DNA from: Candidatus Uhrbacteria bacterium | Lineage (GTDB): Bacteria; Patescibacteriota; Patescibacteriia; UBA9934; UBA10169 | DNA: 64,000 nucleotides | Assembly (NCBI GenBank): GCA_016187485.1 | Contig: JACPJO010000004.1 | Location: forward strand, 121,349-185,348 | Direction: 5' to 3' | In this document: positions 1 to 64,000 of the stretch, one piece after another | Position numbering within the stretch: the first letter of the stretch is position 1 | Layout of the letters: each line of letters starts with the position of its first letter | Translations under genes and position numbers: made by a program | Notes under the pieces: model-generated | Told to the model about the DNA's origin: nothing | The model's database searches: none | What the model saw: the letters and a program-made list of their open reading frames with translations, nothing else

Positions 1-843
1 CGGAACTCCCCGCGATCTGTGCAAGCGCGCTCACGTCTTTAGGAAAGCACGATCCTCCATAACCGATCCCGGCGCGCAAAAAGGCGCTCCCGATACGCGG
101 ATCCTGTCCGATGCATTGCACGATCTCGCGGATATCGGCTCCTGTACGCTCGGCAACTTCGGCAATTTCATTTACAAAGGAGATTTTCGTGGCGAGAAAC
201 GCATTGGCAGCATACTTTGCGAGTTCTGCCGACTCGAGCGATACCACAATCTTCGAGCACTCAAACGGCGCGTAGAGTTGAAGAAGAATATCGGCTCCCC
301 ACTGTTCGTCAGCACCCACCACAATACGGTCCGGTTTCATAAAATCCTCGACCGCTGTCCCCTCGCGGAGAAACTCCGGATTCGACAGTACCGTGACATG
401 CACTTGCTTCGCACTCCGGCCCACTTCCTCAAGCGCTTCCTCCACAATGGCGCGCAGATGACGGTTCGTCCCCACCGGCACGGTACTCTTGGTCACAAGG
501 TAGATGTCGTGGTTCAGAGCAAGCCCGATGGCGCGCGCGGCCGTTTCGATCGCAGAGAGATCCGCACTCCCGTTTTCTTTGGGCGGCGTTCCAACACACA
601 GAAAAACAAAACTGGCGTCACGAAGTGCCTGCGAGAGGTCGGTGGTAAATAGGAGATGCTCGTTTGCCACGGCTGACCTCACCAGCTCCGAAAGTCCAGG
701 TTCAAAGAATGGCATGCGGCCGCTCTGAAGAGCCGTAACTTTGCCCATATCCGTATCAAAACACACCACGCGATTGCCAAGCGAAGCCAGAGCTGCGCCC
801 GTGACAAGTCCTACATAGCCCGTTCCGATAATGGTGATGTCCA
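1..843 (-). CDS. Nucleotide-sugar 6-dehydrogenase (UDP-glucose/UDP-ManNAc dehydrogenase family), partial; the start codon is at 843 and the 3' end runs off the window
   Basis: Reverse-strand translation from 843 reads MDITIIGTGYVGLVTGAALASLGNRVVCFDTD...GTPPKENGSADLS...GGSCFPKD. This shows the N-terminal Rossmann GxGxxG, the catalytic Cys in GGSCFPKD and the UDPG/MGDP dehydrogenase signature. It is missing from the ORF track because no stop lies inside the window. Confidence 0.8.
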
Positions 844-950
844 TAAGGCAGAAACGCTACCACAGTCCCTTGAAAAGACAAACTCCCCAGCCATTTCAGC
901 ATTGGGGAGTTTGTACTGTGCTGTCATTCCATCACGAAAAACTGCTTTTG

Positions 951-3263
951 TCAATCCTCTTTTGTGGACAAAACGACAAAGTTAATGAGCCGGCCGGGAA
1001 CAAATACGACGCGTGCCACCTTCCTATCAGCAAGATGCCCGCCCACCTGCCTGCGAGCCTGCGTTTCCACATCCGCTTGACTCGTGTCTTTGGAAAGAGA
1101 GATGGTCGCACGCAGTTTTCCATTTACCTGTACCGCGAACTCAACGGTGACATCTTGTGCAAGCGCGGGATCATACGACGGCCATACACCATCAAAGATA
1201 GAGACCGAGTGTCCGAGCTTCTCCCAAATCTCTTCTGCAAGGTGCGGCGCATAGGGAGCCAGGATTTTCACAAACATCTCGAAAGATTCCCGGCGCACCC
1301 CATCCTGCATCGCATTGGCACAAATCATCATCTGCGCAATCGCGGTGTTAAACCGCATGGCGTCCGTGTCTTCACTCACTTTTTTTATCGTTTTGTGAAT
1401 TTCCCGCTCAACCTCCCCAACCTTTTCAACTTTTCCAGCCTTTCCAACATCTCCAACCTCCTCGCTCACCCTCCACACCCGATCTAGAAATCGTCGCACA
1501 CCGAGCACCCCATTCGTGTCCCACGGCTTCGCCTCTTCAAACGGCCCCATGAACATCTCATACATCCGCAGCGTATCGGCACCGAACGCTGCAACCACCT
1601 CGTCGGGATTGATGACGTTGCCGCGCGACTTGCTCATCTTCGCCCCATCGGGACCGAGAATCATACCTTGGTTGCGCAGTTTCAAAAACGGCTCGTCAAA
1701 AGAAATAATACCGAGGTCCTTGAGCGCGTAGCAGAAGAACCGCGCATAAAGGAGATGCAGCACCGCATGCTCGACCCCGCCTACGTATAGATCCACCGGG
1801 CACCAATAGTCCAGAGACTTCGCATCGGCAAACTTCTTTTCATTCGTCGGATCGACATACCGCAAGAAATACCAACTGGAGTCCACGAACGTGTCCATCG
1901 TATCGACTTCAAAACGCCACCCCTTGCCATACAGCTTCTCCGCACGCTTGGCGTACTCCTCTGATCGCGCAATGGGAGATTCGCCCGTGGGTCGAAAATC
2001 CACATCGGTGGGAAGCAGAAGCGGCAAATGTTTTTCTTTCACGGGGTGTGGCTGGCCCTCTGGATCGTAGACAATCGGAATGGGCGCGCCCCAAAAGCGC
2101 TGACGCGACACAAGCCAGTCGCGTAGACGGTACGTCGTTTTCTTAGTTCCAAAGTTATTCTCTTCTGGAACAATATTTTTGATGGGAAGGTTGTAGATCT
2201 CGGCAAAAGCGCGGTCACGTTCGTCGTGTGCAGGAACAGCCATGATAGCGCCCACTCCATAGGACGCGAGGACATAATCGGCAATCCATATGGGAATGTT
2301 CTCCCCTGTTGCCGGATTGATGGCATAGGACCCCGTAAACACGCCGGTCTTCTCGCGAGAAAGTTCGGCGCGTTCGAGCGCGGTTTTTTTAGCAGCAGAT
2401 TTTTTGTAAGCTTCCACCTCCTCTTCGCGCGCACTTGTTGTAAGTTCTCCCACAAGCGGATGCTCGGGCGCCAACACAAGATACGTCGCCCCAAAGATGG
2501 TGTCAGGACGCGTGGTGAACACACGGACAGCTGCCGGCTGCCGGTTGCCAGCTACCAGAAGAAAATCAATCTCGACGCCCTCGCTTCTGCCAATCCAATT
2601 CCTCTGCATGGCCTTCAACCGCTCCGGCCAATCAAGATGTTCGAGACCAGCCAGCAACTCCTCGGCGTACTTTGTGATGCGGAAGAACCACTGCTCGAGT
2701 TCCTTTTGCACAACAGGGTTGTGGCAACGATCACACCTCCCGTCTACAACCTGCTCGTTCGCAAGCACCGTGTGGCACGACTCACACCAATTCACCGGCG
2801 CCTTTGCTTTGTACGCCAAGCCCGCTTCATACAGTTTCAAAAAAATCCATTGCGTCCATTTGTAATAAGCGGGATCGGCCGTGGAGAGAGTGCGCGACCA
2901 GTCAAAGGAGAGGCCGACAGATTTCATTTGCCGCGTGAAATTCTCTATCGCCGCCTTTGTCGTCTCTGCAGGATGAGTACCGGATTTGATGGCATAGTTT
3001 TCTGCCGGTAAACCGAAAGCATCAAACCCGATGGGAAAGAGCACGTGCTTCCCCTCCATCCGCGCTTTGCGCGTCATGATATCCACGCCGGTGTAGGATT
3101 CCACATGCCCCACATGGAGTCCCGCTCCCGAAGGATACGGAAACATAACCAAGTGATACCGCGCATCCTCGCGTTTCCTTTTTTCCTCTGTCACTTCTCC
3201 CGCATGATTCTTCTCCCATCTTTTTTGCCATTTCGGTTCAATCTCTCGGTGATTGTAGGGCAT
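951..3263 (-). CDS. leuS: Leucyl-tRNA synthetase
   Basis: 770-aa ORF with the class I HIGH-type motif ([16 protein letters not shown]), the KMSKS motif ([11 protein letters not shown]) and the typical LeuRS N-terminus (..[12 protein letters not shown]..). Confidence 0.9.
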
Positions 3264-3316
3264 AACGGAGAAAGTATAGCAGGGACCAGAGACCGGGGGC
3301 CAGCGACCAGAAGAAG

Positions 3317-4498
3317 CTAAAGCGCCAGGGCGTTCACTGCGTCGTGGAGGATGCGCGCTGCCTGGCGAGCTTCGCTTGAAGAGAGGGAGAGCGGTGGGGA
3401 GAAGAAGAGCGTGCGAGAATCGGAAAACGCGACGAGCGCTCCTCGACGCACACAGCGTAAAAAGATGAGGGGTGCGATGGGACGCTTGAACTCGATGGCG
3501 AAGACCATGCCGATGCCACGTACCTCCTTCACCTGCTTGAGCGCCTTCAGGGGCTCGAGAAGTTTGAGAAGCTCGGCGCCAACGCGGCGAGAATTTTCAA
3601 CAAGCCTCTCATCCCGGATAAGCCGAACATTTTCTCGCACCGCCGCCAAATCCTGCGCGAGCCACCCAAACGTCGCATAGACGGGAATACCCCTGGCGCG
3701 TCGCCACACACGTTCGGTGACAAGTGTTGCCGCCATCGTAGCGTATCCGCCCGTAAATGATTTTCCAAGACAGATAATGTCGGGCTCAATTCCCCACCAC
3801 TCGCTTGCAAACATTTTTCCGGTACGTCCCACCCCTGTGGCCACCTCGTCCATGACAAGAAGCACACCGTGCTTGCGACAGACTCTCTCGATGGCGGGAT
3901 AAAAATCAGCGGGAGGAATGAAGCAACCGGCGTTTGTCCAAATCGGCTCGCTCATGAACGCGGCGATGTTGCGGCGTCGGCAGAGTTTTTCAAATTGCTT
4001 TACGACCTTGCGCGCCTCATCGTCCGTCTTTGGAAGCGGAAGCGAGACAAATCCCGGCAGACGTGGCGCCATCGTTCTCTGCCACGCGTACCCGAGCGAG
4101 GCCGCTCCGTAGGTGTGCCCGTGCCAGGTGTCGCCAATAGAGACGACTGTTTGTTTTCCCGTCGCGGCGCGTGCGCACTTGATGGCGAACTCCACCGCTT
4201 CCGAACCGCTCGTACAGCGAATGGCACGGTTCATCTTCCCCGGAGCCATACGGCAGAGTTCCTTCGCAAACACTTCCTGATCGTCGTCGTGGAATAGCGC
4301 CGGAATGTAAAGGCCCCGACGTCCTTGCGCCGCGATCGCTCTCGCCATCCCCGGATGCGCCCAGCCGACGGTCGCCACACACCACCCGCCGACGAGATCG
4401 AGATACTTCTTCCCTTTCTTATCCCACAGAAACGACCCTTTCCCCTTCACGATACGGACGGGATTGTAGTCAAAAACTTGAGCGATGTGCGAAGTCAT
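3317..4498 (-). CDS. Class III (PLP-dependent) aminotransferase, BioA-like
   Basis: 393 aa with DEVATGVGRTG and DIICLGKSFTGGY (the PLP-lysine block) and a ...MAATLVTERVW tail like BioA/ArgD-family enzymes. Confidence 0.75.
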   Translation of the reverse strand: MTSHIAQVFDYNPVRIVKGKGSFLWDKKGKKYLDLVGGWCVATVGWAHPGMARAIAAQGRRGLYIPALFHDDDQEVFAKELCRMAPGKMNRAIRCTSGSEAVEFAIKCARAATGKQTVVSIGDTWHGHTYGAASLGYAWQRTMAPRLPGFVSLPLPKTDDEARKVVKQFEKLCRRRNIAAFMSEPIWTNAGCFIPPADFYPAIERVCRKHGVLLVMDEVATGVGRTGKMFASEWWGIEPDIICLGKSFTGGYATMAATLVTERVWRRARGIPVYATFGWLAQDLAAVRENVRLIRDERLVENSRRVGAELLKLLEPLKALKQVKEVRGIGMVFAIEFKRPIAPLIFLRCVRRGALVAFSDSRTLFFSPPLSLSSSEARQAARILHDAVNALAL

Positions 4499-4588
4499 AG
4501 GCCCTAAGTATAACCTTGACCCGATGAAAAAACCACGCTATCCTATGGCGTCCGTGGCAATCACGCCCCGGATACATGTGGAGGGGCC

Positions 4589-5359
4589 ATGCCCCATCAA
4601 AAGGACGAAGCTAGCCTGAAGGCACTCATCATCGTCGTGGGAATCGCCCTCGTGGCGACCAGCGTGTGGTTCGTCGTGGCCACCGACCTCCGTTTCGAGG
4701 ACATCGGGCCCGCGGCAAGCAGGGAGCCCACCCCGCCGCCCGAGGCGGTGGTGGAGCCGGTTCCCGTCGACGTGAACACTCCGGAGTGGGATAGCCCTCT
4801 CGAAGGACTCCATGTCGTCTCCCTGCGGCCTGGGTACGAAGGCGAAACGGCATTCGTCGCCATCAAGCTCGAGTCGGAGGGCAGTAGCATCGTCACGGTA
4901 GGCGCGTGCCCGGACGACCCGAACCCCCAGGTGGTGGTGGACCAGAGCGCCGTGGGCGGAGAACCGCCCGAACAGGACGGCAACGTCAGACGCGTGGACG
5001 GCCTCACCGGCAAGACGCTGCCGCCGCGCGCGATGTGCGCCACGTCGTACCTGGTGCAGATTGCCAACCAGCAGGTTGCCGTGGACAAGCCGTTTTTCCA
5101 GGTGATCGTGCCCGTCGAAGAGCTTCGCCAGGGGCTCAAGATCACGGCTCCTGCGAAGATCACGAAGGTCACCCACGACAAGATCCTCTTCCCACGGATA
5201 GAGAAGTTCTCAACCCGTACCGAGTACACGTTGGAAGGTGAAGCGACTCACGTGGTCCGCGACGTTCCGAAGGACCCCGAGGAGGCCGTGCCCGTCACCT
5301 TCACCTACACGGCGAAGGTGACCGAACTTCCCGACAGTGAACGGCAACAAGTGCCATAG
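4589..5359 (+). CDS. Hypothetical membrane-anchored or secreted protein
   Basis: GGAGGGG Shine-Dalgarno sequence 6 nt upstream of the ATG. N-terminal TM/signal-anchor (ALIIVVGIALVATSVWFVVA) followed by a Pro-rich linker. TTGACC-17-TATCCT promoter-like hexamers at 4515-4543. The overlapping minus-strand ORFs are judged shadows. Confidence 0.45.
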   Translation: MPHQKDEASLKALIIVVGIALVATSVWFVVATDLRFEDIGPAASREPTPPPEAVVEPVPVDVNTPEWDSPLEGLHVVSLRPGYEGETAFVAIKLESEGSSIVTVGACPDDPNPQVVVDQSAVGGEPPEQDGNVRRVDGLTGKTLPPRAMCATSYLVQIANQQVAVDKPFFQVIVPVEELRQGLKITAPAKITKVTHDKILFPRIEKFSTRTEYTLEGEATHVVRDVPKDPEEAVPVTFTYTAKVTELPDSERQQVP

Positions 5360-5370
5360 AGGAGACCGCC

Positions 5371-5562
5371 ATGCACGCAGACGAGAAAGACCGACTGACG
5401 CTACCGCGAGTGGAGAGCCAAGACGCGCCGCCCCGGGCACCCGAACCGGAATGGTCGAACCCCGACCGCGTCCCCGGCAGCATCATCCTGCACGTGAGCG
5501 GCCCACCCACCCTCAACCCCGCCGAGTTCCTCCGTTTGGAGGCTCTGGCCCCCATGATCTAG
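5371..5562 (+). CDS. Small hypothetical protein (63 aa)
   Basis: Follows the previous ORF by 11 nt with a GGAG upstream. It is followed by a terminator hairpin. No homology recognised. Confidence 0.3.
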   Translation: MHADEKDRLTLPRVESQDAPPRAPEPEWSNPDRVPGSIILHVSGPPTLNPAEFLRLEALAPMI

Positions 5563-5590
5563 CCGCCACAGCGGCAATGTCCTTTCTTCC

Positions 5591-5615
5591 AAACCGGCCC
5601 CCGCCGGTTTTTCCA
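5591..5615 (+). terminator. Rho-independent terminator (AAACCGGCcccCGCCGGTTT + TTCCATTTT)
   Basis: 8-bp GC-rich stem with a 4-nt loop, directly followed by a T-rich tract, 30 nt after the stop of the 63-aa ORF. Confidence 0.5.
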
Positions 5616-5630
5616 TTTTGTTACATGTCT

Positions 5631-5741
5631 CTTAGTGATCACTTAGAGAGAAAGATCAGGCGAGAGGACTTTTTGTTCTTACTTTAGAGATATTTTCAGT
5701 CAACCCCACTTATCCTCACTTAGTGATCACTTAGAGAGAAA
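5631..5741. repeat. Two direct copies of a 24-bp element, CTTAGTGATCACTTAGAGAGAAAG (5631-5654 and 5718-5741), each containing the perfect 10-bp palindrome AGTGATCACT
   Basis: Read directly. The copies are identical, lie about 63 bp apart in the intergenic region upstream of the 5862 ORF, and a further CTTAGAGAG follows at about 5755. Confidence 0.65.
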
Positions 5742-5861
5742 GCGGGCATGATGACTTAGAGAGCAAATGAGAGGCTTCGTCGCTTGCAAAAATCAAAATT
5801 TCCTGCTAGGTTCCCCTTATTCCAAGCCGGTGCTTGGATGGAGGACCTTGCCATGTCTGTG

Positions 5862-6332
5862 CGACCCGACCCCAACCTCTCCACCGAGGCCAACCGGATC
5901 GGAATCACCCGTCTCGAATCGGAGGCTGCCTGGCACGACTTCCGGCGCCTGTCCCAACTGCTCACCACGCATCTCGTGACCTTCCTGCGCGGGATCCACA
6001 ACCAAGACCCCCGCAACATGGGGCTCGCAGTGTCGCGCCTCTCCGCCAACGCGATCACCCTCTACATCACCCGCAACTGCAACGTACGAGAGGTGGCCGC
6101 GGGTCTGGAGATGCTCGATATCTCCTCTCGGGAGGAACGGCGCGTCAGCTTCTCCATCGTCGTCCGCGACGGCGCGCTCTGGGTCATGGACACCGATGGG
6201 GTCCGCAGTGGGAGCTCCTTCGACGAGATCCACGATGCGCTCCTCGCGCAGATCTGCGACTGGCTCCGCTTCCCCGTCCCCCCGCACCTCCTGCGCAACC
6301 GGCTCCGCGTCGAGCAGGGTCCGACCCCCTAG
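5862..6332 (+). CDS. Hypothetical protein (about 156 aa)
   Basis: ATG at 5862 preceded by GGAGGA. The ORF-track start at 5784 is an upstream extension without an RBS. GC about 64%. No recognisable domain. Confidence 0.4.
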   Translation, partial: RPDPNLSTEANRIGITRLESEAAWHDFRRLSQLLTTHLVTFLRGIHNQDPRNMGLAVSRLSANAITLYITRNCNVREVAAGLEMLDISSREERRVSFSIVVRDGALWVMDTDGVRSGSSFDEIHDALLAQICDWLRFPVPPHLLRNRLRVEQGPTP

Positions 6333-6439
6333 CCAGACCCTCCCGCTCTTGTCACCGGTCTCGACCACCCCTCGGTGGTCTTTCCATTTAAATTCAAACT
6401 TATCCCTATTAAGGGTCAGACCCTTGATGGGGATAAGTC

Positions 6440-7657
6440 CTATTCCATAGCCTCGGCCAGTCGCTCAAGCGCCAAAATGAATGCTCCTCGGCGGAGGTCC
6501 GTCTTCGCCGCTGTCGCACGATCAAAAACGGCACGAGCCTGCTCGCGCATAAGCGGTTCTAATTTTGCAAAAACGTCCACTTCGCTCCAGTGCTCTCCTT
6601 GTAAGTTTTGTTCCCACTCGAAATACGATCCAGTGACGCCGCCGGAGTTCGCCAAAATATCCGGAACCACCGGGATCCCGCGGGCAAACAGGATGTCATC
6701 CGCCTCCACATTCGTGGGGCCGTTCGCAAGCTCAAAGATGACGCTCGCCCGTATCGCCGCCGCGTTGTCCTTTGTGATTTGATTTTCAAGCGCCGCGGGA
6801 ATCAGCACGTCGCAATCGCTTGTGAGAAGTTCCGCGTTTGAGATGGTCTGCGACCCCGCAAAGCCCGTGACGGATTCCGTGGTTTTCTTGTGCGCCTCAA
6901 GATCTGCCGGATCAATCCCGTCTGCTTTGTAGATTGCTCCTTTGGAGTCAGACGCCGCAGTAAGCGTGTGTCCCGCTTGCGTCCAGAGATACGCGGCGTG
7001 GAGTCCTGCATTTCCAAACCCTTGAATAGCTACGCGACAGTGCTCCGGCAAACTCAAACGCCCGCGCAATTCTTCAAACACATAAAACCCGCCTTGCGCA
7101 GTGGACGTTCCACGTCCCTCCGATCCGCCGTGCTCAATCGGTTTACCCGTGATCACTGCTCCGCTCATGTCCCCCGTGATTTTTCCAAACTCGTCCGACA
7201 TCCACGCCATGATCTCCGGCGTCGTGTTCACGTCGGGCGCCGGAACATCCTTGCGAGGTCCGAGCACATCGGCCAGGGCGCGCACCCACCCACGCGACAA
7301 ACGTTCAAGTTCTCCTTTGGATAACGTTTTGGGGTTCACCGTTACGCCTCCTTTGCCCCCACCCATCGGAATCCCTGCGACGGCGCACTTCATCGTCATC
7401 CAAAGAGAGAGCGCCCGCACTTCGTTGATCTCTACTTGTTCGTGATAGCGAATCCCTCCTTTGTAAGGACCGCGAGCGTTGTTGTGCTCTACGCGAAAAC
7501 CCGTAAACATTCGTAGCGTGCCGTCATCCATACGCACCGGGATGGAAACCATGATCTCCCGGTCGGGGTGGCGTAGACGCTCAAGCACGTCATGAGGAAG
7601 ATGCGTGAGAGATGCGGCACGGTCAAGTTGTGTAAGGGCAGTTTCAAATGCAGACAT
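6440..7657 (-). CDS. gdhA: Glutamate dehydrogenase (Glu/Leu/Phe/Val dehydrogenase family)
   Basis: 405 aa with the GDH active-site block (..GPYKGGIRYHEQV..MTMKCAVAGIPMGGGKGG..) and a C-terminal NAD-binding domain (GFGNAG). Confidence 0.9.
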   Translation of the reverse strand: MSAFETALTQLDRAASLTHLPHDVLERLRHPDREIMVSIPVRMDDGTLRMFTGFRVEHNNARGPYKGGIRYHEQVEINEVRALSLWMTMKCAVAGIPMGGGKGGVTVNPKTLSKGELERLSRGWVRALADVLGPRKDVPAPDVNTTPEIMAWMSDEFGKITGDMSGAVITGKPIEHGGSEGRGTSTAQGGFYVFEELRGRLSLPEHCRVAIQGFGNAGLHAAYLWTQAGHTLTAASDSKGAIYKADGIDPADLEAHKKTTESVTGFAGSQTISNAELLTSDCDVLIPAALENQITKDNAAAIRASVIFELANGPTNVEADDILFARGIPVVPDILANSGGVTGSYFEWEQNLQGEHWSEVDVFAKLEPLMREQARAVFDRATAAKTDLRRGAFILALERLAEAME

Positions 7658-7687
7658 AGAGAGTGTAGTGAAGACAATAGGAAGATA

Positions 7688-8611
7688 CTATTCCTCCTGA
7701 GCCGACAGCCACCGTTCCACATCCATCGCCGCCATGCAGCCCATACCGGCGGCAGTCACTGCCTGGCGATAGACGTGATCCGAGACATCCCCTGCCACAA
7801 ACACACCCGGAATCGCCGTAGCACTTGAATCCGGTTTGTGCACAAGATACCCCTTCACATCGAGTTCAAGTTGGCCCCGGAACAACTCGGTATTCGGCTT
7901 GTGCCCAATCGCCGCAAAATATCCCTGTACGCCAAGCTCGGAGATCTCCTTCGTTTGACTGTTCATGATCCGCACGCCCGTTACGTGGTCCTCTCCAAGA
8001 ACTTCTTGCGCCTCTGTGTTGAACAACACCTGAATCTTCGGGTTGGAGAATACCCTCTGCTGCATGATCTTGCTTGCTTTCATCTCCTCTTTACGCACTA
8101 ATACATATGCCTTGTTGACGAATTTCGTGAGAAATGTGGATTCTTCCGCCGCCGAATCTCCCCCGCCAATCACAACCACATCCTTGCCTTTAAAGAAAAA
8201 CCCGTCGCATGTCGCGCAGGCCGAAACACCCTTTCCCATCAATCGCTCTTCTCCGGGAATACCGAGCCACATGGCTGAAGCACCCGTGGCCACAATTACC
8301 GCTTCCGCTTCATGTGTCTCTTTTGCCGTGGAGATGGCAAACGGTCGCTTGGAAAAATCCACCGCCGTGACCTGTTCAGAAATTACCTTCGTGCCAAATC
8401 GAACCGCTTGCTGTTTGAACTGCTCCATGAGTTCGGGCCCCATGATACCACCCGGAAACCCGGGGTAATTTTCTACTTCAGAAGTAATAGTGAGTTGTCC
8501 GCCCGGCTGCGGCCCCTCAAATAAGACCGTGGGAATTTCCGCACGCGTGGCATACAGCGCCGCCGTCCAGCCCGCCGGTCCCGCACCGATAATCATGAGC
8601 TTGGACGTCAT
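7688..8611 (-). CDS. trxB: Thioredoxin-disulfide reductase
   Basis: MIIGAGPAGWTAALYA FAD site, redox-active CATCDG, and a second GGGDSAAEE NADPH-binding motif. Confidence 0.9.
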   Translation of the reverse strand: MTSKLMIIGAGPAGWTAALYATRAEIPTVLFEGPQPGGQLTITSEVENYPGFPGGIMGPELMEQFKQQAVRFGTKVISEQVTAVDFSKRPFAISTAKETHEAEAVIVATGASAMWLGIPGEERLMGKGVSACATCDGFFFKGKDVVVIGGGDSAAEESTFLTKFVNKAYVLVRKEEMKASKIMQQRVFSNPKIQVLFNTEAQEVLGEDHVTGVRIMNSQTKEISELGVQGYFAAIGHKPNTELFRGQLELDVKGYLVHKPDSSATAIPGVFVAGDVSDHVYRQAVTAAGMGCMAAMDVERWLSAQEE

Positions 8612-8612
8612 A

Positions 8613-8987
8613 CTAGACGTGTGCAGAAACCTTCTCCATCATCTGCTCTTTACTCACGGCGCCGGAAAATTGCTCAACTACTCGGCCACCCTTGAAAATA
8701 AGAAACGTTGGAATGGAAAGAATATTGAATTGCTGTGCCAAGTCCCCTTGTTCATCCACGTTCACTTTCCCCACGGTAAGCTTTCCTGCGAGGTCTTTTG
8801 CCACTTCCTCCACAATGGGACCAACCACTTTGCACGGGCCGCACCACGGCGCCCAAAAATCCACGAGCACCGGCCCTGAAGCTTGGAGCACTTCTTGAGT
8901 AAAGTTCTGCGAGGTAAGAGTGAGAGGCATAGAGGAAAATAAAAAGCAGAGGTATGGTAATCCAAACCTCTGCGGGGTGCAACACAC
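8613..8987 (-). CDS. trxA: Thioredoxin. The ATG at 8987 abuts the infB stop (translational coupling). An alternative internal start at 8930 gives a canonical 105-aa thioredoxin.
   Basis: WAPWCGPCK active site and a Trx-fold C-terminus. The 1-nt gap to trxB and 0-nt gap to infB indicate an infB-trxA-trxB operon. Confidence 0.85.
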   Translation of the reverse strand: MCCTPQRFGLPYLCFLFSSMPLTLTSQNFTQEVLQASGPVLVDFWAPWCGPCKVVGPIVEEVAKDLAGKLTVGKVNVDEQGDLAQQFNILSIPTFLIFKGGRVVEQFSGAVSKEQMMEKVSAHV

Positions 8988-11021
8988 TTATCGAGAAGCA
9001 AATCCGGGGATTTCCAGTTTGCGACCCTGATACTCTTCTTCGTAAAACTCTACACGGTCACCGGGTTCCGCTTTTACCTTTCCTTTATAGGAAATACCGA
9101 ACTCCTCGCCCGGTTGAACGGACTTCACAACTCTGGCCCCCGTCTTCATTTCAAGCACACTACCTTCTCCGATAATTTCCGTGCCGCGGAACATGCGCAT
9201 CTTGGCTCCGGGTTTCGCCGTCCCGTTTTTGAGACGCCCGCCCACAATCCATCCGTGTTCGATTTTACGAAACGCCGCGAGAACCTCCATATCGCCAAGC
9301 TCGCGGATGACATAGGCGTCCGGAAGCATCTCCTGCAAACGGCGGAGCACATCCTCGACAATTTTATAGATGATTTTCTCTACAAACAGTTCTACTTTTT
9401 TGTCCCGGGCAAATGCTTCCGCCCCCGGCGTAGGCGCGACACCAAACGCATAGACAATCGCATGGGATGCTTCGGCGTTTTGCACATCCGATTCCGTCAC
9501 ATTGCCCAGTCCACGCGACACCACCGTCACCCCCACATCGGGGTGCTCAATACGGTCGAAGAGTCCAAGCAGGGCCTCGAGCGATCCAAGAACATCCGCT
9601 TTCACCAGCACGGGAAGCAGCTTCTTCTCTCCTTGTTCCGTCGTACCGGAGATCTTGGAAGCCGTCATCTCCACAAGCTGGCCGGACCCTGCAGAGTGCT
9701 CAAACTTCTCGCGGCGCAGGATTTTTTCATTCTCCGCCACCTCCATAATATCCCCCACCGACGGCGTCGTCTTCCAACCAAGCACTTTCACAGGTGTTGA
9801 TGGGGGGGCTTCCTTCACCTCAACCATGCGCCAATTTTTCATAGCGCGGACTTTGCCATAGTGGACACCACGGATTCCAAGCACGTCGCCCACGCGAAGC
9901 GTCCCCGACTGCACAAGCACCGTTGCCACCGGCCCCTGCCCCTTATCAATATGCGAGTCAATGATCGTTCCCACAGCCGACGTAGCGGGATTCGCGCTAA
10001 TGGTTTCTTTTTCCATTTCGGCCACAAGCAAAACCATGTCGAGAAGTTTATCGATGTTTGTTCCCTGCTTGGCGGAGAGAGGCACGGTAATCACTTTGCC
10101 GCCCCACTCATCGGGCAAAAGATTACGCTCCGACAATTGCGTAAGCACCCGCTGTACGTCGGCACCCGGCACGTCAATTTTGTTGATCGCGACCACAAAC
10201 GGCATCTTGGCCGCCAGAATGATGTCGAGCGCCTCGATAGTCTGCGGGCGAATGCCATCGTCCGCCGCGATCACCAGAATGGCGATGTCTGCCACCTTGG
10301 CGCCACGCGAGCGCATCACGGTAAACGCTTCGTGGCCCGGGGTATCAATAAACGTGAGGGGAGACTTTCCCCCTTCTTTGCTCTGATACTCCACTTGGTA
10401 AGCGCCGATGTGCTGGGTAATACCGCCAGCTTCGGTCGCTACCACGTCGGTTTTGCGAATCGCGTCCAATAGTTTCGTCTTTCCGTGGTCGACGTGTCCC
10501 ATCACCACGACAACTGGCGAGCGTGCGCTCCCTGCCGCGCGGCTTTCCCGAAGCACTTCTTCCAGATGTTGATGTTCCACCTCTTCGGCCTTCGATGTTT
10601 CGGATGTCGTCGCCTCGCGCGTCGCCTCATAACCAAGATCGCCCGCAAGAATAGCCGCCGTATCAAAGTCAATGTTCTCATTAAGCGAAGCCAAGATGCC
10701 CGCGCGCATAAGTTCTTGCATGACGCGCGCAATGGGAAGTTGCAGACGTTCCGCAAACTCCCGTACCGTAAGCACCGGAGGAAGCGTTACGTTTTTGTCC
10801 TTCACCACTTCTTTGCGTTCCTGCGTTGCTTTTTGCGCCTCCATGCGTTCCTTAAGTCGCTCGCGACGGCGCATCTCGCTCCACGCGTTTTGAATCTGGC
10901 TCGCGATGCGATTGTCCACCTTAATCGCACGGCGTCCAATGCTAAACCCGAGCTCGGGCAGACGGCGGTAGAGCTCTTCGGGCGTAGCATTCAGACGGCG
11001 AGCGAGTTCCGTAATATTCAT
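8988..11021 (-). CDS. infB: Translation initiation factor IF-2
   Basis: 677 aa with G1-G4 GTPase motifs (GHVDHGKTKLLD, DTPGH, NKID), an N-terminal IF2_N region and C-terminal beta-barrel domains. Confidence 0.95.
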   Translation of the reverse strand: MNITELARRLNATPEELYRRLPELGFSIGRRAIKVDNRIASQIQNAWSEMRRRERLKERMEAQKATQERKEVVKDKNVTLPPVLTVREFAERLQLPIARVMQELMRAGILASLNENIDFDTAAILAGDLGYEATREATTSETSKAEEVEHQHLEEVLRESRAAGSARSPVVVVMGHVDHGKTKLLDAIRKTDVVATEAGGITQHIGAYQVEYQSKEGGKSPLTFIDTPGHEAFTVMRSRGAKVADIAILVIAADDGIRPQTIEALDIILAAKMPFVVAINKIDVPGADVQRVLTQLSERNLLPDEWGGKVITVPLSAKQGTNIDKLLDMVLLVAEMEKETISANPATSAVGTIIDSHIDKGQGPVATVLVQSGTLRVGDVLGIRGVHYGKVRAMKNWRMVEVKEAPPSTPVKVLGWKTTPSVGDIMEVAENEKILRREKFEHSAGSGQLVEMTASKISGTTEQGEKKLLPVLVKADVLGSLEALLGLFDRIEHPDVGVTVVSRGLGNVTESDVQNAEASHAIVYAFGVAPTPGAEAFARDKKVELFVEKIIYKIVEDVLRRLQEMLPDAYVIRELGDMEVLAAFRKIEHGWIVGGRLKNGTAKPGAKMRMFRGTEIIGEGSVLEMKTGARVVKSVQPGEEFGISYKGKVKAEPGDRVEFYEEEYQGRKLEIPGFASR

Positions 11022-11048
11022 GTGCGCGAAGAATAGCCAAAATTTGCG

Positions 11049-11741
11049 GTGCGGTCAACCCTCCGGTATCCTGACCACGTTATGCTTCCGCAAGGAATCC
11101 TCCTCATCGACAAGCCCGCAGGAATGACGTCGCACGACGTGATTGACGTCCTGCGGCGCCAAACAGGCGAGCGGCGCATTGGGCATGCCGGTACGCTCGA
11201 TCCCTTTGCCACGGGTCTTTTGATCGTGGCCGTAGGACGCGAGACCACAAAAACGCTTTCCGCGTACGTTGGGCTCGACAAAGAGTACGAGGCGGAAATC
11301 ATTCTCGGCGCGCGCTCGCAGACGCTTGATCCTGAAGGCCCCGTGGAAGTGCTTGGCGCCCCCTCCCTCTCTTCAGCACAGATCGAAACAGCTTTGCAGT
11401 CTCTGACGGGCAACCTTGCGCAAGTTCCGCCAATGTACTCGGCAATCAAAATAGGGGGAAAGAAACTCTACGAGCTCGCGCGCGTCGGAAAAGAAATCGA
11501 GCGCAAGCCACGCGCCGTGCACGTAAAAACATTTGTTCTTCTCTCTCCTCCCCTCGCTCTCAAAGACGGCACGACCAAACTTCACGTCTGTATAGAGTGT
11601 AGCAGCGGCACCTATATTCGCGCCCTTGCCCGAGACCTCGGGCACGCGCTGGGGACCGAGGCCTACGTATCCGTCCTCCGGCGCACGCGCATTGGGCCGT
11701 ATATGGCAAGGGATGCCCACCCCGTTGACGCAGCAAGGTAG
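11049..11741 (+). CDS. truB: tRNA pseudouridine(55) synthase
   Basis: N-terminus GILLIDKPAGMTSHDVI...GHAGTLDPFATGLL (catalytic Asp in GTLDP). Confidence 0.9.
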   Translation: MRSTLRYPDHVMLPQGILLIDKPAGMTSHDVIDVLRRQTGERRIGHAGTLDPFATGLLIVAVGRETTKTLSAYVGLDKEYEAEIILGARSQTLDPEGPVEVLGAPSLSSAQIETALQSLTGNLAQVPPMYSAIKIGGKKLYELARVGKEIERKPRAVHVKTFVLLSPPLALKDGTTKLHVCIECSSGTYIRALARDLGHALGTEAYVSVLRRTRIGPYMARDAHPVDAAR

Positions 11742-11892
11742 CTTTTGGTATCATCCGGCTGTAATTCTTGATGTTTTTTGGAGCCTGTTCGCTTGTTGAA
11801 GACTGCTTCAGACGCTATGATTTCTCTCGCTTTCTCCCCGTGGAACACTCTGTCCCTTTCGTGATTGCGGGCCTGCGCCTTGTGTCTTTTGC

Positions 11893-13464
11893 GTGCGAAC
11901 ACTCCGTGTTCGTATGTCCCCACAAATTATTGGATCTGTCGTTATCGCCCTTCTTGCCGGAGGGGTAGTTGGGTTTTTCCTCCGGCGTGTCACAGCCGGT
12001 AAAAAAATCGCTACCGCCGAAGCGCAGGCCGAGAAAATCCTGGCGGACGTAAAAGTGCGCGAGCAAGAAGCGCTCATCAAAGCACGCGAGAAGGCTCTCG
12101 CGATTATTGATGAGGGAAAAAAGGACGAAGCACGCCGTCGAAGTGAGATTACCGAATTGCAATCTCGTTTGGAAAAACGCGAAGCTTCGTTCGATCAAAA
12201 ACTCACCGAGCTTGACCGCAAATCCACCGCGCTTGAAGACAACAAACATCGATTAGACGAGGAGACAAAACGATTGGAGGAAACACGAGGAGAGATCGAG
12301 CGCGTGAAAGCCGAGGAGGTGGCAAAGCTCCAAGAGGTTTCCGGACTGACGAAGGAAGAGGCTATTGCACGGCTCGAGCAATCCGTGCAGGCAGAGTACA
12401 GCAATGCTCTCGCAAGCCGTCTGCGAAAACTCGAACAAGTAAACGAAGAGGAGATCGAGGCGAAAAGCCGGCAGATTCTGTCGTTGGCTATCACGCGATT
12501 CGCCGCTGGCCAGTCGGTGGACACTACAACGTCAAGCGTGGAACTTCCTTCGGATGAAATGAAAGGACGCATTATCGGTAAAGAGGGGCGCAACATTAAA
12601 ACCGTTGAACTCATGACGGGCACCGAAATCATCGTGGACGAGACGCCCAACATGATCACCATCTCTTGTTTCTCTCCTATCCGCCGGCAGGTCGCCAAAC
12701 TTGCGCTTGAGGAACTCATCAAGGACGGCCGTATTCAACCGGCACGCATTGAGGAGGCCGTGAAAAACGCAAAGCAGACGCTCTCAAAGGAAATCCGCAA
12801 AGCAGGCGAAGAAGCTCTGGTCGAACTTGGTATTCCCGTCTCCTCCATTGATCCAAAGCTGGTACAGATTCTTGGACGCATGAAATTCCGGACCAGCTAC
12901 GGCCAGAATGCGCTTCAACACTCCATAGAAGTTGCCACTCTTGCAGGTCTGATGGGAGCGGAGCTCGGCGCCGATGTGTTCAACTGCAAAAAGGGCGGGC
13001 TCTTTCACGACATCGGCAAAGCGGTGGATCATGATATGCAGGGAGCACACCCCGAGATTGGTTATAACATATTGAAAAAGTTCGGTTGGCCCGAAGAGCT
13101 TTGCTATCAATCGATCGCGCATCACGAGGATCGCCCGCGCACCATCGAGGGCGCCATCGTAAAGGCGGCAGACGCGATTTCGGGAGCGAGACCCGGCGCG
13201 CGCAAGAATTCGCTGGAACAATTTATCCAGCGTATGGAAGCACTCGAGAAAACCGCTTCCTCATTTGACGGCGTGGAGAAAGTCTACGCCATCCAAGCGG
13301 GGCGCGAAGTGCGTGTGTTCGTGGAGCCGAAGCTCATTGACGACTTAACCGCCTTCCGTCTTGCAAGCGACATCGCTAAAAAGATCGAGGCAGAACTGCA
13401 ATATCCCGGCGAGGTGAAAATCACCCTGATCCGCGAAACGCGCGTCGTTGAGTACGCCCGGTAG
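11893..13464 (+). CDS. rny: Ribonuclease Y (the start may be the ATG at 11914)
   Basis: N-terminal TM helix, long coiled coil, KH domain (IGKEGRNIKTVE) and HD domain (GLFHDIGKAVDH). A TTGTTG-17-TATGAT promoter-like pair lies at about 11795-11826. Confidence 0.9.
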   Translation: MRTLRVRMSPQIIGSVVIALLAGGVVGFFLRRVTAGKKIATAEAQAEKILADVKVREQEALIKAREKALAIIDEGKKDEARRRSEITELQSRLEKREASFDQKLTELDRKSTALEDNKHRLDEETKRLEETRGEIERVKAEEVAKLQEVSGLTKEEAIARLEQSVQAEYSNALASRLRKLEQVNEEEIEAKSRQILSLAITRFAAGQSVDTTTSSVELPSDEMKGRIIGKEGRNIKTVELMTGTEIIVDETPNMITISCFSPIRRQVAKLALEELIKDGRIQPARIEEAVKNAKQTLSKEIRKAGEEALVELGIPVSSIDPKLVQILGRMKFRTSYGQNALQHSIEVATLAGLMGAELGADVFNCKKGGLFHDIGKAVDHDMQGAHPEIGYNILKKFGWPEELCYQSIAHHEDRPRTIEGAIVKAADAISGARPGARKNSLEQFIQRMEALEKTASSFDGVEKVYAIQAGREVRVFVEPKLIDDLTAFRLASDIAKKIEAELQYPGEVKITLIRETRVVEYAR

Positions 13465-13467
13465 TGT

Positions 13468-14265
13468 ATGACGATCCTCGTCTTTGGGGACGTCGTGGGA
13501 AAAATTGGCCGCGAAGCGGTTCGTCTTGTTCTTCCCAAGTGGCGTGAGCACTATACCCCCGCGCTGATTCTGGCTAATGCAGAAAACCTCGCCCACGGGG
13601 CGGGCATCACCACAAAAACAGTGCGTGAAATGCACGACATGGGTATAAACGTGCTCACAGGGGGGAACCACCTCTGGGATAAACCGGCTTATGCGGACGT
13701 GTTTGCCGATCCAGAACTTTCACCCATGTTCGTCCGGCCCCTGAACGAAGTCCGCACCGTGCCGGGAGTTGGCGCACGTCTCGTGGAGCGCGGAGAGACA
13801 TCCTTTGCTATTCTCAACTTGATGGGACAAGCTTTTTTCAAAGACGCATACCCCTCGCCGTTTGCGGCTGTTGATGAAGCTCTCGAAAAGATTCCCCCCG
13901 AAGCTATCGTGCTTGTAGACGTCCACGCAGAGGCCACCTCGGAAAAAGCGCTTCTTGGAAAATACCTCGATGGACGTGCAACAGCCGTCTGGGGTACGCA
14001 TACACACGTACCTTCTGCCGACCAACGCCTTCTCCCGCGGGGTACAGCCTTTGCGACCGACGTGGGGATGAGCGGGGCCCATAACGAGTCTATCGGTATC
14101 CGGTACGACTTGGCTCTCGCGCTCATGAAGGACAAGAAAAAATCCCAGCTTGTTCCCCCGGAAAATGGCCCGGCCGAGGTAAATGCTCTGCTGGTTACCC
14201 TCGATGAAACGAGCAGGCGCGCCAAAGATATTCTCCGTCTACGGGAGATTGTCGAGATTCCTTAA
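13468..14265 (+). CDS. ymdB: YmdB-family metallophosphoesterase (2',3'-cyclic-nucleotide 2'-phosphodiesterase-like, TIGR00282)
   Basis: MTILVFGDVVGKIGREAV...ANAENLAHGAGIT...GGNHLWDK. The start lies 4 nt after the rny stop, matching the conserved rny-ymdB pair. Confidence 0.8.
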   Translation: MTILVFGDVVGKIGREAVRLVLPKWREHYTPALILANAENLAHGAGITTKTVREMHDMGINVLTGGNHLWDKPAYADVFADPELSPMFVRPLNEVRTVPGVGARLVERGETSFAILNLMGQAFFKDAYPSPFAAVDEALEKIPPEAIVLVDVHAEATSEKALLGKYLDGRATAVWGTHTHVPSADQRLLPRGTAFATDVGMSGAHNESIGIRYDLALALMKDKKKSQLVPPENGPAEVNALLVTLDETSRRAKDILRLREIVEIP

Positions 14266-14298
14266 GTGAGCTATACTTGGGCAAAATAATGACTATTT

Positions 14299-14664
14299 AT
14301 GAACAAAGCCGAACTCGCCATGAAGATCGCCGAGCGCCTCAATATCCAAAAGAAACAGGCAGAGGATTTCATCGAAGCTTTTGAGGCTATTACCACGGCT
14401 ACGCTCGCAGAAGGAGGCGAGGTGACTATTGCCGGATTCGGCACGTTCAGCGCACGCACGCGCGCGGGACGCATTGGCGTCAACCCACAAGACCCCAAAG
14501 AACAAATTACGATTCCTCCCGTGTTTGTTCCAAAGTTTAAAGCAGGCAAGGCCCTTAAGGACACATTAAAAGCCGCGGGGAAATCCCGCGGGATCGGTTC
14601 AGCCTCTGCCCCTCTCCCTACTCCTCCTTCGGGCGGAGCGTCGGGAACGCCATCACCTCTTTGA
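14299..14664 (+). CDS. hup: HU-family DNA-binding protein with a Pro/Ser/Gly-rich C-terminal tail
   Basis: MNKAELAMKIAERLNIQKKQAEDFIEAF...GFGTFSARTRAGRIGVNPQ is the canonical HU fold. About 30 extra low-complexity residues overlap the 3' end of convergent lysS. Confidence 0.85.
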   Translation: MNKAELAMKIAERLNIQKKQAEDFIEAFEAITTATLAEGGEVTIAGFGTFSARTRAGRIGVNPQDPKEQITIPPVFVPKFKAGKALKDTLKAAGKSRGIGSASAPLPTPPSGGASGTPSPL

Positions 14665-16093
14665 TGTTTTTGGCACCCGTAAGCAACATGACCATGCGGT
14701 CGAAGCCAATGCCAAGCCCGCACGTGGGCGGGAATCCGTGTTTGATTGCTTCTAGATAATCCTCGTCGGTTTGGTGGGCTTCGTCGAAGCCTGCCTCTTC
14801 TTTTTTCTTTTCCTCTACAAATCTCTGCCAAAGATCCTGCGGATCATTTAACTCCGTATAGTTGTTGCCAACTTCCATCCCAAGCGCAAACGCCTCGAAG
14901 CGCTGCACAAACCGAGGATCTTCACAGCGCTTTGCAAGCGGAGATGTCTCCACGGGATAATCATAAACGATTGTGGGTTGGATAAGCTGCTCCTCCACTT
15001 GGTCTTCAAACAACAGCCCGATCACTTCTCCGATACGGTGAAGCTTATCCAACTCTGCACGCCCTTTTTCTGTAAGACATTTACGCGCAGATGCTTTTGC
15101 GAGATCCACTTCGTTCCAGCCAAGCACATCTTCGCCTGTCACCGCGTGAATGGCTTCCACCATCGTCATGCGCTTCCACGGACGCGCCACAGAAATCACA
15201 GCCTCTTCGTGCACGATGTCGGTTGTGCCAAGCGCGCGCTTGGCAGATTCTTCAAACAACCGCTCAAAGATGTCCATGCCCCACCGGTAATCTTTGTATG
15301 CAGCCTGCGCTTCAAACATGGTGAACTCCGGATTGTGATCGCGGTCGATCCCTTCATTGCGGAACACTTTCGTAATTTCGTAGACTTTTTCAAAACCGCC
15401 AACAATCAGACGTTTCAAATACATCTCGTCGGAGATGCGCAGATAAAAGTCCGCGCCAAGTGCGTTATGATGCGTTGTAAACGGACGGGCAAATCCGCCC
15501 CCATAGATCGGTTGCAGCGTGGGCGTCTCGACATCCAAAAAACCCTCCTCTTCCAGAACATTTCGCAGGGCCCTCATAATAGCCGCGCGCTTGCGGATAT
15601 AATCCTTCGCGAGAGGATTGGTGAGAAAATCCAAATAACGCTGGCGCATACGCGCTTCGGGATCGGCAAGACCATGCCACTTTTCCGGAAGCGGAAGGAG
15701 GGCCTTTGCAAGCATGCGAGAGAGCGTGACGGAGATCGTCATTTCTGCTGTTTTCGTCTTAAAAAGTGTGCCCGTTACTTCAATAAAATCCCCCATCGTA
15801 AAAAATTGATGGAACTGATCGTAGGCCACCTCGCCCACCACGTCCCGTTTGAGCGCAAACTGGATGCGCCCCGTCTCGTCTTCCACATGCCCAAAAGTAA
15901 GGCCGCCATGCTTGCGGATAAGCCGCACGCGCCCCGCCACCGTCACTGCTTGCCCGCGCAAGGAAAGTCCATCGAAGTCCAGAAGAACAGACCCGATCGT
16001 ATGCGTGCGAAAAACCTCCGCTGGGTACGGATCCATGCCTGCCGCACGCATGATCGCTACGCGCTCAATATTGTCATGTTCTTCCTGAATCAT
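14618..16093 (-). CDS. lysS: Lysyl-tRNA synthetase (class II)
   Basis: 491 aa with an N-terminal OB anticodon-binding region and class II motifs (FRNEGID..., GLGIGFDRMVMLLTG). The start overlaps the proS stop by 4 nt (ATGA). Confidence 0.9.
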   Translation of the reverse strand: MIQEEHDNIERVAIMRAAGMDPYPAEVFRTHTIGSVLLDFDGLSLRGQAVTVAGRVRLIRKHGGLTFGHVEDETGRIQFALKRDVVGEVAYDQFHQFFTMGDFIEVTGTLFKTKTAEMTISVTLSRMLAKALLPLPEKWHGLADPEARMRQRYLDFLTNPLAKDYIRKRAAIMRALRNVLEEEGFLDVETPTLQPIYGGGFARPFTTHHNALGADFYLRISDEMYLKRLIVGGFEKVYEITKVFRNEGIDRDHNPEFTMFEAQAAYKDYRWGMDIFERLFEESAKRALGTTDIVHEEAVISVARPWKRMTMVEAIHAVTGEDVLGWNEVDLAKASARKCLTEKGRAELDKLHRIGEVIGLLFEDQVEEQLIQPTIVYDYPVETSPLAKRCEDPRFVQRFEAFALGMEVGNNYTELNDPQDLWQRFVEEKKKEEAGFDEAHQTDEDYLEAIKHGFPPTCGLGIGFDRMVMLLTGAKNIKEVMAFPTLRPKEE

Positions 16094-17349
16094 ACCTCGC
16101 GTAAAAATGTTTGGATGTCTTCAAGAACATCATCGAGCCGCACCATCTGCGCCTCTTCTGCCATACGACGTTTCCACTCAACCGACTGCTCTTTCATGGT
16201 GCGCTCTGAAAGCACCAGGCGCAGGGGCAGCCCAATCAAATCGGCATCGGCAAATTTTTCTCCCGCTGAAAGATCGGCACGATCATCCCACAAAACCTCG
16301 ATCCCTTGCTTCTCCAGCTCATCATGAAGCGATGCCGCCGTCACCTCAAGCTCTTCGGCAAGGACAGGGTCTTTCGCCCGTAAACTTACCAGATGCACGT
16401 GGAACGGCGACACGGACTTTGGCCAACACATGCCGCGCTCGTCATGATGCACCTCTACAATGGAGCCCAGAACACGCGACGGACCAATGCCGTAACAACC
16501 CATAAGCACAGGGAGCATTTTACCGTCCGGTCCTGCCACCTGAAATCCACACGCGTCAGAAAATCGCGTCTTCAGAGGAAAAATATTTCCCACCTCGATA
16601 CATTTTTGGATGTCGTACTTTTTTGTATTCTCCCAATCTGCCTCTGGCACAATTTCGCGGTTGAATGCCTCACCTGTTTGCCGATCAATGTATACGTGGT
16701 CCTCCCCCGCGGGCGTAAGGACTTGAAATTCGTGCGAGTGTTTGGAGAACACGCCGCCGGATGCCGCCACCACGAGCGCAGAGAGACCGCAGTGTTGGAA
16801 GACGCGCATATACGCCTGCTTTGCTTTCTCATAGAAGGCCATCAAGTCTTCCTCGGTGAGATGAAAACTGTACAAATCCTTCATGGAAAACTCGCGACCG
16901 CGAAGCAGACCGGATTTCGCGCGCGGTTCGTTACGGAATTTATCCTGAATTTGGTAGAGCGCAAGCGGCAAGTCCTTATACGACCGCACGTATTCCTTCG
17001 CAAGTGGCGTAATGACCTCCTCGGCCGTGGAGCTTAACGCATATTCTTTTCCGCCGGCACCCTCCAGCTTGAAAAGCACGTCAATAGTGTCCCACCGTCC
17101 CGTCGCGTCATAAAGCGCTTTGGGATGGAGGGCTGGCATCAACACTTCCTGCGCACCAAGCGCATTCATTTCTTCGCGCACAATGCGTTTCACCTTTTCG
17201 AGGACACGAAGTCCAAGCGGCAGATACGTATAGATACCTGCGGCAAGCTGATTCACGAATCCGCCTTGAAGAAGAAGCCGCGCGTTGGTGGAGTCCGCGT
17301 CTGCCGGAGCCATCTTGTTGGTTTTACCGAACATCTGAGAGTAACGCAT
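16090..17349 (-). CDS. proS: Prolyl-tRNA synthetase. The start is placed at the internal ATG (MRYSQMFGKT); the ORF track extends to 17448.
   Basis: ProRS N-terminus (QMFGKTNKMAPADADSTNARLLLQGGF), class II motifs and a C-terminal anticodon-binding/Zn domain. The 33-aa upstream extension has no ProRS similarity. Confidence 0.85.
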   Translation of the reverse strand: MRYSQMFGKTNKMAPADADSTNARLLLQGGFVNQLAAGIYTYLPLGLRVLEKVKRIVREEMNALGAQEVLMPALHPKALYDATGRWDTIDVLFKLEGAGGKEYALSSTAEEVITPLAKEYVRSYKDLPLALYQIQDKFRNEPRAKSGLLRGREFSMKDLYSFHLTEEDLMAFYEKAKQAYMRVFQHCGLSALVVAASGGVFSKHSHEFQVLTPAGEDHVYIDRQTGEAFNREIVPEADWENTKKYDIQKCIEVGNIFPLKTRFSDACGFQVAGPDGKMLPVLMGCYGIGPSRVLGSIVEVHHDERGMCWPKSVSPFHVHLVSLRAKDPVLAEELEVTAASLHDELEKQGIEVLWDDRADLSAGEKFADADLIGLPLRLVLSERTMKEQSVEWKRRMAEEAQMVRLDDVLEDIQTFLREV

Positions 17350-17492
17350 AACAGGCACTATGGTACTGTTTTCACTCCGTTTACGCAACGACTCCCCGTC
17401 CTCACGCTCCCCTTCGGCGAGTGCCACTAAAATACGAAACCACGTCATAGGACGTGGTGAGTACTGACCTCCGCAACCAGATAGGTTGGGGA

Positions 17493-18098
17493 TCAGAAGG
17501 TGAAGAACTGCGGAACGCTGTGCCAGGCCGTCTGGCGCTTTGGAGAAAGTTGGCTTTGCGCAAAGAGCATCATCGTCTCGATGGACCTGACCCGCATGGC
17601 CACACCGAAGCCTTCAAGCACCTTGAGACCCGCTCCCGTGAGTGCCAGGCTCTTTGTCTCTGGATCGCTTTCCCAGATCTCAGGATTCGTGTAGTCCCAG
17701 CGCTCCCCGTCGAAGAGGGCGTCACACTCCCCGGCCGCATCTTCGACGGCGACAACCCCCGGCGCGAGTTCCGCCATGCGGGTGGGAGCGTACTGCGGAA
17801 GCTGACGAGCAACTTTCCGGTAGTACTGGATGGCCTTCTGCCGCATCGTATCCATTGCTCCGTCTCCCTTCTTGGTGGAAAAAACGTATCCAAAACCCCC
17901 TGGCTCTGGACGTTCGCTACAGTAGCGTGCCGGTAGATAAAAATCAAAGGCGACTTCTTTTGACACAAAAGAAAGGCGGCACACTCCATTTTCTGAAGTT
18001 GTGCCGTCGACGCCTACTGGCTGATGAGATGAAGGAACGTGTCCGGCCTCCGAAATAGTGATGTCTGGTGCAGTATTCTTGAATTGGTCCGAACGCAT
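17493..18098 (-). CDS. Hypothetical protein (about 201 aa), directly upstream of proS on the same strand
   Basis: The ORF-track ORF (to 18290) overlaps the terminator of the preceding gene, so the start is placed at the internal ATG at 18098 (MRSDQF...). The C-terminal two thirds have ordinary globular composition. The opposite-strand ORFs are junk-like. Confidence 0.4.
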   Translation of the reverse strand: MRSDQFKNTAPDITISEAGHVPSSHQPVGVDGTTSENGVCRLSFVSKEVAFDFYLPARYCSERPEPGGFGYVFSTKKGDGAMDTMRQKAIQYYRKVARQLPQYAPTRMAELAPGVVAVEDAAGECDALFDGERWDYTNPEIWESDPETKSLALTGAGLKVLEGFGVAMRVRSIETMMLFAQSQLSPKRQTAWHSVPQFFTF

Positions 18099-18144
18099 TT
18101 CGCCGTCTGCGACGTTTCGCAAACCTGACCGCTCGGGTGCTGCC

Positions 18145-18170
18145 GAGAAAGAAAAGTCCCGCCTGGGACT
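18145..18170 (-). terminator. Rho-independent terminator after the zinc-ribbon repeat gene
   Basis: AGTCCCgcctGGGACT hairpin followed, on the minus strand, by TTTTCTTTCT, 14 nt downstream of the stop. Confidence 0.45.
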
Positions 18171-18183
18171 GAAGAAAAAATCC

Positions 18184-19074
18184 CTAGACGGGGCGAGCGG
18201 CCATATTGGCGTGCCGTTGACGTTGGTAGCAACTGGAGCAGATGGCCTTGCCGGTCTCGTTGCGAACCTGCACCGGTTTGACCTCACCACACGTGAAACA
18301 CTTCTCGTGCGTGGAGGGGTCTCGATAACGAGCTTTGTGATAGCAGTTCAGACAGATGGCTTCGCCGGTCTCGTTGCGAACCTCCACTCGTTTGACCTCG
18401 CCACACATGAAACACTTCTCGTGCCTGGAGGGGTCTTTGCGATAGCAGCTCGGACAGACGGCCCTGCCGATCTCGTTGCGAACCTCCACTCGTTTGACCT
18501 CGCCACACGCGAAACACTTCTCGTGCCTGGAAGGGTCTTTGCGATAGCAGTTCGGACAGATGGCTTCGCCGGTCTCGTTGCGAACCTGCACTCGTTTGAC
18601 CTCGTCACACACGAAACACTTCTCGTGCGTGGAGGGGTCTCGATAACGAGCCGTCTGATTGCAGTTCGGACAGATGGCTCCGCCGGTCTCGTTGCGCGCA
18701 GCCACCGGTTTGACCTCTCCACATTCCGAGCACTTCTCGTGAGTAGAAGGGTCGTGGTAGCGAGCCCTCTGATAGCAGTTCAGACAGATGGCCTCGCCGG
18801 TCTCGTTGTGCATTGTCAGCGGTTTGACCTCGCCACACGTGAAACACTCCCCGCACCTGGAAGGGTCTTTGCGATAGCAGTTCGAACAGGTGGCTTTGCC
18901 GGTCTCGTTGCGCGCAGCTATCGGTTTGACCTCGCCACACATGAAACACTTCTCGTGAGTAGAAGGATCGTGGTAGCGAGCCCACTGATAGCAGTTCAGA
19001 CAGATGGCTTTGCCGATCTTACGGTTTTTACGGACAGTCCTGTGCCGTCCGCAGGTATCACAAACACCTTTCAC
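18184..19074 (-). CDS. Tandem zinc-ribbon repeat protein: eight consecutive C-x2-C-x16-C-x2-C modules (296 aa)
   Basis: GTG start with a strong AAGGAGG RBS 7 nt upstream. Repeat unit HEKCFxCGEVKxVxxRNETGxAICxNCY(QxARYxDPST/RKDPSR) x8. The opposite-strand ORF 18058..19134 is its shadow. Confidence 0.75.
   Translation of the reverse strand: MKGVCDTCGRHRTVRKNRKIGKAICLNCYQWARYHDPSTHEKCFMCGEVKPIAARNETGKATCSNCYRKDPSRCGECFTCGEVKPLTMHNETGEAICLNCYQRARYHDPSTHEKCSECGEVKPVAARNETGGAICPNCNQTARYRDPSTHEKCFVCDEVKRVQVRNETGEAICPNCYRKDPSRHEKCFACGEVKRVEVRNEIGRAVCPSCYRKDPSRHEKCFMCGEVKRVEVRNETGEAICLNCYHKARYRDPSTHEKCFTCGEVKPVQVRNETGKAICSSCYQRQRHANMAARPV
18200..19060. repeat. Coding tandem DNA repeat, unit about 99-114 bp x8
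   Basis: Recurring ...CGTTTGACCTCGCCACACATGAAACACTTCTCGTG... blocks at about 18393, 18492, 18591 and onward. Confidence 0.7.
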
Positions 19075-19174
19075 GGCTGCACCTCCTTTCGGTTTGGATC
19101 CTGGAAAAGAGCAGACTCAGATCACTTGATCTGACACCGCACCGTACGTTATTACTTGCTCCACGTCAAGGCTA

Positions 19175-19203
19175 AAACGAAAAAGAAATCCCTCTGGGAT
19201 TTC
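19175..19203 (-). terminator. Rho-independent terminator after the DHQS-like gene
   Basis: GAAATCCCtctgGGATTTC hairpin followed on the minus strand by TTTTTCGTTTT. Confidence 0.45.
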
Positions 19204-19225
19204 TCATGAATTGCATCACTACTTT

Positions 19226-20209
19226 TTAACAGCTAAATTCTTCGACCGACTTCGGAATCTTAAATTTATCACAAAATTTTACAAACAATGGCAACAAATC
19301 ACTTTTTACTAATTCCAGTTCACGATATATCCCCATTGCGACGGCGAGTCCGTGTGGAATTTCAAAATGGGTGTCTTCTTCAATTCGGTCAGAAAGTTCA
19401 TGCCCACCTCTCAAAATTTTCCGCGAGCCGTTTGCGTTTTCTTCCACATCGATTTTTAGACACACTGCTTTCAAAGTCGCGGTCCACAAAATTACTTTCA
19501 GTAAAGATTTTTTATTTGTGTACGGGTCGAAGTCTTGTGAAAGTAAAAAATCAAGAAGTGTCTGTGACTGATAAATTGCATGTTTTATCACTTCGCCAAG
19601 CCCAGTCGAAATTTGTCTTTCTGAAAGTGTTTCTAAAAATCGTGGGTCGAGAAGTATTTGGTTTGGCTCGTAAAAACTTTTGTAATAGTGCTTAAAAAAT
19701 CTTCCTTTATCAATCATGTTTACCCTAACCTTTCCACCGCTTCCATCTGCCATACCGATTACGGTTGTTGGAATTTGCACAAGCGGAACACCCAACAGCT
19801 CGGCAACATACGCGGCGACGTTAAGTGTCAATCCACCACCAATTCCAACAACCTCTTTCGCTCCGCTTTCTTTGATACGATTTTGTTCAATAAAGTTTTT
19901 GAGCCAACCCCATTCTTTAAAGGTTTCTTCTCTCGCTTCTTCAAAAAATACATTTTCTTTCGGGAGAAAATCTTTGAGAAAAGTATTTGATAAACCCTTG
20001 TCGCAAAAAATCAATTGTGAATTATTAAATGTATTTTTTGAAAGAGAAGAAACAGAGAGAGAATATGATTTTATCTCGTCACTTCGTGGGTGGAACGAAG
20101 GAACATCGAAAAACAATTCGAACGAAGAAAGTTTGTCGTCCGAGATATTTTTAAACTTTTCGTCAGTAGTGAGCGATTCATTAAGAATTTTTGAATAAAG
20201 ACCGTGCAT
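19226..20209 (-). CDS. 3-dehydroquinate synthase-like (sugar-phosphate cyclase / Fe-ADH superfamily) protein
   Basis: VVGIGGGLTLNVAAYVAELLGVPLVQIPTTVIGMADGSGGKVRVN (DHQS-like GGG...PTT...D..GGK nucleotide/metal block) and HGLAVAMG. The gene is markedly AT-rich (about 37% GC) compared with its neighbours. Confidence 0.65.
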   Translation of the reverse strand: MHGLYSKILNESLTTDEKFKNISDDKLSSFELFFDVPSFHPRSDEIKSYSLSVSSLSKNTFNNSQLIFCDKGLSNTFLKDFLPKENVFFEEAREETFKEWGWLKNFIEQNRIKESGAKEVVGIGGGLTLNVAAYVAELLGVPLVQIPTTVIGMADGSGGKVRVNMIDKGRFFKHYYKSFYEPNQILLDPRFLETLSERQISTGLGEVIKHAIYQSQTLLDFLLSQDFDPYTNKKSLLKVILWTATLKAVCLKIDVEENANGSRKILRGGHELSDRIEEDTHFEIPHGLAVAMGIYRELELVKSDLLPLFVKFCDKFKIPKSVEEFSC

Positions 20210-20294
20210 ATGATTAAAAAATTTTCTTCCCCCAAAATTGAATACGAATTAGTCGCCGAGCGAAGCGAACCAAAACTCTTTGACTTTTCCTGTC

Positions 20295-20371
20295 TGGTGC
20301 GGCCGGAAGGAGTCGAACCCTCGACCTCGTGGTCCGAAGCCACGCGCTCTATCCAGCTGAGCTACGGCCGC
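20295..20371 (-). tRNA. tRNA-Arg (anticodon TCG)
   Basis: GCGGCCGTAGCTCAGCTGGATAGAGCGCGTGGCTTCGGACCACGAGGTCGAGGGTTCGACTCCTTCCGGCCGCACCA folds as a cloverleaf with anticodon loop CTTCGGA. Confidence 0.85.
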
Positions 20372-20446
20372 ATAAGAAACGCAGGAACTGTAGCGGAAAT
20401 CTTGACGTAGGTCAACGAACACGGCATACTTCCTCTGCTTTTTCGT

Positions 20447-20522
20447 GGGCGCATAGCTCAGTTGGTAGAGCAGTTGGCTCTTAACCAAACGGTCGGAGGT
20501 TCGAATCCTCCTGCGCCCACCA
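20447..20522 (+). tRNA. tRNA-Lys (anticodon CTT)
   Basis: GGGCGCATAGCTCAGTTGGTAGAGCAGTTGGCTCTTAACCAAACGGTCGGAGGTTCGAATCCTCCTGCGCCCACCA with anticodon loop CTCTTAA. A GC hairpin (AAGCCCCGCcatgaGCGGGGCTT) follows at about 20563-20587. Confidence 0.85.
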
Positions 20523-20741
20523 GTCACCACAACTTCGAACCTCCAAGAACCCCAGCAAACAAGCCCCGCCATGAGCGGGGCTTGTGCGTTGGCGAAGTCG
20601 TCGTTGACGGGCGAATCAGCAGCAGCAGAGCCGCCTGTGGACAAGTCGGCGATGACTGACCACGAATTCGGACCACGATCGCACACGAGGGAGTAGAGTC
20701 ACCTGTAGAGCACCGTATGAAGAAGAGGGCTATTCATCTCC

Positions 20742-21560
20742 TTGCGCACCCGCGTCGCAGACCCGCCACCGGTAGGCGGCGTCGACTACGTCAACCGTCC
20801 CACTCCGCGCGGGCAGCCGCTTGCTGCCGCGTCACGCAACCGGAAGCTCGTCGTGCTGTCCGGGTTTTTCGCGTTCCTCAAGGAGAAGGGCCATGCGTCC
20901 GCAGATCCGACGGCGGGCGTGCCGTGGAGCCGGCTCACCCGGTCGGAGCGGCCTGCATTGACCGGCGCCGAGATCGGGCGGTTGCTCCGAGCCACGGAAC
21001 GGGCGCGAAGTCCCTGGGCGGCGGCGCGCGACGCCGCGCTCGTCTCGGTGCTGTTCCATGTCGGCCTGCGGCTCGCCGAGCTGGTGGCCCTCGACGTGGA
21101 CCAGGTGGACCTGCGGGCCGGCCTGCTCTTGGGCGTCAAGCGCAAGGGTGGCAACTCCCAGCCGTTGCCGCTCAACGAGTCAGCGAGGAACGCGCTCTCG
21201 GCCTGGCTGGAAGTTCGTGGCGAGGCCACTTCGTCGGCGCTTCTGCTGTCGCAGACCCGCGGTCGGCTGTCGCGTCGAGCCGTCGAAGCGCGGGTCGCGA
21301 CGCTCGGCCGCGTGGCCGGTTTCTCGTTCAACGTCTCGCCGCACATGCTTCGGCACGGGTTCGCGACGGAGATTCTCGCCGCCGGCGCGAACCTCGAAGA
21401 AGTCCGGCGACTGCTCGGGCACACCAGCATCCTGACGACCAGCCGGTATCTGCATCCCGACGGCAAGGCGCTGCGGGCGGCGGTCAACCGCCTGTCTCGA
21501 CCAGCTCGACGACGGGGTGGCGATGGAACTGGAAAACCAGAAGGGGTCGAAGACCCTTGA
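20742..21560 (+). CDS. Tyrosine recombinase/integrase (XerC/XerD-phage integrase family). The catalytic domain is intact but the N-terminal core-binding domain is missing.
   Basis: ...LLRATERARSPWAAARDAALVSVLFHVGLRLAELVALDVDQVDL...HMLRHGFATEILAAGANLEEVRRLLGHTSILTTSRYLH carries the R...K...HxxR...H...Y catalytic signature. The frame opens at 20721 (a stop lies just upstream) with a TTG start, so about 70 N-terminal residues of the usual fold are absent. Confidence 0.7.
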   Translation: MRTRVADPPPVGGVDYVNRPTPRGQPLAAASRNRKLVVLSGFFAFLKEKGHASADPTAGVPWSRLTRSERPALTGAEIGRLLRATERARSPWAAARDAALVSVLFHVGLRLAELVALDVDQVDLRAGLLLGVKRKGGNSQPLPLNESARNALSAWLEVRGEATSSALLLSQTRGRLSRRAVEARVATLGRVAGFSFNVSPHMLRHGFATEILAAGANLEEVRRLLGHTSILTTSRYLHPDGKALRAAVNRLSRPARRRGGDGTGKPEGVEDP

Positions 21561-21711
21561 CCCCGACCATGCGCCCTCTATAGACGAGGACGCAAGCGAC
21601 GCTGCCGGTCACGGTCACGCTCTTGTATTCTAAACATACGTTCAGTATACTGGTTCCTGACAGCGTGTCGCGACCCGCGCCGTTCAAGCCGCAGCATTCA
21701 TTGGAGCACAC

Positions 21712-21918
21712 ATGAGAGTGCAATACGCACGCCTGATCCGTTCGTTGGCACTCATGACAATTGGCTGGCTACTCCTACTCTACACCCCTCCGAACTTACC
21801 ACTCCCTCCGCTCGGCCCGCGCCTCACGTCCTCGCAGTACCTTCTCATCCACGCGATCGCCCTCTTCGCGATAATCCTGTCCCATCGATTGGATCTGCCG
21901 CGCCGGAAACGACCTTAG
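21712..21918 (+). CDS. Small hypothetical membrane protein (68 aa)
   Basis: GGAG 8 nt upstream and one predicted TM helix. Lies inside the island; low confidence. Confidence 0.2.
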   Translation: MRVQYARLIRSLALMTIGWLLLLYTPPNLPLPPLGPRLTSSQYLLIHAIALFAIILSHRLDLPRRKRP

Positions 21919-21977
21919 GTCGATCCGGCACTGGCCTACCCACCCGCTAAATGCGGGTGTTTCCATCTCCCCAGGAA

Positions 21978-22349
21978 TCAAACGTTGCGAGTTCGCATCC
22001 GACCGCGCTGGCGCCGAATCGCGTTTGTGGCGATGACCAACAGAGCGGCGGACGCGCCATTGGCACCCACCAAGATCAACGCACTGACGGCGACATCGGC
22101 GAAAGACACGTGAGATTGCGGTGCGTGACCCCAGAGGGTCTTGAGCAGCATCCCGACTAGAAAGACGAACAGCCCGAGTTCCATCGCAACGAGCGTGGCC
22201 CGCACACTTAGGCGGGATGCGCCCTCGAATGCCAGTTTCGCTATGTGTTCAGCGACCAGGGAGCCGACGATCACGACCACAGCGAACGACATCCATTGCA
22301 AGACTTGTTCGAACACACGAAGTCTCCCGCAGCGCACATACAGTTTCAC
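21978..22349 (-). CDS. Hypothetical membrane protein (123 aa)
   Basis: Two or three hydrophobic helices. It is in the same frame as the upstream ORF 22356..22772, separated only by a TAG and 2 codons. Confidence 0.3.
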   Translation of the reverse strand: MKLYVRCGRLRVFEQVLQWMSFAVVVIVGSLVAEHIAKLAFEGASRLSVRATLVAMELGLFVFLVGMLLKTLWGHAPQSHVSFADVAVSALILVGANGASAALLVIATNAIRRQRGRMRTRNV

Positions 22350-22355
22350 GCAACC

Positions 22356-22772
22356 CTACGCGAGTGGTCCCCTCTCCTTCACGATCACGAAAAGTACGAG
22401 GAGAGCTTCCAGGAGCAAGACAGCGCCCGCGACGAACAGCATTGCCCCGATGTCAGTCATCCTAAAAGTAACCGCAGCGAGCAGCATGGCGCCTACACAC
22501 ACCAGTGCAACAGACGCAGCGACGAACCCATCTCGGACTCGCGAGTCAACGCGCGCATCGTCAACCGATGGCAACACTGCGGTCACGGCTGCCGGATCGA
22601 CAGTGTCAGCCCCAAACACGCGACTGAAGGTAGCACCGTCGGGTCCCACGCTCACGGAGAGAAGCAGGCGTTCCATGATCCCTTCCTCTGCGATCCCAGA
22701 CTTGAGCATATCCCGGCTAATGATCCGTACTTCAGCGAGTCCCGCAGGGTCATCGTCCTTGACGTCTCGCAT
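22356..22772 (-). CDS. Hypothetical membrane protein (138 aa), possibly one gene with 21978..22349 interrupted by an in-frame amber codon
   Basis: C-terminal TM helices (VALVCVGAMLLAAVTF..., FVAGAVLLLEALLVLFVIV). The plus-strand ORFs 22141..22826 are Ser/Thr/Ala/Arg-rich shadows. Confidence 0.3.
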   Translation of the reverse strand: MRDVKDDDPAGLAEVRIISRDMLKSGIAEEGIMERLLLSVSVGPDGATFSRVFGADTVDPAAVTAVLPSVDDARVDSRVRDGFVAASVALVCVGAMLLAAVTFRMTDIGAMLFVAGAVLLLEALLVLFVIVKERGPLA

Positions 22773-22776
22773 TCTC

Positions 22777-23685
22777 CTAGACCTCCCACTCCGGCAGCCG
22801 TGCGGAATTTAGGCGCCAGAGGCTGAGGAGCGCCGCAACCGTTGTCTGGAACGCCCGCCCGGAGTCCTTCTCCCGTCGCCACGCCTCGTTGTCGTTGAAC
22901 TCCGACCACCGGTAGCGCGTCATGGCAGCGAGAATCACACTCCCGGGTATCGACTCACCCAGCGACTCGCCTGCCCGGAGCTTCTGCAGGGCGGCAATGG
23001 ACGAGGACCCAGTTGAGTCAATACTACTCGCCGGCGCGATCACGCCTCGGAGGACCTTGCGGAGCATGGGGGCAGACTGATCACTCGCCCCAAGAGTCGT
23101 GAGAGCCGACGCCACACTCCTGCAACACGAGACGGCGACTTCGACTGCAGCAGGCACGAGATATGGAGATTCCAGGACATCGGCGACTACACGCCGACGA
23201 GACTGGACGAGTCTGTCAGCGAGTCTCCGCCACACGTACCCAAAGTACTCCGCGCCATCCGTGCAACGTCTCTCGATCCACCGGCCGAGTATCAGCACGG
23301 GTGGACGCGCGATCATCTCCATTGCTTCGAGGAACTCGGCAGCCCCCCAAGAGAGCAACTCGCGCGGCGAGTATTGCTCAACGAGTCCAGTAACCATTCC
23401 CATGGCGGCGAAGCGCGCGCAACTCGTTGCCACGGCCGCTCCGAAACGCGCTGAGTCCTGGTACTGCGAGGCGACTACCCCGAACAGCCCCTTAAGATAG
23501 CGGTCGGCATCGAGCTCAAAGCCGATACCGAACGCAAACAGGTCTGGCAAGAACTCAACCACCTCCGGGTTGAGCAGCCGCCCGGCGCCTTCGGATGTCC
23601 GCGCAACCCGCTCAGCGAAGACATGTCGAGCAGCGAAGTGCCCGGCTTCGTGCGCGATGGGCCACCATCGGTAGACATCGAACAT
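22777..23685 (-). CDS. HEXXH-motif protein (candidate ImmA/IrrE-like zinc metallopeptidase); the motif lies only 10 residues from the N-terminus, so the gene is possibly 5'-truncated
   Basis: WWPIAHEAGHFAARHVF (HExGHxxxxH). The reading frame has a stop 40 codons upstream and no ATG/GTG/TTG in between. Confidence 0.35.
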   Translation of the reverse strand: MFDVYRWWPIAHEAGHFAARHVFAERVARTSEGAGRLLNPEVVEFLPDLFAFGIGFELDADRYLKGLFGVVASQYQDSARFGAAVATSCARFAAMGMVTGLVEQYSPRELLSWGAAEFLEAMEMIARPPVLILGRWIERRCTDGAEYFGYVWRRLADRLVQSRRRVVADVLESPYLVPAAVEVAVSCCRSVASALTTLGASDQSAPMLRKVLRGVIAPASSIDSTGSSSIAALQKLRAGESLGESIPGSVILAAMTRYRWSEFNDNEAWRREKDSGRAFQTTVAALLSLWRLNSARLPEWEV

Positions 23686-24208
23686 CGATGTCGTCGTCAG
23701 ATCAATTACACCGAGGCGGTGCGAATACGGGACTCTTGGATCGAACCCAAATGTAACGAGGCCGCCCGTGCGAAGTTCTGCTCCTCGGCAAGCACAAGGA
23801 AGTCAACACCTGGACCGATTGGGACCGCTGGCTTTGTGGACACCGCTTCTCCGCGTTTGGGATCGCCAGTCTACGTACAGTAAGTCAAGTAGGTTAGAGT
23901 TTATAGCCGAAGCGGAGCAGTCTCGCAAGAAAAGCTCTTGCCACGGAGACATGTCCTTAGCTAGAACGAAAGCGCCCGGCCGGACAGAAGTCCGACCGGG
24001 CTAGAGAGCGTCGCGACGACGCGGTGTTCGGGCAGGCACCCGAATCCCCGCCTGCGCGGCGTAGACGGCGCGGTAATGCTGTCGCGCCGCCGCCTTCCAC
24101 CCGCCCACGGTGCAACACACCGGAGGAGAGCGACATGCAGGCCGCGACGCATCCCTTGTAGCCTATTGAGGCCACAGACCGCAACGTCTGTCAAGCACAC
24201 GTAACTCT

Positions 24209-25126
24209 TCAACTTTCCCGGCTCCCCAAGCTGGTGCGGGAATCTCTGTCCCGTGCCGGCTCCCGGTGAGTCCTTGTCCAGGCGGCCCGGCAACCGTCGG
24301 GCGACCTTGAGGAACCCCCATGTCCGCTCTGTATCGGCCTGCCCCGACCTCCACTTCTCCGCTCCCCACCCTCGCCCTCGACCTGGTCTGCCGCGACCTC
24401 GTGCTCCGGCTTCAGCCCCCGATTCGCATCAAGGTCATCGCCGCACTCGCGGCCGGCGAGCGCGATCCCAGCCGGGTCGCCGAGCACGCCTCGCAGATCC
24501 GCCGGAGGATCGGCTGGCCACGCGACGTTCGGACGTCGATTTGCCGTGCTGACCTCGTACGTATCCTGCGTCGCCTGCTCGATGTTCGCCCAGCACGAAG
24601 GCGTGACGCGGAAGGCTGCCCCTGCCGACGGACCCTCGAAGAAGTCCAGGCCCGAATCCTGAGCTCCGTCATGCACGAAGTGGTTTCGGACCGAATACGA
24701 TATGGCAGCAGGCCAGCCGAACGATTGCCGGATCGAGTCGAAGAGCGCCGAAGCGGTGTCTCGCTTCGATGTTTTTCGGACGATGAACTGCGAGATCAGC
24801 CGCGCAGGCGACTTCGAGTTGCGGCCGGCTTCAGGAGTGCAGAGCACCCGACCGACAAGCCCAGTAACTGAGTCCGAGATCGCCCAGGTAGTTGTAAGAT
24901 AAGCGGAAACTCCCAGGAATCGAGCGTTTCGAAACCTGACGCGAGTGGCGCCAAAGGGGACGCGATCGTCACCGTCAACGCGCTTCTCAAGGTCGGCCAA
25001 GAAGGTTCGTGCGTCTTCGCGGGCAATGATCAGGTCACGCCACCGATCTACTTCGAGACGACTGTCGACCATGCCCCGGAACCCGTCCTCGACTTCCTTT
25101 GGCAACGCGCTTGGACAGCGCAACAA
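24209..25126 (-). CDS. Hypothetical protein (island); the N-terminal about 200 aa are protein-like and the C-terminus is low complexity
   Basis: Ordinary aa composition in MLRCPSALPKEVEDGFRGMVDSRLEVDRWRDLIIAREDARTFLADLEK.... The plus-strand ORF 24320..24871 conflicts with it, and the coding strand is unresolved. Confidence 0.2.
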   Translation of the reverse strand: MLRCPSALPKEVEDGFRGMVDSRLEVDRWRDLIIAREDARTFLADLEKRVDGDDRVPFGATRVRFRNARFLGVSAYLTTTWAISDSVTGLVGRVLCTPEAGRNSKSPARLISQFIVRKTSKRDTASALFDSIRQSFGWPAAISYSVRNHFVHDGAQDSGLDFFEGPSAGAAFRVTPSCWANIEQATQDTYEVSTANRRPNVAWPADPPADLRGVLGDPAGIALAGRECGDDLDANRGLKPEHEVAADQVEGEGGERRSGGRGRPIQSGHGGSSRSPDGCRAAWTRTHREPARDRDSRTSLGSRES

Positions 25127-26738
25127 CGCCTTGTCGATACCGTCGTGCAGGGCTGTCGGGCCCGCTCAGCGTAGTCTGGATGTGGAACGAGAAGCCCTCG
25201 CTCCAGGTGTGCTGCCGTTCGAGCGACGTTGCCGGAACGAGCAGGGCGCTGAGGACACTGGCCCGGGCGGGAGTGGGGGCCTCCCTCGCTACATCCTCGA
25301 CGAGACAGACACCCAGGCGGGTTGCCGACCCCTCAAAGTCTGACCAAAACCCCGGGCCGCCTGCCAATGTTCTCCCAATGAGGTCCTTTGCCCGCTTTCC
25401 GTCGTTCGGTAGGCCACGTGCCCGCCTCGACGCGATTGAGAACTCCTCTTCGGCCACCGAGCAGAGTTCCTGCAGTATTCGATCCGGATCGTCCGCCGCC
25501 GTCGCTCCCATCGCGGCGTAGAAGAGCGGCCAGGCGAGCGTCAGGACAACGTCGTCGAGGCCGATGTTCCGCTCACCGAAGAGCCACTCGACGGACTCAG
25601 TCCTTACGGAGAGAGTACGCAGGCATCTGCAGAGCTCGACGCAGTCCAGGGGCCGGAACTCGGCCACAAGTTCAAGCAGTTCGCCGATTTTCACCCGCTG
25701 AGATGCTGAGCAGCGCTCGATGCCGGCGCGCAACTCGAACGCAAACCGCTCCAGGAGGCCGACGCGCCGTCCTGCTAGTCTCAAGATTCTCTCGCTCCTG
25801 GCAAGCGAAACAAGGACCGCGCGTCCTGCAACACTCAGATTCCCGGACAGTGACGCTTCTAGCACGCCCGTCAGTAGCGCTTCCGCGGCCTCCGAGGGTT
25901 GCAGCGACGCGGCACTGTCTCCGACATCGACGAACAGCCAGGTGCGCAGGACATGATCGCGAAGTACATCGGGCTTCAGCTCCACCAGCCTGTTCCGAGC
26001 GCCCCGTTCCGACAGAGCACGCCTGCGTACGAGGGACGCGATGGCGGCCCTCGCCGCCGGAATGCCAGGAAGCCCGGCGTTCTCGGCCAGGAGTTGGACC
26101 TGCGAGTCATCTTCCCGATTGACGGTACCTAGCAGGGCAACCCACCGGAGGAGAGTGTTGACCTGTTCTGCGGGAAGCTCTGTCTGCTGCTCCACCACCT
26201 CTCGGAGGTACACGTTCGCCAATCCGTCTGCGGTCTCTGGGCTCGCGTGCAGAGCGTGCAGGAGCGCCGGAGCGTCGACTCGGGCGAGAAGGGCAGCCGC
26301 TGCTTCCTCCTGCGAGGGCTTCTCTACTGCGGGCTCTGCCAGCGCCGGATGACGGCCGAACTCCATCCCAAGGGCGCCTACTACCGCTGCTACCCCGATG
26401 CCGATGGCCGCCATTGTCCCGCACGCTACACCCCCGTCCTTCAGTTCGACGCGGAGGTGGAGCAGCGGCTGGAGAACATCTCGCTTCCCCGGGAGACCGT
26501 GGTGTCCCTCAGCGCGGCCCTGGATCATCTTGCCGAAAAGCAGGAAGCAAGGTGCACCGAGGAACGGCGGAGTCTCGGCACGAAGCAGAGCCTGTTGCAA
26601 AACCAGCTCCTGCAGGTGACCGACGGCTACGTGCGAGGCGTGGTCCCCGCGGCTGCGTATGCGCCGCTCCGTGATCGTTACCAGGCGGAACTCAACCAGG
26701 TGGAAGCCTGCCTCCGGGCTCTGGACCGCGATGTCCAC
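25035..26738 (-). CDS. Long ORF (567 aa) of uncertain reality in 70% GC DNA
   Basis: No recognisable domain. It overlaps the clearly recognisable serine-recombinase fragment on the plus strand (26247-26738), so at least its 5' portion is probably a shadow. Confidence 0.12.
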   Translation of the reverse strand: MDIAVQSPEAGFHLVEFRLVTITERRIRSRGDHASHVAVGHLQELVLQQALLRAETPPFLGAPCFLLFGKMIQGRAEGHHGLPGKRDVLQPLLHLRVELKDGGVACGTMAAIGIGVAAVVGALGMEFGRHPALAEPAVEKPSQEEAAAALLARVDAPALLHALHASPETADGLANVYLREVVEQQTELPAEQVNTLLRWVALLGTVNREDDSQVQLLAENAGLPGIPAARAAIASLVRRRALSERGARNRLVELKPDVLRDHVLRTWLFVDVGDSAASLQPSEAAEALLTGVLEASLSGNLSVAGRAVLVSLARSERILRLAGRRVGLLERFAFELRAGIERCSASQRVKIGELLELVAEFRPLDCVELCRCLRTLSVRTESVEWLFGERNIGLDDVVLTLAWPLFYAAMGATAADDPDRILQELCSVAEEEFSIASRRARGLPNDGKRAKDLIGRTLAGGPGFWSDFEGSATRLGVCLVEDVAREAPTPARASVLSALLVPATSLERQHTWSEGFSFHIQTTLSGPDSPARRYRQGVVALSKRVAKGSRGRVPGHGRQSSRSRSVA

Positions 26739-27008
26739 GCGGACGTGGCTGCGGTGAAGTCCCTGCTACAGATGGCCGGGGCGCTCCGGCGCTTCTACGA
26801 CCTGGCGCCAACCGAGCGCGAGAAGAAGGATCTGCTGACTCGGGTCTTCCATCGCATCGTCGTCGTCGACCGCACCGTCCAATCCATCGAGTACCAAGCC
26901 CCCTTCGACTGCCTGCTCTCCGACGACAGCCGGTTGCGGGGTTCTGAGATTCCACCGGACGCAGCGCGGGAGCTGCTCGAAGCCGGCCAGAGTGCGCTGG
27001 CGGCCTGA
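26247..27008 (+). pseudogene. C-terminal fragment (zinc ribbon + coiled coil) of a large serine recombinase; the N-terminal resolvase catalytic domain is absent
   Basis: LLRGLLYCGLCQRRMTAELHPKGAYYRCYPDADGRHCPARYTPVLQFDAEVEQRLENISL matches the LSR zinc-beta-ribbon pattern L.GLL.CG.CG..M....YY.C....C, followed by a coiled coil. The frame opens at 26133 (stop at 26130) with no resolvase domain upstream in any frame. Confidence 0.55.
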
Positions 27009-27123
27009 GAGTCCTCCCTCGAACATCGTTAGTTTGCGTCCACCATCCTACGCGACAGCAGCAAAGCTGGTGGAGCGTAGGATGCCCTCCGGAGCTTTAG
27101 CGCAGGAGGGCTGTGTTGTAGGT

Positions 27124-27154
27124 ATTCTCCGTTCAAGCGGAGAATTTTTGTTTT
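27124..27154 (+). terminator. Rho-independent terminator (ATTCTCCGttcaagCGGAGAAT + TTTTGTTTT). It also lies immediately 3' of the rnc stop on the opposite strand.
   Basis: 8-bp stem with a 6-nt loop and a T-tract. It marks the island/backbone boundary. Confidence 0.5.
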
Positions 27155-27857
27155 ACCCCGCCCATCCTTTTGCTTTTAGTGCATTCTGGGCAGCAGAGAC
27201 TTGTGCTTCTTGTTTGCTCGTCCCCTCACCCGTGGCCACCAACTCGCGTCCAAGATACACCCCAATCACAAACTTCTTGGCATGATCCGGCCCCGATTCT
27301 TCAATCACCTTGTATGCCGGCGTGACGGCAAATCGCTCTTGCGCCTCTTCTTGAAATCGTGATTTTGGATCTACGTACAGCTTGAGCTCAAGAATCTTCG
27401 GCAGCTCGACAAGAATATGCGATAAGATAAATTGCTTCGACACTTCCCATCCCTGGTCCAAATACATGGCCCCAATGATCGCCTCGCAGGCGTTGGCCAA
27501 GATATAGCGTCGGGCTTTTGAGTTGGCATCTTTTGCTTCTCCACGCGAGAGATAGAGAAACTCCTCCGTCCGCCACCGTGCACAAATATCCGAGAGCGTG
27601 TCCGCATTTACAAGCGACGCGCGCCAGTTGGTAAGCTCGCCTTCTGGATTATTGTAGTTCTGATACAGGTGCTCCGTGACGACAAGCTCAAGCACCGCGT
27701 CGCCCAAAAACTCCAGGCGCTCGTTGTGCCCGATGGGAAAGTCCGGATGTTCATTGAGGTAGGACCGGTGAACGAGAGCTTGACGCAACATGTCCGTATT
27801 CTTGAATGTCACGCCCAATTCTCGTTCAAGGTCTCCAAGAGGTGAGTGGAGATCCAT
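27153..27857 (-). CDS. rnc: Ribonuclease III
   Basis: RNase III signature ERLEFLGDAVLELVVTEHLY and a C-terminal dsRBD (..GEGTSKQEAQVSAAQNAL..). Confidence 0.9.
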   Translation of the reverse strand: MDLHSPLGDLERELGVTFKNTDMLRQALVHRSYLNEHPDFPIGHNERLEFLGDAVLELVVTEHLYQNYNNPEGELTNWRASLVNADTLSDICARWRTEEFLYLSRGEAKDANSKARRYILANACEAIIGAMYLDQGWEVSKQFILSHILVELPKILELKLYVDPKSRFQEEAQERFAVTPAYKVIEESGPDHAKKFVIGVYLGRELVATGEGTSKQEAQVSAAQNALKAKGWAG

Positions 27858-27866
27858 AGAAGTATA

Positions 27867-28343
27867 TTATTTTTTCTCTTCATCTTTTTTCTTCGGTGGT
27901 TCTTTGTCTACAGCTTTCTCGTTCCCGCTCGCGATCATATCTTTATAGATGGCCCCAAGCACCCCATTTACAAACCGCCCGGATGCCTCGCCACCGAATC
28001 CTTTCGCCAACTCGATGGCTTCGTTAATCGCTACCTTCGAGGGTACGCGCTCCGAATAACACAGCTCATAAATACCCAGACGAAGGACATTCCTGTCAAT
28101 CACGGTGATGGATTCAATCGGCCAGTCTGGAGCAAAGCGCCGGATGCGCTCATCTATCTCCGTTAACCGTCCCAGAACCCCATCCACGAGTTCTTTGATG
28201 AATCCTTCGTCATCGAACTTCGGCGCAAACTCCCCGCGGGCATATTCCCGCCATGCCTCAAGCTGGCCGGCATCCTTGCCGTTGAAATCCCACAGATAGA
28301 GCGTTTGGAGCGCGATGGTACGCGCAAGGTGCCTGTTCGACAT
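27867..28343 (-). CDS. nusB: Transcription antitermination factor NusB, with a Lys/Glu-rich C-terminal tail
   Basis: ARTIALQTLYLWDFNG..., all-helical NusB fold pattern, and tail ...KAVDKEPPKKKDEEKK. Confidence 0.75.
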   Translation of the reverse strand: MSNRHLARTIALQTLYLWDFNGKDAGQLEAWREYARGEFAPKFDDEGFIKELVDGVLGRLTEIDERIRRFAPDWPIESITVIDRNVLRLGIYELCYSERVPSKVAINEAIELAKGFGGEASGRFVNGVLGAIYKDMIASGNEKAVDKEPPKKKDEEKK

Positions 28344-28391
28344 AGAGCAAAGAGCGTTACAGGGAGTATACCATACAAAAGCGCCTGGGGA

Positions 28392-28679
28392 TTACCCAGA
28401 CGCATGTTCTTTTTCTTCTTTGTGTTCCTCGTGATCGTGATCGTGTGTCCCGGTCTTTGCCTTCATTTTTTCTTGCGCACGTTTCATGAGGCGCTCCACT
28501 GACCGCGCAACATTGAGAACTTGGCGACCTCGATAGAACCCACATTGTGCACACGCCGTATGTGGGCGAACAGGCGCTTTACATTTCGGACAATCCGAAA
28601 TTTGCATCGGCTTCAAGGCATGGTGAGCCCGACGCCGACGTGTTTTGGACTTGGAATGTCTATGGCCCGGCAATGGCAT
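28392..28679 (-). CDS. rpmF: 50S ribosomal protein L32 (zinc-ribbon type) with a His/Glu-rich C-terminal extension
   Basis: HRHSKSKTRRRRAHHAL...CPKCKAPVRPHTACAQCGFYRGRQV is the L32 core with a C-x2-C...C-x2-C ribbon. Tail ...GTHDHDHEEHKEEKEH. Confidence 0.7.
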   Translation of the reverse strand: MPLPGHRHSKSKTRRRRAHHALKPMQISDCPKCKAPVRPHTACAQCGFYRGRQVLNVARSVERLMKRAQEKMKAKTGTHDHDHEEHKEEKEHASG

Positions 28680-28713
28680 AACGGCGGCACTCTAGCAAAG
28701 GAGTACGTGCATG

Positions 28714-31197
28714 TCAAACAAGTTCCGCCGTCGCCACGGCGTCCCCTTCTTTCTTAAATCTCATAACTCGTACTCCCTGCGTAGCCCGTCCAAGCACCGA
28801 GACAGAGGAAAGCGCCGTGCGAATTACCTGCCCTGCCTCCGAAACAACCAAGAGATCACGCTCGTCGTCGGAACGCACAATTCGCGCAGACACTACTGAC
28901 CCCGTTTTGTCCGTGACGTTTGCCGTCATAATGCCGGATCCGCCGCGACCTTGTACTTTGTATTCCTCTACCGGCGTGCGCTTGCCGTACCCATGTTTCA
29001 TGAGCGTGAAGAGCTGATACGCGCCCTTCTTTGCTTTACTTGCAATCACTTCCATCCCCACAATCTCATCCGTGCCGTGCAACTTAATACCGCGCACCCC
29101 CGCCGCCACGCGCCCCATCGCGCGCACGTTCTTTTCGACAAACTGAATTGCCTGACCATCAGCCGTTACCAGAATAATATGGTCGTCCCCATCCGTTGGC
29201 CGTACCCACTGCAAACTATCACCTTCGTTTAATTTAATGGCAATAAGCCCGCTTCGGCGCACCGATTCAAACGCGCCAAGCTCCACTTTTTTTATTGTCC
29301 CGCGTCGCGTTACCATGACCAAATATTTGTACGATTCAATATCTTCAAGCGAGAGAGACGTGGTGACAAGTTCGCCCGGTGCGAGCTGTAGAAAATTCAC
29401 CAGTGCCTGCCCCTTTGCCGTCCGGCTCGCTTCGGGCACATCGTACGCTTTCAACTGGAAGATACGCCCGCGGTTCGTGAAGAAGAGCAAGTCTTTATGC
29501 GTCGTTGTGGCAAAAACTTGTTCTACCGCGTCCTCTTCTTTCGCGGTCATGCCCGAGACGCCTTTCCCCCCACGCGCTTGCGCTTTGAACGTGTCCGGCG
29601 GAAGGCGTTTAATATATCCCCCCTCGGTGATCATCACGACGGTCGGCGCATCAGCGATGACATCCTCCATGCGGAAGTTTTTCACGCCGCTTGCCACAAT
29701 CTCTGTGCGGCGCGCATCGCCGTAGCGTTCCTTCATGTCCTTCGCATCCTGTTTCACGATCATCAGAATTTTCGCCGGAGATTTGAGGATAGCTTCAAGC
29801 TCCTTGATAAGCGCCATCTTCTCTTTATATTCCTGTTCCACCTTCAACCGTTCCAAGTTTGCCAACCGGCGTAGCTGCATCTCTAAAATCGCCAGTGCCT
29901 GCAGCTCCGAAAGTTTAAATTTTTTAATGAGGTTGGCTTTTGCCTCGTCTTGATCGGCAGATTTCTTTATAGTCTCAATCACTTTATCAATCTGCAAAAT
30001 AGCAATGCGGAGTCCCTCCAAAATATGGGCGCGCGCTTGCGCTTTATCAAGATCGTATGCCGTGCGGCGGCGAACCACTTCCTGCCGATGCTTTACGTAC
30101 TCCTCAAGCATGCCGCGCAGGTTGAGGAGGCGCGGCGCAATCCCGTCCACTAGAGCGACAAAATTCGTATGAAAAGTATCTTGCAGTTGTGTGGCTTGAT
30201 ACAGGCGGTTCAACACTTTTCTGGGATACGCGTCCTTCTTGAGTTCAATGACAACGCGCAGCCCGTCTTTGGACGACTCGTCGCGCAAGTCGCGAATGCC
30301 CTCGATCTTTTTCTCCTGCACAAGATCAGCAATCTTCTCAAGCAGCGCCGCCTTGTTCACTTGGTAAGGAATCTCGGTAACAATAATAGCGTGCCCTTGC
30401 TTATCCTCCACGATTTCGGCTTTCGCCCGCATGACGATGCCGCCTCGGCCCGTGGAATACGCTTGGCGGATGTCCTCACGGTTGTAGATAATCCCGCCCG
30501 TGGGAAAATCCGGGCCCTTCACGAACTGCAACAAATCTTCCACGGTCGCTTTTGGATTTTCAATCAAGTGAATGATCGCGTCGCACACTTCGGTGAGGTT
30601 GTGAGGGGGAATATTCGTGGCCATACCGACCGCAATCCCAAGTGTCCCCTCCACCATGAGAGTAGGGAGCTTAGAGGGAAGCACGCGCGGTTCCTTGTGC
30701 GTGCCATCGTAGTTTGGCGCAAACTCCACCGTTTCTTTTTCCAGGTCCACGAGCGCCTCCTCGGCAATAGCAGAAAGCTTGGCCTCCGTATAGCGATAGG
30801 CAGCCGCTTCGTCTCCGTCAATCGAGCCGAAGTTCCCCTGCCCGTGCACAAGGGGGTATCGGAGCGAAAAGTCTTGTGCCAAACGCACAAGCGCCGCATA
30901 CACCGATGCGTCCCCGTGCGGGTGGTATTTCCCAAGCACGTCTCCAACCACCGTGGCGCATTTTTTAAACTTGGCGCTCGCCCGTAGCCCCGACTGCCAC
31001 ATGGAGTAGAGAATGCGCCGTTGAACGGGTTTCATGCCATCGCGCACATCGGGAAGAGCGCGCTGAACAATGACAGACATGGCATAATCCAAATAACTCG
31101 TCTCCATCTCGGTGACAATACTACGATCCACAATGTGCCCAGCGGACGGTGTTACCTGAGTGTCTTCCTGTTTTTCTGGCAGGGGGCGTTTGGCCAT
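28714..31197 (-). CDS. gyrA: DNA gyrase subunit A
   Basis: 827 aa with ...[30 protein letters not shown]..., active-site Tyr region ([10 protein letters not shown]) and C-terminal beta-pinwheel repeats. Confidence 0.95.
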
Positions 31198-31206
31198 ACG
31201 AAAATA

Positions 31207-31407
31207 TTACTTGGCAAAGGCGTTTTGGAATCCATCTTTCAGCTGATCTTGCGTGGCAGCCCCCCCTTCGAGACTCTGTCCGAACGTCCGAAGTGACTCC
31301 CTCACACTCAAGAGCCAAACCGCAAGGCTCCCCGCAAGCACAAGCGCAAAAGCTGTATAGGCAAAGATCCGTGTCCGGTGAGGAAGTTTTGGATCAACAA
31401 GCTGCAT
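31207..31407 (-). CDS. Small hypothetical membrane protein (66 aa; start placed at the internal ATG 31407 so it abuts the upstream stop)
   Basis: Single TM helix (IFAYTAFALVLAGSLAVWLLSV). It sits between the MBL hydrolase gene and gyrA. Confidence 0.3.
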   Translation of the reverse strand: MQLVDPKLPHRTRIFAYTAFALVLAGSLAVWLLSVRESLRTFGQSLEGGAATQDQLKDGFQNAFAK

Positions 31408-31409
31408 AG

Positions 31410-32048
31410 CTATTCGCGGCGTAAAACAACAACTTGAAGAACGTCCTCCGTCAAGTCTTTTTTGGCGACTTTCCATTTGACCTGTTCTTCTTTGGAGGTA
31501 CTGCCAAGCGCGCGCAAAAATTTTTCCGGCCCCAACTCTTTCACGCCGATAGAAGATGCCCCAAAATAGATCGGGACGACCGCGCGCGGCTCAATGGCCG
31601 TCACGACTTCTGCGGCCGTCTCGGCATCGAGCACCACCCCGCCGCCCACGGGCACAAACAGGATGTCTACATCCCCAAGCAATTTCAATTCTTCCTCCGA
31701 AAGCGGACGGTCAAGCGCGCCTAAATGCGCGACCTCCAATCCCTCGGCCGTCAGTCGTGAAACGAAGTGTGCACTCCCATCTTTGCGCGGAACGGGAAGG
31801 GCGTAGCAGAATATGCCACCCACTTCGTACTCGCCCGGAATATCTATGACGAAAGGCTTTCCTTCTATACCCTCAAGCGCGTGCGATTCCGGCGCATCAT
31901 GGGAAGCAACAATCAAATCTGCTTTAAGCAACCGCGGCGGACGCATGCCAACGCTCGACGCATACGGATCCATAACCACGCGCATTTCGCCCTGCGCGTG
32001 CTTTGCCGTCATATCCACACACCCAAGTCCGTGAGAGACAAATTGCAT
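31410..32048 (-). CDS. MBL-fold metal-dependent hydrolase (UPF0173-like)
   Basis: ..DLIVASHDAPESHAL.., ..DILFVPVGGG.. and an overall beta-lactamase-fold pattern of about 210 aa. Confidence 0.65.
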   Translation of the reverse strand: MQFVSHGLGCVDMTAKHAQGEMRVVMDPYASSVGMRPPRLLKADLIVASHDAPESHALEGIEGKPFVIDIPGEYEVGGIFCYALPVPRKDGSAHFVSRLTAEGLEVAHLGALDRPLSEEELKLLGDVDILFVPVGGGVVLDAETAAEVVTAIEPRAVVPIYFGASSIGVKELGPEKFLRALGSTSKEEQVKWKVAKKDLTEDVLQVVVLRRE

Positions 32049-32051
32049 AGT

Positions 32052-32723
32052 TTACATTTCCCCCAAAACATCCTTCCAGTAGTCTACGGCGGCCTTTACA
32101 TCCGTCGGGTCTGGATCACGCTCCGTTACCGACCAGCCCGTGCGGAAGGTCCGTACTTGATTATTGATCTCTTCCGCATAGCGCTTGTCTTTGCCCGCAA
32201 GCGTTTCCAGCTCCTCGATCAACGCTTCAATACTCTTGGCCTCCGCCTCCCAATGCGCCACGCGTTCGTCGTACTCTTTGACGTGGTTTTTCACAATACC
32301 CTTGTCCTCTTGCTCCATTTTGTAGCGCGCCAGCAGCATTCCATCTTCCACCTGGTAGCGCTCTTCCGGAGAGAGCTTCTCCTGAAACCAGCCGCTTGCC
32401 ATAACCTCTTCAATCGTCACCCCGTCTTTCAACATGGGACGGAGTTTCTCCGCCACTTTCGCATCCACGTGGTCAAGCACAAGTGCAGCCTCCATCCCCT
32501 CACCGTACGTTCCGTGCAAATCCAAAAGCGCATGACGGTGTGGATATTCCTTGCGCCCAAGTTCCGCGAGAGCCTCAAGAACGGTTTCCTCTGTGATAGA
32601 TTCATCTGCACGAAACTTCGCAACCTGTGCCTTTGCCTGCTTGGCAAGATCCGGCAGAGTCGGGGGAAGTTTCTTGACGGCAAGGTCAAATTCGAGGAGA
32701 AGAGACTGATGAGGATGGGCCAT
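32052..32723 (-). CDS. Hypothetical protein (223 aa), acidic and helical
   Basis: Clean single ORF 4 nt from the MBL gene. No recognisable motif. Confidence 0.5.
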   Translation of the reverse strand: MAHPHQSLLLEFDLAVKKLPPTLPDLAKQAKAQVAKFRADESITEETVLEALAELGRKEYPHRHALLDLHGTYGEGMEAALVLDHVDAKVAEKLRPMLKDGVTIEEVMASGWFQEKLSPEERYQVEDGMLLARYKMEQEDKGIVKNHVKEYDERVAHWEAEAKSIEALIEELETLAGKDKRYAEEINNQVRTFRTGWSVTERDPDPTDVKAAVDYWKDVLGEM

Positions 32724-32842
32724 AGGAGTAGGGAAAGAATGGGGCTATTGTAGCCCAAGCGGCGATGGTCGTCGAGGGAGTCCGCAAAAAGAGAAACCGA
32801 CCTGTTGAGGTCGGGCGCGGAGGAAGGAACGAGGGGCGGAGG

Positions 32843-33202
32843 CTAGGCCACGGCGGCAGGCTTACCCGTGCTGAAGGCGGTAGCCGGAAGCGGAATGAGA
32901 GCGACGAGCGGCCGCTCGCGATCCTTCAGCTCCTCGACCGGCAACACCGTGTTCGCCAGGCACTCCGTGAGCGCCATGTGCACGCGGGTGTGCAAGTCGT
33001 TGCAGACGTCGGGCGTACGCGTCCCCTTCTCCTTGTAGACGATCTCGACGTAGATCGAACGACCTTCGGTCACGATCGGGATGGGACGGATGTTGTCCGC
33101 GTGCGCGCCAAAGTCGGGCGTGCCGATCATGGCCTTCACGATGGCCTCCATGAGCAGGCCGGGGGTGTAGAACAGCGGGCAGTAGAGCTTGACAGCGGGC
33201 AT
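32843..33202 (-). CDS. T-fold protein, possibly QueF-like (7-cyano-7-deazaguanine reductase family)
   Basis: Start placed at MPAVKLYCP.... LYCP..GTPDFGAH resembles QueF SLCPKTGQPDFA, and PDVCNDLHTRVHMAL resembles HEDCMNIIMNDL. Weak similarity judged by eye only. Confidence 0.35.
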   Translation of the reverse strand: MPAVKLYCPLFYTPGLLMEAIVKAMIGTPDFGAHADNIRPIPIVTEGRSIYVEIVYKEKGTRTPDVCNDLHTRVHMALTECLANTVLPVEELKDRERPLVALIPLPATAFSTGKPAAVA

Positions 33203-33261
33203 GGAGCCTCCAGGGTTGCGTTGGCAATGTAGCAGGATACCAAGAAAAATCAAGGTGGATT

Positions 33262-33291
33262 CTCTCTTAGTGATCTCTAAGAGAGAATCTT
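33262..33291. promoter_or_regulatory. Perfect 12-bp inverted repeat ATTCTCTCTTAG-tgatct-CTAAGAGAGAAT in the divergent intergenic region between the T-fold gene and rpsA
   Basis: Read directly. It contains the TTAGTGATC core seen at 5631/5718, 48552 and 49118. Confidence 0.45.
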
Positions 33292-33413
33292 TGCTATGCG
33301 CCTATCCGCTCCTTGACACTCGGCCTGGCATCGCCTACACTCCCCCCATTCTTTATTCATAGCCCCGTCCGTCCCCGACTACCTAAAAGTCAGGCTACGG
33401 CCGGAAATATCGT

Positions 33414-34544
33414 ATGACCGATCAAATCCCTCTCTCCCCTTTTGGCGCTCTTCTCGCCGAGAACGAGGCCTATTTGCTTTTCCCAAAGCTGGGTGACATC
33501 GTGAAAGGTAAGGTCGTCTCTGCCAACCGCCGCGAGGTGCGCCTCGACTTGAGTGGTGTCGCCGTGGGTGTCGTACGCGGCCGCGAACTTTTTGCCGAAT
33601 CCGAAGAATACGCGTCGCTTGAGCCAGGCAACGAAATCGAAGCAACGGTAATTGGTCTTGAAAACGAAAACGGCGAGATCGAACTCTCCTTCCGATTCAC
33701 GGGTGCCCAAAAGGCATGGGAAGGACTGCGTGATGGCCAGACCAAGAGCGAGATTGTGAAAGCGAAGATCCTCGACGCCAACAAAGGCGGCCTTATTGTG
33801 CAGGTGGGCCATGTCACAGGCTTCCTTCCCGTCTCGCAACTCTCCCCCGACCACTACCCACGCGTATCGGGCGGCGACAAGCAGAAAATCTTGGAGAAGT
33901 TGAAAACATACGTCGGGGAATCTTTCGACGTGCGCCTTCTGGATGTGAATGAACAAGATGAAAAACTCATCGTCTCGGAAAAGGCTGTGTGGGAAGAGAA
34001 GCGTAAAAGCGAAATCTCTCAGTATAAAGTTGGCAATACCGTGGACGGAGACGTTACCGCGCTTGCGGACTTCGGCGCGTTTGTAAAATTCGACGCGCTG
34101 GAAGGATTGGTGCACATCAGTGAAATCGCCTGGCAGCGCATTGACCACCCCAAAGATGTCCTCAAGGTCGGCGACCATGTACGCGCCGAGATCATCGGTA
34201 TAGAGGGATCAAAGATCTTCCTCTCCATGAAGAAACTTATGGAAGATCCGTGGCGTAATGTGGAGAAGAGGTACAAAGTGGGCGACGTGGTAAAGGGCAA
34301 AGTGTTAAAAGTAAATCCCTTCGGCTTCTTTGTAGAACTGGACCAAGACATCCACGGCTTGGCGCACGTAAGTGAGCTTTCGGAAAAGCCCGTGGAAGAT
34401 CTTCACACCATTGCCAATGAGGGCGACACGATTGATTTCAAAGTGGTGTCCATTGAACCAAAAGAGCACCGCCTGGGCTTGAGCCTCAAGGCAATGAAGG
34501 AACCCACGGCTCCTGTCAAAGAAGATGTGCCGCAAGCGGCATAA
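33414..34544 (+). CDS. rpsA: 30S ribosomal protein S1 (four S1 domains)
   Basis: Repeated S1 motifs (GDIVKGKVV..., GQTKSEIVKAKI..., GNTVDGDVTALADFGAFV..., GDVVKGKVLKVNPFGFFV...). Confidence 0.9.
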   Translation: MTDQIPLSPFGALLAENEAYLLFPKLGDIVKGKVVSANRREVRLDLSGVAVGVVRGRELFAESEEYASLEPGNEIEATVIGLENENGEIELSFRFTGAQKAWEGLRDGQTKSEIVKAKILDANKGGLIVQVGHVTGFLPVSQLSPDHYPRVSGGDKQKILEKLKTYVGESFDVRLLDVNEQDEKLIVSEKAVWEEKRKSEISQYKVGNTVDGDVTALADFGAFVKFDALEGLVHISEIAWQRIDHPKDVLKVGDHVRAEIIGIEGSKIFLSMKKLMEDPWRNVEKRYKVGDVVKGKVLKVNPFGFFVELDQDIHGLAHVSELSEKPVEDLHTIANEGDTIDFKVVSIEPKEHRLGLSLKAMKEPTAPVKEDVPQAA

Positions 34545-34601
34545 ATAGATAATGAACGGGGCTTCGAGGCCCCGTTCCTTCGTGTTATACTGCCATCGCT
34601 T

Positions 34602-36458
34602 ATGAAACCTCTCTCGAAAAATGTCATTGTCTTTCTCCTCGTGATCCTTGCGTTTGGCGCCATTCTTTCGACAACCAGAACAACGCAAGAAAAACCTGTC
34701 GAGGCTTCCGTGTCGGAAATTGTTGCAAGCATCCATGCCAGCACTATCACGAAAATTGAGGTGCGCGGCACAGAAATGATCGCGTTTGCGAGCGATGGCC
34801 GACAATTGAAGGCTACGAAAGAATCCCAGCCGTCCGTGCCCGAACTTTTGTCCACCTACGGCGTGAGCGGCGACGAATTGGCGCGCTTGCCCATTGAGAT
34901 CAAACAAAACAGCGGCAAGCATTACCTCTTGAGTGTCCTCCTTCCCTCGCTCCTGCCGCTCTTCATCCTGCTCCTCGTGTTCTATCTCATGTTCCGGCAG
35001 TTCCAGGGAGCGAATGGCCGCGCGCTGCAGTTTGGCATGAGCGGTGCAAAGGAAGTAAGTGCGGAAGATCGTGCGCGCGTCACGTTTGCCGATGTTGCAG
35101 GCGCGAAGGAGGCAAAGGAAGAGCTTGAGGAAGTTGTAGATTTCTTGAAGCAACCAAAAAAGTTTACCGAGGTGGGCGCAAAGATTCCGAAGGGCGTGCT
35201 CCTCATGGGCGCACCCGGCACCGGAAAAACGCTCCTCGCTCGCGCGGTCGCGGGAGAGGCTGACGTGCCGTTCTTTCATATTTCCGGTTCTTCATTTGTA
35301 GAAATGTTCGTAGGGGTGGGCGCTGCACGCGTGCGCGACCTCTTCGCAAAGGCGAAAAAGAGCGCTCCCTGCATTGTCTTCATTGACGAGATCGATGCCG
35401 TAGGGCGCCATCGCGGGGCGGGACTTGGCGGCGGGCACGATGAGCGCGAGCAAACGCTCAACCAGATCTTGGTCGAGATGGATGGATTTGAAACAAACCT
35501 GGGCGTCATCGTGATGGCTGCCACCAATCGCCCCGACGTTCTCGACCCGGCTTTGCTGCGTCCGGGCCGTTTTGACCGGCGCGTCGTCATTGACTTGCCT
35601 GACATTAACGACCGTGAGGCCATTTTGAAGATCCACGCAAAGAACAAACCGCTGGCGGAGGGAGCAAATCTTCGCCGTCTCGCCGAGCGCACCGTAGGAT
35701 TTTCCGGCGCCGATTTGGAGAGTGTTCTGAACGAAGCGGCGATTGCAACCGCGCGCCACGACGAAACGACCATCTCCATGCAGAGACTCACCGATGCCAT
35801 TGAAAAAGTCCTCCTGGGCCCCGAACGCAAGAGCCATGTACTCACAGAGCGCGAGCGTACCGTCACGGCTTATCACGAGGCAGGCCATGCCTTTGTCGCG
35901 CACACGCTTCCCCATGCCGACCCCGTGCACAAAATTTCCATCATTAGCCGCGGACGTGCTGCTGGCTACACCATGAATCTCCCCTCCGAAGATCGCAAAA
36001 TGCACACGCGCGCTTCATTCCTCGATGACATGGCAGTGTTTCTGGGCGGTTATGTTTCCGAGAGCCTCCATTTTGGCGACGTGACGACGGGTGCGTCCGA
36101 TGATCTCAAACGCGCCACCGCACTGGCACGCGACCTTGTTACACGCTACGGTATGAGCGAGGCGCTCGGCGCCCGCACCTATGGGAGTGCTTCGCAGGAG
36201 ATTTTCCTCGGCCGCGACTACCACGAGATGCGTGACTATTCTGACGCCACTGCGGAGGCCATCGATCAAGAGATCTTGCGGCTTGTGGAGGAAGCAAAAG
36301 GACGCGCCAGGAAGATCATTGAGGAAAATCGTGATAAGATGAAGATAATCGCCGACGAACTCTTGGTGAAAGAAACCATCGAGAAAGAACGTTTTGAAGA
36401 ATTGGTCGGCGCTAAAACGTCCATGAAGGAGGAGTATGGCGCACGCGTCCAAACGTAA
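34602..36458 (+). CDS. ftsH: ATP-dependent zinc metalloprotease FtsH
   Basis: N-terminal TM helix, AAA+ module ([18 protein letters not shown], second region of homology) and [10 protein letters not shown] zinc site. Confidence 0.95.
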
Positions 36459-37404
36459 CCCTGCCCGTTACCGAACTCTGCTCCGAGAAGCAGCGCAAGA
36501 ATCCATTGCCGTGCGTGACGGATGGTTTTTTGGTATACCGGCCGCCCTCATTCTCTCCGGGAGTGCCGTGGGGCCCCTTATGCGCGCATGGCGTGGCATT
36601 TCCCTCCCCGAAAACACGTTTTTGGAGCGCCTGTTTCCGTGGAGCGAACCGCTTGGGCAATGGGTCGCACAACTCCCCCTCCTCTCCTCCACACGCGCGA
36701 CCCTTACGTTGAGTTTTGTTATTACCCTGGGATTTTTCCTGGCTATTCTTGCCGTCTTGTGCCAGGGTGCCCTGGTAGAGATGGCCCGCAACAGGCACAA
36801 AAAGTCCCCCCGTTCCCTCCTTCAAAATTCAAAGAAAATATTCTGGCGCGTGCTCGGCATTGATGCTCTTGCCTTCGCGACGACGGCCGCTCTCCTCGCT
36901 CTCCTTTTCGCCCCGCTCCCTGCCCCTCTTTCGTGGTTTGATGACATAACGCAGATGCTATTCCTTCTTGTGGGCTTTGCCCTCCTTCTTGTCTCTTCGG
37001 CCGTAGCAATTTTTGCTTTGGCTGACACGGCATCGGGGACGGGAGTGTGGCAAAGCTGGCGCACAGCTTGGCGCACTGCACTTGCCCACGGTCTCGCAAC
37101 AGTGGAACTTATTCTTCTGCTGCTTGCCGCAAGCTTCGTCATTGGTGCTATTGGAGCAGTCGCCCTATCCTTCATCACCGTGCTCTACAGCACCCTCTAC
37201 CTTGTCTTTGCGTGGGCGGGCTCCCTGGTCCTCACATCGTTTGCCACCACGGTGGCTACGCTCCTGTTCGTGGCCACACTCCTTCTTGGGGCTGGGGTGT
37301 TCACGGCCTTTGCCTACCACACATTGACACGGGCCTACACGCACATAAAAAAGCGGCAGTTTGAGAGCCGGACGCGCCGCATGGTACAACAGATGTGGCT
37401 ATGA
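36436..37404 (+). CDS. Hypothetical polytopic membrane protein (322 aa)
   Basis: At least 6 hydrophobic helices. It overlaps the ftsH stop and the pilB start by a few nt, which is operon-like packing. Confidence 0.5.
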   Translation: MAHASKRNPARYRTLLREAAQESIAVRDGWFFGIPAALILSGSAVGPLMRAWRGISLPENTFLERLFPWSEPLGQWVAQLPLLSSTRATLTLSFVITLGFFLAILAVLCQGALVEMARNRHKKSPRSLLQNSKKIFWRVLGIDALAFATTAALLALLFAPLPAPLSWFDDITQMLFLLVGFALLLVSSAVAIFALADTASGTGVWQSWRTAWRTALAHGLATVELILLLLAASFVIGAIGAVALSFITVLYSTLYLVFAWAGSLVLTSFATTVATLLFVATLLLGAGVFTAFAYHTLTRAYTHIKKRQFESRTRRMVQQMWL

Positions 37405-39134
37405 GCACGCACATGCCCTCTATTGAAGACCTCTTGAAGAAGCCCGCGCCAGGGGCCGGAGTTCGCGCAAAACTAGAATCCGAAAAAACGGCGCCAGAAA
37501 AATTTGAAGAGCGGATGACGTCCATTCAGTTGAAGGAGAAGGAGACGGCAATCGCAGAAGCCGCCGCAGGTTCCGGGGTTCCCTACGTCGCGCTACGCGG
37601 CCTCGCCATTTCTCCAGAAGCCCTCTCTCTTTTGCCCGAAACGGATGCGCAACACCTGCGGATGGTTCCCTTTTTTTGGGTGGGTTCGGAAGTGCGCCTT
37701 GCCGCAATACACCCAGAGGAGACCGCCGTCCAAGATGCGGCGTTTAGTTTGGGAGAACGCAACAAGGCACATATCGTGGTGTATCAAGTTTCCGAAGACT
37801 CTCTCGCCTATGGCCTCGGTCTATACGCGGCGCTTCCCAAAATCACCGCAATCATCAAAGGCGTGCGTCTTACGCAAGAAGAGATCGAGCGCTACCAGCA
37901 GGCCATGCAGGCGCTTTCTGATGTCGCCAAGCTCCTTACAAGCAATCGTGTTTCAGACACGGTCTCTATTCTCGTTGCTGCTGCTTTGCAATTCGACTCT
38001 TCCGACATCCACATCGAAGCTGAAGAGAACAGCATCGCCGTCCGATTCCGCATTGATGGTGTGCTTACCGACATCATGACCCTACCTAAAGACACATGGA
38101 AAAAAATGGTCGCTCGGCTCAAGCTGATCTCGGGTCTCAAGATCAACATCACCGACCGGCCACAAGACGGCCGCTACACGATTTTCTTAAATGAGGGGGA
38201 TACGGACGTGCGTGTTTCCACACTCCCCACGAATTGGGGCGAGTCGGTCGTCATGCGTATTCTGCGCCCCTCCTCCATTCGCGTAGAGTTTCACGACTTG
38301 GGGTTCCGTTCGAAGGCGTTTGCAAAACTGCAAGCGGAAATGCAGAAACCGCACGGGATGATCCTTACGACGGGACCCACCGGTTCGGGAAAAACCACGA
38401 CACTCTATGCCATGCTGCAAAAACTGAACACGAAAGATGTAAAGATTATCACGCTCGAAGATCCTATTGAGTATCACCTGGCGGGCATCAACCAGTCGCA
38501 AGTGGACGCGGCCAGAACCTACACGTTCGCGGCAGGACTCCGCTCCATCTTGCGCCAGGATCCGGACATCATCATGGTGGGGGAAATCCGCGATCTGGAA
38601 ACCGCTGAGACAGCCGTGAATGCGGCACTCACGGGTCACCTCCTCCTTTCCACCGTCCACACAAACGACGCGGCTGGCGCTATTCCACGCCTCCTCAACA
38701 TGGGCGTAAAAGGGTTCCTCCTCTCGCAAGCAGTCAATGTGGTTTTGGGACAGCGCTTGGTACGTCGCCTATGCGCCTCGTGCAAACAGCCAGCGGCTCT
38801 TTCGCCCGAAGACCTCACCCGCGCGCGCGAACAACTGGAATCTATCCCTGAAGCATCCGGCGAGCGTCTTGCATCGCTCGAGGGGCTTACGTTCTTTACG
38901 GCAAAAGGGTGCGATAAGTGTCACGGCGGATACAAAGGCCGGCTTGGTATCTACGAGGTCTTGCTTATGGATGCGCTTGTCGCAGAAAAGATGAAAGAAG
39001 GATCGATCTCCACCGAAGATATGCGCACAATCGCCGTCGCGCAGGGCATGGTCACGATGTTCCAAGACGGATTACTGAAAGCACTTGAAGGACTTACAAG
39101 TCTTGAGGAATTAACGCGCGTCGCCTCCACATAA
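37395..39134 (+). CDS. pilB: Type II/IV secretion system ATPase (PilB/GspE family)
   Basis: N-terminal GSPII_E_N domain, Walker A GPTGSGKTTTLYAML, Asp/His boxes and the tetracysteine motif CASCKQ...CDKCHGGYKGR. Confidence 0.85.
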   Translation: MAMSTHMPSIEDLLKKPAPGAGVRAKLESEKTAPEKFEERMTSIQLKEKETAIAEAAAGSGVPYVALRGLAISPEALSLLPETDAQHLRMVPFFWVGSEVRLAAIHPEETAVQDAAFSLGERNKAHIVVYQVSEDSLAYGLGLYAALPKITAIIKGVRLTQEEIERYQQAMQALSDVAKLLTSNRVSDTVSILVAAALQFDSSDIHIEAEENSIAVRFRIDGVLTDIMTLPKDTWKKMVARLKLISGLKINITDRPQDGRYTIFLNEGDTDVRVSTLPTNWGESVVMRILRPSSIRVEFHDLGFRSKAFAKLQAEMQKPHGMILTTGPTGSGKTTTLYAMLQKLNTKDVKIITLEDPIEYHLAGINQSQVDAARTYTFAAGLRSILRQDPDIIMVGEIRDLETAETAVNAALTGHLLLSTVHTNDAAGAIPRLLNMGVKGFLLSQAVNVVLGQRLVRRLCASCKQPAALSPEDLTRAREQLESIPEASGERLASLEGLTFFTAKGCDKCHGGYKGRLGIYEVLLMDALVAEKMKEGSISTEDMRTIAVAQGMVTMFQDGLLKALEGLTSLEELTRVAST

Positions 39135-39569
39135 AGGAGTCACGTCGATCGTGCGGGCAGTTTCTGTCGCTCCAAACTGAAACAGGATGTCCCACCCGGC
39201 GTCATGCCGGTTTTTTGTCTCCTCATCGGGCCACTCCACAACGATAATCGCGTCCTTCCTCTCCGCCCATTCGTCCAGTCCGAGATGTTTCCATGCACCC
39301 TCTGCAGAGGAGAGGCGATAAAAATCCGCATGGACAAGATACCGGATGATTGGATGCGTTGTTTTATACACATGCACGAGCGTGAACGTGGGACTCCGCA
39401 CAGGTGTCGTCGACCCAAGCGATTTGGCAAGCGCGCGGACAAACGCCGTCTTCCCCACGCCAAGCTCCCCGCGAAGCAGGGTCACCTCCCCGCCGCGCAT
39501 AGACGCAATCAAATCCTTCGCAACAGGAGAAAGTTCCTCTTCTCTTTCTGTGTGCCACGTTTTTGTCAT
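39111..39569 (-). CDS. tsaE: tRNA threonylcarbamoyladenosine biosynthesis protein TsaE
   Basis: ...GEVTLLRGELGVGKTAFVRALAKSLG... P-loop typical of YjeE/TsaE. Confidence 0.85.
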   Translation of the reverse strand: MTKTWHTEREEELSPVAKDLIASMRGGEVTLLRGELGVGKTAFVRALAKSLGSTTPVRSPTFTLVHVYKTTHPIIRYLVHADFYRLSSAEGAWKHLGLDEWAERKDAIIVVEWPDEETKNRHDAGWDILFQFGATETARTIDVTPLCGGDAR

Positions 39570-40570
39570 ACAAGCGAAAGATGCGGATCAGACTCAAGCG
39601 TCAGCGGGTCAACAAATAGTCCTTCCCGTGCTTTCAAAAGCCCCGCCACGCCGATCATCGCCGCGTTATCTGTGCAAAATTTCAACTCCGGAATAAGAAG
39701 GGGAAGACGGTGAGACGCGGCAAGCACATTCAGCCGCTCGCGCAGAGGCCGGTTCGCCGATACGCCACCCACCACCGTAAGCGACGCGGGAGCATACGCA
39801 CGGATCGCCTGCGCGGTTTTTCGCGCTAGTGTATCCACGACCGCTTCTTCAAAACTTGCAGCGATGTCGGCAAGAGAGTGAGGCGCGGCGGCTCCATCAT
39901 GCACCACCCGGCGAACGGCGGTTTTGAGTCCACTGAAACTTACTTCAAGTGTGTCAGCATCCATCATCGGGCGCGGAAACGCAATCGCCGAGGACGAACC
40001 CCCCTCTGCCAGTTGCGAGAGGGCCGGGCCGCCCGGGTATCCGAGCCCAAGCAACTTTGCCACTTTGTCGAACGCCTCCCCCGCGGCATCATCGCGCGTA
40101 CCGCCAAGATAGGTGCGATGAATAAAACTTTTAAACAAAACCCACTCCGTGTGACCGCCAGATACGATCAGTGCAAGAAGAGGAAACAATGGAGTTTCCT
40201 GTCCCAGCCAGGCGCTCGCCACATGCCCTTCCAGATGATTAACCGCGACGAGCGGCTTTTGCCAAAGGTGCGCAAGCGTCTTGGCACACTCCACGCCTAC
40301 GCGAAGTGCCACGACAAGTCCGGGTCCTTGCGTGACAGCAATGGCATCTATATCTTCTCCCCTTCGCGACACCCCGGCTTCTTTAAGGACAGGAAAAAGG
40401 CTTTCCATATGCATGCGCGCCGCCACCTCCGGCACGACACCACCATATTTGGCATGGGTCTGCATTTGAGAAGAGACAAGATTTTTCTCAACAATAAACT
40501 TTCCCTCTTGTTCAGAAACAATGGCCACCGCCGTTTCATCGCAGCTTGTTTCAATCGCCAACACGCGCAT
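39566..40570 (-). CDS. tsaD: tRNA N6-adenosine threonylcarbamoyltransferase TsaD (start at MRVLAIETSCDET; the ORF track runs 645 nt further upstream)
   Basis: Kae1/TsaD motifs: ETSCDETAVAIV, GVSANRPLRE, metal-binding HxxH (NHLEGH). The upstream 215-aa extension is Arg/Gly/Ser-rich junk overlapping another gene. Confidence 0.9.
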   Translation of the reverse strand: MRVLAIETSCDETAVAIVSEQEGKFIVEKNLVSSQMQTHAKYGGVVPEVAARMHMESLFPVLKEAGVSRRGEDIDAIAVTQGPGLVVALRVGVECAKTLAHLWQKPLVAVNHLEGHVASAWLGQETPLFPLLALIVSGGHTEWVLFKSFIHRTYLGGTRDDAAGEAFDKVAKLLGLGYPGGPALSQLAEGGSSSAIAFPRPMMDADTLEVSFSGLKTAVRRVVHDGAAAPHSLADIAASFEEAVVDTLARKTAQAIRAYAPASLTVVGGVSANRPLRERLNVLAASHRLPLLIPELKFCTDNAAMIGVAGLLKAREGLFVDPLTLESDPHLSLV

Positions 40571-40644
40571 AAGTGTCCGTAGAGTACCTGACAATACTTG
40601 GTAACGAAAGACCGGCGAAGCCGGTCGTAAGAAGAGAAAACGAG

Positions 40645-42120
40645 CTACTCCTTCCAGTGAGCCTTGCGGAGCACGAGCCCGATGGATGCACCCACCGAAG
40701 GGACAGGCGGTTCCCCGACGGCAAGAAGGGCGCCGCCGCCAATCTCGATACGCAGTCCCGCCGCTTTCGACGGCCAGAGCGGGATTTCCACTCCGCCCAT
40801 CGCGATGGGTCCCACCCTGGCGGGCGAAGTACCGGGAAGATTCGAGAACGTGAAACGCGCCTGCATGCCGACCCACGGCTTCACCTGCCGTTCGGGGCGC
40901 AACGAGAGTCGGAGGCCCGCACGAAGAGCGGGAAGAAGAAGCGGCACCGAACCGTAGCCCGAGAACGCTGCCTCGCCGCCAAGTTCGAGTTCGACAGGCC
41001 CCTTGAGCCGGAAATCGCCGAGCACCGCGATGTCCACCCAGCTCGTGCCATAGAAGAGGTACCCCGCTGAAATGGCGAGACCGACCGGTCCACTCGTCAC
41101 GTCGTGACGAGAGGTGTAGCGCTCGACCGGAGCTCCCGCAAGATAGGTAAGCGGGCGCTTGGCGTTGCGGTCGTATGTGTAAATGAACGGGGGTGACTCT
41201 TCTCCCTCCGGCCACACCGCAACCGTCACGTTTCCCTTTTCGCGGCCGAAGAGTGTCTCCTGCACCAGACGCGCGTCCACATCATCCGGTCGGCGTCGCA
41301 GCAGATGCCGAATCCCCTCCATCGAGACGATGTGCGCACCGTTCTGCACATTCCACAGTCGCGTTTGCCAGGGACCATCTTCAATGCGCCACTGCATCAC
41401 ATGCTCCCCCGGCAGAACCGAGAGACCGCCGACTTCCTCGCCTACATGCACCAGATGATCACGACCGTCCACGAGGAACGCCGTAAGCGTCAGGCCCGCC
41501 AGCGAGTAGCGGATCGCCACGCGTGACTCCGATTCGGCCTCGGCAACAGCCGTGTTATACACGGCTTCGAGTTCCGCACCGAAATCGCTGTCCCACTCGG
41601 GGTGTCCCCGCAAGACGATGGATTGACGGAAGAGCGTTCGGGCCACAGCGGCGCCGGCGGTCCAGTGCGCATGGATGCCCCGCAGAGTAAGCACGCGAGC
41701 CAGTTCTTCGGGCTTGAGACCCTCTGTGGCACAGGGCAAAGCCGCCACCAAGTCGTCGAGATAGATGTCCGCCTCCTCAAGATCGAGCGCAACCAGCGCC
41801 TCCTTCGCCTTGGTCGTGTACTCCACGAAATTCTGGTGGAACGGGACACGGCCGGTCTGGCATCCACGGCCAGGAAATCCACCCACAACCCAGAACGGAT
41901 CGCCGGATTCCTGTACCGATGCCGGCAGGGTGACGTCCGAGATCCACACGGGCGCGATGCTGGACGTGTCCACGCCCTCACTCACGAGTGCCGCAAGTGC
42001 CCTCTCAAGCGACACGCCGTCGTAGTAGAGGGTGGTCTGTGCCTCTGCCGCCGTCGGCAGAGCCAGAAGGACAAGCAGAGTTGTAAAGATACGCATGACT
42101 TCCTCCGTCGGTCCCTTCAA
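40645..42120 (-). CDS. Hypothetical secreted protein (signal peptide MRIFTTLLVLLALPTAAEAQ; likely start at ATG 42096)
   Basis: Clear signal peptide and about 480 aa of ordinary composition with a Gly-rich beta-like C-terminus. GC about 63%. Confidence 0.55.
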   Translation of the reverse strand: MKGPTEEVMRIFTTLLVLLALPTAAEAQTTLYYDGVSLERALAALVSEGVDTSSIAPVWISDVTLPASVQESGDPFWVVGGFPGRGCQTGRVPFHQNFVEYTTKAKEALVALDLEEADIYLDDLVAALPCATEGLKPEELARVLTLRGIHAHWTAGAAVARTLFRQSIVLRGHPEWDSDFGAELEAVYNTAVAEAESESRVAIRYSLAGLTLTAFLVDGRDHLVHVGEEVGGLSVLPGEHVMQWRIEDGPWQTRLWNVQNGAHIVSMEGIRHLLRRRPDDVDARLVQETLFGREKGNVTVAVWPEGEESPPFIYTYDRNAKRPLTYLAGAPVERYTSRHDVTSGPVGLAISAGYLFYGTSWVDIAVLGDFRLKGPVELELGGEAAFSGYGSVPLLLPALRAGLRLSLRPERQVKPWVGMQARFTFSNLPGTSPARVGPIAMGGVEIPLWPSKAAGLRIEIGGGALLAVGEPPVPSVGASIGLVLRKAHWKE

Positions 42121-42198
42121 AGAAGAGCCGAGAGAAGAGCTTGCCTAAATTTTCCCATCTCGTCAACCGTCCTCATTTCTGTTAGTCTACGGACATCT

Positions 42199-43050
42199 AT
42201 GCTGCAGCGCGAGAGAGCACAATGGGACGATTATGAGCTGTTGGACTCCGGAGGATTAGAAAAATGCGAACGGTTCGGTTCGGTTGTGTTGGTGCGCCCT
42301 GAACCACAGGCCCTTTGGGAAAAGGCTAACGCCGGAAGTCTGTGGAAAAAGGCTCACGCGCGCTTTGTGCAAGAAGGAGCAGAGGGCCGGTGGATCACCG
42401 CGCGTCCCTTGCCGGAGCCCTGGGAACTTCGCTGGAACAACTTGGTCTTCGGACTTGAGCTTACCTCTTTTAAACACACGGGCATTTTTCCCGAACAGGC
42501 AGCAAACTGGAAATATCTGGAGAGTGTTCTGCACCCGGGTTCTTCCGTTTTAAATCTTTTCGGATACACGGGTGCCGCGAGCCTTGTCGCCGCAGGATGC
42601 GGAGCCCACGTGGTGCATGTGGATGCCAGCAAACCCTCTGTGACGTGGGGAAAAGAAAATGTGAAACGGTCAGGGTTGGAGGGCCGGCAGATACGCTGGA
42701 TTGTGGATGACGCCAAAAAATTTGTCGCGCGCGAAGGTCGGCGCGGCCACCGTTACCATGCCATCCTCCTTGACCCGCCGGCATTTGGTCGCGGTCCGAG
42801 CGGCGAAGTGTGGAAGTTTGAACGTGACCTTTTCCTTACCCTGAAAGAATGCGGGAAGATCACTGCAGAACATGGACATGTACTTGTGAACGCTTACTCG
42901 CTCGGTTTCTCTGCCGTCATTATCGAACAAGTTGTGAAAAGCGCCCTTCCTTTCGTGCGCGAAACGGAGACGATCGAACTTACGCTCCAAGAATCCACCC
43001 CGCGCGCCTTTGTCTTGCCCGGCGGCGTCACGGTGCGCGCCGTATGGTGA
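42199..43050 (+). CDS. Class I SAM-dependent rRNA methyltransferase (RlmI/RlmK-like)
   Basis: Start placed at MLQRERAQWDDYELLDSGG.... Contains ..LNLFGYTGAASLVAAGCGAHVVHVDASK.. (SAM site) and ..ILLDPPAFGRG... The ORF-track N-terminal extension overlaps the convergent secreted-protein gene. Confidence 0.75.
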   Translation: MLQRERAQWDDYELLDSGGLEKCERFGSVVLVRPEPQALWEKANAGSLWKKAHARFVQEGAEGRWITARPLPEPWELRWNNLVFGLELTSFKHTGIFPEQAANWKYLESVLHPGSSVLNLFGYTGAASLVAAGCGAHVVHVDASKPSVTWGKENVKRSGLEGRQIRWIVDDAKKFVAREGRRGHRYHAILLDPPAFGRGPSGEVWKFERDLFLTLKECGKITAEHGHVLVNAYSLGFSAVIIEQVVKSALPFVRETETIELTLQESTPRAFVLPGGVTVRAVW

Positions 43051-43715
43051 AGTTCCCCGTTATCCTCTACGAAGACAACCACCTCATTGCGGTAGAGAAG
43101 CCGGCGGGCCTTCCTATGGAGCCCGGCGGAAAGAGTCCCAAAAACCTTCTCGACGAAGTGAAGTCTTTCATCAAAACACGTGACCATAAACCCGGACGCG
43201 TTTTTTTGGGACTGGTACACCGGCTCGACCGGCCCGTGAGCGGCGTCGTGTTGTTCGCAAAGACAAGTAAAGCCGCCGCGCGGCTTTCCGCGCAGTTTCG
43301 TTTACACACCGTCGAGAAAATCTATCATGCCCTAGTGGAGACAGGAGGGTCGGTGCCGCCGAAGGGTTGGCAAACTCTCGAGCAATTTATTACAAAGGAG
43401 GAACCGGGAAAATGTGTGCGTGTGTCAGAGAATGGGGAAAGCAAGGGGCAGAAAGCCGTCATGAAGTTTTGCTTTCTTAAAGAGCGGCACGGAAAAGCCC
43501 TCGTGGAAATTAAGCCGCTTACGGGCCGACCGCATCAAATTCGAGCCGGCCTTTCTTCCCGCGGATTTCCCATATTGGGTGATGGTCTTTACGGGTCTAC
43601 GGAAGCCTATAACAAGGGAATCGCCCTTCATGCAATGTCCCTTTCTTTTGAACATCCCACAACAAAAGAGCGTGTCTATATCGAAAGTGTCGGAGATTTG
43701 TCGGAACAAATCTGA
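43044..43715 (+). CDS. RluA-family pseudouridine synthase
   Basis: Start at MVKFPVILYEDNHLIAVEKPAGLPMEP (ATGGTGA overlap with the upstream stop). Catalytic GLVHRLDRPVSGVVLFAKT. Confidence 0.85.
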   Translation: MVKFPVILYEDNHLIAVEKPAGLPMEPGGKSPKNLLDEVKSFIKTRDHKPGRVFLGLVHRLDRPVSGVVLFAKTSKAAARLSAQFRLHTVEKIYHALVETGGSVPPKGWQTLEQFITKEEPGKCVRVSENGESKGQKAVMKFCFLKERHGKALVEIKPLTGRPHQIRAGLSSRGFPILGDGLYGSTEAYNKGIALHAMSLSFEHPTTKERVYIESVGDLSEQI

Positions 43716-43735
43716 CAAGTCTCACAGAATTTCTA

Positions 43736-43762
43736 GGGCCATTTTCTGGCCTTTTTTGTTTG
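43736..43762 (+). terminator. Rho-independent terminator (GGCCAttttcTGGCC + TTTTTTGTTTG)
   Basis: Read directly, 21 nt after the rluA-family stop. Confidence 0.45.
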
Positions 43763-43833
43763 TTACCAGATTTCGCACACCTTTTCTCGGCAGGGATGGA
43801 GAAGTCCGGCATACTGGGCAAACGAGGTGGCCC

Positions 43834-44289
43834 ATGCAATTCCGATTCCTTCAGTTCTTTTTCTTCCGCGACAACACGCCCATCGATCGTACCGAAGAAA
43901 CCCCCTACGTTCTCGGGACGACGTTCTTCTTCCGGCGCGACGGCAATTTCTGCTTCATGGACACGCGGAAGCTCGATGGTGCACGCAGCACGCTTCATCT
44001 GTCGGAGGACGGGCGACGCCTGTGCCTCACCGACGAAGAGCTCACCTTCGTGCGTGTAGAGACGGACGAGGGCGATGCCCTGTATCGAGGACAGCGCGAG
44101 ATCGTCTGCGATAATGTGGTCGCTGCGCATTTCAAGGTAGACAGCATCACCGTGGTGGTCGTAACAAACCCTGACGTGTTCCAGCTCGATCCCATCGAGC
44201 GCACGGCCTTCGTGAACCCCCGTGGTCTGCACTTCAATAAGACCTCTAGGCAGTTGTCCCCCGCTCGTTCTTTCGGCGACGACTCCTAG
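43834..44289 (+). CDS. Hypothetical protein (about 151 aa)
   Basis: ATG with a GAGGTGG RBS 4 nt upstream (43824-30). Aromatic-rich globular composition. The competing minus ORF 43597..44232 has no RBS. Confidence 0.35.
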   Translation: MQFRFLQFFFFRDNTPIDRTEETPYVLGTTFFFRRDGNFCFMDTRKLDGARSTLHLSEDGRRLCLTDEELTFVRVETDEGDALYRGQREIVCDNVVAAHFKVDSITVVVVTNPDVFQLDPIERTAFVNPRGLHFNKTSRQLSPARSFGDDS

Positions 44290-44391
44290 TCGCTCGTTCC
44301 CTCCCTCGCCCTGCCTTCGGCAGGGTTTCGACTATCGGCTCCGCCCTCTTTTGCTATTGACAACTTCCCCAAAACTTTCTACGTTTAAATC

Positions 44392-45159
44392 ATGGACGCT
44401 ATGAAGAAGCCTCTTTACTCGCCGGAACTGTTGGAGACTCTGGGTATCGGCACAAAAGAGATGGATATTTACATGGCGCTCCTGCGGCTTGGCACAGCTC
44501 CTCTCCGCCTTGTGGCGGAAGAAGCCCATGTCAACCGCGGTCTGTGTTACGACGCTCTCAAGCGACTGGTCTCGCGAGGACTCGCGGGATACGTAGACGC
44601 CAAGCGTCATAGATATTTCCGTGCCGAGGACCCCGGGAGATTGCGCGCGCTTGCCACCAAAAAAGAAGTGGCGATCGAGGAAGCGCGCGAAGAGCTCGGT
44701 CGTCTCATCCCCCTCTTACAAGCCACCACGGGCGTGAGTGAATACCGCCCGGCAGTGCGCTATCTGGAAGGGACTGCAGGAGTGCATGATCTTTTAGAAG
44801 ATGTCTTGCGTGTAAGCGAGGAGACGCGAGACAGACTGTATCGCGTGTATTCCTCCGCGGGATTGCGCGACCTCATCTCTGCCGCATGGCCGAGATTCAA
44901 GGAGGAACGCGTCCGTCGAGGTGTGCGTGTACGCGCTATCTCGATCGGTGAAGGAGGGACGACGGTTGGCCTTGATGAGCGGCGATGGCTTTCCAAAAGT
45001 GCTGAAGCGCCATCTTACATCTTCATATACGCGGGCAAGACCGCCTGCGTAGCCCAAGACCGTCACCGCCAGCTATTTGGGGTGATTACCGAAGACGCTG
45101 CCATCGCCAAGACCCAGCAACTCATTTTTGATGCCCTATGGAAGCAACTGCCCTCGTAA
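44392..45159 (+). CDS. TrmB-like HTH transcriptional regulator
   Basis: N-terminal wHTH (..LLETLGIGTKEMDIYMALLRLGTAPLRLVAEEAHVNRGLCYDALKRLVSRGLAGYV..) and a C-terminal TrmB-type domain. Confidence 0.6.
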   Translation: MDAMKKPLYSPELLETLGIGTKEMDIYMALLRLGTAPLRLVAEEAHVNRGLCYDALKRLVSRGLAGYVDAKRHRYFRAEDPGRLRALATKKEVAIEEAREELGRLIPLLQATTGVSEYRPAVRYLEGTAGVHDLLEDVLRVSEETRDRLYRVYSSAGLRDLISAAWPRFKEERVRRGVRVRAISIGEGGTTVGLDERRWLSKSAEAPSYIFIYAGKTACVAQDRHRQLFGVITEDAAIAKTQQLIFDALWKQLPS

Positions 45160-45611
45160 CGCCGCCCTTTTACCCCAAGCACATTTCCGCCGGCACGGTC
45201 TTGTACCGTGTGAGTCCTGTAGGGGATTACCGATTCCTTATTATGTATCGCCGGAAATCGGGCACATGGCACCTGCCTAAGGGTACGCAACGTCCAGAAG
45301 AAACACTTGAAGAGACCGCCATGCGCGAGACGCAAGACGAAACTGGCATGACTCCCAAACTGGAGGAGTTCCTCGGCACTGTCGAGTCCACGTTCGAACG
45401 GAGTGGCGAACCCATCCAAAAAGAAACACACTACTACTTGGCGCGGTTGGCAGATGAGTTTTCCCGAATTCCAGACAATGAGCATGACATTCGTGTATTC
45501 GTTCATTTTCACGAGGCGGATCGGTTTCTGCGCGAAGGAACGATCTACGAAGAGGAGTGGGGGGTTCTTGAGGAGGCCTACGCACGGCTTCTCGAGCGCG
45601 AAGAGAAGTGA
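45138..45611 (+). CDS. NUDIX hydrolase
   Basis: Nudix box GTQRPEETLEETAMRETQDETG (Gx5Ex7REUxEExGU). Confidence 0.75.
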   Translation: MEATALVTPPFYPKHISAGTVLYRVSPVGDYRFLIMYRRKSGTWHLPKGTQRPEETLEETAMRETQDETGMTPKLEEFLGTVESTFERSGEPIQKETHYYLARLADEFSRIPDNEHDIRVFVHFHEADRFLREGTIYEEEWGVLEEAYARLLEREEK

Positions 45612-45692
45612 TGGCTTGCCAGAACTGGCAGGCCGCCACGTCCTTTCGATGGGCTCCAGTGTGCGTGCGCGCGGAAGCGGGAGAAGGGTTTC

Positions 45693-46556
45693 ATGGAAGT
45701 AGATGCAACGGTGTTGATCGTGATCGCTGCCCTCAATGAGGCCAGCGGTCTTCCCCAAACCCTGGAAGCACTCAGGAATGAGTGCGGAGAGGAGGCAGAA
45801 GTCGTCGTTGTAGACGACGGCTCAACAGACGAGACGGCACTCTTCGCCGAGCTGGGTGGGGCAAGCCTCATCCGGCAGGAGCAATGCACGGGCAAGTGCG
45901 CCGCTGTGATGCGGGGCATTCGCGAGCGGATCCAGCCGCATCACCGCGCCGTCGTTACCTGCGACGCGGACGGACAGCACCAGGCGGAAGACGTCCGCCG
46001 GGTTCTCGAAGCCCTCCGGAAGTACGACGTGGTCTTCACGTCGCGCTACCGGGGTGACTGCCCCATCGCCATCGGCGAGCCGCCGGTGGATCGGCAATTC
46101 CTGAACGCGATGGTCACGGCCGCGGTAGAACGCATCGTCCCGTGGGGTCTCACGGACCCGGTCTGCGGACTGCGCGGATTCCGGGTCCACATCGCGCGCT
46201 GGCTCCTCACGCAGGAGTTCGTGACGCAAGGCTACGGTCTCGAGCTTGAGACGGTCTTCCGTCTCTGCTTCCTGCAGGGAGCACGCACGGGCACAGCACC
46301 CTTCAGCATGACCGAGATTCCCATCCGGCCGGTCTATGCGGGGACGCCCAAGATGAGTGCCTACTACGCCGAGGGATCTCTACGTGTGGCCGAACGCTCC
46401 ACGCGAGCCGCCGACCACCTCGAGACGCTCACGAGTCTCATGCGCGCCTTCGGGTTCCATACCATTCCGCGGGATCAAGGTCTCGTGGAGCTGGTGCGGG
46501 CCAGCGGGGCCCACCTGCGCGCCGTGGGAGGCCCATCGGGTCCCACCGCCGCATAG
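45693..46556 (+). CDS. Family 2 glycosyltransferase (dolichyl-phosphate sugar transferase-like)
   Basis: VLIVIAALNEASGLPQTLEAL...VVVVDDGSTDETA...TCDADGQH (DxD and catalytic motifs). Confidence 0.8.
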   Translation: MEVDATVLIVIAALNEASGLPQTLEALRNECGEEAEVVVVDDGSTDETALFAELGGASLIRQEQCTGKCAAVMRGIRERIQPHHRAVVTCDADGQHQAEDVRRVLEALRKYDVVFTSRYRGDCPIAIGEPPVDRQFLNAMVTAAVERIVPWGLTDPVCGLRGFRVHIARWLLTQEFVTQGYGLELETVFRLCFLQGARTGTAPFSMTEIPIRPVYAGTPKMSAYYAEGSLRVAERSTRAADHLETLTSLMRAFGFHTIPRDQGLVELVRASGAHLRAVGGPSGPTAA

Positions 46557-46578
46557 CCAGCAAGCCCTTTCTTCTTCC

Positions 46579-46608
46579 AGAGCACGCATGTGCTCTGTTT
46601 CATTTTAT
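46579..46608 (+). terminator. Terminator hairpin AGAGCACgcatGTGCTCT + GTTTCATTTT
   Basis: Read directly after the GT2 stop. Confidence 0.4.
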
Positions 46609-46615
46609 GAGGCCC

Positions 46616-47479
46616 TTATTGCGCATCGGAGAATATCTGTGTGAAGTAGTATATGCCGTTTGACCCAATGGCAATGCCGATGCCTGTCGTGTCAAATACT
46701 CTCCGTTCAATGTTTTCTTTGTGATCTGTGCTCTCCATCCATCCGTTCACCGCAACGTGCACTGGATCGCGCGCGTTGTTCGCCGCAACATTTTCCGCAA
46801 TCATTCCCGCATCCAGGAACGTACGAATGTCTGCCACCCGCTCATTGAACCCATCATGCCCTACGCTGGCAGTTCCGTTGGCCATGTTTTGACTGTGAAT
46901 TTTTGCGCTTGCGGCAAGTTGGTCGTTCCACACCAGCCGGCCGAGACCCGCGTTGGCACGAACATCGTTGATTTTCTGAAACACAGACTGCTCAAGCTCG
47001 CCAGAGGCATTTACCGATAACGTCGCCGCAGGAATTTTCTCCAAGTCCGCAGTGGAAATACCAAGCCCCTTCTCACTCATGAGGAGAAAAGCGCGTGTGG
47101 GGTTCCCAAGAAAAGATCCGCGGCGAGTAACAGGATCTACGTAGTACGCTTCCCCCCGTGATTCCACGTCAAGAAGAATACGACCAGAGAGACGCCCGGG
47201 AAATTGCGCAGAGAGATATGTGCTAAGTTCATCATGTTTGATGCCGAGACCTTTGTTCCGCATGATCCAAAAGGCGTCCGCTGGCCGACCAAGGTAATAA
47301 CGTTTGTTATCGAGCGGATCTACATAATATGCTTCGCCCCGCGATTCCACCTGCAGAAGAATTCTTCCGGCAAGCCTTTGCGTGAGCGAAGGAGATTCCG
47401 CGGTATACGTGATTTGTACAGGCGGCGAGAGAAGCCCAAGCGAGAGCAGGCCACCGAGGGTTGTAGAAAGATATGGCAT
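46616..47479 (-). CDS. Secreted CAP/SCP/PR1-like domain protein with two N-terminal 45-aa repeats
   Basis: Signal peptide. The duplicated GRILLQVESRGEAYYVDP... module occurs twice. C-terminal CAP signature ...GIGIAIGSNGIYYFTQIF. Confidence 0.75.
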   Translation of the reverse strand: MPYLSTTLGGLLSLGLLSPPVQITYTAESPSLTQRLAGRILLQVESRGEAYYVDPLDNKRYYLGRPADAFWIMRNKGLGIKHDELSTYLSAQFPGRLSGRILLDVESRGEAYYVDPVTRRGSFLGNPTRAFLLMSEKGLGISTADLEKIPAATLSVNASGELEQSVFQKINDVRANAGLGRLVWNDQLAASAKIHSQNMANGTASVGHDGFNERVADIRTFLDAGMIAENVAANNARDPVHVAVNGWMESTDHKENIERRVFDTTGIGIAIGSNGIYYFTQIFSDAQ

Positions 47480-47569
47480 ACATCATAAGATTAGATGGCA
47501 TGCCATAGATGACGGACGGCGGGAAAAAGTCTGTCATGTCTGTGATATACTGGAAAAAATCACATCTTT

Positions 47570-47863
47570 ATGACTATTCAAGAAATTCTCTCTCTAGAAA
47601 AAGAGATTTGGAAGGAGCAGAATCTCACGCTGCCAGAAATGATTATTCGTCACGGCGTCACCATGGGAGATCTGTGCCGCATCGCGCGCAGAGCTAATAA
47701 GGATAGCGCCTTACAGACGCCAGAGGAGTTACAAAAAGAGTTGGGAAATCTCATCACATCGAGCGTACGCTTCTGTGCCGATTTGGGTTTTGATCCAGAC
47801 GTGTGCGTCGAGAGATCCCTCGAGTGCCAGAGAAAATTCGTCCGCGAAAATCCACAAACATAG
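47570..47863 (+). CDS. Small MazG-like nucleotide pyrophosphohydrolase (97 aa)
   Basis: All-helical protein, with ...TPEELQKELGNLITSSVRFCADLGFDP... resembling the EExGD(L/V) metal site of MazG/HisE-like NTP-PPases. Weak. Confidence 0.4.
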   Translation: MTIQEILSLEKEIWKEQNLTLPEMIIRHGVTMGDLCRIARRANKDSALQTPEELQKELGNLITSSVRFCADLGFDPDVCVERSLECQRKFVRENPQT

Positions 47864-47931
47864 GCCATAAAAGCAAGAACGCACCCGGCGGGCGTAGACC
47901 GAGTGGTCTTGCACCGCGCGAGCGCGCAGAT

Positions 47932-48285
47932 TTAGGTTGGGGGAACCCAGATGCCGGTACGGAGGTACTGGTAGCCCTTGACGTAGGCATGAGCCCGCAT
48001 CATCCACAGGTGGGCATACTTGAAGAGGGCACTCGAGAAAAAAACGGTGGCCCAGTAGTACGTGAACGGCTCGTCGGTAAGCTCCACGCCGTAGAAGATG
48101 GCCGTCGTCCCGTAGTAGGAGTCGTGCCCGAATTGTCCGATCCCGATGTGGCTTCCCGTGAAGAGGTCCACGAGCGGGAGAGCGAAGGCGAACCACGCCA
48201 ACATGACGAAGATGCTCGCGCCGAAGACGAGCCACCACCAGCGTGATCCGCTGGTACGGTTCACGGCCTTTTGAAGAACGTCCAA
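47932..48285 (-). CDS. Hypothetical aromatic-rich membrane protein (117 aa)
   Basis: Two hydrophobic helices (WWWLVFGASIFVMLAWFAFALPLV; YYWATVFFSSALF). The overlapping plus ORF 47803..48246 is a charged, low-complexity shadow. Confidence 0.4.
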   Translation of the reverse strand: MDVLQKAVNRTSGSRWWWLVFGASIFVMLAWFAFALPLVDLFTGSHIGIGQFGHDSYYGTTAIFYGVELTDEPFTYYWATVFFSSALFKYAHLWMMRAHAYVKGYQYLRTGIWVPPT

Positions 48286-48551
48286 GCTTCCTCCTCGCGG
48301 TTTTACCGCTGTGTGAGTTTCTCGCCGAAGTGGCGAGAAGTACTCCTAAAATAACAAAAAGTGAGCATTTTGTCAATGCTTCGCGTGCTTTTGTGGGCAT
48401 TTCAACTAACGAGAACTCATATCAAAAACACTCTTTGGTCGTTTCGGATCAAACGACATCTGAAACGCCTTCAAAGCTATTTTTGATATGAGCTCTAACT
48501 AGCTCTTGCGTCTACGCTCAATTGCTTCCCTGCTCCGAAATCCGTTCATGA

Positions 48552-48584
48552 CCCGACTAGTGATCCGGCCGGATCACTAGTCGG
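48552..48584. promoter_or_regulatory. Perfect 32-bp palindrome CCGACTAGTGATCCGG|CCGGATCACTAGTCGG at the 3' end of the wHTH-Cas2-like gene
   Basis: Read directly. It overlaps the gene's stop codon. Confidence 0.6.
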
Positions 48585-49107
48585 ATTGCTTAGCAATGTA
48601 AACCCGGATCCAATCTCCCGCTCCTGCCATCTTAATGAGCTGTGAAAGTGGTTTGGCAATATCAAAATTCGACGCCCAAACACTCTGTTGTATAGGAATA
48701 AAACCTATGGAGGACAAAAATCTTCGCCATTGAAGTCGCAAAGGCCGTAAACTTTCTGGAATATCAAACACGACGAGGCAATCGGTATCCTCGGGTAAAG
48801 TGGCTGCGAAATGCAGCTGGAGGCGGACGTACTCAAAAAGGCCTTTCTGTGTCAGTGCTGCCTCAAAAATTCCAGCTTTTTCTCGCAGCTTCAAAAGCTT
48901 TTGCTTTTTCAGTTGGTGCAACGCGTTGATTTTTTGTCTTTTTGCCAGATCGAGACGCATTCTCTCAAGATCAAACTGATAATACCAAAGAGCTTTTCTC
49001 CCTCGATACGTCTGTATATGCTCAAGTGTCATATACAAATTTCCAAACGCTTCAAGAAGTTTTGAAACGCTTGAATTTTGACGGAGAGGTCTTTCAAAAC
49101 TTTTCAT
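48577..49107 (-). CDS. wHTH + Cas2/VapD-like domain fusion protein (176 aa)
   Basis: N-terminal helix-rich wHTH-like region (..SKLLEAFGNLYMTLEHIQTYRGRKALWYYQFDL..). The C-terminal LVVFDIPESLRPLRLQWRRFLSSIGFIPIQQSVWAS...DWIRVYIA follows the Cas2 beta1-alpha1-beta2...beta4 pattern (VVYDI..R+..L...G.RVQ.SVF...DSVRIY). The architecture is like PaaX-type regulators. Inference from motif inspection only. Confidence 0.55.
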   Translation of the reverse strand: MKSFERPLRQNSSVSKLLEAFGNLYMTLEHIQTYRGRKALWYYQFDLERMRLDLAKRQKINALHQLKKQKLLKLREKAGIFEAALTQKGLFEYVRLQLHFAATLPEDTDCLVVFDIPESLRPLRLQWRRFLSSIGFIPIQQSVWASNFDIAKPLSQLIKMAGAGDWIRVYIAKQSD

Positions 49108-49117
49108 AGCGGTTTGA

Positions 49118-49143
49118 TTAGTGATCCGGCTGGATCACTAGAG
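49118..49143. promoter_or_regulatory. Near-perfect palindrome TAGTGATCCggctGGATCACTA 11 nt upstream of the wHTH-Cas2-like start
   Basis: Read directly. The 9-bp arms are identical to those of the palindrome at 48552. Confidence 0.6.
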
Positions 49144-49236
49144 ATCCAAAAATTTTCGAGCGCCGCCAGATCTCTGACATCTTTATCGTAATGGTGGGTG
49201 GGGACACCAACAGAGCGGGCGCTTTTGACAGCCTCT

Positions 49237-49863
49237 TCAGATTCCTGCACTTTCGAGAGACTTTTTTATTTCCTCAAATATCAACAAGTGGCCTTTAGCA
49301 TTGGGATGCAGGCCATCATCCGTTAGATCGCGCAGATCGCTCCGCGCTTCTAGCACAGAAAATATTTCGATAAACGGCACGTGCTCCGCCTGACAAACCT
49401 CTTTGGCAATACGTTCGTACATTTTTATGCGCTCATTGAGAAAGAAGATATAACCCTTCCACGGATTACAAACATCCTCCACAACAGGGCTATCGCCAAC
49501 CCATAAAACATGCCCCGTAAGTTCTTTCGCTAGGGTAAGGATTCTCAAGACATTCTCACGGTACTCATCCTCTGGAACCTTTGAGACATCGTCCTCTACC
49601 CGTGCGTCATTTCCCCCAAGACTAATGAACATCGTCCACTCTTTCTTTGGTTTTCCGCGGAGACGCACACGTGTTTCTGACTCCATCCGTCCGAGAACAT
49701 CACGCGTTGTATCTCCCGAAATAGCAAGGTTGTGAAAATGGCAACGCTTCTCTTTTGTATCGAGCCACTGGCGCAAACGTCCAGCCCAGCCGCCGTGCTC
49801 ATAATCAGTCTGCCCAAAAGCCGTGCTCATGCCAAATAAAAGATAGCGCATACCGTCACCCAA
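49237..49863 (-). CDS. SGNH/GDSL-family hydrolase
   Basis: Block III/V motifs ...FISLGGNDA... and C-terminal ...DDGLHPNAKGH... (DxxH). Confidence 0.75.
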   Translation of the reverse strand: MGDGMRYLLFGMSTAFGQTDYEHGGWAGRLRQWLDTKEKRCHFHNLAISGDTTRDVLGRMESETRVRLRGKPKKEWTMFISLGGNDARVEDDVSKVPEDEYRENVLRILTLAKELTGHVLWVGDSPVVEDVCNPWKGYIFFLNERIKMYERIAKEVCQAEHVPFIEIFSVLEARSDLRDLTDDGLHPNAKGHLLIFEEIKKSLESAGI

Positions 49864-50437
49864 GAATCAATTTCTTCAATTCGGCCATTTTGTTCGCATC
49901 CAATTTGGCCTCCAAGAGTTTTACTCGTAACTCCTTCTCTTCAAAGTTTGGGTCCACAGCTCTCTGTACAAACTCATCGAAGGTCACAAAATCGAGATCG
50001 ATCTTTTCTCCACCGTCGAGATCTTGTTCTGTAACCTTGCGACACCCCCGAGCAATGAAAATATAAACCGCCCACTCGATTTTGCTTACAGGTTGGTGTG
50101 CATCAAGCAGAATCCAATCGGCTGCTTCATATCCAGATTCTTCAAGCAGCTCACGCTTGGCGGCTTCTATCGGACTTTCCCCTTCATCAACTCTTCCGCC
50201 AAAAGTGCCGACAAACACATCTTGACCAGGCTGCTGTTGCCGGCAGAGGATAATCTTGCCATCTTCCGTCACAGGGACGACAAGCACGGTATCTGGTCTA
50301 CGAAGCTTTTCAAACATCGTCCGAGAGCCATCAAACAACTCCTGTTCCCATTGATAAACATCAAAAATGACGCCCTTGAAAACCCTGGTGGCATTTTCAG
50401 GAATCGGTTGCTTCGATTGCGGTTTTGCGATATGCAT
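49856..50437 (-). CDS. NUDIX hydrolase (ADP-ribose pyrophosphatase-like)
   Basis: Nudix box GGRVDEGESPIEAAKRELLEESG. Confidence 0.8.
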   Translation of the reverse strand: MHIAKPQSKQPIPENATRVFKGVIFDVYQWEQELFDGSRTMFEKLRRPDTVLVVPVTEDGKIILCRQQQPGQDVFVGTFGGRVDEGESPIEAAKRELLEESGYEAADWILLDAHQPVSKIEWAVYIFIARGCRKVTEQDLDGGEKIDLDFVTFDEFVQRAVDPNFEEKELRVKLLEAKLDANKMAELKKLILG

Positions 50438-50552
50438 AGGTACCCAACGTCATTCCCGCGTAGAGTATCACACTCCCAGTAAACGCCTAAAACACAAAAA
50501 GGGGTCAGGTCTTGAATTTTGAATTTTAAAAAGTCGACGTTATCTGGATATA

Positions 50553-50585
50553 CAAAAAGCCACCAGCAATGCTGGCGGCCTTTTT
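50553..50585. terminator. Bidirectional rho-independent terminator (AAAAA-GCCACCAGCaatGCTGGCGGC-CTTTTT)
   Basis: 9-bp stem flanked by an A-run and a T-run. It lies immediately 3' of tRNA-Glu on the minus strand. Confidence 0.5.
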
Positions 50586-50659
50586 GGTGACCCCACCGGG
50601 AATCGAACCCGGATTACAGGCTTGAAAAGCCCGTGTCCTAACCATTAGACGATGGGGCC
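50585..50659 (-). tRNA. tRNA-Glu (anticodon TTC)
   Basis: GGCCCCATCGTCTAATGGTTAGGACACGGGCTTTTCAAGCCTGTAATCCGGGTTCGATTCCCGGTGGGGTCACCA. Glu-type D-loop, anticodon loop TTTTCAA. Confidence 0.85.
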
Positions 50660-50817
50660 GTTAATATGGCGCGAAGAATCTATCATATTAGTATGGGCAA
50701 ATCAAGACAAAATCAGCAAATTCAAAATTCAAGACCTGACCCCAATTCGATTCCATTTAAATAAGTACTCATCGGGTGTATATACATCATGGGTAAATTA
50801 AGCCCTCCAGCAACGGT

Positions 50818-51453
50818 ATGCAAACAACTCCGTTTCCTCCTCCCCTTATCATGGCACACCGTGGCGGACGATTTTGGACCGCCAGTAACTTTTCTTATAT
50901 CGACGAGGCGCGTGAGAGCGGCGCCGATATTGTGGAACTCGATGTTCGCGCGCGCGGCACGGAGCTCATTGTGCAGCATGACATGCGTTCGTCCTATCAA
51001 GGCGTCCTTCGTGATGCGCTTGCGCGATGCGAGGGAGCAGATGTCTTTCTCGATGTAAAGGATCGCGGAGTCGATATCTGGAGGCTACTCGACCTCGTGA
51101 AGTTATCGAATGTACATTCTTTTATCGTCGGTTCTTTTTATGCGTCGGTACTCCGCCCACTCGTCGGAGGAGGCACAACGCTCGCGTTCTCTCATATCGG
51201 AATCCCCGCGCCCATCCCCCCCGCAGTAGCTTCAGGCGCCACATGGCTATCTGTCCCGTGCTGGCGATTCACTCCTGGGTTAGTGCAAAAGTGTCGGGAA
51301 CAAAACATCAAACTGTCTCCCTGGGGAAATTTTCAAAAAAATGCCTCTGAGAGAAGCCAACTTCGATGTGCCATGCTCGGCGCACACTCTATCGCCACAT
51401 ACGACGTCAGGCACCTGCGCGAAATAATGAAACAACAAGGGATTCTCTCGTAG
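50818..51453 (+). CDS. Glycerophosphodiester phosphodiesterase family protein
   Basis: IMAHRGG...ADIVELDVRARGTELIVQHD (GDPD HR(G)...E.D..H.D catalytic pattern). Confidence 0.65.
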   Translation: MQTTPFPPPLIMAHRGGRFWTASNFSYIDEARESGADIVELDVRARGTELIVQHDMRSSYQGVLRDALARCEGADVFLDVKDRGVDIWRLLDLVKLSNVHSFIVGSFYASVLRPLVGGGTTLAFSHIGIPAPIPPAVASGATWLSVPCWRFTPGLVQKCREQNIKLSPWGNFQKNASERSQLRCAMLGAHSIATYDVRHLREIMKQQGILS

Positions 51454-51503
51454 GCGCTCCTTAGGGCGCTTTCCGTTTTGTGTTATGCTGTGGCCAACCA
51501 TTT

Positions 51504-52262
51504 ATGAAATCCAAAAAACGCACACCCGTCATCCTCCCCGCCCTCTCTTTTCTTTTCGCTCTCGCGGCCCTCGCCATCGCCCTTTACGGTCTGTGGCGCC
51601 CCACAACGCAGGAACCAGTGGCTCAAGTTATCCAAACAGAAACACCGGAGCCGACCGCCAAGCCCGCGAACATATCCCGCAAGCCGGAAGACCTTCCGGA
51701 GGGAATCTATTACGAAGGTGCATATGAGGAATGGGGACGCGCCACCGATGTCACATCGCGTTTTGCCACAATGGAAGAACTCGGATTTACGTTCACCGCG
51801 CCGGCATCGTGGGGCGAGGCCGTTTTCACTTTTCAGCCGGGACGCATCTTTGCTGGCGGTGGCACCTACAGCGGGAACTTTCTCAGTACCAGCGTGCAAT
51901 TCTCCGCGCTCGTTCCACGCTATGTGGAAGGTCGGGAAGGGTATATAGGAGATGCTCTCGGATACGAAAAGCGAGAAGACGGGTACGTCCTCAAATGGAT
52001 TCCAAGCGCAGACAAACTATTCCCGGTGATCCCCGTTCCCGCCGATCAGGTCGTGGATGAAATCAAAACGAAAAATGGGTCCGCCCTCGTCATTCGTGGA
52101 AAAGCCACCGAGGATATGTCCTTCTTTCCCACCGACCCACGCGAGCGCGTCGCAATCTTCAATATTTCAAATGGGGCAACACCGGCGGGAGTCTTTTTCG
52201 CAGCCCCTGATGTTCCGGCCATCGAATTTCGCGCGTTCCTCGAGAGCCTTGAAACAAAATAA
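51504..52262 (+). CDS. Hypothetical membrane-anchored extracytoplasmic protein
   Basis: Start at MKSKKRTPVILPALSFLFALAALAIALYGLW (signal-anchor). No recognisable domain. Confidence 0.45.
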   Translation: MKSKKRTPVILPALSFLFALAALAIALYGLWRPTTQEPVAQVIQTETPEPTAKPANISRKPEDLPEGIYYEGAYEEWGRATDVTSRFATMEELGFTFTAPASWGEAVFTFQPGRIFAGGGTYSGNFLSTSVQFSALVPRYVEGREGYIGDALGYEKREDGYVLKWIPSADKLFPVIPVPADQVVDEIKTKNGSALVIRGKATEDMSFFPTDPRERVAIFNISNGATPAGVFFAAPDVPAIEFRAFLESLETK

Positions 52263-52274
52263 CTGCTATACTAG

Positions 52275-52715
52275 GTGGGTATGCCGCGAGCAAAATCTCT
52301 CTCCCCTCTTTCCCTGGTCGCCGAAGACGTGCCCTATTTTGACGTGAAGGCTGCAACGGACCAGCCGGCGTGGAGCGTAGACGAAGAAGGAGAGCTGGCC
52401 CTCGATGTCATGGAAACACCAAACGACGTAGTCGTGCGCTCTGCCATTGCCGGCGTGCATCCCAAAGACCTCGCCATCCACGTCACCGAGGACACCCTCA
52501 CAATCCGTGGCACGCGCGAATATCACGAGGAACACCACATCATCACCACTCACGTACAGGAATGCCACTGGGGGGCTTTCTCTCGCACCGTCGTCTTGCC
52601 GCACACCGTACGCGCCGACGATGCCATTGCCACCATTAAAGGCGGTGTGCTTACCATCATTCTGCCAAAAAGCCGTCACGACGGCCGGGTTCCTATTCAC
52701 CCTCTTGAGCCATGA
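52275..52715 (+). CDS. Hsp20/alpha-crystallin family small heat-shock protein
   Basis: ...LALDVMETPNDVVVRSAIAGVHPKDLAIHVTEDTLTIRG...GAFSRTVVLP...AIATIKGGVLTIILPK (ACD core and the conserved G-x-L motif). Confidence 0.85.
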   Translation: MGMPRAKSLSPLSLVAEDVPYFDVKAATDQPAWSVDEEGELALDVMETPNDVVVRSAIAGVHPKDLAIHVTEDTLTIRGTREYHEEHHIITTHVQECHWGAFSRTVVLPHTVRADDAIATIKGGVLTIILPKSRHDGRVPIHPLEP

Positions 52716-54598
52716 TCCCCCCTCTCCCCCTACCACAGGAACCATCCAAACATCTGCGCGCACTTTTCCTTGCGGCGCTTTTTGTATTGATTTTCTTGGG
52801 AGTCTCTTCCGCCCTCGCCTCCACCTACCGCGGTCGCGTGTACCCTGGCGTACGCATAGGATCGCTTGCCGTCGGAGGAATGACCCCTGCGGAAGTTCGC
52901 TCTGCCCTCACGGAACGCGTTGAGCGTATCGTTGCTCAGGGTATTGAGGTGCAGGTCAAAGAAACACGTTCTCATCTCTCGCTTGAAAACATTTCTCAAC
53001 AAGACCCGGATCTTTCCCGCACGCTTGTTTCTGCCAACGTTGACGCCGTCATGGAGATGGCCCTGCAGAAGGGTCGCGGCCACAATAGTTTTATGAACAT
53101 CCTGTTGGCTTTGGTGCCGCTTGTTGAACGTCCACGCATCGTCGTACCCGTAGCGCTCGATGCAGAAGAGCTGTCCGCCCGCCTTGCGGAATCTTTCCCT
53201 GCTTTTCACGAACCTGCTGCTCCCACGCGCTTTGCCATCAACAAAGAAGGAACGGCATGGAACATCCAGATTGTACCAGGAGAAGATCGACAGCAGCTTT
53301 CCGCCAAAGTGATTTTGGACCGTTTGATGCTGGCCGTCTCCACGCTCGATGCCGCATGGCTAGCAACACCCGTCGAAGTCCCCCTCGTCACAGTGAAACC
53401 ACGCGTGTCTCCCGATGAGGCGCGCCTTCTTATTCCCGAGGCCGATGCCACTCTTGCCCGGGCACCCTATCATCTCCGTTACACAAGTCCCGATAGGGAA
53501 GAATTCGCTTGGGAGCTCTCTGCGGAGCGGCTTGCTTCCATGCTTCTCCCCACCCCTTCGGGAGTAGATTTGGAAGAAGGAGCACTCGAAGATTTCCTCG
53601 ACACGATGGCGCGTGAGGTAAACATTACCGCCGAAGATGCGCGAATGGAGTTTGACGGCGTGCGTGTAAAAGAGTTCCGTCCATCGCGCGAGGGCCGCGA
53701 ACTCGACCGAGATGAAACCCGCGGCATCGTCCGTCGTCTTGTAGGGTACGCGCGTGACGGATCCGCATTCGTGGTCGTGCGTATGACACAACCCACAACC
53801 GACGTGGAGGACGTAAATACTTTGGGGATCAAAGAGGTCCTCGGCACGGGAATCTCCTCCTATGCGGGTAGCCCCGGTAATCGCATAAAAAATATCGCAA
53901 ACGGCGCCCGACTCCTAAACGGCATCCTTATTGCACCGGGCGAAACATTCTCCCTGCTCTCTGCCTTACGCCCCTTTAACACAGAAAACGGGTATCTGCC
54001 GGAACTCGTTATCAAGGGCGACCGCATCATTCCAGAAATCGGCGGCGGGCTTTGCCAAATTGGCACGACCACCTTCCGCGCCGTCATGAATTCTGGTCTC
54101 CCTATTGTGGCACGACAGAATCACTCTCTTGTCGTCACGTACTACAACGACCCCGCCAATGGCAACCCGGGCACAGACGCGACCATCTACGATCCGTGGC
54201 CTGATTTTAAATTTTTAAACGATACGGGAAATTACCTTTTGTTCGTCACCGAGAACGATGTGACAAAAAAAGAACTACGCTTCTCTTTTTGGGGAACGCG
54301 GGACGGCCGAAAAGGTTCTTATTCCCCCCCCATCGTGGAAAAATGGATCCCCGCAGGAGCTACACGAGAAATCAAAACCACCGACCTCGCTCCCGGCGTT
54401 CGTCAATGTCAGAGTGCGCACCCAGGCGCCGTGGCCTCCTTCGTCTATACAGTGGAAAAGCCCGACGGGACAAAAGAAGACCGCACCTTCACCTCTTCAT
54501 ATCGTCCGTTGCCAACCATTTGTTTGGTCGGTGTGGAAAAAACCGACATACCTCCCCTTTCCCCCTACATCACTCCAGAAGTCATCCCCACAGAATGA
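52712..54598 (+). CDS. VanW-family protein (N-terminal TM anchor, PG-binding-like region, C-terminal VanW domain)
   Basis: VanW signature ...IIPEIGGGLCQIGTTTFRAVMNSGLPIVARQNHS.... Confidence 0.8.
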   Translation: MIPPLPLPQEPSKHLRALFLAALFVLIFLGVSSALASTYRGRVYPGVRIGSLAVGGMTPAEVRSALTERVERIVAQGIEVQVKETRSHLSLENISQQDPDLSRTLVSANVDAVMEMALQKGRGHNSFMNILLALVPLVERPRIVVPVALDAEELSARLAESFPAFHEPAAPTRFAINKEGTAWNIQIVPGEDRQQLSAKVILDRLMLAVSTLDAAWLATPVEVPLVTVKPRVSPDEARLLIPEADATLARAPYHLRYTSPDREEFAWELSAERLASMLLPTPSGVDLEEGALEDFLDTMAREVNITAEDARMEFDGVRVKEFRPSREGRELDRDETRGIVRRLVGYARDGSAFVVVRMTQPTTDVEDVNTLGIKEVLGTGISSYAGSPGNRIKNIANGARLLNGILIAPGETFSLLSALRPFNTENGYLPELVIKGDRIIPEIGGGLCQIGTTTFRAVMNSGLPIVARQNHSLVVTYYNDPANGNPGTDATIYDPWPDFKFLNDTGNYLLFVTENDVTKKELRFSFWGTRDGRKGSYSPPIVEKWIPAGATREIKTTDLAPGVRQCQSAHPGAVASFVYTVEKPDGTKEDRTFTSSYRPLPTICLVGVEKTDIPPLSPYITPEVIPTE

Positions 54599-54827
54599 GT
54601 TATCCCCTTCCCACCAAAAAAGGAACCGCGTAGGATGCAAGTGGACTTGCGGCGCGATTGGCCTCGGTCAAACGCGCACGAAAGTTTTTCAAACAAAAAC
54701 AAAAAACCGTTTCTCGCGGGAAGCTGCAGGCAAGAAGATTCATCATGTGGAAGAATCGAGCCGAGGCCTGATTTTTCCATAGATCAATCCCCATGCTTGT
54801 CGTGCCTGCAGTTTCCCAAGAGAAACA

Positions 54828-54868
54828 GCAAAGGAGGAGCGAAATCGCTCCTCCCTTTGTTTTTGTTT
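54828..54868. terminator. Strong terminator hairpin AAAGGAGGAGCGaaatCGCTCCTCCCTTT + GTTTTTGTTTG between convergent vanW and clpP
   Basis: 13-bp stem and T-tract on the plus strand. The minus strand has a moderately U-rich tail. Confidence 0.55.
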
Positions 54869-54916
54869 GAATGAACAAGGCATGCTAACACGCCCGGCAC
54901 TCTGTGTCAATAGCCC

Positions 54917-55510
54917 CTACTTCGCACGAATGACTTTATCAATAATGCCGTAGCGAAGAGCTTCGGCGGGGTCCATAAAGTTGTCGCGGTCTGTATCCTT
55001 ATCGACCTGCGTTTTGGACTGCCCCGTGTGCTTGGCAAGAATCATGGAAAGATTGTCCTTCACCTTCAAAATGCGCTCCGCATGAATCTTAATGTCTGTC
55101 GCCTGCCCTTGCATACCACCGAGCACTTGGTGAATCATAATCTCGGCGTTTGGAAGAGCGAAGCGTTTGCCCGCGGCACCTGCCGAAAGAAGTACCGCGC
55201 CCATCGAAGCGGCGAGTCCCACGCAGATCGTCGAGACATCCGGCTTCACGTATTGCATCGCGTCATAAATTGCGAGGCCAGATGTCACAGAACCCCCCGG
55301 AGAATTGATATAGATCTTGATGTCCTTTTCTTTATCCTGACTTTCCAGGAATAACAGCTGTGCGATCACCGTATTCGCGACATCATCATCAATCGCCGTT
55401 CCAAGAAAGATGATACGGTCAATGAGGAGGCGCGAATAAATATCGTACGCGCGTTCCCCAAGATGCGTTTTTTCAATGACGGTAGGAATGAGAAATTGGT
55501 TGGTTGGCAT
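54917..55510 (-). CDS. clpP: ATP-dependent Clp protease proteolytic subunit
   Basis: ...[28 protein letters not shown]...[13 protein letters not shown]... (Ser-His-Asp triad context). Confidence 0.95.
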
Positions 55511-55554
55511 AGTGGGGGAAGTATAGCAAACGTTCGGGTGTGACGGGTAGCGAT

Positions 55555-56550
55555 TTAGAAATACGAAATGAGGGGGACGTGATTACCGGCGGCATCCACA
55601 AGAAACATATCTTCGCCCTCTTGTGCCACCGAAGCCCCCGCAACACTGAAGCCGGCAGCCTTTATATGCCCGCCTCCGCCGTGACGACTGGCGATCTCCG
55701 CCACATTGCGGGTCGTGCCACGCAGACTCGCTTTTACGCTCCCGTCTTGCTTTTCCACGAGTACGCAAATCATGGGCGCCCCGTGAACAAGGCTCGTCAA
55801 AAAATTAGCGAGAGACGACGTATCCAAGTCGAGATCCTCATCTTTGGGAACGTCCTCGCGCTTGAGGTACGTCACCACCGTGCCGTCGGGAAGTTTCTGC
55901 AAACGCTCCATACACGTCCCCCACACACGAAGAAGCGAGACGGGTTTATTAGCGTACATGGCGCGCACGACGTCGTGTACACGCGCACCTAGCCGTCCAA
56001 GTTCCGCTGCCGCCTCCAGACACACGACGTTCGTCGCATCGTTGCTGAAAAAAGTGGTGTCCGTGCAAATTGCCGTGAGCAAACACGTCGCGGATTCGTG
56101 TGAGAGAGCAACACGGTTCTTTTTGAGAAACTGCCATACAACCTCCCCCGTAGAGGAAGCCTCGGGTATGAGTAAATTGAGATCGCCGTAGCGCGGATTC
56201 GTTACGTGATGGTCGAAAGAGATAAGGAACGGGTGATGCGGGACATGGGAACGGAACTCCACAACGTGGTCCCCATCGGCACAATCAAAGGAGAGGATAA
56301 GGTCAATCGTCGAGTCGTGCAGCGCGACTGTATCAAAAGTGATTTCCCGGATACCTGGAAGAAAATTGAAAGCTTCAGAAATCGGCATAGGAGAAATATG
56401 CGTCACCCGTTTATGAAGCCTCCGAAGAACCTGGGCCACGGCAAGCGAGGAGCCCATCGTGTCCCCATCGATGCGCACATCGTTAACGATCAAGACGTGC
56501 TTGGCCGCCTGTATACGCTCCCATGCCTGTTGTGCGCGCCGTTCGTCCAT
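55555..56550 (-). CDS. DHH/DHHA1 phosphoesterase, NrnA-like (nanoRNase/pAp phosphatase). Start placed at [10 protein letters not shown]...; the ORF track extends to 56658.
   Basis: DHH motifs: [24 protein letters not shown] (DHH), and DHHA1 [13 protein letters not shown]. Confidence 0.8.
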
Positions 56551-56749
56551 AAGGGGGATAGGGTACGTTTTCCTGCCGTCCTCGTCAACCCTCGTTGGGC
56601 ATTTCGTGTAAGACAAGGGTTGACGAAATAAGGGAAAAATGACACGCTGGCGCGTCATGCTAGGTTCCTAGCCGCTGACCAGCCCAGCGCCTGCTGGGGG
56701 GAGGTCTTTCGTGGTCCACATCAACCTGACACCGGAAAGGGTCACGTTC

Positions 56750-57388
56750 ATGAACGAAGAACTTCGTAGCCTCAAGCAAAGAATCCTCGTTCTCGCTGTC
56801 CTTGGTCTCGGTCTCGGCATCCTTCTCATCGGCTTCATCTGGAAGACGCGCGCGGACGAGGACGCCATCGTGGCAGAGCTCGGCTGGCGCACGGGACCCA
56901 TCAGCACGTTCCCGCGGGCAGCGGGCGGCGACATCGTCTCCCTTCAGTCCCAGATCATAGCCCTCGCAGACCGGACAGCGGAGCTCGAGAAGCGCCACGC
57001 CCTTACGACCGACCAAGCCGATGTCTTGAGCCACATCCCCGCGGGTAGGCTCCACCAGCTCGAAGGGATCCTCAAGAGCTACGAAGAGGATGGGGGCGAC
57101 CTGGATCGTGACGGGGGTCCCGATGCCACCACCGACGTAAGCGAGACACTCAAGGAGCGCGGCCTCGTCGCCTTCCTGGGCTATCGGCGCACGCCGCATG
57201 GTGTGCGAAGCTACTGGGTGGGAACCCTCTCCCCCACGGGAGAACCCAGACTTCACATCATCATGTGCACGCCTGTGGCGAACGGCAAGCCGCTCTCGGA
57301 GTCCCCGAAGGATGGCGCGCCTCCTGCATCCGTGCGTCCATGCTTCGTCACAGACGCGCTTCCGGACCCCGATCCCACCGGCGGCTAG
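56750..57388 (+). CDS. Hypothetical membrane-anchored protein
   Basis: Start at MNEELRSLKQRILVLAVLGLGLGILLIGFIW (TM anchor). GC-rich (about 63%). The minus ORF 56660..57256 is judged a shadow. Confidence 0.35.
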   Translation: MNEELRSLKQRILVLAVLGLGLGILLIGFIWKTRADEDAIVAELGWRTGPISTFPRAAGGDIVSLQSQIIALADRTAELEKRHALTTDQADVLSHIPAGRLHQLEGILKSYEEDGGDLDRDGGPDATTDVSETLKERGLVAFLGYRRTPHGVRSYWVGTLSPTGEPRLHIIMCTPVANGKPLSESPKDGAPPASVRPCFVTDALPDPDPTGG

Positions 57389-57474
57389 CCCGCTTCCGTC
57401 CCTTTTTCTCAGCGACTCGCAAGAGTCGCTTTCGCATTCCTACAAGCTACAAGCTTTGATACACTATCGCCGAT

Positions 57475-59781
57475 ATGTACCTCTCGCGCATCGAGCTTCA
57501 AGGCTTCAAGACCTTCGCCGCAAAAACCACTCTCGCCTTCTTACCAAAAAAGGCTATGGGGCACTCCCCCATCACGGCCATTGTGGGTCCGAATGGTTCG
57601 GGAAAATCCAACTTGGCCGACGCCATTCGTTGGGCTATGGGCGAACAGTCTTTGAAGCTCCTGCGCGGCAAGGAATCTACCGACATTATTTTCTCTGGTT
57701 CGGCGCAAAAAGGCCGCGGGGGTTTTGCCGAAGTCTCTCTCACTTTTGACAACAGCGATGGCGCTTTCCCGCTTGAGACCCCTGAAGTCTCTGTCACACG
57801 CCGCCTCTATCGCGACGGCGAGTCGGCTTATCTCCTCAACAACACTCCCGCGCGCCTTGCGGACATCCAGCTTCTTCTCGCCGAAAGCGGCGTGGGCCAG
57901 CGTTCGTATTCCGTGATCGGCCAGGGCATGGTGGATGCCATCCTCATTGCAAGCCCCGAGGAACGGAAGCAGTTTTTTGACGACGCCACTGGCGTGCGGC
58001 CGCTGCAGATGAAGCGCCATCAAGCTATGTTGAAACTTCGTCACACCTACGAAAACTTAGCCGAGACGGAAATGATCATGGCTGAAATTGAACCGCGCTT
58101 GCGTCTTCTACGACGCCAGCGTCGTCGTCTAGACGAACGCGCAGAAGTCGAGCAGGAACTTATCCGCGTGCGCGAAAACTATCTGGGCGGACTATGGCGC
58201 GAGCTCACGGCAGAGTGGGAAGTGGCGAAAAAAGATTTAGATGCAGCAGAAAAGTTTGCGGCGAGACTTCGCCAAGACGTCGCAACGCTCGAAACCAGTC
58301 TCTCGTCGCTTGAGAAGCCGGGCAAAGCGCCCGACGGACTCGCCGAACTTCAGAGGGCATACAAAGATGCACAAACACTCGTCCAAAAAGCGCGCGAGGA
58401 ACGCTATCGTTTGGAAAAAGAGATTGAGTTGGCGCGCGTGCGCGCGCAGGCGTCGTGGGCGCCTTTGCCATTGGCGGATATTTTGGGGGAGCTGGAAGAA
58501 ATCAGCAAAAAGTTCGAAAAAGATCTAAAAAGTTTGAAAGGTTTGAAAAGTCTGGAGGAGTTGAAACTGCTTCTGCCGGACATCGAGAAGCTCCACGGAC
58601 AGAGTGAGAAACTACGCAAGCGACTCACACGACCGGCGCCGGAAGATGTCGAGGTAGATAAAGAACTTGCAGGGAAGCTTACTCAAACCAAAAAGAGCAT
58701 CGAAGAGGCTGAGCACGAGCGGAAACGCACGGAGGCGGCGCTTGATGCCTACGCCTCACGTGCGGCAGACGAACGCCAAGCCCTCTTTGCTGGGGAGCGG
58801 CAACTCCGAGAAACACAACATGCGCTGCACGAAGCAGAGGCAAAAGAGCACGAACGGGAAATTCATGTGGCGCGGCTGGAAGAACGGCGCGTGGGGGCAA
58901 GACAAGAAGCCGAGGGGGAACTTCACGACGCGGCCGAAGCATTCCTGGGCCGTCGAGATCTTCCGCACAACACTTCAGCGGAGCGGGAAAAATTGCGCGC
59001 AGAGCTTGAACGGCTTAAGTACAAACTCGAACTCATCGGCGGCATTGACCCAGAGACAGTAGCGGAGTTCGAGCAGACCGAGGCGCGCTTCAATCATCTG
59101 GAAGAACAAATCAAAGACCTCCGCGCCGCCATGCGCGACACCGAGCACGTCGTAGATGAACTCGACGAAAAAATCCACAAACAGTCCGAGGCCGCTTTCC
59201 GCGACATCAACGCACACTTCCAAACCTATTTTAAGGTGCTCTTCGGTGGCGGAACATGCTCGCTTGTAAAGATGACGCGTGAAGAAATCGCCCCCACAGG
59301 GTCAGAACACCCAGAGGCGGAGGCGCACGAGGGTGACGTAGATGCGTCGCTTGCAAAGATGGATTCGCCTGCTCTCAAGGAACTGCAGGCTCGTGTAAAA
59401 GAACGTGCGGATCGGACGGTCGGCATCGATATTCACGCCACGCCTCCCGGCAAAAAACTCAAAGCCTTGGCTCTCCTCTCCGGCGGGGAGCGCGCACTCA
59501 CCTCCATTGCCTTGCTGGCAGCCATCATGGCAACGAACCCCGCTCCGTTCGTCGTGCTCGATGAAGTAGACGCGGCGTTGGACGAAGCCAACACACTCCG
59601 CTTTGCCGCCATCCTAGAGGAGCTGGCAAAAAAGACACAATATATTGTCGTCACCCACAACCGCGCCACAATGGAGAAAGCCGACGTCCTCTACGGCGTC
59701 ACCATGAACGAAGACGGCGTAAGCCAGCTCTTGTCGGTTGATCTGTCTGATATTGCCCCCACCTCCGCTACCCGGCGGTAG
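57475..59781 (+). CDS. smc: SMC-like chromosome-partition ABC ATPase, short (768 aa), with no recognisable hinge
   Basis: SMC N-head (MYLSRIELQGFKTFA...AIVGPNGSGKSNLADAIRWAMGEQSLKLLRG...DIIFSGS). SMC C-head (...LIGGIDPETVAEFEQ..., LSGGERALTSIALLAAIMATNPAPFVVLDEVDAALD). About 400 aa of continuous coiled coil lies between them, without the Gly-rich hinge or a CxxC hook. Confidence 0.8.
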   Translation: MYLSRIELQGFKTFAAKTTLAFLPKKAMGHSPITAIVGPNGSGKSNLADAIRWAMGEQSLKLLRGKESTDIIFSGSAQKGRGGFAEVSLTFDNSDGAFPLETPEVSVTRRLYRDGESAYLLNNTPARLADIQLLLAESGVGQRSYSVIGQGMVDAILIASPEERKQFFDDATGVRPLQMKRHQAMLKLRHTYENLAETEMIMAEIEPRLRLLRRQRRRLDERAEVEQELIRVRENYLGGLWRELTAEWEVAKKDLDAAEKFAARLRQDVATLETSLSSLEKPGKAPDGLAELQRAYKDAQTLVQKAREERYRLEKEIELARVRAQASWAPLPLADILGELEEISKKFEKDLKSLKGLKSLEELKLLLPDIEKLHGQSEKLRKRLTRPAPEDVEVDKELAGKLTQTKKSIEEAEHERKRTEAALDAYASRAADERQALFAGERQLRETQHALHEAEAKEHEREIHVARLEERRVGARQEAEGELHDAAEAFLGRRDLPHNTSAEREKLRAELERLKYKLELIGGIDPETVAEFEQTEARFNHLEEQIKDLRAAMRDTEHVVDELDEKIHKQSEAAFRDINAHFQTYFKVLFGGGTCSLVKMTREEIAPTGSEHPEAEAHEGDVDASLAKMDSPALKELQARVKERADRTVGIDIHATPPGKKLKALALLSGGERALTSIALLAAIMATNPAPFVVLDEVDAALDEANTLRFAAILEELAKKTQYIVVTHNRATMEKADVLYGVTMNEDGVSQLLSVDLSDIAPTSATRR

Positions 59782-59832
59782 GCAAAACGACTATTGACAC
59801 CTCCGCTCGCGTACGTTACCCTCTTGCCACCT

Positions 59833-60153
59833 ATGTTAACGCTTCGACTTTCACGCATCGGGAAACGCAAACAACCCTACTTTCGTTTGATTGCTGTTGA
59901 AAAAGGCAAAGATCCGTGGGGCACGAATGTGGAGATTCTCGGCACCTACGATCCGCGCTCTAAAGCACAAACATTCAACACCGAGCGCGTCTCCTACTGG
60001 TTGGGAAAGGGGGCACAGCCGTCCGACCGCGTCCACAATATGCTCGTGGACCTCAAGCTCCTGGAGAGCAAAAAACGCACGGCCTCGCGCATCTCCCATA
60101 AACGCCAGGGAAAACTGGCCGCGGCCGCGCCGAAAGCAGAGACCTCCGCCTAA
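59833..60153 (+). CDS. rpsP: 30S ribosomal protein S16 with a basic C-terminal extension (start at MLTLRLSRIGKRK)
   Basis: MLTLRLSRIGKRKQPYFRLIAVEKGKDPWGTNVEILGTYDPR matches the S16 N-terminus. TTGACA-17-TACCCT promoter-like hexamers at 59796-59824. Confidence 0.85.
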   Translation: MLTLRLSRIGKRKQPYFRLIAVEKGKDPWGTNVEILGTYDPRSKAQTFNTERVSYWLGKGAQPSDRVHNMLVDLKLLESKKRTASRISHKRQGKLAAAAPKAETSA

Positions 60154-60233
60154 TCAACGCTCCTGCGGCTTGCCCGCCCAGGAGCGTTTTGCTATGATCG
60201 GCGCACATAACTCATCTATTTTCAGATCTTCAT

Positions 60234-60572
60234 ATGGAGCAAGATCAGCAGTTTGTTGAATACGTGATCAAGGCGATCGTCAATAACCCCGATGACGTCC
60301 GGACCGAGCGCACCGTGGATGAGCGCGGCGTCCTCATTACCTTGCACGTGAACCAAACCGACATGGGCTACGTGATCGGCCGCGAAGGGCAGACCGCCCG
60401 CTCGGTACGCACACTTCTCAAAATTGTGGGGGCCAAGCACAACGCGCGCGTGAACCTCAAGATCTACGAGCCAGAAGGATCGCGGCCGCCGCGACGTGAG
60501 CACCGTGAGGATGTTGCGCCAGTGGCTCCTGCCGCTGCCGACACATCTGACCTCGATGACTTGGGTATCTAA
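60234..60572 (+). CDS. KH-domain RNA-binding protein (YlqC/UPF0109-like)
   Basis: ...VIGREGQTARSVRTLLKIVG... (KH GXXG loop). In the conserved position after rpsP. Confidence 0.75.
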   Translation: MEQDQQFVEYVIKAIVNNPDDVRTERTVDERGVLITLHVNQTDMGYVIGREGQTARSVRTLLKIVGAKHNARVNLKIYEPEGSRPPRREHREDVAPVAPAAADTSDLDDLGI

Positions 60573-60801
60573 GTCGCCGCAAAAGAAAACCACTTCCTTC
60601 GGGAGGTGGTTTTTGATGCGCAAAGTTGCTATTATGGAGTCGCTATGAACGATGTCCGCAAACAATTACAAGAGGCACGCCAAACTTTCCGCGATTCCAT
60701 GAAGGCCGTACGCGAGAAAGAATCCGGAGCGTTTCGAGAAGCTATCGAAGAAATGGATAAAGCAGAGATCCCTCTCAAGAGAAAAGAACTCCTCGCTCTG
60801 T

Positions 60802-62169
60802 ATGGATGACACACGATCTCTTGAACGTGGGCGAGAGCTCAATGAGGTAACCCGCGAGAATGAAGAGCCCTCTGCTTTGGAGCACACGGTGGCGGAAATG
60901 GTGGAAGCCATGCAAGCGGAGCGGGAAAGCGCACGGCGAGATTTTGAAGCACGCAAGTTCACGCATGTGGGGGTGATGCAGACGCTTGCACGCAGACGGC
61001 AGGCCCCAGAAGCAGCATCCATCATCGAGACCTACCAACGAAAGGTGGCCGAGATTTCTGAGGACGCCAAGCAGCAGGACAAGCGTCTCGAAGAAGTCCT
61101 CAAGCAGGGAGAAAAGAAGGAGGGCGAAACGAAAAAGGTTGAAGGGCCCAAGACACTTCGTGAAACGCTCGAGGCTCGTTTGAAACATATTGAGACAGAA
61201 ATTGATGCTGTGCCTCGATTCTCTCCCGAGCAGGAAGCGCTCTTTGCCAAGCATAAGGCGATCCGCTACGAGTTGGAGCAGCTCGACCGCACAGAAGATC
61301 CGACGGAACGTGCGGCGCTCGAACAGGAGTTGGGAAAACGCGAAGCCATGCGTACAGAGGAGGATGCGCGGCTGCCAAAAGAGGAGCCTCCGATCGTACC
61401 CATCGAGACCCACACATCTGCCCCGGCACCCGTATCAAAAGAAAACATCGTCCCAGCTACTCCTGAACCAGAAGAGATAGACGAGGCAAAGCGCGCGCGG
61501 TATGACGCGGCGGAAAAAGCTCGTGAGCTCGACGCAGAGCGGTTGGAGTACGAACGCACGTGGGGCATGGCAAACGAACTCACTGCACGTCTGAAATCCT
61601 CTGACGCAAGCGAGCGTTGGGTTGCAGAAACTCTCCTTAAAGATCTCGCCCCAAAACTTGATCTCGCTTCAAAACTTTCGAAAATGGAGAGCGACCTCCT
61701 GAATCATGGGGTAGTCCATCGTACCGAACTCTCCGCACGGCCGCCGGGAGAACGCTTCCGGAAAGAATTCGACATCCTCGTCGCCACACACAAAAAGTAT
61801 GGAAAGGACTTTGAGGAAGCAATGCTCCGAGATATTGCTCACACACTCATGGGTTCGGAAGCCGCTGGCACAACGCCGCCCCAGGAATCAGCCCCCGCAA
61901 AAGAAACCGAGAATGTCCCTCCCACAAAGGAGGCGATCCCAGACCTCCCTATTGATCAACTTTACCGGTGGCTGGTGTCGTCACAGAGCATGCCCGGAGA
62001 GGAGGGGGAGAATCTTTTCGAGATCCTGCGCCAAGAGATGGCCAAGCGCCTCTCCACCGAAGAGGGGATGCAACGAGAAATGAAACATGCAGAAAAAAAC
62101 GGCAACCAAGATATTCTGCGCGTTCTTGAAGACCATCGCGCAAAACACTATCCCACCCTTGTCGTATGA
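60802..62169 (+). CDS. Hypothetical highly charged coiled-coil protein (455 aa)
   Basis: Glu/Lys/Arg-rich, predicted helical. It occupies the position where rimM usually lies between the KH protein gene and trmD. Its stop overlaps the trmD start. Confidence 0.5.
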   Translation: MDDTRSLERGRELNEVTRENEEPSALEHTVAEMVEAMQAERESARRDFEARKFTHVGVMQTLARRRQAPEAASIIETYQRKVAEISEDAKQQDKRLEEVLKQGEKKEGETKKVEGPKTLRETLEARLKHIETEIDAVPRFSPEQEALFAKHKAIRYELEQLDRTEDPTERAALEQELGKREAMRTEEDARLPKEEPPIVPIETHTSAPAPVSKENIVPATPEPEEIDEAKRARYDAAEKARELDAERLEYERTWGMANELTARLKSSDASERWVAETLLKDLAPKLDLASKLSKMESDLLNHGVVHRTELSARPPGERFRKEFDILVATHKKYGKDFEEAMLRDIAHTLMGSEAAGTTPPQESAPAKETENVPPTKEAIPDLPIDQLYRWLVSSQSMPGEEGENLFEILRQEMAKRLSTEEGMQREMKHAEKNGNQDILRVLEDHRAKHYPTLVV

Positions 62170-62849
62170 AATCTTTTGACATCCTGACAATCTTTCCCGA
62201 AGTTTGTACGCCCTATCTCGAGACTTCCATTCTGGGGCGAGCGCAGGAAAAAAAACTTGTACGTATTGCGGCCCATAATTTGCGGGATTGGAGTCCGGAC
62301 AAAAAACATAAAAAGGTGGACGACAAGCCATTTGGCGGTGGACCGGGCATGGTTATGGGTATTCAAGCATTCGATCAAGCATTGAAGAAGTTGAAGAGAA
62401 AAAATGCGCGGGTGATTCTTACAAGTGCTTCAGGGAAACGGTTCACGCAAGCCGACGCAAAGCGCCTGGCAAAATACGACCAGCTCATTTTCCTGTGCGG
62501 ACGCTACGAGGGAGTAGATCACCGCGTGGAAAAACACTTGGCAGATGAGGCGCTCTCCATCGGCGATTATGTCCTCACCGGCGGCGAACTCCCTGCCCTC
62601 GCCATGATCGATGCCATCACCCGCCTTATTCCTGGCGTGCTAGGAAAAGAGGCCTCCCTCACCATGGAGTCCCACGATACTCCGGGCGTCCTCGAGTATC
62701 CCCAGTACACCCGGCCGGAGGTCTATCCTTTCAAAAAAGACCGGAAAATAAAGAAATTACGTGTGCCGACCGTCCTTCTGTCCGGCCACCACGAGAAAAT
62801 TACCCACTGGCGCCAGAAGCAGACGAAAGGCCATACTCGCAACGTCTAA
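62166..62849 (+). CDS. trmD: tRNA (guanine37-N1)-methyltransferase
   Basis: MKSFDILTIFPEV...PFGGGPGMVM... (SPOUT trefoil-knot SAM site) and C-terminal ...GDYVLTGGELPALAMIDAI.... Confidence 0.9.
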   Translation: MKSFDILTIFPEVCTPYLETSILGRAQEKKLVRIAAHNLRDWSPDKKHKKVDDKPFGGGPGMVMGIQAFDQALKKLKRKNARVILTSASGKRFTQADAKRLAKYDQLIFLCGRYEGVDHRVEKHLADEALSIGDYVLTGGELPALAMIDAITRLIPGVLGKEASLTMESHDTPGVLEYPQYTRPEVYPFKKDRKIKKLRVPTVLLSGHHEKITHWRQKQTKGHTRNV

Positions 62850-62880
62850 TGGAGGGTGGAAAGAATCTGGAAATCCCCTG

Positions 62881-62909
62881 TTGACAGGCATATTCGCCTC
62901 CGGTACACT
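62881..62909 (+). promoter_or_regulatory. Candidate rRNA promoter TTGACA-17 bp-TACACT, about 185 nt upstream of the 16S 5' end
   Basis: Consensus -35 hexamer and a near-consensus -10 with 17-bp spacing. It is followed by a GGCCttcgGGCC (UUCG tetraloop) leader hairpin at about 62990. Confidence 0.35.
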
Positions 62910-63093
62910 ACGCCCGCTACGTAAGAACTTTCACAATTTATAGCATTACGAAACCAATTAGATTTTGTGTGATCATAACGTCCTCGCGTGGCCTTCGGGC
63001 CGCCCGAGATTATCACCAAGATAATAATTCCTTTATAGAGTATAGAGCGAAAGCTCAAACAGCAGATCCCTCGCAAGAGGGGTATATCTGAGA

Positions 63094-64000
<907 letters not shown>

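Follow-up and report, generated by a model that had tools for sequence, protein, structure and literature searches.

Five palindromic sites flagged in a 64,000-nt stretch of a Candidatus Uhrbacteria genome (contig JACPJO010000004.1; the whole stretch is called the window below) are all confirmed as GATC-containing palindromes and, judged from their sequences, probably form two related classes (A and B) of protein-binding sites. The reading preferred here, with a probability of roughly 0.55, is that they are double-stranded DNA operators of two related kinds, class B being cognate to the protein X1, whose gene it brackets. X1 belongs to a family for which a simple rule holds: a truncated PaaX/Cas2-like gene regularly lies between two copies of a palindrome peculiar to its lineage. 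CPR bacteria have very few recognisable regulators, and their cis-regulatory code is almost unknown. Here a widespread small protein family is tied to a precise DNA signature (a lineage palindrome, centred on a CGATCG-type hexamer and flanking the gene on either side), and this bracket supplies, for uncultured organisms, a protein and DNA pair whose recognition can be tested, together with a rule for finding further targets.

Two classes of palindromic site

The original prediction of a common core at five sites was borne out: TTAGTGATC occurs four times in the window against 0.16 expected, and TAGTGATC seven times against 0.8, these motif counts not being independent, as the independent elements are really three or four, in two classes. 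Far from being no commoner than base composition predicts, the motif is enriched, with 0 of 100 shuffles matching the TTAGTGATC count. Within the window, copies of both words are confined to the five cited sites, and the 20-mer CTTAGTGATCNCTNAGAGAG is matched at three sites (0.00 expected).

The first two sites, A1 and A2, do contain the two identical 24-mers described (5631-5654 and 5719-5742); the repeat reaches 27 nt (5628-5654 and 5716-5742, 96% identity). The third, A3 (33258..33289), is a 32-nt palindrome with one mismatch, and the inverted repeat proposed around its central TGATCT is perfect, with 13 nt per arm (33258-33270 and 33277-33289). The remaining two, B1 (48553..48584) and B2 (49117..49142), flank the winged-helix/Cas2-like gene as had been claimed. 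Two other descriptions hold in part: the sites are intergenic except for B1, which overlaps the stop codon of the PaaX-like gene (48577-48579), and GATC is the dyad centre in class A but lies in the arms in class B, where the centre is CGGCCG.

The presence of GATC in all of the sites, and in the centre CGATCG preferred by the family, raised the idea that they serve mainly as Dam-type methylation or restriction-modification targets. This is highly improbable. The window has 303 copies of GATC where 331 would be expected (ratio 0.92), which is neither avoidance nor enrichment; the five sites are not special carriers of it; the class B centre is not GATC; and there is no DNA methyltransferase among the genes scanned, the SAM-dependent methyltransferase at 41602-43050 (Methyltrans_SAM / Cons_hypoth95) being one that we take to act on RNA.

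A scan of 185,579 species genomes for TAGTGATCNCTNAGAGA gave 109 single, chance-like matches, all to unrelated taxa and without homology to the window. No strain variation was seen, every Logan contig from the SRR121133xx-34xx samples matching the window at 99.98-100% identity.

Gene X1 and its bracketing palindromes

X1 (48577..49107, reverse strand) encodes a 176-aa protein with a winged helix followed by a Cas2-like domain, in effect PaaX without its C-terminal ligand domain. Residues 110-173 match Pfam PaaX_M (PF20803; E = 7.5e-12, 45.6 bits, cutoff 24); there is no PaaX_C match, and the protein ends at residue 176, directly past the Cas2-like domain. The AlphaFold model (pLDDT 88.6) has an N-terminal winged helix (H56-68, E72-77, E80-85, H87-99), for which weak ArsR and eS10 profile matches were also obtained. 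With Foldseek, E. coli PaaX (8a39) ranks first among solved structures, ahead of Cas2 and winged-helix proteins; the Cas2 structures 5zyf, 5xvn, and 8q2n are matched with probability 0.97-1.0 (ferredoxin-like fold), and SSV1 F-93 and MarR-type proteins are matched as well. The neighbours of X1 in the window are GDSL lipase, NUDIX, HSP20, and ClpP genes. No X1 paralogue, sigma-70-like promoter for X1, or CRISPR array was found in the window, and no Cas1 among the called neighbours.

B1 (CCGACTAGTGATCCGG joined to CCGGATCACTAGTCGG), which is the downstream copy, is palindromic without mismatch over 32 nt; its dyad is 8 nt beyond the X1 stop codon, which lies inside one arm. B2 (ATTAGTGATCCGGCTGGATCACTAGA, within which 49119-49140 reads TAGTGATCCGGCTGGATCACTA) is the upstream, less perfect copy, its dyad 22 nt 5′ of the X1 ATG.

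The same arrangement recurs widely. A search for X1 homologues gave 795 at E ≤ 1e-3, nearly all of 150-200 aa, and 80 metagenome loci were retrieved; the family comprises about 800 clusters at 50% identity, whose annotation seldom goes beyond PaaX-like or Cas2-like. A palindrome bracket is present in most of about 65 homologous X loci. The two flanks share a segment of at least 14 nt (14-40 nt) in 34 of 64 X genes but in only 1 of 288 control genes, and of the palindromes with arms of 10 nt or more across 29 loci (347 kb), 29 lie beside X and 17 elsewhere. The palindromes are lineage-specific, with a centre that is almost always CGATCG, CGGTCG, or CGGCCG (CGATCG in 74 of approximately 110 symmetric sites). 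One copy lies 10-30 nt ahead of the ATG, and a longer one directly past the stop codon. Dyads of the upstream copies take discrete positions relative to the ATG, either -11 or -19 to -24 (at -11 the arm often includes the ATG itself), and those of the downstream copies fall mostly at +4 to +30 past the stop; B2 (-22) and B1 (+8) match this pattern. Assemblies built on de Bruijn graphs break at the perfect palindromes, exactly at X genes.

The claim that the flanking palindromes belong to the winged-helix protein thus finds support in a co-varying bracket that recurs across the whole family, and on the same sequence evidence the class B palindromes are predicted to be, most likely, X1's own operators. 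Since most loci have only two palindrome copies, beside X, such a regulator would mostly regulate X. Nor can the downstream copy be simply the operator of the next gene, because it is kept in about 21 of 53 loci whose downstream gene, in those 21, is convergent. One argument against an operator role is the length of the downstream palindromes, 36-56 nt, which exceeds the usual dimer footprint.

PaaX itself offers a precedent: in E. coli it recognises TGATTC-N27-GAATCA and is a repressor of its own promoter (PMC9493321). Like PaaX of E. coli and Pseudomonas, which responds to phenylacetyl-CoA, X1 has a winged helix and then a Cas2-like middle domain (PF20803), and class B reads TGATCC-N4-GGATCA, compared with TGATTC...GAATCA for PaaX (PMC9493321). 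It differs in being much shorter (176 aa rather than about 305), in lacking the C-terminal helical ligand-binding domain, in having no paa genes nearby, in having sites on both sides of its gene, in the 4-nt rather than 27-nt separation of the inverted repeats, and in a middle domain closer by sequence to true Cas2 (a YDI-like motif, VVFDIPE). X1 would be a dimeric protein of the repressor type, dimerising through the Cas2-like domain. Binding at the upstream copy could bring about autorepression, as by PaaX at its own promoter, while the downstream copy might act as a second high-affinity site, closing a loop of about 560 bp or blocking read-through. The conserved Cas2-like core may read the dyad centre, and the variable winged helices the arms some 9-14 bp out.

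A different role, in RNA, was also considered: the palindromes might form hairpins (a terminator, an mRNA stabiliser, or a structure occluding the X start codon), or the class A module might be a small RNA. A3, B1, and B2 do form much more stable folds than shuffled sequence (z = -4.2 to -6.8), and the placement of upstream arms over the ATG, and of downstream copies directly past the stop, would suit such functions. Against this, A1 and A2 fold no better than shuffles (z about 0); arm mismatches in the X family show no bias toward G:U over A:C (71 G:T, 70 A:C); the conserved centre is a 6-bp palindrome, which is superfluous for a hairpin loop; and Rfam has no match at any of the five sites. 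A T-rich tail follows just 8 of 50 downstream palindromes, B1 has no T run after it on the coding strand, and an intrinsic-terminator scan found none at the sites. A function as RNA is accordingly rated improbable. A further point against the operator reading comes from comparing upstream with downstream copies, which sometimes differ by changes that preserve symmetry: 24 compensated double differences were counted as against 23 uncompensated ones, a modest excess which hints, though not decisively, that palindromy itself is favoured by selection or by a bias in mutation.

The palindrome-gene-palindrome unit also resembles a RAYT/REPIN-like cassette, and the original prediction had offered a REP/MITE-like repeat as an alternative to an operator. 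The Cas2-like domain would then nick or process the CGATCG centre, and the palindromes, together with the gene-less class A modules, would be non-autonomous MITE-like derivatives spread or maintained by the protein. There are real likenesses. As with RAYT genes, a single-copy, vertically inherited gene sits tightly between its own palindromic repeats, and protein and repeat co-vary by lineage. A short invariant centre lies between variable arms, like the conserved tetranucleotide carried by REPs. The two copies of a bracket can agree at every position over as much as 40 nt, which suggests gene conversion or recent duplication. In the X family D115, R124, and S142 are invariant (D115, checked in 40 sequences, is the retained Cas2 beta1 Asp), and Cas2 models match X1. 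Pairs of palindromes lacking a gene exist too, at 9298/9427 in locus L130 and in the class A modules, whose dyads are 88-97 bp apart.

Against these likenesses stand several differences. X1 has no transposase or recombinase fold, and in particular nothing of the HUH-Y1 (IS200/IS605-like) type, to which its fold is unrelated; its palindromes are perfect, with no loop, and of a double-stranded type. In the sequence scanned, copy number appears far below that of REPs, which number tens to hundreds of dispersed copies per genome: about 3 copies beyond the bracket were found in 325 kb of X-gene flanks, and no further class B copy in about 84 kb of the Uhrbacteria genome. Synteny around X (uvrBA-X-uvrC) is conserved even between lineages whose palindromes differ, indicating vertical inheritance. 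A selfish or repeat-cassette origin is therefore considered unlikely, and the part of it that concerns class A is taken up with the module below.

A stronger version, decidedly more doubtful, holds that X proteins are catalytically competent, sequence-directed Cas2 relatives acting on the CGATCG centre of a domesticated cassette, with class A modules as its non-autonomous members. X1 shares with Cas2 the ferredoxin-like fold, the invariant beta1 Asp, an SVW/SVF-like motif, and an association with palindromic repeats of approximately 30-40 nt; it differs in being fused to a winged helix, in having neither cas1 nor a CRISPR array, and in having just two repeats, which flank its own gene. If true, this would mean that a cassette was recruited into CPR DNA-repair clusters (uvrBA-X-uvrC, recG-X-radA, UDG/PD-(D/E)XK-X) in several lineages, and that free-living Cas2 is associated with palindromic repeats outside CRISPR, in a radiation largely without CRISPR-Cas. 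Cas2 hallmark residues retained beside palindromic repeats have a bearing on the evolution of Cas2 and of repeat recognition.

Returning to the operator reading, the genomic surroundings of the family suggest what might be controlled. Elsewhere X genes neighbour uvrABC, recG/radA, or UDG genes, and in one locus (L150) the order is uvrB-[palindrome]-uvrA-[palindrome]-X-[palindrome]-uvrC. Such clusters suggest control of DNA repair in organisms where the SOS system is poorly defined.

The duplicated class A module

Class A sites (5628-5762 and 33258-33289) are built from an 11-bp palindromic unit, TCWCTWAGWGA, found 13 times against 1.8 expected, with units one helical turn apart. A1 (5628..5654) consists of adjacent units TCTCTTAGTGA and TCACTTAGAGA, with its dyad between 5638 and 5639, and forms the left end of a longer module. 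In the spacer (5655..5715), the blocks ACTTTTT, CTTACTTTAGAG, and GTCAAnCCCACTTATCC are kept in both paralogous and orthologous copies. A2 (5716..5742) has units TCACTTAGTGA and TCACTTAGAGA and its dyad between 5726 and 5727, 88 bp from that of A1. A third, single unit (TGACTTAGAGA, 5752..5762) lies in a degenerate half copy of the repeat, the third in the row (5749-5766); in the aligned L205 and L208 copies of the module this unit directly adjoins A2. On the 3′ side of the module is a 159-aa orphan gene (5853..6332, forward strand), with no Pfam match; among 5.8 billion proteins it matches only itself.

Three full copies of this module of approximately 125 nt were found (in the window, in L208 between truD and a divergent gene, and in L205), along with one solo end in the window. 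Both module ends are palindromic 22-mers, that is, terminal inverted repeats, and the dyads are 88, 88, and 97 bp apart in the three copies. The whole module, spacer included, is duplicated at unrelated loci with 74-76% identity. As the spacer is homologous between unrelated loci, whole-element duplication rather than independent gain of sites is implied.

The solo end is A3, whose units occupy 33263-33284 and which is identical at 28 of 28 positions to 9918-9945 of L208, a copy of the module's A1-like end. It lies between two divergent genes: rpsA (S1-domain ribosomal protein; 33414..34544, forward strand), with a promoter-like TTGACA-17-TACACT at 33313..33341, and a 119-aa orphan (32843..33202, reverse strand, ATG at 33202). 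The orthologous rpsA promoter region of a sister species (L205) has the full module, and the more distant L206 and L207 have none. The class A site is 24 nt 5′ of the rpsA -35 box in the window, and 15 nt 5′ of it in L205. A different orphan ORF replaces the 119-aa gene in L205, and the gene is absent from L207. Retention 5′ of rpsA in a sister species, and the fact that 7 of 8 class A flanks are gene 5′ ends, support operator-like behaviour of these sites, as far as sequence can indicate it. Class A would then be arrays of 11-bp units within a regulatory module, copies of which have reached several promoter regions of a genus-level lineage, that of rpsA among them.

For class A, the REP/MITE alternative is in part borne out. 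Like a MITE, the module is short and non-coding, has terminal inverted repeats, and occurs in several copies; it is homologous in full at unrelated loci, with a solo end at rpsA, and the orphan genes beside class A sites differ between sister species. It departs from one in that no target-site duplication is seen: when the three copies are aligned, no duplicated bases are common to their flanks. REPs favour gene 3′ ends, whereas class A copies favour 5′ ends. The REP/MITE-like proposal has in its favour the duplication of the class A module, and against it the vertical inheritance of X, the apparently low copy number of the palindromes, and the lack of target-site duplication.

As regulatory DNA, paired dyads 88 bp apart in promoter regions are reminiscent of the two-operator loops at lac (O1-O3), gal (OE-OI), and nag, from which they differ in that module and spacer are duplicated across unrelated promoters, in the manner of mobile promoter or MITE-type elements.

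Three other readings were rejected. A1 and A2 do not form a CRISPR mini-array: no more than two repeats are present, and the intervening "spacer" has homologues at other loci. A replication origin, suggested by the DnaA-box-like TTATCCTCA adjoining A2, was discarded because GC skew does not switch and the element is present in several copies. In a sigma-54/enhancer reading of 5770-5790, the GG-to-GC spacing is one base too long.

A possible common binder

The link between the two classes is the unit core, CACT(T)AG/TGATC, which is also the arm motif of the X1 palindrome and of that of X2 (CTAAGTGTCCGATCGGACACTTAG), a second X gene of this lineage; the motif common to A and B is lineage-specific. 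Given this identity, the class A binder would most likely belong to the X family of winged-helix proteins (X1, X2, or a paralogue not yet seen); nearly as likely is another protein, such as the TrmB-like one encoded at 44392-45159. The longest words in common with the class A set are 8 nt in B1, 9 nt in B2, and 8 nt in X2. This sharing of a heptamer or octamer (CACT(T)AG / TAGTGATC) is unusual but not decisive: a word of at least 8 nt in common with the A set is also found in 5 of 84 unrelated X-family palindromes.

The dyad centres differ as well (TGATCA or TGATCT in A, CGGCCG in B), and in A the distance between half-sites is shorter by 10 bp, so one rigid dimer cannot bind both classes alike. 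The proposal of a single HTH regulon is therefore supported in part: the common heptamer or octamer favours it, the dyad centre and half-site spacing do not.

These differences also lend some weight to the view that A and B are unrelated and that their sharing of TAGTGATC is coincidental, class B being the X1 operators and class A the array of some other regulator, either the TrmB-family protein or a small repressor of the ribbon-helix-helix type on tandem 11-bp units. Operators of Arc/MetJ-type repressors are typically tandem palindromic units one helical turn apart, a likeness that the class A arrays share, and the window does encode a second winged-helix regulator. This separation of the classes is possible, if somewhat doubtful. 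It has to contend with the finding that the X1 and X2 palindromes both carry the unit core in the arm zone conserved in the family (+6 to +12 from the dyad), for which the joint chance is about 0.002 if the two are treated as independent.

Two classes of palindrome in the window

Five short palindromes with a GATC-containing core had been noticed at intergenic positions, and all five are present where the original prediction placed them. Their shared words are well above expectation: TTAGTGATC occurs four times in the window (0.16 expected) and TAGTGATC seven times (0.8 expected), all copies lie within the five sites, and neither count was matched by any shuffle; the counts cannot be taken as independent of each other, and there are two classes of site. 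The intergenic position holds for all except B1, which overlaps the stop codon of the preceding gene.

Class A comprises A1 (5628-5654), A2 (5716-5742) and A3 (33258-33289). The first two contain identical 24-mers (5631-5654 and 5719-5742; 96% identity when extended to 27 nt), and a third, degenerate half copy lies at 5749-5766; A3 is a perfect 13+13 inverted repeat with TGATCT between, or, read through its centre, a 32-nt palindrome with one mismatch. A 20-mer, CTTAGTGATCNCTNAGAGAG, is common to the class A sites at 5.6 and 33.3 kb (0.00 expected), and their dyad centre falls between GA and TC. Class B (48.55 and 49.13 kb) has the form TAGTGATC-CGGCYG-GATCACTA, with centre CGGCCG: B1 is a perfect 32-nt palindrome (48553-48584), while B2 (49117-49142) includes one of 22 nt with one mismatch (49119-49140).

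The suggestion that the core marks Dam-type methylation or restriction-modification targets is unsupported: the 303 copies of GATC in the window amount to 0.92 of the Markov expectation, class B is not centred on GATC, and no DNA methyltransferase was found among the proteins scanned.

Palindromes bracketing the X family

B1 and B2 bracket X1, a minus-strand gene (48577-49107) encoding a 176-aa winged-helix, Cas2-like protein. A search of 1.84 billion representatives gave 795 homologues at E ≤ 1e-3, here called X, nearly all of 150-200 aa. The only distant one recovered by word search (L116; 39% identity) has a repeat on both sides, of a different sequence (ACTCGTACCTTTGACGATCGACTGAG...). In a survey of 80 fetched metagenome loci with X homologues, an exact segment of 14-40 nt was common to the 5′ and 3′ flanks in 34 of the 64 with enough flanking DNA, compared with 1 of 288 other genes of those loci. 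The common segment is palindromic with no loop, and its arms vary by lineage; of about 110 symmetric sites, 74 have CGATCG as the central hexamer (8 have CGGTCG, 6 CGGCCG and 3 CGACCG). Of the palindromes with arms of 10 nt or more in 29 loci (347 kb), 29 adjoin X and 17, mostly unrelated, lie elsewhere.

The geometry is also regular. Upstream dyads are quantised relative to the ATG, at -11 (10 cases) or -19 to -24 (about 20 cases), and downstream dyads fall mostly 4 to 30 nt past the stop; the median arm length is 18 nt for downstream copies against 8 nt for upstream ones. Over 60 distinct palindromes, weak conservation outside the centre is seen at arm positions +9 to +14 (roughly T-A-T-n-T-G). 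B2 (dyad at -22) and B1 (dyad at +8) are ordinary members of this family; B1 has the centre CGGCCG and carries TGATCCGGCCGGATCA, comparable to TGATCCGATCGGATCA in two other loci (L154 and L168). A closer homologue from the same samples, X2 (P0004; 59% identity to X1), is bracketed by CTAAGTGTCCGATCGGACACTTAG and ATGTGTCCGATCGGACACAT; its contig has a tetranucleotide correlation of 0.93 with the window, which places it in this genome or in that of a very near relative. The lasting result of this analysis is a family-wide rule: such truncated PaaX/Cas2-like genes stand between copies of their own CGATCG-centred palindrome. No description of it was found in the literature searched.

Independent Logan assemblies stop exactly at B1 (48555; L001-L006 and L117) and at the X2 upstream palindrome (position 1 of L208-L210). 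These breaks probably arise because a de Bruijn graph is expected to fail at perfect palindromes that exceed k; X1 and X2 genes therefore tend toward contig ends, with flanks that short-read assemblies under-sample. A hairpin with a 14-bp stem (49042-49075, minus strand) falls within the opening 65 nt of the X1 reading frame, and some gene callers place the start 3′ of it (P0001, 151 aa).

Possible roles of X1 and class B

X1 matches the Pfam family PaaX_M (E = 7.5e-12), which represents the middle, Cas2-like part of PaaX, and its AlphaFold model (mean pLDDT 88.6, with 40 homologues as input) has E. coli PaaX (8a39) as top solved-structure match, ahead of Cas2 and of small winged-helix proteins. 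For residues 112-147, Cas2 was the sole match in a profile search of PDB sequences, and PADLOC Cas2 models match X1 and two homologues (E = 4e-7 to 2.5e-5). D115, R124 and S142 are invariant in the X alignment, within a motif, C[ML]VVFDIPE...R..LR...GF..IQ.SVW, which resembles the Cas2 beta1 Asp motif. PaaX has a C-terminal ligand domain, whereas X1 lacks it.

Several properties point to class B palindromes as symmetric sites on duplex DNA rather than RNA hairpins. Arm mismatches show no sense-strand G:U bias (71 G:T vs. 70 A:C); a T-rich tail follows the downstream palindrome in only 8 of 50 cases, B1 not among them; and the conserved centre is itself palindromic, a symmetry that is superfluous in a hairpin loop. 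An Rfam search of the sites gave no family match. On duplex DNA, the conserved parts would match up, a Cas2-like dimer sitting on the palindrome centre, and so would the variable ones, with winged helices reading the arms roughly one helical turn away. A precedent for the predicted X1 operators comes from E. coli PaaX, a repressor of its own promoter that binds TGATTC-N27-GAATCA (PMC9493321); the class B arrangement is TGATCC-N4-GGATCA. Judged from sequence, X1 would be a winged-helix repressor of the PaaX type and the palindromes its operators; action of the Cas2-like domain on the palindromes is the more interesting possibility, but a less likely one.

X and its bracket might instead be a selfish or domesticated cassette, which we consider improbable. 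The bracket pair are the only copies in most loci (about three extra in 325 kb), the two can be identical over 40 nt, and in L142 and some other loci they differ by changes that preserve the palindromy of each; over all double differences the compensated excess is modest (24 vs. 23 uncompensated). In about 21 of 53 loci the next gene is convergent and the downstream palindrome is nevertheless kept, so that it is not merely that gene's operator. Together these features speak for something beyond simple autorepression and recall RAYT/REP systems. Against a cassette, X stands in conserved synteny (uvr, recG/radA and UDG clusters) while the palindromes of the lineages have diverged. The order uvrB-uvrA-X-uvrC is found in L130, L142, L150, L152 and L153, and recG-X-radA in L127, L131 and L134; L213 (1243-3529) has UDG, a PD-(D/E)XK nuclease and X, and in L116 X is followed by RNase H. 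In L150 the palindrome stands before uvrA (a third full copy), before X, and 27 nt before uvrC (the downstream copy), a placement that is, on position, operator behaviour and also speaks against a cassette. The repeated embedding of X in repair clusters suggests a role in control of DNA repair in CPR bacteria.

L130 has two further CGATCG-centred palindromes with related arms (9298 and 9427), 129 nt apart with no gene between, intergenic and 3′ of rsmH and ftsL-like genes, an arrangement resembling A1/A2; a palindrome with different arms (position 47) lies upstream of uvrB. The stretch directly downstream of B1 is poor in genes and holds a long-range inverted repeat, GAGAACTCATATCAAAAA ... TTTTTGATATGAGCTCT (48411-48496), which encloses a second hairpin, GTCGTTTCGGATCAAACGAC (48439-48458); this element might form a structured RNA or a terminator, and had no Rfam match above noise.

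The class A module and its neighbours

The class A repeat unit is TCWCTWAGWGA, a 5-1-5 palindrome with 13 copies (1.8 expected, one mismatch allowed); the 22-bp site is two adjacent units, and hence also palindromic about GA/TC. Window positions 5628-5737 align, spacer included, with 1071-1180 of L205, from a sister species (74% identity), and with 9827-9942 of L208 (76%), making class A a module of about 125 nt: two units, spacer, two units, third unit. Dyad-to-dyad distances in the three copies are 88, 88 and 97 bp, and the spacer has conserved blocks, GTCAAnCCCACTTATCC among them. A DnaA-box-like TTATCCTCA (window 5707-5717; 8/9 match to TTATCCACA) adjoins the A2-like end and is conserved in all three. 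A3 corresponds to one module end standing alone and is identical at 28 of 28 positions to L208 9918-9945; it folds better as RNA than shuffles, while A1 and A2 do not. No further module copy was found in the 9 kb left of the window.

Gene 5′ ends make up seven of the eight flanks of four class A elements; the genes are the 159-aa orphan, truD, a 398-aa gene, rpsA (twice) and two different orphan ORFs. We read class A as a putative operator array on a regulatory module duplicated between promoter regions. A MITE-like history would also fit the whole-element duplication and the solo end; no target-site duplications are visible at the module ends in the three aligned copies.

A1 and A2 lie past the terminators of a 63-aa ORF and upstream of the 159-aa orphan gene, for which a search of 5.8 billion proteins gave no match but itself. 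A3 is flanked by a 119-aa orphan gene and rpsA (S1 protein; 33414-34544) and stands 24 nt upstream of a promoter-like TTGACA-17-TACACT. The S1 protein has an identical counterpart at NCBI, assigned to 'Candidatus Uhrbacteria bacterium'. L205, the closest relative found (S1 92% identical), has CCTCACTAAGTCGTCTCTTAGTGATCACTAAGTGAGG and TTCTCTCTAAGAGATGACTAAGAGAGA upstream of its rpsA, the latter 15 nt before the -35 box; remoter relatives (S1 identity 74-77%) keep CGTCGAGAGA alone beside it. Between promoter and start codon, a leader element, TCATAGCSCCGTYYGCC, is conserved in four Uhrbacteria-like genomes (window 33357-33376; L205 ~1247-1266; L206 ~763-780; L207 ~5933-5950) and is a candidate S1 autoregulatory leader. 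The slot between a conserved 223/250-aa gene and rpsA holds the 119-aa orphan in the window (32843-33202), a 274-aa ORF in L205 (compared over 65-889) and none in L207 (5101-5853), so that class A elements adjoin a hypervariable gene slot.

The proposal of one protein for all five sites is only partly supported; we give binding of both classes by an X-family protein roughly one chance in three. TAGTGATC is common to both classes and TTAGTGATC to A and B2; the arms of B1 (CGACT-AGTGATC) and B2 (TCTCT-AGTGATC) are the A unit minus its central base, and the core of that unit, CACTTAG, recurs in the X2 arm between +6 and +12 relative to the dyad, a zone weakly conserved family-wide. The longest words shared with the A set are 8 nt (B1), 9 nt (B2) and 8 nt (X2 upstream); among control palindromes, those of unrelated X lineages, only 5 of 84 share at least an 8-mer with that set. 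Against a link, the dyad centres differ, and half-sites are 10 bp closer in A than in B, so one rigid dimer cannot bind both alike. The window also encodes a second winged-helix regulator, of the TrmB family (44392-45159, 255 aa), the sole other recognisable transcription factor among the proteins scanned and an alternative candidate binder of class A units.

Elsewhere in the window, a bacterial 16S rRNA begins at 63084, and inside ORF 18058-19134 a 102-114-nt unit is repeated in tandem about six times (18333-19019; 68-76% matches), which indicates a repetitive protein. G+C, about 55% in the window, rises to 0.60-0.66 over 20700-27000, where several ORFs of 288-567 aa had no Pfam match. A 3-dehydroquinate-synthase-like gene (19226-20209) with only 41% G+C (0.34 at third positions), against about 55% for the genome, adjoins tRNA-Arg (20295-20371) and tRNA-Lys (20447-20522), and was probably horizontally acquired.

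Follow-up and report, generated by a model that had tools for sequence, protein, structure and literature searches.

GATA fingers are DNA binders, and the C4 ribbons of type IA topoisomerases bind single-stranded DNA. Many C4 ribbons of ribosomal proteins, as well as RanBP2-type fingers, bind RNA. Regarding their arrangement, one source describes tandem C4 repeats in the C-terminal domain of type IA topoisomerases (PMC9369019), and another describes zinc modules that are fused to HNH nucleases or encoded beside them, among them zinc-ribbon proteins next to HNH nickases (Xu & Gupta 2013, PMC3592412). TackOD1 and DZR/DZR_2 are multi-CxxC domains of unknown function; the former, which occurs in archaea joined to receiver domains, is around 200 aa long with 11 conserved cysteines (Galperin et al. 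2018, PMC5847659). Here we analyze an array of zinc modules encoded in a Candidatus Uhrbacteria MAG deposited at NCBI and compare it with these and other systems. The window, to which all positions refer, is the whole stretch of 64,000 nucleotides under study.

The array gene and its repeat units

The CDS of the eight-module zinc-finger array protein is an uninterrupted ORF of 891 nt on the minus strand (18184-19074), encoding 296 aa. It starts with a GTG codon (19072-19074, minus strand), as do the genes of the close relatives L021-L025, L033 and L007, with the Shine-Dalgarno sequence AAGGAGGT lying 6 nt 5' of it (19081-19088, minus strand), and it ends with a TAG stop codon (18186-18184, minus strand). 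A hairpin resembling that of an intrinsic terminator, AGTCCCAGGCGGGACT (18170-18155), begins 14 nt past the stop codon and is followed by the T-run TTTCTTTCTC, the two together covering 18145-18170 of the minus strand. On its 5' side, the separate transcription unit of the array gene is bounded by the terminator-like hairpin of the upstream DHQ-synthase-like gene (19183-19205, minus strand). The preliminary description had given the gene an RBS, a GTG start and its own terminator, and we located all of these elements in the sequence. It is a real stand-alone gene; a disruption of the minus-strand frame, which it had named as a possible sign of artefact, was not found in any of the 296 codons. 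It had also called the gene strongly expressed-looking. The RBS aside, this has no backing, as we found no sigma-70-like promoter within 17400-19400 and no significant structure in the 5' leader RNA (z = -0.04).

The encoded protein is basic, with a mass of 33.7 kDa, a pI of 8.85, a net charge of +17 (K+R-D-E) and 33 cysteines (11% of its residues). A regular expression counts exactly eight C-x2-C-x16-C-x2-C modules, as had been claimed, and Tandem Repeats Finder reports the two expected periods, 102 and 114 bp, with scores of 591 and 385, respectively. The corresponding units measure 34 (S) or 38 (L) residues, instead of the 33 and 38 given before, and they do not alternate as described: their order is 38, 34, 38, 38, 34, 34, 38, 38 (L S L L S S L L). 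All of them lie on the minus strand. Module 1 (18949-19062, 38 aa, CDTCGRHRTVRKNRKIGKAICLNCY) is the divergent N-terminal one and carries the family signature V(H/R)xNRKTGK. Module 2 (18847-18948, 34 aa) has a short linker that ends in RCGE and not in RHEK, giving one additional CxxC, while module 3 (18733-18846, 38 aa) has the long linker ARYHDPSTHEK. They are followed by module 4 (18619-18732, 38 aa), module 5 (18517-18618, 34 aa), whose core DNA is 95% identical to that of module 7, module 6 (18415-18516, 34 aa), module 7 itself (18301-18414, 38 aa) and module 8 (18187-18300), which includes the conserved C-terminal tail YQRQRHANMAARPV (18187-18228).

The four cysteines C1, C4, C21 and C24, together with G17 and A19, are kept in all eight modules, and the linkers between them read RKDPSRHEK or xARYxDPSTHEK. 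The modules had been described as near-identical, and this holds for units 2-8, with a core DNA identity of 71-95%, but not for unit 1, which shares only 53-61%. The dN/dS ratio between modules is 0.5 overall and 0.73 at variable positions, values that speak of relaxed constraint. Positive selection between modules, as would be expected if new specificities were favoured, was not detected (dN/dS at most 0.73).

Relatives, nuclease fusions and changes in unit number

A profile of the module matched 630 clusters among 1.84 billion representatives, and scores the window protein at 442.8 bits. Conservation in the alignment of whole family proteins was too low for a locus search; the pattern V[HRS][KRH]NRKTG[KQ] gave 16 confirmed matches, corresponding to 15 further array loci and one false positive, a topoisomerase I. 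The family falls into two groups. The first comprises small stand-alone proteins of 2-10 modules in which the N-terminal module and the C-terminal tail are conserved, and the three members with a named genome all belong to CPR/Patescibacteria. The second comprises long proteins in which this array is fused to a nuclease domain of the GIY-YIG or HNH type.

The window protein has the features that define the stand-alone group: C-x2-C-x15-17-C-x2-C modules, at least two of them internal, are joined by (Y)(R/Q)K(ARYx)DPSxHEK linkers, and there is no domain besides these. Its N-terminal module, MKGVCDTCGRHRTVRKNRKIGKAICLNCY, fits the family form M(K/E)GxCxxC...V(H/R)xNRKTGKxxCxxCY, and in an alignment with 11 family N-termini C5, C8, V14, N17, G21, C25 and C28 are invariant. 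Regarding the tail, whose family form is CYQRQRRxxMAAxP(A/V)-COOH, the window protein ends in CYQRQRHANMAARPV, P0007 in QRQRRASMAARPA and L025 in QRQRRVRMDARPV; P0004, L006 and others have it too, and 22 of 134 small family members terminate in 'PA'. Across 349 modules from 119 small members, G5, K/R8, V10, R13, G17, P/A19, I/V20, Y at +1 and R/K at +3 are conserved, and the loop is variable.

Among the long proteins, P0112 and P0148 match Pfam GIY-YIG above the cut-off (64 bits). Within the 150 best matches of the module profile, one contains Pfam HNH (E 5e-10), and 12 share a conserved C-terminal domain of 110 aa with the motif YHIDHIxPL...NHQWL...ENxxKG. The best PDB match of this domain, the HNH of Cas9, is non-significant (E 0.94), and from its motif it is possibly an HNH domain. 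Foldseek searches against viral models returned mostly phage and giant-virus HNH or endonuclease VII proteins (E 2.5e-7 to 1e-3). Besides, an HNH_3 gene lies 190 bp upstream of the array gene in L002-L004, the kind of arrangement described by Xu & Gupta (PMC3592412). We considered the C-terminal domain of around 340 aa in the high-GC long relatives as a degenerate tyrosine recombinase and dropped this assignment, which no tool supported. All these fusions come from distant relatives and not from the stand-alone subfamily, a point to be set against a DNA-binding reading of the latter.

The preliminary description had predicted copy-number variation, and this is what syntenic relatives show, as they differ by whole modules. 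The loci L026 and L006 have 2+1 and 6+1 modules; L028 and L029 present 9 vs 7 and 7 vs 10 modules, with flanks that are 99-99.96% identical, and gain or loss of units was also seen with L032. In these relatives, 102/114-bp units, and also blocks of several units, have been gained and lost in frame.

No curated name or family for the array protein was found in Pfam, NCBIfam, PHROGs or PADLOC, which give just generic or partial zinc-ribbon matches; the family relatives are named 'hypothetical protein' by their sources, and we found no description of the family in full-text literature. The earlier remark that it was not recognized as a described family agrees with the databases. One candidate, the 'antitoxin' phrog_4681 (46.7 bits), was discarded, since it repeatedly matches a single ribbon segment (profile positions 50-78 of 87). 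A scan of viral contigs with the array protein gave no relatives.

One could argue that the array is a repeat-assembly artefact or a non-coding minisatellite, or that the true gene is an antisense ORF of 358 aa (18058-19134, plus strand). An exact look-up in a collection of 15 billion proteins found neither the array protein, with either start residue, nor its internal-ATG version; gene callers reported the antisense frame on unitig fragments; and short-read unitigs are interrupted within the array, every k=31 unitig from the samples of the source organism ending inside it. However, the antisense product is likewise missing from that collection, and its frame is broken in L006 and other loci, while the sense frame and the invariant cysteines are retained in more than 20 loci with GC contents of 0.29-0.51. 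The longest exact internal repeat is only 39 bp, so that the array is resolved by reads of at least 100 nt or by k of at least 41, and the unitig breaks coincide with that 39-mer. Together with the open frame and its RBS, start and terminator, and with the 630 profile matches of the module, these observations leave such an explanation with hardly any weight. The absence from a very large protein collection and the breaks in short-k assemblies imply that metagenome catalogues systematically under-sample such families.

Finally, we analyzed the genomic neighbourhood. The array had been placed beside an AT-rich gene and two tRNAs in what was taken for a variable region. The positions are right: the DHQ-synthase-like gene (19226-20209) has a GC content of 0.376, against a window mean of 0.557, and is followed by tRNA-Arg (20295-20371, minus strand) and tRNA-Lys (20447-20522, plus strand). 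The link of the array to these neighbours is one of position, and the context is not conserved in the family. No att-type repeat was found for an island neighbouring the array gene, and an all-against-all BLAST of the ORFs of 15 loci detected no shared neighbour genes beyond close relatives. The surroundings of the window gene are housekeeping genes and not a phage cos/terminase region; no HNH domain was found in its scanned neighbours, and the profile of the fused HNH-type domain had no match anywhere in the window. Our impression is that DNA-repair or DNA-partition genes are often close to family loci.

Predicted fold and candidate functions

The AlphaFold2 model of the whole protein has a mean pLDDT of 84.3 and a pTM of 0.36, a low value that is consistent with beads on a string. 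Module 7 modelled alone (pLDDT 84.6) has strands spanning residues 5-7, 14-20 and 26-28, with residues 29-38 helical, and the same strand-hairpin-helix pattern is repeated in every module of the full model, with module cores at a pLDDT of 84-94. According to these models, each module is predicted to be a treble clef, in which a zinc knuckle is followed by a beta-hairpin and then by a helix that begins at the second CxxC.

With 11% cysteine and eight predicted Zn(Cys)4 sites in a 34-kDa protein, the array could serve as a zinc store or buffer, like metallothioneins or the zinc-ribbon ribosomal paralogues, with the number of units tuning its capacity. That this number is free to vary between strains would be expected if capacity alone mattered. 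Yet metallothionein-type CxC/CC clusters are absent, the protein having only regular CxxC pairs in modules modelled with a hairpin and a helix, and the structural Cys4 sites of treble clefs hold zinc tightly, with poor exchange. Many non-ligand residues, the linker, the N-terminal module and the C-terminal tail are conserved across distant genomes, which a sink would not need, and no zinc-uptake or Zur-type genes lie near the array loci. We consider such a storage role improbable.

A Foldseek search of the PDB with the whole model returned LIM arrays (PINCH, LMO2/4; probability 0.98), CTCF, which is the best match (E 2.9e-4), and GATA3. A single module matched many treble-clef classes (RING, PHD, LIM, GATA), none of them significantly (all E > 0.6), and AreA was also among the fold matches. 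Several of these classes bind proteins and not DNA, an observation that does not favour a DNA binder. The LIM arrays, and the presence of RING, PHD and LIM at the top of the non-significant single-module list, would fit a protein-protein adaptor or scaffold in which each finger docks a peptide or partner, as LIM, RING and PHD fingers do. In such a scaffold the conserved ...MAA(R/H)PA tail, which is suggestive of a partner-binding peptide, would be one docking element. Nevertheless, a LIM, RING or PHD domain depends on two zinc sites, interleaved or paired, whereas the modules of this array look like independent beads; no conserved adjacent gene offers itself as a partner; and the domains fused to the array are nucleases, which need a DNA-targeting part. 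An adaptor function is hence unlikely in our view, though less so than zinc storage.

The sequence comparisons point towards DNA. When the module profile was run against all PDB sequences, GATA-1 came first (E 3.4e-4) and GATA-3 second (E 9.6e-4), followed by AreA, GATA-2 and GATA-4, the pattern in common being C..C...RRN..G.P(V/I)C..C, and hhalign aligned the profile with GATA fingers with a probability of 86% (P 5e-6). These matches to DNA-binding fingers also bear on the possibility of an RNA-binding or translation factor, whose fingers would bind structured or single-stranded rRNA, tRNA or mRNA. A basic protein would suit such a role, and translation genes adjoin several arrays (ProRS, LysRS and tRNAs here, IF-2 in L002 and PNPase in L007). 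Besides, there is a weak profile match to the zinc ribbon of ribosomal protein L24 (E about 2-3), a match of Zn_ribbon_RanBP to P0112 (E 1e-5, below the cut-off) and a single-module Foldseek match to an archaeal ribosomal protein (E 0.97). But no translation neighbour is conserved across the family, and such adjacency is expected by chance, as the small CPR genomes are dominated by translation genes. Moreover, all the catalytic domains fused to the array act on DNA (GIY-YIG, HNH, possibly a recombinase). An RNA-directed function is in our judgement unlikely too, if a little less so than the adaptor.

Regarding the DNA-binding reading, we give about an even chance that the small basic eight-module zinc protein acts as a modular binder of nucleic acid, most probably of DNA. 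The preliminary description had spoken of a multivalent nucleic-acid or protein binder, which we infer by analogy with the nuclease-fused arrays and from the GATA-like modules. Each module of 34/38 residues would hold one zinc ion with its four cysteines, and the modules would be strung on short basic linkers, (Y)RKDPSxHEK. The conserved basic residues K/R8, R13 and R/K at +3 would contact the backbone, and hairpin positions 9, 11, 12, 14-16 and 18, together with the number of fingers, would set footprint and specificity. In other lineages, the array would take no part in catalysis and would presumably direct HNH, GIY-YIG and possibly recombinase-like enzymes to their targets. In CPR bacteria, where it stands alone, it would probably be a regulator that binds DNA, a nucleoid protein or a factor that occludes sites, perhaps contacting a partner through its conserved C-terminal tail. 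Speaking against this reading are the weakness of the GATA resemblance, the absence of a nuclease gene next to the array in the window, the unconserved gene context and the relaxed constraint between modules. If the arrays do bind DNA modularly, they would represent a compact natural bacterial recognition scaffold, encoded by repeats at around 35 residues per unit. They would then have a bearing on how the poorly known CPR bacteria regulate genes and control mobile elements, and could offer an engineering scaffold beside C2H2 fingers and TALEs.

Comparison with known zinc-module systems

Only three curated models reach their cut-off on the window protein: TackOD1 (41.1 bits vs 32), DZR_2 (PF18912, 30 vs 27) and DZR (PF12773, 27.4 vs 27.3), and each score is a sum of six partial matches. 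We rejected TackOD1 (PF18551), as the matches cover only profile positions 106-136 of 188. DZR and DZR_2 are barely at threshold, and DZR_2 matches 39 of the 150 best family hits. These three names describe a cysteine spacing and not this array family, the double-zinc-ribbon label being generic and carrying no function.

Like the zinc-ribbon accessory domains and proteins of phage HNH enzymes, modules matching the profile occur in fusions, here with HNH-type and GIY-YIG domains. However, the phage examples have one or two zinc sites and not 2-13 regular repeats, and the window protein has no nuclease gene nearby. The C-terminal ribbons of type IA topoisomerases (PF01396, Topo_C_ZnRpt) are also bacterial tandem C4 modules of around 40 residues, and the hairpin of one of them, the topoisomerase I ribbon of L035 (CPNCGKNLIVRRNRKTGKRF), matches the N-terminal signature of the family, VRRNRKTGK. 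Unlike the array, these ribbons are appended to a catalytic domain (Toprim/Topoisom_bac), no helix follows their CxxYPxC-like second knuckle, and their number is fixed within a lineage. PF01396 had no match to the window protein even at E <= 10, and no catalytic domain was found in its 296 aa.

GATA-type fingers (PF00320) are C4 treble clefs, as the modules are predicted to be, with a near-identical spacing of x17 compared to x16 here. Both have the hairpin motif R(R/N)N..G.P(V/I)C..C, after which come a helix and basic residues. The differences are that GATA proteins, which are eukaryotic, carry one or two fingers, while the window protein consists of eight (2-13 in relatives, P0052 having 2) and nothing else, and that its knuckles have no Trp or conserved Asn-Ala, whereas GATA fingers are defined by a conserved TPLWRR hairpin and CNAC knuckle. 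Pfam GATA did not match the window protein even at E <= 10. We regard the relation as a weak sequence resemblance (E about 1e-3) and not as established homology; weak yet consistent, it bears on the origin of that eukaryotic DNA-binding domain.

A broader proposal, which we also find unlikely, to the same degree as RNA binding, is that bacteria, and especially CPR, have their own modular poly-zinc-finger system for DNA recognition, with GATA-like C4 fingers as its units. The variable hairpin residues of each finger would contact a few bases, and gain, loss and shuffling of the 102/114-bp units would re-program specificity. The arrays would target HNH/GIY-YIG homing nucleases when fused to them and, on their own, would regulate or block sites. 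Such a system would be the prokaryotic equivalent of C2H2 arrays or TALEs, possibly tied to the ancestry of eukaryotic GATA fingers. Compared to the eukaryotic C2H2 arrays themselves (CTCF, KRAB-ZNF, PRDM9), the modules described here are C4 treble clefs and not beta-beta-alpha C2H2 fingers, belong to another kingdom and gave no sign of positive selection. What both would have in common is an arrangement as beads on a string, the gain and loss of units in minisatellite-like DNA and the concentration of variable residues at a few positions per finger, a likeness of functional analogy only.

The array gene and its surroundings

The array gene is a single open frame of 891 nt (296 codons) on the minus strand, at window positions 18184-19074, and is the only gene of its kind in the 64-kb window. 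The ribosome-binding site, GTG start and dedicated terminator named in the preliminary description were all located in the sequence. A Shine-Dalgarno element (AAGGAGGT, 19088-19081) lies 6 bases 5' of the GTG (19074-19072), and a terminator-like hairpin with a T-run (18170-18155) follows 14 bases past the TAG stop (18186-18184), all on the minus strand. Since the upstream DHQ-synthase-like gene has a separate terminator of its own (19205-19183, minus strand), the array gene looks monocistronic. We found no sigma-70-like promoter for it and no significant RNA structure in its 5' leader, so the 'strongly expressed' appearance first ascribed to the gene reduces to its Shine-Dalgarno sequence.

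A regular expression recovered exactly eight C-x2-C-x16-C-x2-C modules from the product, as had been claimed. Tandem Repeats Finder gave periods of 102 and 114 bp (scores 591 and 385), and the units measure 34 and 38 residues, not 33 and 38; their order (38-34-38-38-34-34-38-38) is not the alternation first reported. 'Near-identical' describes units 2-8, with 71-95% core DNA identity, and does not extend to the divergent unit 1 (53-61%).

The preliminary description had named a disrupted frame or a repeat collapse as grounds for doubt. By exact look-up we retrieved the neighbouring ProRS (MBI2484918.1, HYW18_02085), LysRS (MBI2484917.1) and DHQS-like protein (MBI2484921.1, HYW18_02100, annotated 'hypothetical protein'). 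The array protein has no exact entry in the 15-billion-sequence collection, though these same-contig neighbours are present, and neither a version of it with an internal start nor the antisense 358-aa ORF occurs there. Unitigs built at k=31 from at least 10 runs of the same study (loci L008-L019) all end inside the array, at window 18324 or 18333, and on these truncated fragments the gene caller chose the antisense frame. The breaks are explained by the longest exact repeat in the array, a 39-mer at 18295 and 18613; because it is only 39 bp long, reads of at least 100 nt or k of at least 41 resolve the array unambiguously. The sense frame, intact here, is retained with its invariant cysteines in more than 20 related loci of GC 0.29 to 0.51, in which the antisense frame is fragmented. 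On these grounds we accept the gene as real and its assembly as correct, and consider it extremely improbable that the array is an artefact or was read on the wrong strand. Missing entries, unitigs ending within the array and antisense calls together imply that repeat-encoded genes such as this one are under-represented in protein catalogues.

The AT-rich gene and two tRNAs said to lie beside the array gene are indeed among its neighbours, together with ProRS, LysRS and an orphan ORF. The AT-rich DHQS-like gene (19226-20209, minus strand; Pfam DHQ_synthase and DHQS_C) has a GC content of 0.376 in a genome of 0.56, a composition that suggests recent acquisition. The orphan ORF (120 aa, 17493-17855, minus strand; 157 aa in the NCBI version, MBI2484919.1, HYW18_02090) separates ProRS from the array gene, belongs to no Pfam or PADLOC family and turned up in no samples other than those of the same study. 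Outside it, the roughly 730-bp spacer at 17450-18183 offers no convincing gene, and has a terminator-like hairpin at 17911-17888. Farther along, a tyrosine recombinase gene (20742-21560, plus strand; Phage_integrase, 114 bits in Pfam; GC 0.70) starts 220 bp past tRNA-Lys(ctt) and is followed by about 6 kb at GC 0.63 (window mean 0.557). The ORFs of this stretch gave no Pfam or PADLOC match except a serine-recombinase zinc beta-ribbon fragment (26247-27008, plus strand). An integrated element probably occupies positions 20447-27000; a search for att-like direct repeats of the tRNA end gave none, which leaves the element's ends undefined. The 5' part of a bacterial 16S rRNA gene (model positions 1-932) occupies 63084-64000 on the plus strand and runs off the window end.

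Across loci, array-gene neighbours are mostly housekeeping genes, and an all-against-all ORF comparison of 15 loci revealed no conserved neighbour beyond close relatives. Adjacent genes include PilB and PurM-like genes in the Falkowbacteria locus L006, PNPase, a DksA-like gene and YifB in the 'Saccharibacteria' locus L007, UvrABC and 3-methyladenine glycosylase in L001, DprA, TopA and ParB in L036, and RecJ, RNase H and GIY-YIG in L038. As an impression, DNA-metabolism genes seem frequent among them. In L002-L004, the array gene is preceded, at a distance of 190 bp and on the same strand, by an HNH_3 gene; for phages, Xu & Gupta (PMC3592412) describe zinc-ribbon proteins encoded beside HNH nickases.

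Two populations of relatives

The preliminary description did not recognise a described family, and curated libraries indeed returned generic or partial matches only. Pfam TackOD1 reached 41.1 bits, summed over six partial matches that cover only positions 106-136 of its 188, DZR_2 and DZR scored right at their thresholds, and NCBIfam and PADLOC gave nothing meaningful. A PHROGs 'antitoxin' hit was set aside as a repeated partial match to one ribbon. Our full-text literature search, covering journals in part, returned no description of the family. A word-indexed search of 5.8 billion clusters yielded only 8 relatives, or 28 with a two-module profile, all unnamed or 'hypothetical protein'. We then ran a 35-position single-module profile exhaustively against 1.84 billion representatives, and obtained 630 matches at E <= 1e-3, of which 233 reach E <= 1e-10 and 18 reach E <= 1e-30; the matches fall into two populations.

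The first consists of small stand-alone proteins, 76-352 aa long, whose 2-10 modules are the differing repeat numbers that the preliminary description had proposed to look for. They have in common an N-terminal module, M(K/E)GxCxxC...V(H/R)xNRKTGKxxCxxCY, linkers of the (Y)RKDPSxHEK type and a conserved C-terminal tail, CYQRQRRAxMAA(R/H)PA-COOH (for instance in the relatives P0004, P0007, P0016, P0024 and P0038 and at loci L006 and L025); often there is also a short last ribbon, C..C-x11-(A)LGLC..CY. The dipeptide PA forms the end of 22 of the 134 small members. The window protein ends in ...QRQRHANMAARPV (tail at window 18187-18228), with a final RPV that also occurs in L025. We could not link the tail to any known motif or function. 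Named source genomes are Candidatus Uhrbacteria (the window), Falkowbacteria and 'Saccharibacteria', and one partial match lies on a 1.8-kb contig labelled Rectinemataceae; from these few named records, the stand-alone family would appear to reside mainly in CPR bacteria.

The second population comprises long proteins (300-926 aa) that combine this array with other domains. A GIY-YIG domain scores 64 bits, above the cut-off, in P0112 and P0148; tyrosine-recombinase matches below threshold occur in P0112 as well (Pfam E 1.2e-4; NCBIfam XerA E 7.5e-7). Pfam HNH was detected in one of the 150 best matches of the module profile (E 5e-10). Twelve long relatives share a 110-aa C-terminal domain with the consensus YHIDHIxPL...NHQWL...ENxxKG; its best PDB match, aligned on this motif, is the Cas9 HNH domain, at a non-significant E of 0.94. 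A different C-terminal domain, in the P0026, P0111 and P0129 group, weakly matches a PHROG 'homing endonuclease' (E 0.003). High-GC relatives of about 670-880 aa (P0035, P0090, P0095, P0119, P0143, P0145, P0150, P0153 and P0155) carry, besides the array, a conserved domain of about 340 aa at the C-terminus, which bears the motifs WLFPG..PGRH and R.TAL..LA...P..VLA..LG and has no match in Pfam, NCBIfam or PDB sequences.

Module fold, variation and unit number

Both the whole array and one module, for which the preliminary description had proposed AlphaFold models, were predicted confidently as treble-clef beads. The whole protein gave a mean pLDDT of 84.3 with a pTM of 0.36, which means confident beads of undefined mutual orientation; a single module, from 22 aligned modules, gave a pLDDT of 84.6 (core up to 94) and a pTM of 0.60. 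Every modelled module runs from a short strand through the first CxxC knuckle and a beta-hairpin to a helix starting at the second CxxC, so that the predicted topology is treble-clef rather than the classical two-hairpin zinc ribbon. In Foldseek, the whole model met array-type PDB entries only: CTCF fingers 3-11 (E 2.9e-4), LIM arrays (probability 0.98) and GATA3. Single-module matches were all non-significant (E > 0.6, TM ~0.5) and all treble-clef (RING, LIM/CRP, PHD, AreA and GATA-1). A protein-protein scaffold of the LIM, RING or PHD kind would find its counterparts among these structures; we regard it as quite unlikely. Against all PDB sequences, the module profile placed GATA fingers on top (GATA-1, E 3.4e-4; GATA-3, 9.6e-4), followed by AreA, GATA-2 and GATA-4 at E 0.02-0.04, with the aligned pattern C..C...(W)RRN..G.P(V/I)C..C. 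An hhalign comparison with five GATA fingers gave a probability of 86% (P 5e-6). Pfam GATA matched the relative P0095 weakly (E 0.0096) and the window protein not at all. We refer to the modules as GATA-like treble-clef C4 fingers, a name that expresses resemblance and claims neither membership nor homology.

Comparing 349 modules from 119 small members, we found the four cysteines invariant; G5, K/R8, V10, R13, G17, P/A19, I/V20, Y+1 and R/K+3 are conserved, and positions 2, 3, 7, 9, 11, 12, 14-16, 18, 22 and 23 are highly variable. The window protein has 33 cysteines (11%), a content that would also suit a zinc store; with the conservation of residues other than cysteine alongside it, we hold this reading to be very unlikely. 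Between modules of the window protein, dN/dS is 0.50 overall, 0.73 at the variable positions (a set chosen post hoc) and 0.23 elsewhere: the variable positions evolve under relaxed constraint, and nothing points to positive selection. Among modules 2-8, synonymous divergence is about 0.18 at conserved codons versus about 0.66 at variable loop codons, so divergence is patchy at the DNA level too; patchy homogenisation is one possibility, and partial gene conversion or localised mutation could be behind the pattern.

The predicted copy-number variation was met in relatives. Scanning metagenomes for the N-terminal signature gave 16 matches, namely 15 array loci and one false positive, a topoisomerase I (L035). 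Loci L026 and L006 have syntenic flanks (89-98% DNA identity) and array genes that align at both ends, with an additional central stretch of about 490 bp in L006 (6+1 modules, 259 aa, versus 2+1, 112 aa). Exact repeats reach 21 bp in the L006 array and none is as long as 11 bp in that of L026, which makes assembly collapse unlikely. Tandem pairs of array genes occur in L028 (1685-3605), L029 (1681-3703) and L022 (5530-6426). The flanks of L028 and L029 are 99-99.96% identical, and gene A has 9 modules (322 aa) versus 7 (254 aa), gene B 7 (250 aa) versus 10 (352 aa). In the longer alleles, stretches of 112 and 173 bp recur exactly, offset by 204 and 306 bp, and mark recent two- and three-module block duplications; given the length of these repeats, the shorter alleles could be assembly collapses. 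In L032 (flanks 93% identical), gene A has 6 modules (220 aa) and a longest exact repeat of 27 bp. Close relatives of the window protein (L020-L024 and P0052), 70-77% identical to it in the first module, range from two modules to at least four. The evidence for gain and loss of whole units is thus good at the family level.

Putative function and known systems

We infer that each module binds one zinc and that the array would bind nucleic acid, most probably DNA. All recognisable catalytic domains fused to the array act on DNA (GIY-YIG, HNH-type, possibly recombinase), structural comparison with viral proteins leads to HNH and endonuclease VII proteins (E 2.5e-7 to 1e-3), the closest sequences of solved structure belong to DNA-binding GATA fingers, and the window protein is basic (pI 8.85; net charge +17 by K+R-D-E). 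Binding to RNA, with which a basic protein would also be compatible, is unlikely beside these DNA-acting domains. Taken from sequence and models, a DNA-binding stand-alone array that represents the targeting part on its own has about an even chance of being correct. Such proteins might act as regulators, nucleoid-type proteins or site-occluding factors; finger number and variable hairpin residues would set footprint and specificity, and a partner might bind at the conserved tail. The family is clear, sizeable and uncharacterised, and the DNA-binding hypothesis is attractive and testable.

Several known systems resemble the window protein without including it. It is likened to GATA fingers, from which profile threshold and loop length separate it, and to the C-terminal zinc ribbons of topoisomerase IA, from which it differs in lacking a PF01396 match. 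The C-terminal ribbon of the L035 topoisomerase I (Ga0058697_10008570; CPNCGKNLIVRRNRKTGKRF) has the VRRNRKTGK hairpin motif of the array family's N-terminal module, which may hint at a common nucleic-acid-binding hairpin. Unlike the zinc-ribbon partners of HNH nickases, the window protein has no nuclease neighbour in the window, and its partial or threshold-level matches do not make it a member of TackOD1 or DZR. Eukaryotic C2H2 arrays are analogous in their bead-like architecture and in the gain and loss of repeat units; what is new here, judging from the sequences, is that a tandem zinc-finger array, a putative nucleic-acid binder, is built of prokaryotic stand-alone GATA-like C4 units.

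Follow-up and report, generated by a model that had tools for sequence, protein, structure and literature searches.

The window, a stretch of 64,000 nucleotides, comes from the genome of a Candidatus Uhrbacteria member, a tiny groundwater bacterium of the CPR (Patescibacteria). Two tRNA genes lie close together in it, a tRNA-Arg(TCG) on the minus strand (20295-20371, found by tRNA search) and a tRNA-Lys(CTT) on the plus strand (20447-20522; ARAGORN, 73 bits in Rfam). The latter is the putative integration target, and a G+C-rich island begins at the first base past its CCA end. The G+C content is 63.5% over 20523-27045 (63.4% over 20523-27150), against 55.6% in the left flank and 54.9% in the right flank, and every other 6.6-kb stretch of the window stays at or below 58.3%. 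A sequence-only reading of the same DNA had described a jump to about 69% that ended in front of rnc. The rise right past the tRNA gene and the return to background at ca. 27.0-27.15 kb are indeed there, but values near 69% are only local, within a mosaic of 0.58-0.71 that peaks at 20.75-21.5 kb (0.71) and at 24.0-24.75 kb (0.68). The third-position G+C of the island ORFs agrees, being 0.64-0.82, at or above the 0.58-0.64 of host genes. Apart from one distant serine-recombinase match in CPR, the contigs that carry detectable homologues of the island genes have a GC of 61-65%, and the homologues lie there in island or conflict settings. The CPR match was the only one to the island proteins in 80 CPR rnc loci, and none was found elsewhere in the window. 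Besides the tRNAs, Rfam gave no RNA family in the island.

That the segment is an insertion follows from the comparison with the closest sequenced relative, L016 (UBA10169), in which the order is tRNA-Arg, tRNA-Lys, terminator and rnc, with 98 nt from tRNA-Lys to rnc. This is the single informative relative with an empty site, and it belongs to a different species (its rnc is 80% identical to that of the window). The occupied site lies, therefore, between the CCA end of tRNA-Lys and the terminator of this tRNA, where the sequence-only reading had already placed a foreign insert. At the other end, the 11-mer TGCGTCCACCA (27035-27045, plus strand) agrees at 10 positions with the terminal 11 nt of tRNA-Lys and would be the remnant of attR, giving the proposed right boundary. 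When the 144-nt spacer was shuffled 20000 times, a match this good to the terminal 11-mer appeared 23 times (p ~0.001); with every 11-mer within the last 41 nt of the tRNA admitted, p is ~0.024. To the right of the candidate, 107 nt follow with a host-like GC of 54%. tRNA islands typically duplicate 17-60 nt, and two examples that we found have direct repeats of 45 nt (L176 and L177). Here, the partial copy of the tRNA-Lys 3' end that had been expected near 27.0-27.15 kb did not turn up in any long form: the last 25 nt of the tRNA, searched with up to 3 mismatches, retrieved only the tRNA itself and no other match of at least 22/25. Repeat searches found neither inverted nor long direct repeats flanking the segment, nor a repeat of the tRNA-Arg end flanking the low-GC patch.

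The stretch beyond the 11-mer (27046-27152, plus strand) is the presumed original host spacer. It includes two hairpins, the first a 41-bp palindrome (27044-27084), and a terminator (27124-27145) followed by a T-run. Being on the plus strand, this terminator suits tRNA-Lys and not rnc, and presumably it formerly served the tRNA gene; in L016 a terminator with the same TTTTTGTTT tail is located directly past tRNA-Lys. The left arm of the island (20523-20741, plus strand) contains a G+C-rich hairpin of its own at 20552-20592 (inverted repeat search; fold z = -3.9) that may now act as terminator for tRNA-Lys. Since this hairpin was also present in locus L097, we considered it as a conserved attL arm that could mark the element family. 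The idea was dropped after a metagenome scan in which AAGCCCCGC-loop-GCGGGGCTT appeared downstream of many genes and tRNAs, i.e., it is a generic type of terminator.

The gene closest to the tRNA, 220 nt away, codes for a XerC/D-like tyrosine recombinase (20742-21560, plus strand; predicted 272-aa protein) with a Pfam Phage_integrase match over residues 73-240 (E = 5.9e-33). As the sequence-only reading had noticed, it retains the catalytic domain and lacks the N-terminal core-binding one. The catalytic R-K-HxxR-H-Y residues are all intact and the protein spans positions 59-285 of the 295-position XerC profile. However, the frame is interrupted by stop codons in the left arm up to 20720, opening only at 20721, and homology begins at 20781. 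The homologues at 52-57% identity are proteins of 300-325 aa with the N-terminal domain PF02899, and their alignment to the window copy starts at their residue ~56-58. This domain was present in all nine aligned homologues (35-57% identity), while the window copy is missing ~56 N-terminal residues. A frameshifted N terminus was ruled out, as tblastn with eight full-length homologues gave no remnant upstream in any frame. Among known proteins, the XerC and XerD dimer resolvases have the same catalytic motif set and provide the best profile matches (TIGR02224 and TIGR02225), but the scores of 159.5 and 152.2 bits fall far from the cut-offs of 335 and 330, and the context is an island rather than a conserved housekeeping site.

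The opposite end of the island is occupied by what is left of a large serine recombinase, its C-terminal half (26235-27008, plus strand), composed of a zinc ribbon (Pfam Zn_ribbon_recom, PF13408, E = 1e-8) and a coiled coil. The part from 26247 to 27008 corresponds to positions 355-562 of the 651 of phrog_95, and the remnant aligns at 37% identity (E = 7e-43) with a 513-aa recombinase in locus L171 over residues 254-478 of the latter; a word-based homologue search retrieved only itself. Both the resolvase catalytic domain and the recombinase domain are missing, the frame upstream being either closed or taken by the next gene fragment, so that the earlier description of a C-terminus without resolvase domain was accurate. 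Compared with the large serine recombinases of the phiC31, Bxb1, TP901-1 and XisF type, the C-terminal region is homologous, but the window retains a gene fragment rather than an enzyme.

The cargo between the two recombinases includes a broken STAND-NTPase operon on the minus strand that the sequence-only reading had missed. An internal fragment of the NTPase gene (25104-26252) covers residues ~379-751 of a protein of ~1330 aa, as indicated by HMMER and tblastn. An exhaustive HMMER search with this fragment gave 169 matches, the best at 50% identity, all aligned from their residue ~380. The full-length homologues carry the AAA_16/nSTAND5 domain at residues 180-330, so that the window fragment is without the P-loop NTPase domain, and the C-terminal 580 residues have been deleted as well. 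Next to it lies a homologue of the 295-aa partner of the STAND operon (24209-25177), 39% identical (E = 6e-57) to L099:11996-12883 and 48% identical to part of the fusion protein P0128 (residues 1027-1158). Some 8-24 codons are missing at its N terminus, the start codon among them, while the 3' end is divergent and extended; a frameshift was suspected there and could not be established. A terminator-like hairpin with a 12-bp stem follows downstream on the same strand (23974-24001). The STAND family and its partner had no PADLOC or Pfam family above threshold. When the full-length homologues are compared with described STAND conflict and defence systems (Kaur et al., 2020, PMC7159879; Avs/NLR-like sensors, PMC13581612), they share the size of ~1330 aa and an AAA_16/nSTAND5-like domain with a long helical C-terminal region, and they sit in conflict islands beside kinase, CHAT protease and NTase-conflict genes. 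The window, in contrast, keeps only residues ~379-751, with the NTPase domain absent. Judging from these homologues, the cargo would be a putative defence or conflict system.

The rest of the cargo is less recognizable. The ORF with an early HEXXH motif, pointed out before, exists (22777-23685, minus strand; 302 aa, HEAGH at residues 12-16), but homology continues past its ATG to 23775, and the whole (22777-23775) is a 5'-truncated fragment of a 1001-aa protein family. The sole homologue, the 1001-aa protein of L098 (tblastn match over its residues 420-506, 33% identity, E = 2e-11), has HEAGN at the aligned position, so that the 302-aa product is not a metalloprotease. We rejected this identity also in view of the homology upstream of the ORF start and because no peptidase family was matched in Pfam, PHROGs or NCBIfam; a word-based search with the ORF found only itself. 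The gene of the 1001-aa protein in L098 adjoins an integrase (P0002) related to that of the window. There are also a 68-aa ORF with one hydrophobic segment (21712-21918, plus strand) and a pair of hydrophobic ORFs that share a frame (138 and 123 aa; 21978-22772, minus strand; AT skew +0.27), separated by the single in-frame TAG (22356-22358) noticed earlier. The pair could be either a membrane gene with a nonsense mutation or two small genes. None of these three small ORFs has a detectable homologue, and the accessory ORFs gave no family in Pfam, PHROGs, NCBIfam or PADLOC. The sequence-only reading had also warned that gene calls in this segment are unreliable, and rightly: public assemblies contain a 567-aa ORF of which the first ~165 codons are antisense to the serine recombinase remnant.

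What kind of element this was can be narrowed down. The sequence-only reading had proposed a prophage or ICE remnant in decay, of which the acquired origin and the decay stand, while the phage or conjugative nature finds no support. We found no phage structural, packaging, replication or lysis genes, PHROGs matching the two recombinases only. The island gave no DNA match in phage genomes, where neither the serine recombinase remnant nor the STAND fragment had a protein match, and viral contigs held no relative of the island above 37% identity, the value of the best integrase relative. No relaxase, coupling protein, type IV secretion gene or oriT was detected with Pfam, NCBIfam and PHROGs, and plasmids showed no similarity to the island in DNA or, for the serine recombinase remnant and the STAND fragment, in protein. 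The recognizable genes are all fragments, which points to an ordinary dead genomic island and not an active element. It resembles the tRNA islands with tyrosine integrases (P4-like and Islander/TIGER-type, including degenerate "anchored" ones) in its position immediately downstream of a tRNA gene, the integrase being beside the tRNA, in its foreign composition and variable accessory or defence cargo, in being absent from a close relative and in its decay by deletion. It differs from them in that the integrase belongs to a XerC/D-like clade, not to the P4 or lambda type, in the attR of only 11 nt with one mismatch and in the host, a CPR bacterium with a small genome. An active tRNA-targeting island would have a full-length integrase, and the one here is without PF02899; the segment is a remnant of such an integrative island and not an active member. 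On sequence grounds we would class it as a degraded, defence-type genomic island remnant of a known kind.

We consider it very probable that 20523 to ~27045 is the immobilized remnant of a horizontally acquired genomic island. The element would have come from a donor of ~61-65% GC, and its tyrosine integrase probably carried out the integration, with the 3' end of tRNA-Lys(CTT) in an ancestor of this Candidatus Uhrbacteria as the target of site-specific recombination. The tRNA end would have been restored from the copy of the element and its own terminator displaced by 6.5 kb, to its present place beside rnc. To judge from the fragments, the original element may have had the XerC/D-like integrase at the tRNA side, the large serine recombinase at the far end, and a conflict or defence cargo between them made of a two-gene STAND-NTPase operon and a gene of the 1001-aa family. 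At least four deletions with mappable junctions followed. One removed the first ~56 codons of the integrase, another the first ~420 codons of the 1001-aa-family gene, and a third, of ~1.8 kb, fused STAND codon ~752 to partner codon ~8-24. The STAND gene and the divergently oriented serine recombinase gene also lost their 5' halves, at a junction located at 26235-26252. The TAG splitting the hydrophobic frame may be a further mark of decay. As it stands, the remnant is probably unable to move or act.

A tentative alternative is that two elements are involved, nested or in tandem, with a serine-recombinase element arriving later in or beside a tyrosine-integrase island and deletions merging both. 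The location of the recombinases at opposite ends, the internal GC mosaic and the fact that serine recombinase elements usually do without a second integrase would fit, and the 41-bp palindrome, which lies 36 nt beyond the stop codon of the serine recombinase, could be what remains of an att half-site. However, no internal att-like repeats were found, and the same pairing recurs: in L171 a related integrase (P0004, 53% identity) and the related full-length serine recombinase are 5.6 kb apart, and L172 is a third locus combining this integrase clade with a serine recombinase. The two may thus perhaps belong to one element type. As for shared cargo, L097, L098, L171 and L172 have only the integrase in common, with the serine recombinase in two of them, and no clear element boundaries were found in L171.

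It is much less likely that the segment still works as a minimal mobile or switchable unit. FimB/FimE-type recombinases are functional without the N-terminal domain, and a short recombinase of this kind could excise or invert DNA. In the window copy all catalytic residues and the open frame are kept, so that some residual activity may exist, and in NCBIfam residues 69-238 resemble tyrosine DNA invertases of 200 aa. Against this, the N-terminal domain is constant among the aligned homologues, the remaining genes are all fragments, the flanks are free of inverted or long direct repeats, and at least ten assemblies of the same population include no contig with an empty site or a variant. It is hardly credible that this Uhrbacteria lineage has had the segment from its origin and that the UBA10169 lineage lost it cleanly. 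The empty site is indeed known from one relative of a different species, but a clean loss would have to recreate the exact adjacency of tRNA and terminator; moreover, GC3 is unlike that of the host genes, the homologues are on high-GC contigs bar the single CPR match, and site and integrase are classic marks of insertion. Finally, a chimera joining a contig of a high-GC organism to a CPR contig, which the strong compositional jump and the end of the per-run assemblies at 20239, near tRNA-Arg, might suggest, can practically be dismissed, with CPR sequence on either side and assemblies from at least ten sequencing runs that span both junctions at 99.9-100% identity, some as single contigs at 100% (e.g., L009, 20466-27716, and L001, 20239-37857), which rules out assembly artefacts and sequencing errors. 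Both recombinases are genuinely truncated.

The remnant of an acquired island does not overturn current understanding, and its main value is practical. It illustrates an annotation trap, in which the 567-aa chimeric ORF of an automatic caller runs antisense to a real gene fragment and the "HEXXH" protein is a similar case. As a by-product, it brings to light an uncharacterized family of two-gene STAND-NTPase systems with a 295-aa partner that could be studied in intact hosts. It is possible, but rather improbable, that the island goes back to an element with two recombinases and defence genes that crossed phyla, from a high-GC bacterium to an ultra-small CPR episymbiont. The ends of such an element would be taken by a tyrosine integrase and a large serine recombinase, with conflict genes of variable kind between them. 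If true, the recurring pairing in the window, L171 and L172 would be a previously undescribed element architecture, and if this Uhrbacteria lineage had the donor as its physical host, islands of this type could serve to infer the identity of CPR hosts. As a record of horizontal gene transfer, the locus offers a clean, well-bounded acquisition and its rapid decay within a streamlined CPR genome, with the empty site in a sister species and mappable deletion junctions, showing that CPR genomes receive foreign DNA from organisms of very different composition and then erode it by deletion.

In the closest relative, Candidatus Uhrbacteria UBA10169 (locus L016), rnc is followed by a convergent tRNA-Lys(CTT) 98 nt away, with tRNA-Arg beside it and a hairpin plus TTTTTGTTT directly after the tRNA-Lys gene. 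In the window, ARAGORN placed tRNA-Arg(TCG) at 20295–20371 (minus strand) and tRNA-Lys(CTT) at 20447–20522 (plus strand), and the GC-rich island begins at base 20523, abutting the tRNA-Lys end (20522). A hairpin at 27124–27145 with a TTTTTGTTTT tail forms a plus-strand terminator directly next to the stop codon of rnc, in an orientation that suits tRNA-Lys and not rnc. This orientation, together with the 98-nt spacing in the relative, indicates that a 6.5-kb segment has been inserted between the CCA end of tRNA-Lys and its original terminator; the insertion that the sequence-only reading had claimed is indeed absent from the related genome. GC content rises from 0.44–0.57 around the tRNAs to 0.65–0.71 at 20.5–21.5 kb, remains at 0.58–0.68 until ca. 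27.0 kb and drops to 0.50–0.53 within rnc. The jump after tRNA-Lys is therefore real, but the value of about 69% first given for the segment fits its peaks only, the mean over 20523–27150 being 63.4%, against 55.6 and 54.9% in the left and right flanks and at most 58.3% in any other 6.6-kb stretch of the window. The GC3 of the island ORFs (0.64–0.82) is at or above that of the host (0.58–0.64). Elsewhere in the window, a short GC bump (0.59–0.63) with positive GC skew was seen at 32500–33250, in a region of otherwise negative skew.

An assembly chimera or sequencing errors are excluded, because the public per-run assemblies of one project, covering at least 10 sequencing runs, were 99.9–100% identical to the window and single contigs (e.g., 20466–27716 and 20239–37857) crossed both junctions. 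The exact integrase and a 302-aa island protein have been deposited under Candidatus Uhrbacteria. The best match of rnc among 185,579 species genomes was Candidatus Uhrbacteria UBA10169 (80% identity), the other matches being CPR/Patescibacteria.

The right end is less sharply marked. No long repeat of the tRNA-Lys end (attR) was found at the right side of the island, and the partial repeat looked for near 27.0–27.15 kb amounts to TGCGTCCACCA at 27035–27045, with 10/11 identity to the last 11 nt of tRNA-Lys. In shuffles of the 144-nt spacer, the terminal 11-mer was matched in 23 of 20,000 and any 11-mer of the last 41 nt in 472 of 20,000. The 107 nt to the right of 27045 are host-like (54% GC, compared to 63.5% for 20523–27045), and this residual spacer is near the 98 nt of the relative. 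Position 27045 is thus probably where the island ends on the right, a placement that has modest support. The spacer at 27030–27155 is strongly structured (MFE −57.8 kcal/mol, z = −5.7), with a near-perfect 41-bp palindrome (27044–27084) that overlaps the attR-like 11-mer and is followed by a second hairpin and the terminator. It had no Rfam match and could be the remnant of a recombinase site or merely a run of terminators. At 10880–10990 of L016, a duplicate of 26 nt (gacaacagaattaagcgcgcatagct), consisting of upstream flank plus the first bases of tRNA-Lys, lies ca. 75 nt upstream of the real gene; a previous rearrangement at this tRNA may have left it as a scar.

The gene adjoining tRNA-Lys codes for a tyrosine recombinase (20742–21560, plus strand; Pfam Phage_integrase, 5.9e-33). 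Among the NCBIfam models, XerC and XerD match it best (profile positions 59–285), though far under their cut-offs. Eight homologues (51–57% identity) have 299–325 aa, all with the PF02899 N-terminal domain, and the alignment with the window protein starts at their residue ca. 56–58. No upstream frame encodes anything similar to the missing 56 N-terminal residues, and the integrase frame contains three stops, being closed up to 20720. A catalytic domain deprived of its N-terminal partner, as initially described, is hence what is found. The catalytic Arg, Lys, His-x-x-Arg, His and Tyr are all kept, and the shortened integrase, its active site intact, may retain some activity. The best relative among viral contigs had 37% identity.

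At 26235–27008 (plus strand) we found a serine recombinase remnant with the Zn_ribbon_recom domain that covers positions 355–562 of the 651 of phrog_95 and aligns without gaps (37% identity) to residues 254–478 of a full-length 513-aa serine recombinase in L171, one of the integrase-relative loci. This confirms a C-terminal part of a large serine recombinase without resolvase domain. Its homology abuts that of a STAND NTPase fragment at 26235–26252, the two facing opposite ways, so that a single deletion took away both 5′ halves. Gene callers conflict over 25035–26738 (minus strand), the per-run assemblies having a 567-aa ORF and NCBI a 253-aa zinc-ribbon protein. Over its first third (ca. 165 codons) the 567-aa ORF runs antisense to the remnant of the serine recombinase; this ORF is a chimera, an artefact of the kind that annotation typically yields in GC-rich inserts, and the warning that gene calls are unreliable here was well founded.

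For the STAND NTPase fragment itself (25104–26252, minus strand), 1.84 billion representatives were searched exhaustively with HMMER, which yielded 169 matches; 69 of these were below 1e-30. These homologues have mostly 1300–1350 aa and all aligned from residue ca. 375–390 to ca. 750, while the AAA_16/nSTAND5-type NTPase domain of the full-length ones lies at residues 180–330. Judged by this alignment, the window keeps only the middle third of the gene. It is followed by a partner gene (24209–25177, minus strand) with 39% identity (E = 6e-57) to a 295-aa gene of locus L099; there, the 295-aa gene overlaps the full-length STAND gene at the latter's stop codon, and in another protein (P0128) both are fused. 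Within 25104–25177 the STAND homology stops and the partner homology starts in a different frame, implying a deletion of ca. 1.8 kb in which the start codon of the partner was also lost. Neither the STAND family nor its partner matched curated defence models or a solved structure, although such STAND NTPases have been assigned to conflict and defence systems (PMC7159879, PMC8195603, PMC13581612). In its intact form (L099:8001–12883 and proteins P0124–P0272) this is an uncharacterised two-gene family. Translational coupling links a STAND NTPase of ca. 1330 aa, whose N terminus weakly matches a TIR-type model (E = 1e-4), to the 295-aa partner, which belongs to no family of Pfam or PADLOC. The neighbours of the L099 pair are a protein kinase, a CHAT protease and an NTase-conflict protein.

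Between the integrase and these genes, 21712–22772 contains a 68-aa ORF and, as first described, two hydrophobic ORFs that share a frame (138 and 123 aa) and are separated by a TAG, all without relatives. When 5.8 billion proteins were searched by a word-based method, the 302-aa "HEXXH" ORF (22777–23685, minus strand) retrieved only its own protein. However, when the neighbour genes of related integrases were used as tblastn queries against the window, residues 420–506 of a 1001-aa protein adjoining integrase P0002 (L098) matched 23775–23509 (89 aa aligned at 33% identity, E = 2e-11). This match runs past the ATG into the upstream open frame, and the motif, HEAGH in the window, is HEAGN in the homologue. 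By this homology, the ORF is a 5′-truncated fragment, and its HEXXH, though present, is not a conserved metal site.

A prophage or ICE, proposed from the sequence alone, failed every test applied, since no phage or conjugation functions were found in the island and no similar DNA in phage or plasmid collections. The integrative element in decay at tRNA-Lys proposed with it is upheld by the empty site, the foreign composition and the partial deletion of every recognisable gene. The segment is best described as a degraded defence- or conflict-type genomic island from a high-GC donor. The contigs with the closest homologues include ERZ651165 NODE_1250, SRR28401846_55551, GCA_044230415.1 JBGARE010000018 and GCA_964452565.1 CAYVLY010000002. 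The surroundings of these homologues vary and are of the island or conflict kind: a CBASS, TIR and WYL region beside P0002, a restriction-modification region downstream of tRNA-Val beside integrase homologue P0008, and kinase, CHAT, NTase-conflict, IS66 and integrase genes around the full-length STAND gene. Except for L097 (54%), the homologue contigs have 61–65% GC, which agrees with the island and not with the host. No island protein was found elsewhere in the window, nor in 80 CPR rnc loci save one distant serine-recombinase match (L066). The sequence after tRNA-Lys resembles that after tRNA-Val in L097, but a conserved attL arm was rejected: a metagenome scan revealed the hairpin (AAGCCCCGC-loop-GCGGGGCTT) as a generic terminator after many genes, and the likeness was therefore dropped as evidence. 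In two pairs of metagenome contigs (L176/L192 and L177/L188) the flank downstream of tRNA-Val is identical, one member having the whole tRNA and the other its last ca. 45 nt after unrelated DNA, with a distant integrase ca. 900 nt away in L176; each pair looks like an island site in its occupied and its empty state, in unrelated high-GC bacteria.

The island at tRNA-Lys may also have arisen from two elements that merged, instead of a single one. A large serine recombinase is found within 6–8 kb in two of four integrase-relative loci, one of the two being related to the window remnant, and the four loci otherwise have only the integrase in common. In L171 (3959–11993) and L172 (1344–10900), tyrosine-integrase relatives are 5.6–7 kb from a full-length large serine recombinase; this arrangement recurs with unrelated cargo in between, e.g., a DEAD-box helicase operon in L171.

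A low-GC patch (19000–20250, 39% GC) directly 3′ of tRNA-Arg(TCG) mirrors the high-GC island at the neighbouring tRNA-Lys. It includes a 3-dehydroquinate synthase-like gene (19226–20209, minus strand; GC3 0.34 vs. 0.58–0.64 in host genes) and forms a separate 1.3-kb contig in the per-run assemblies. A repeat of the tRNA-Arg end was looked for without success. The patch may be a second foreign insertion.

As for the degraded island at tRNA-Lys, the tyrosine integrase would have recombined the attP of the element with the 3′ end of tRNA-Lys, which would have been rebuilt from the element's copy. The original terminator would thereby have been displaced to 27.12 kb, and a G+C-rich hairpin at 20552–20592 may now serve instead. 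Later deletions, as the alignments show, have left no recognisable gene whole: both recombinases are incomplete, and the STAND system is without its NTPase domain. Site, adjoining integrase, foreign composition and absence from the relative are those of a classic tRNA-anchored genomic island, whereas the integrase is not intact; the segment thus behaves like such an island with its mobility lost. It does not challenge current understanding, but with its CPR host and the clean comparison to an empty site it is well suited to teaching how an island is acquired and then decays.
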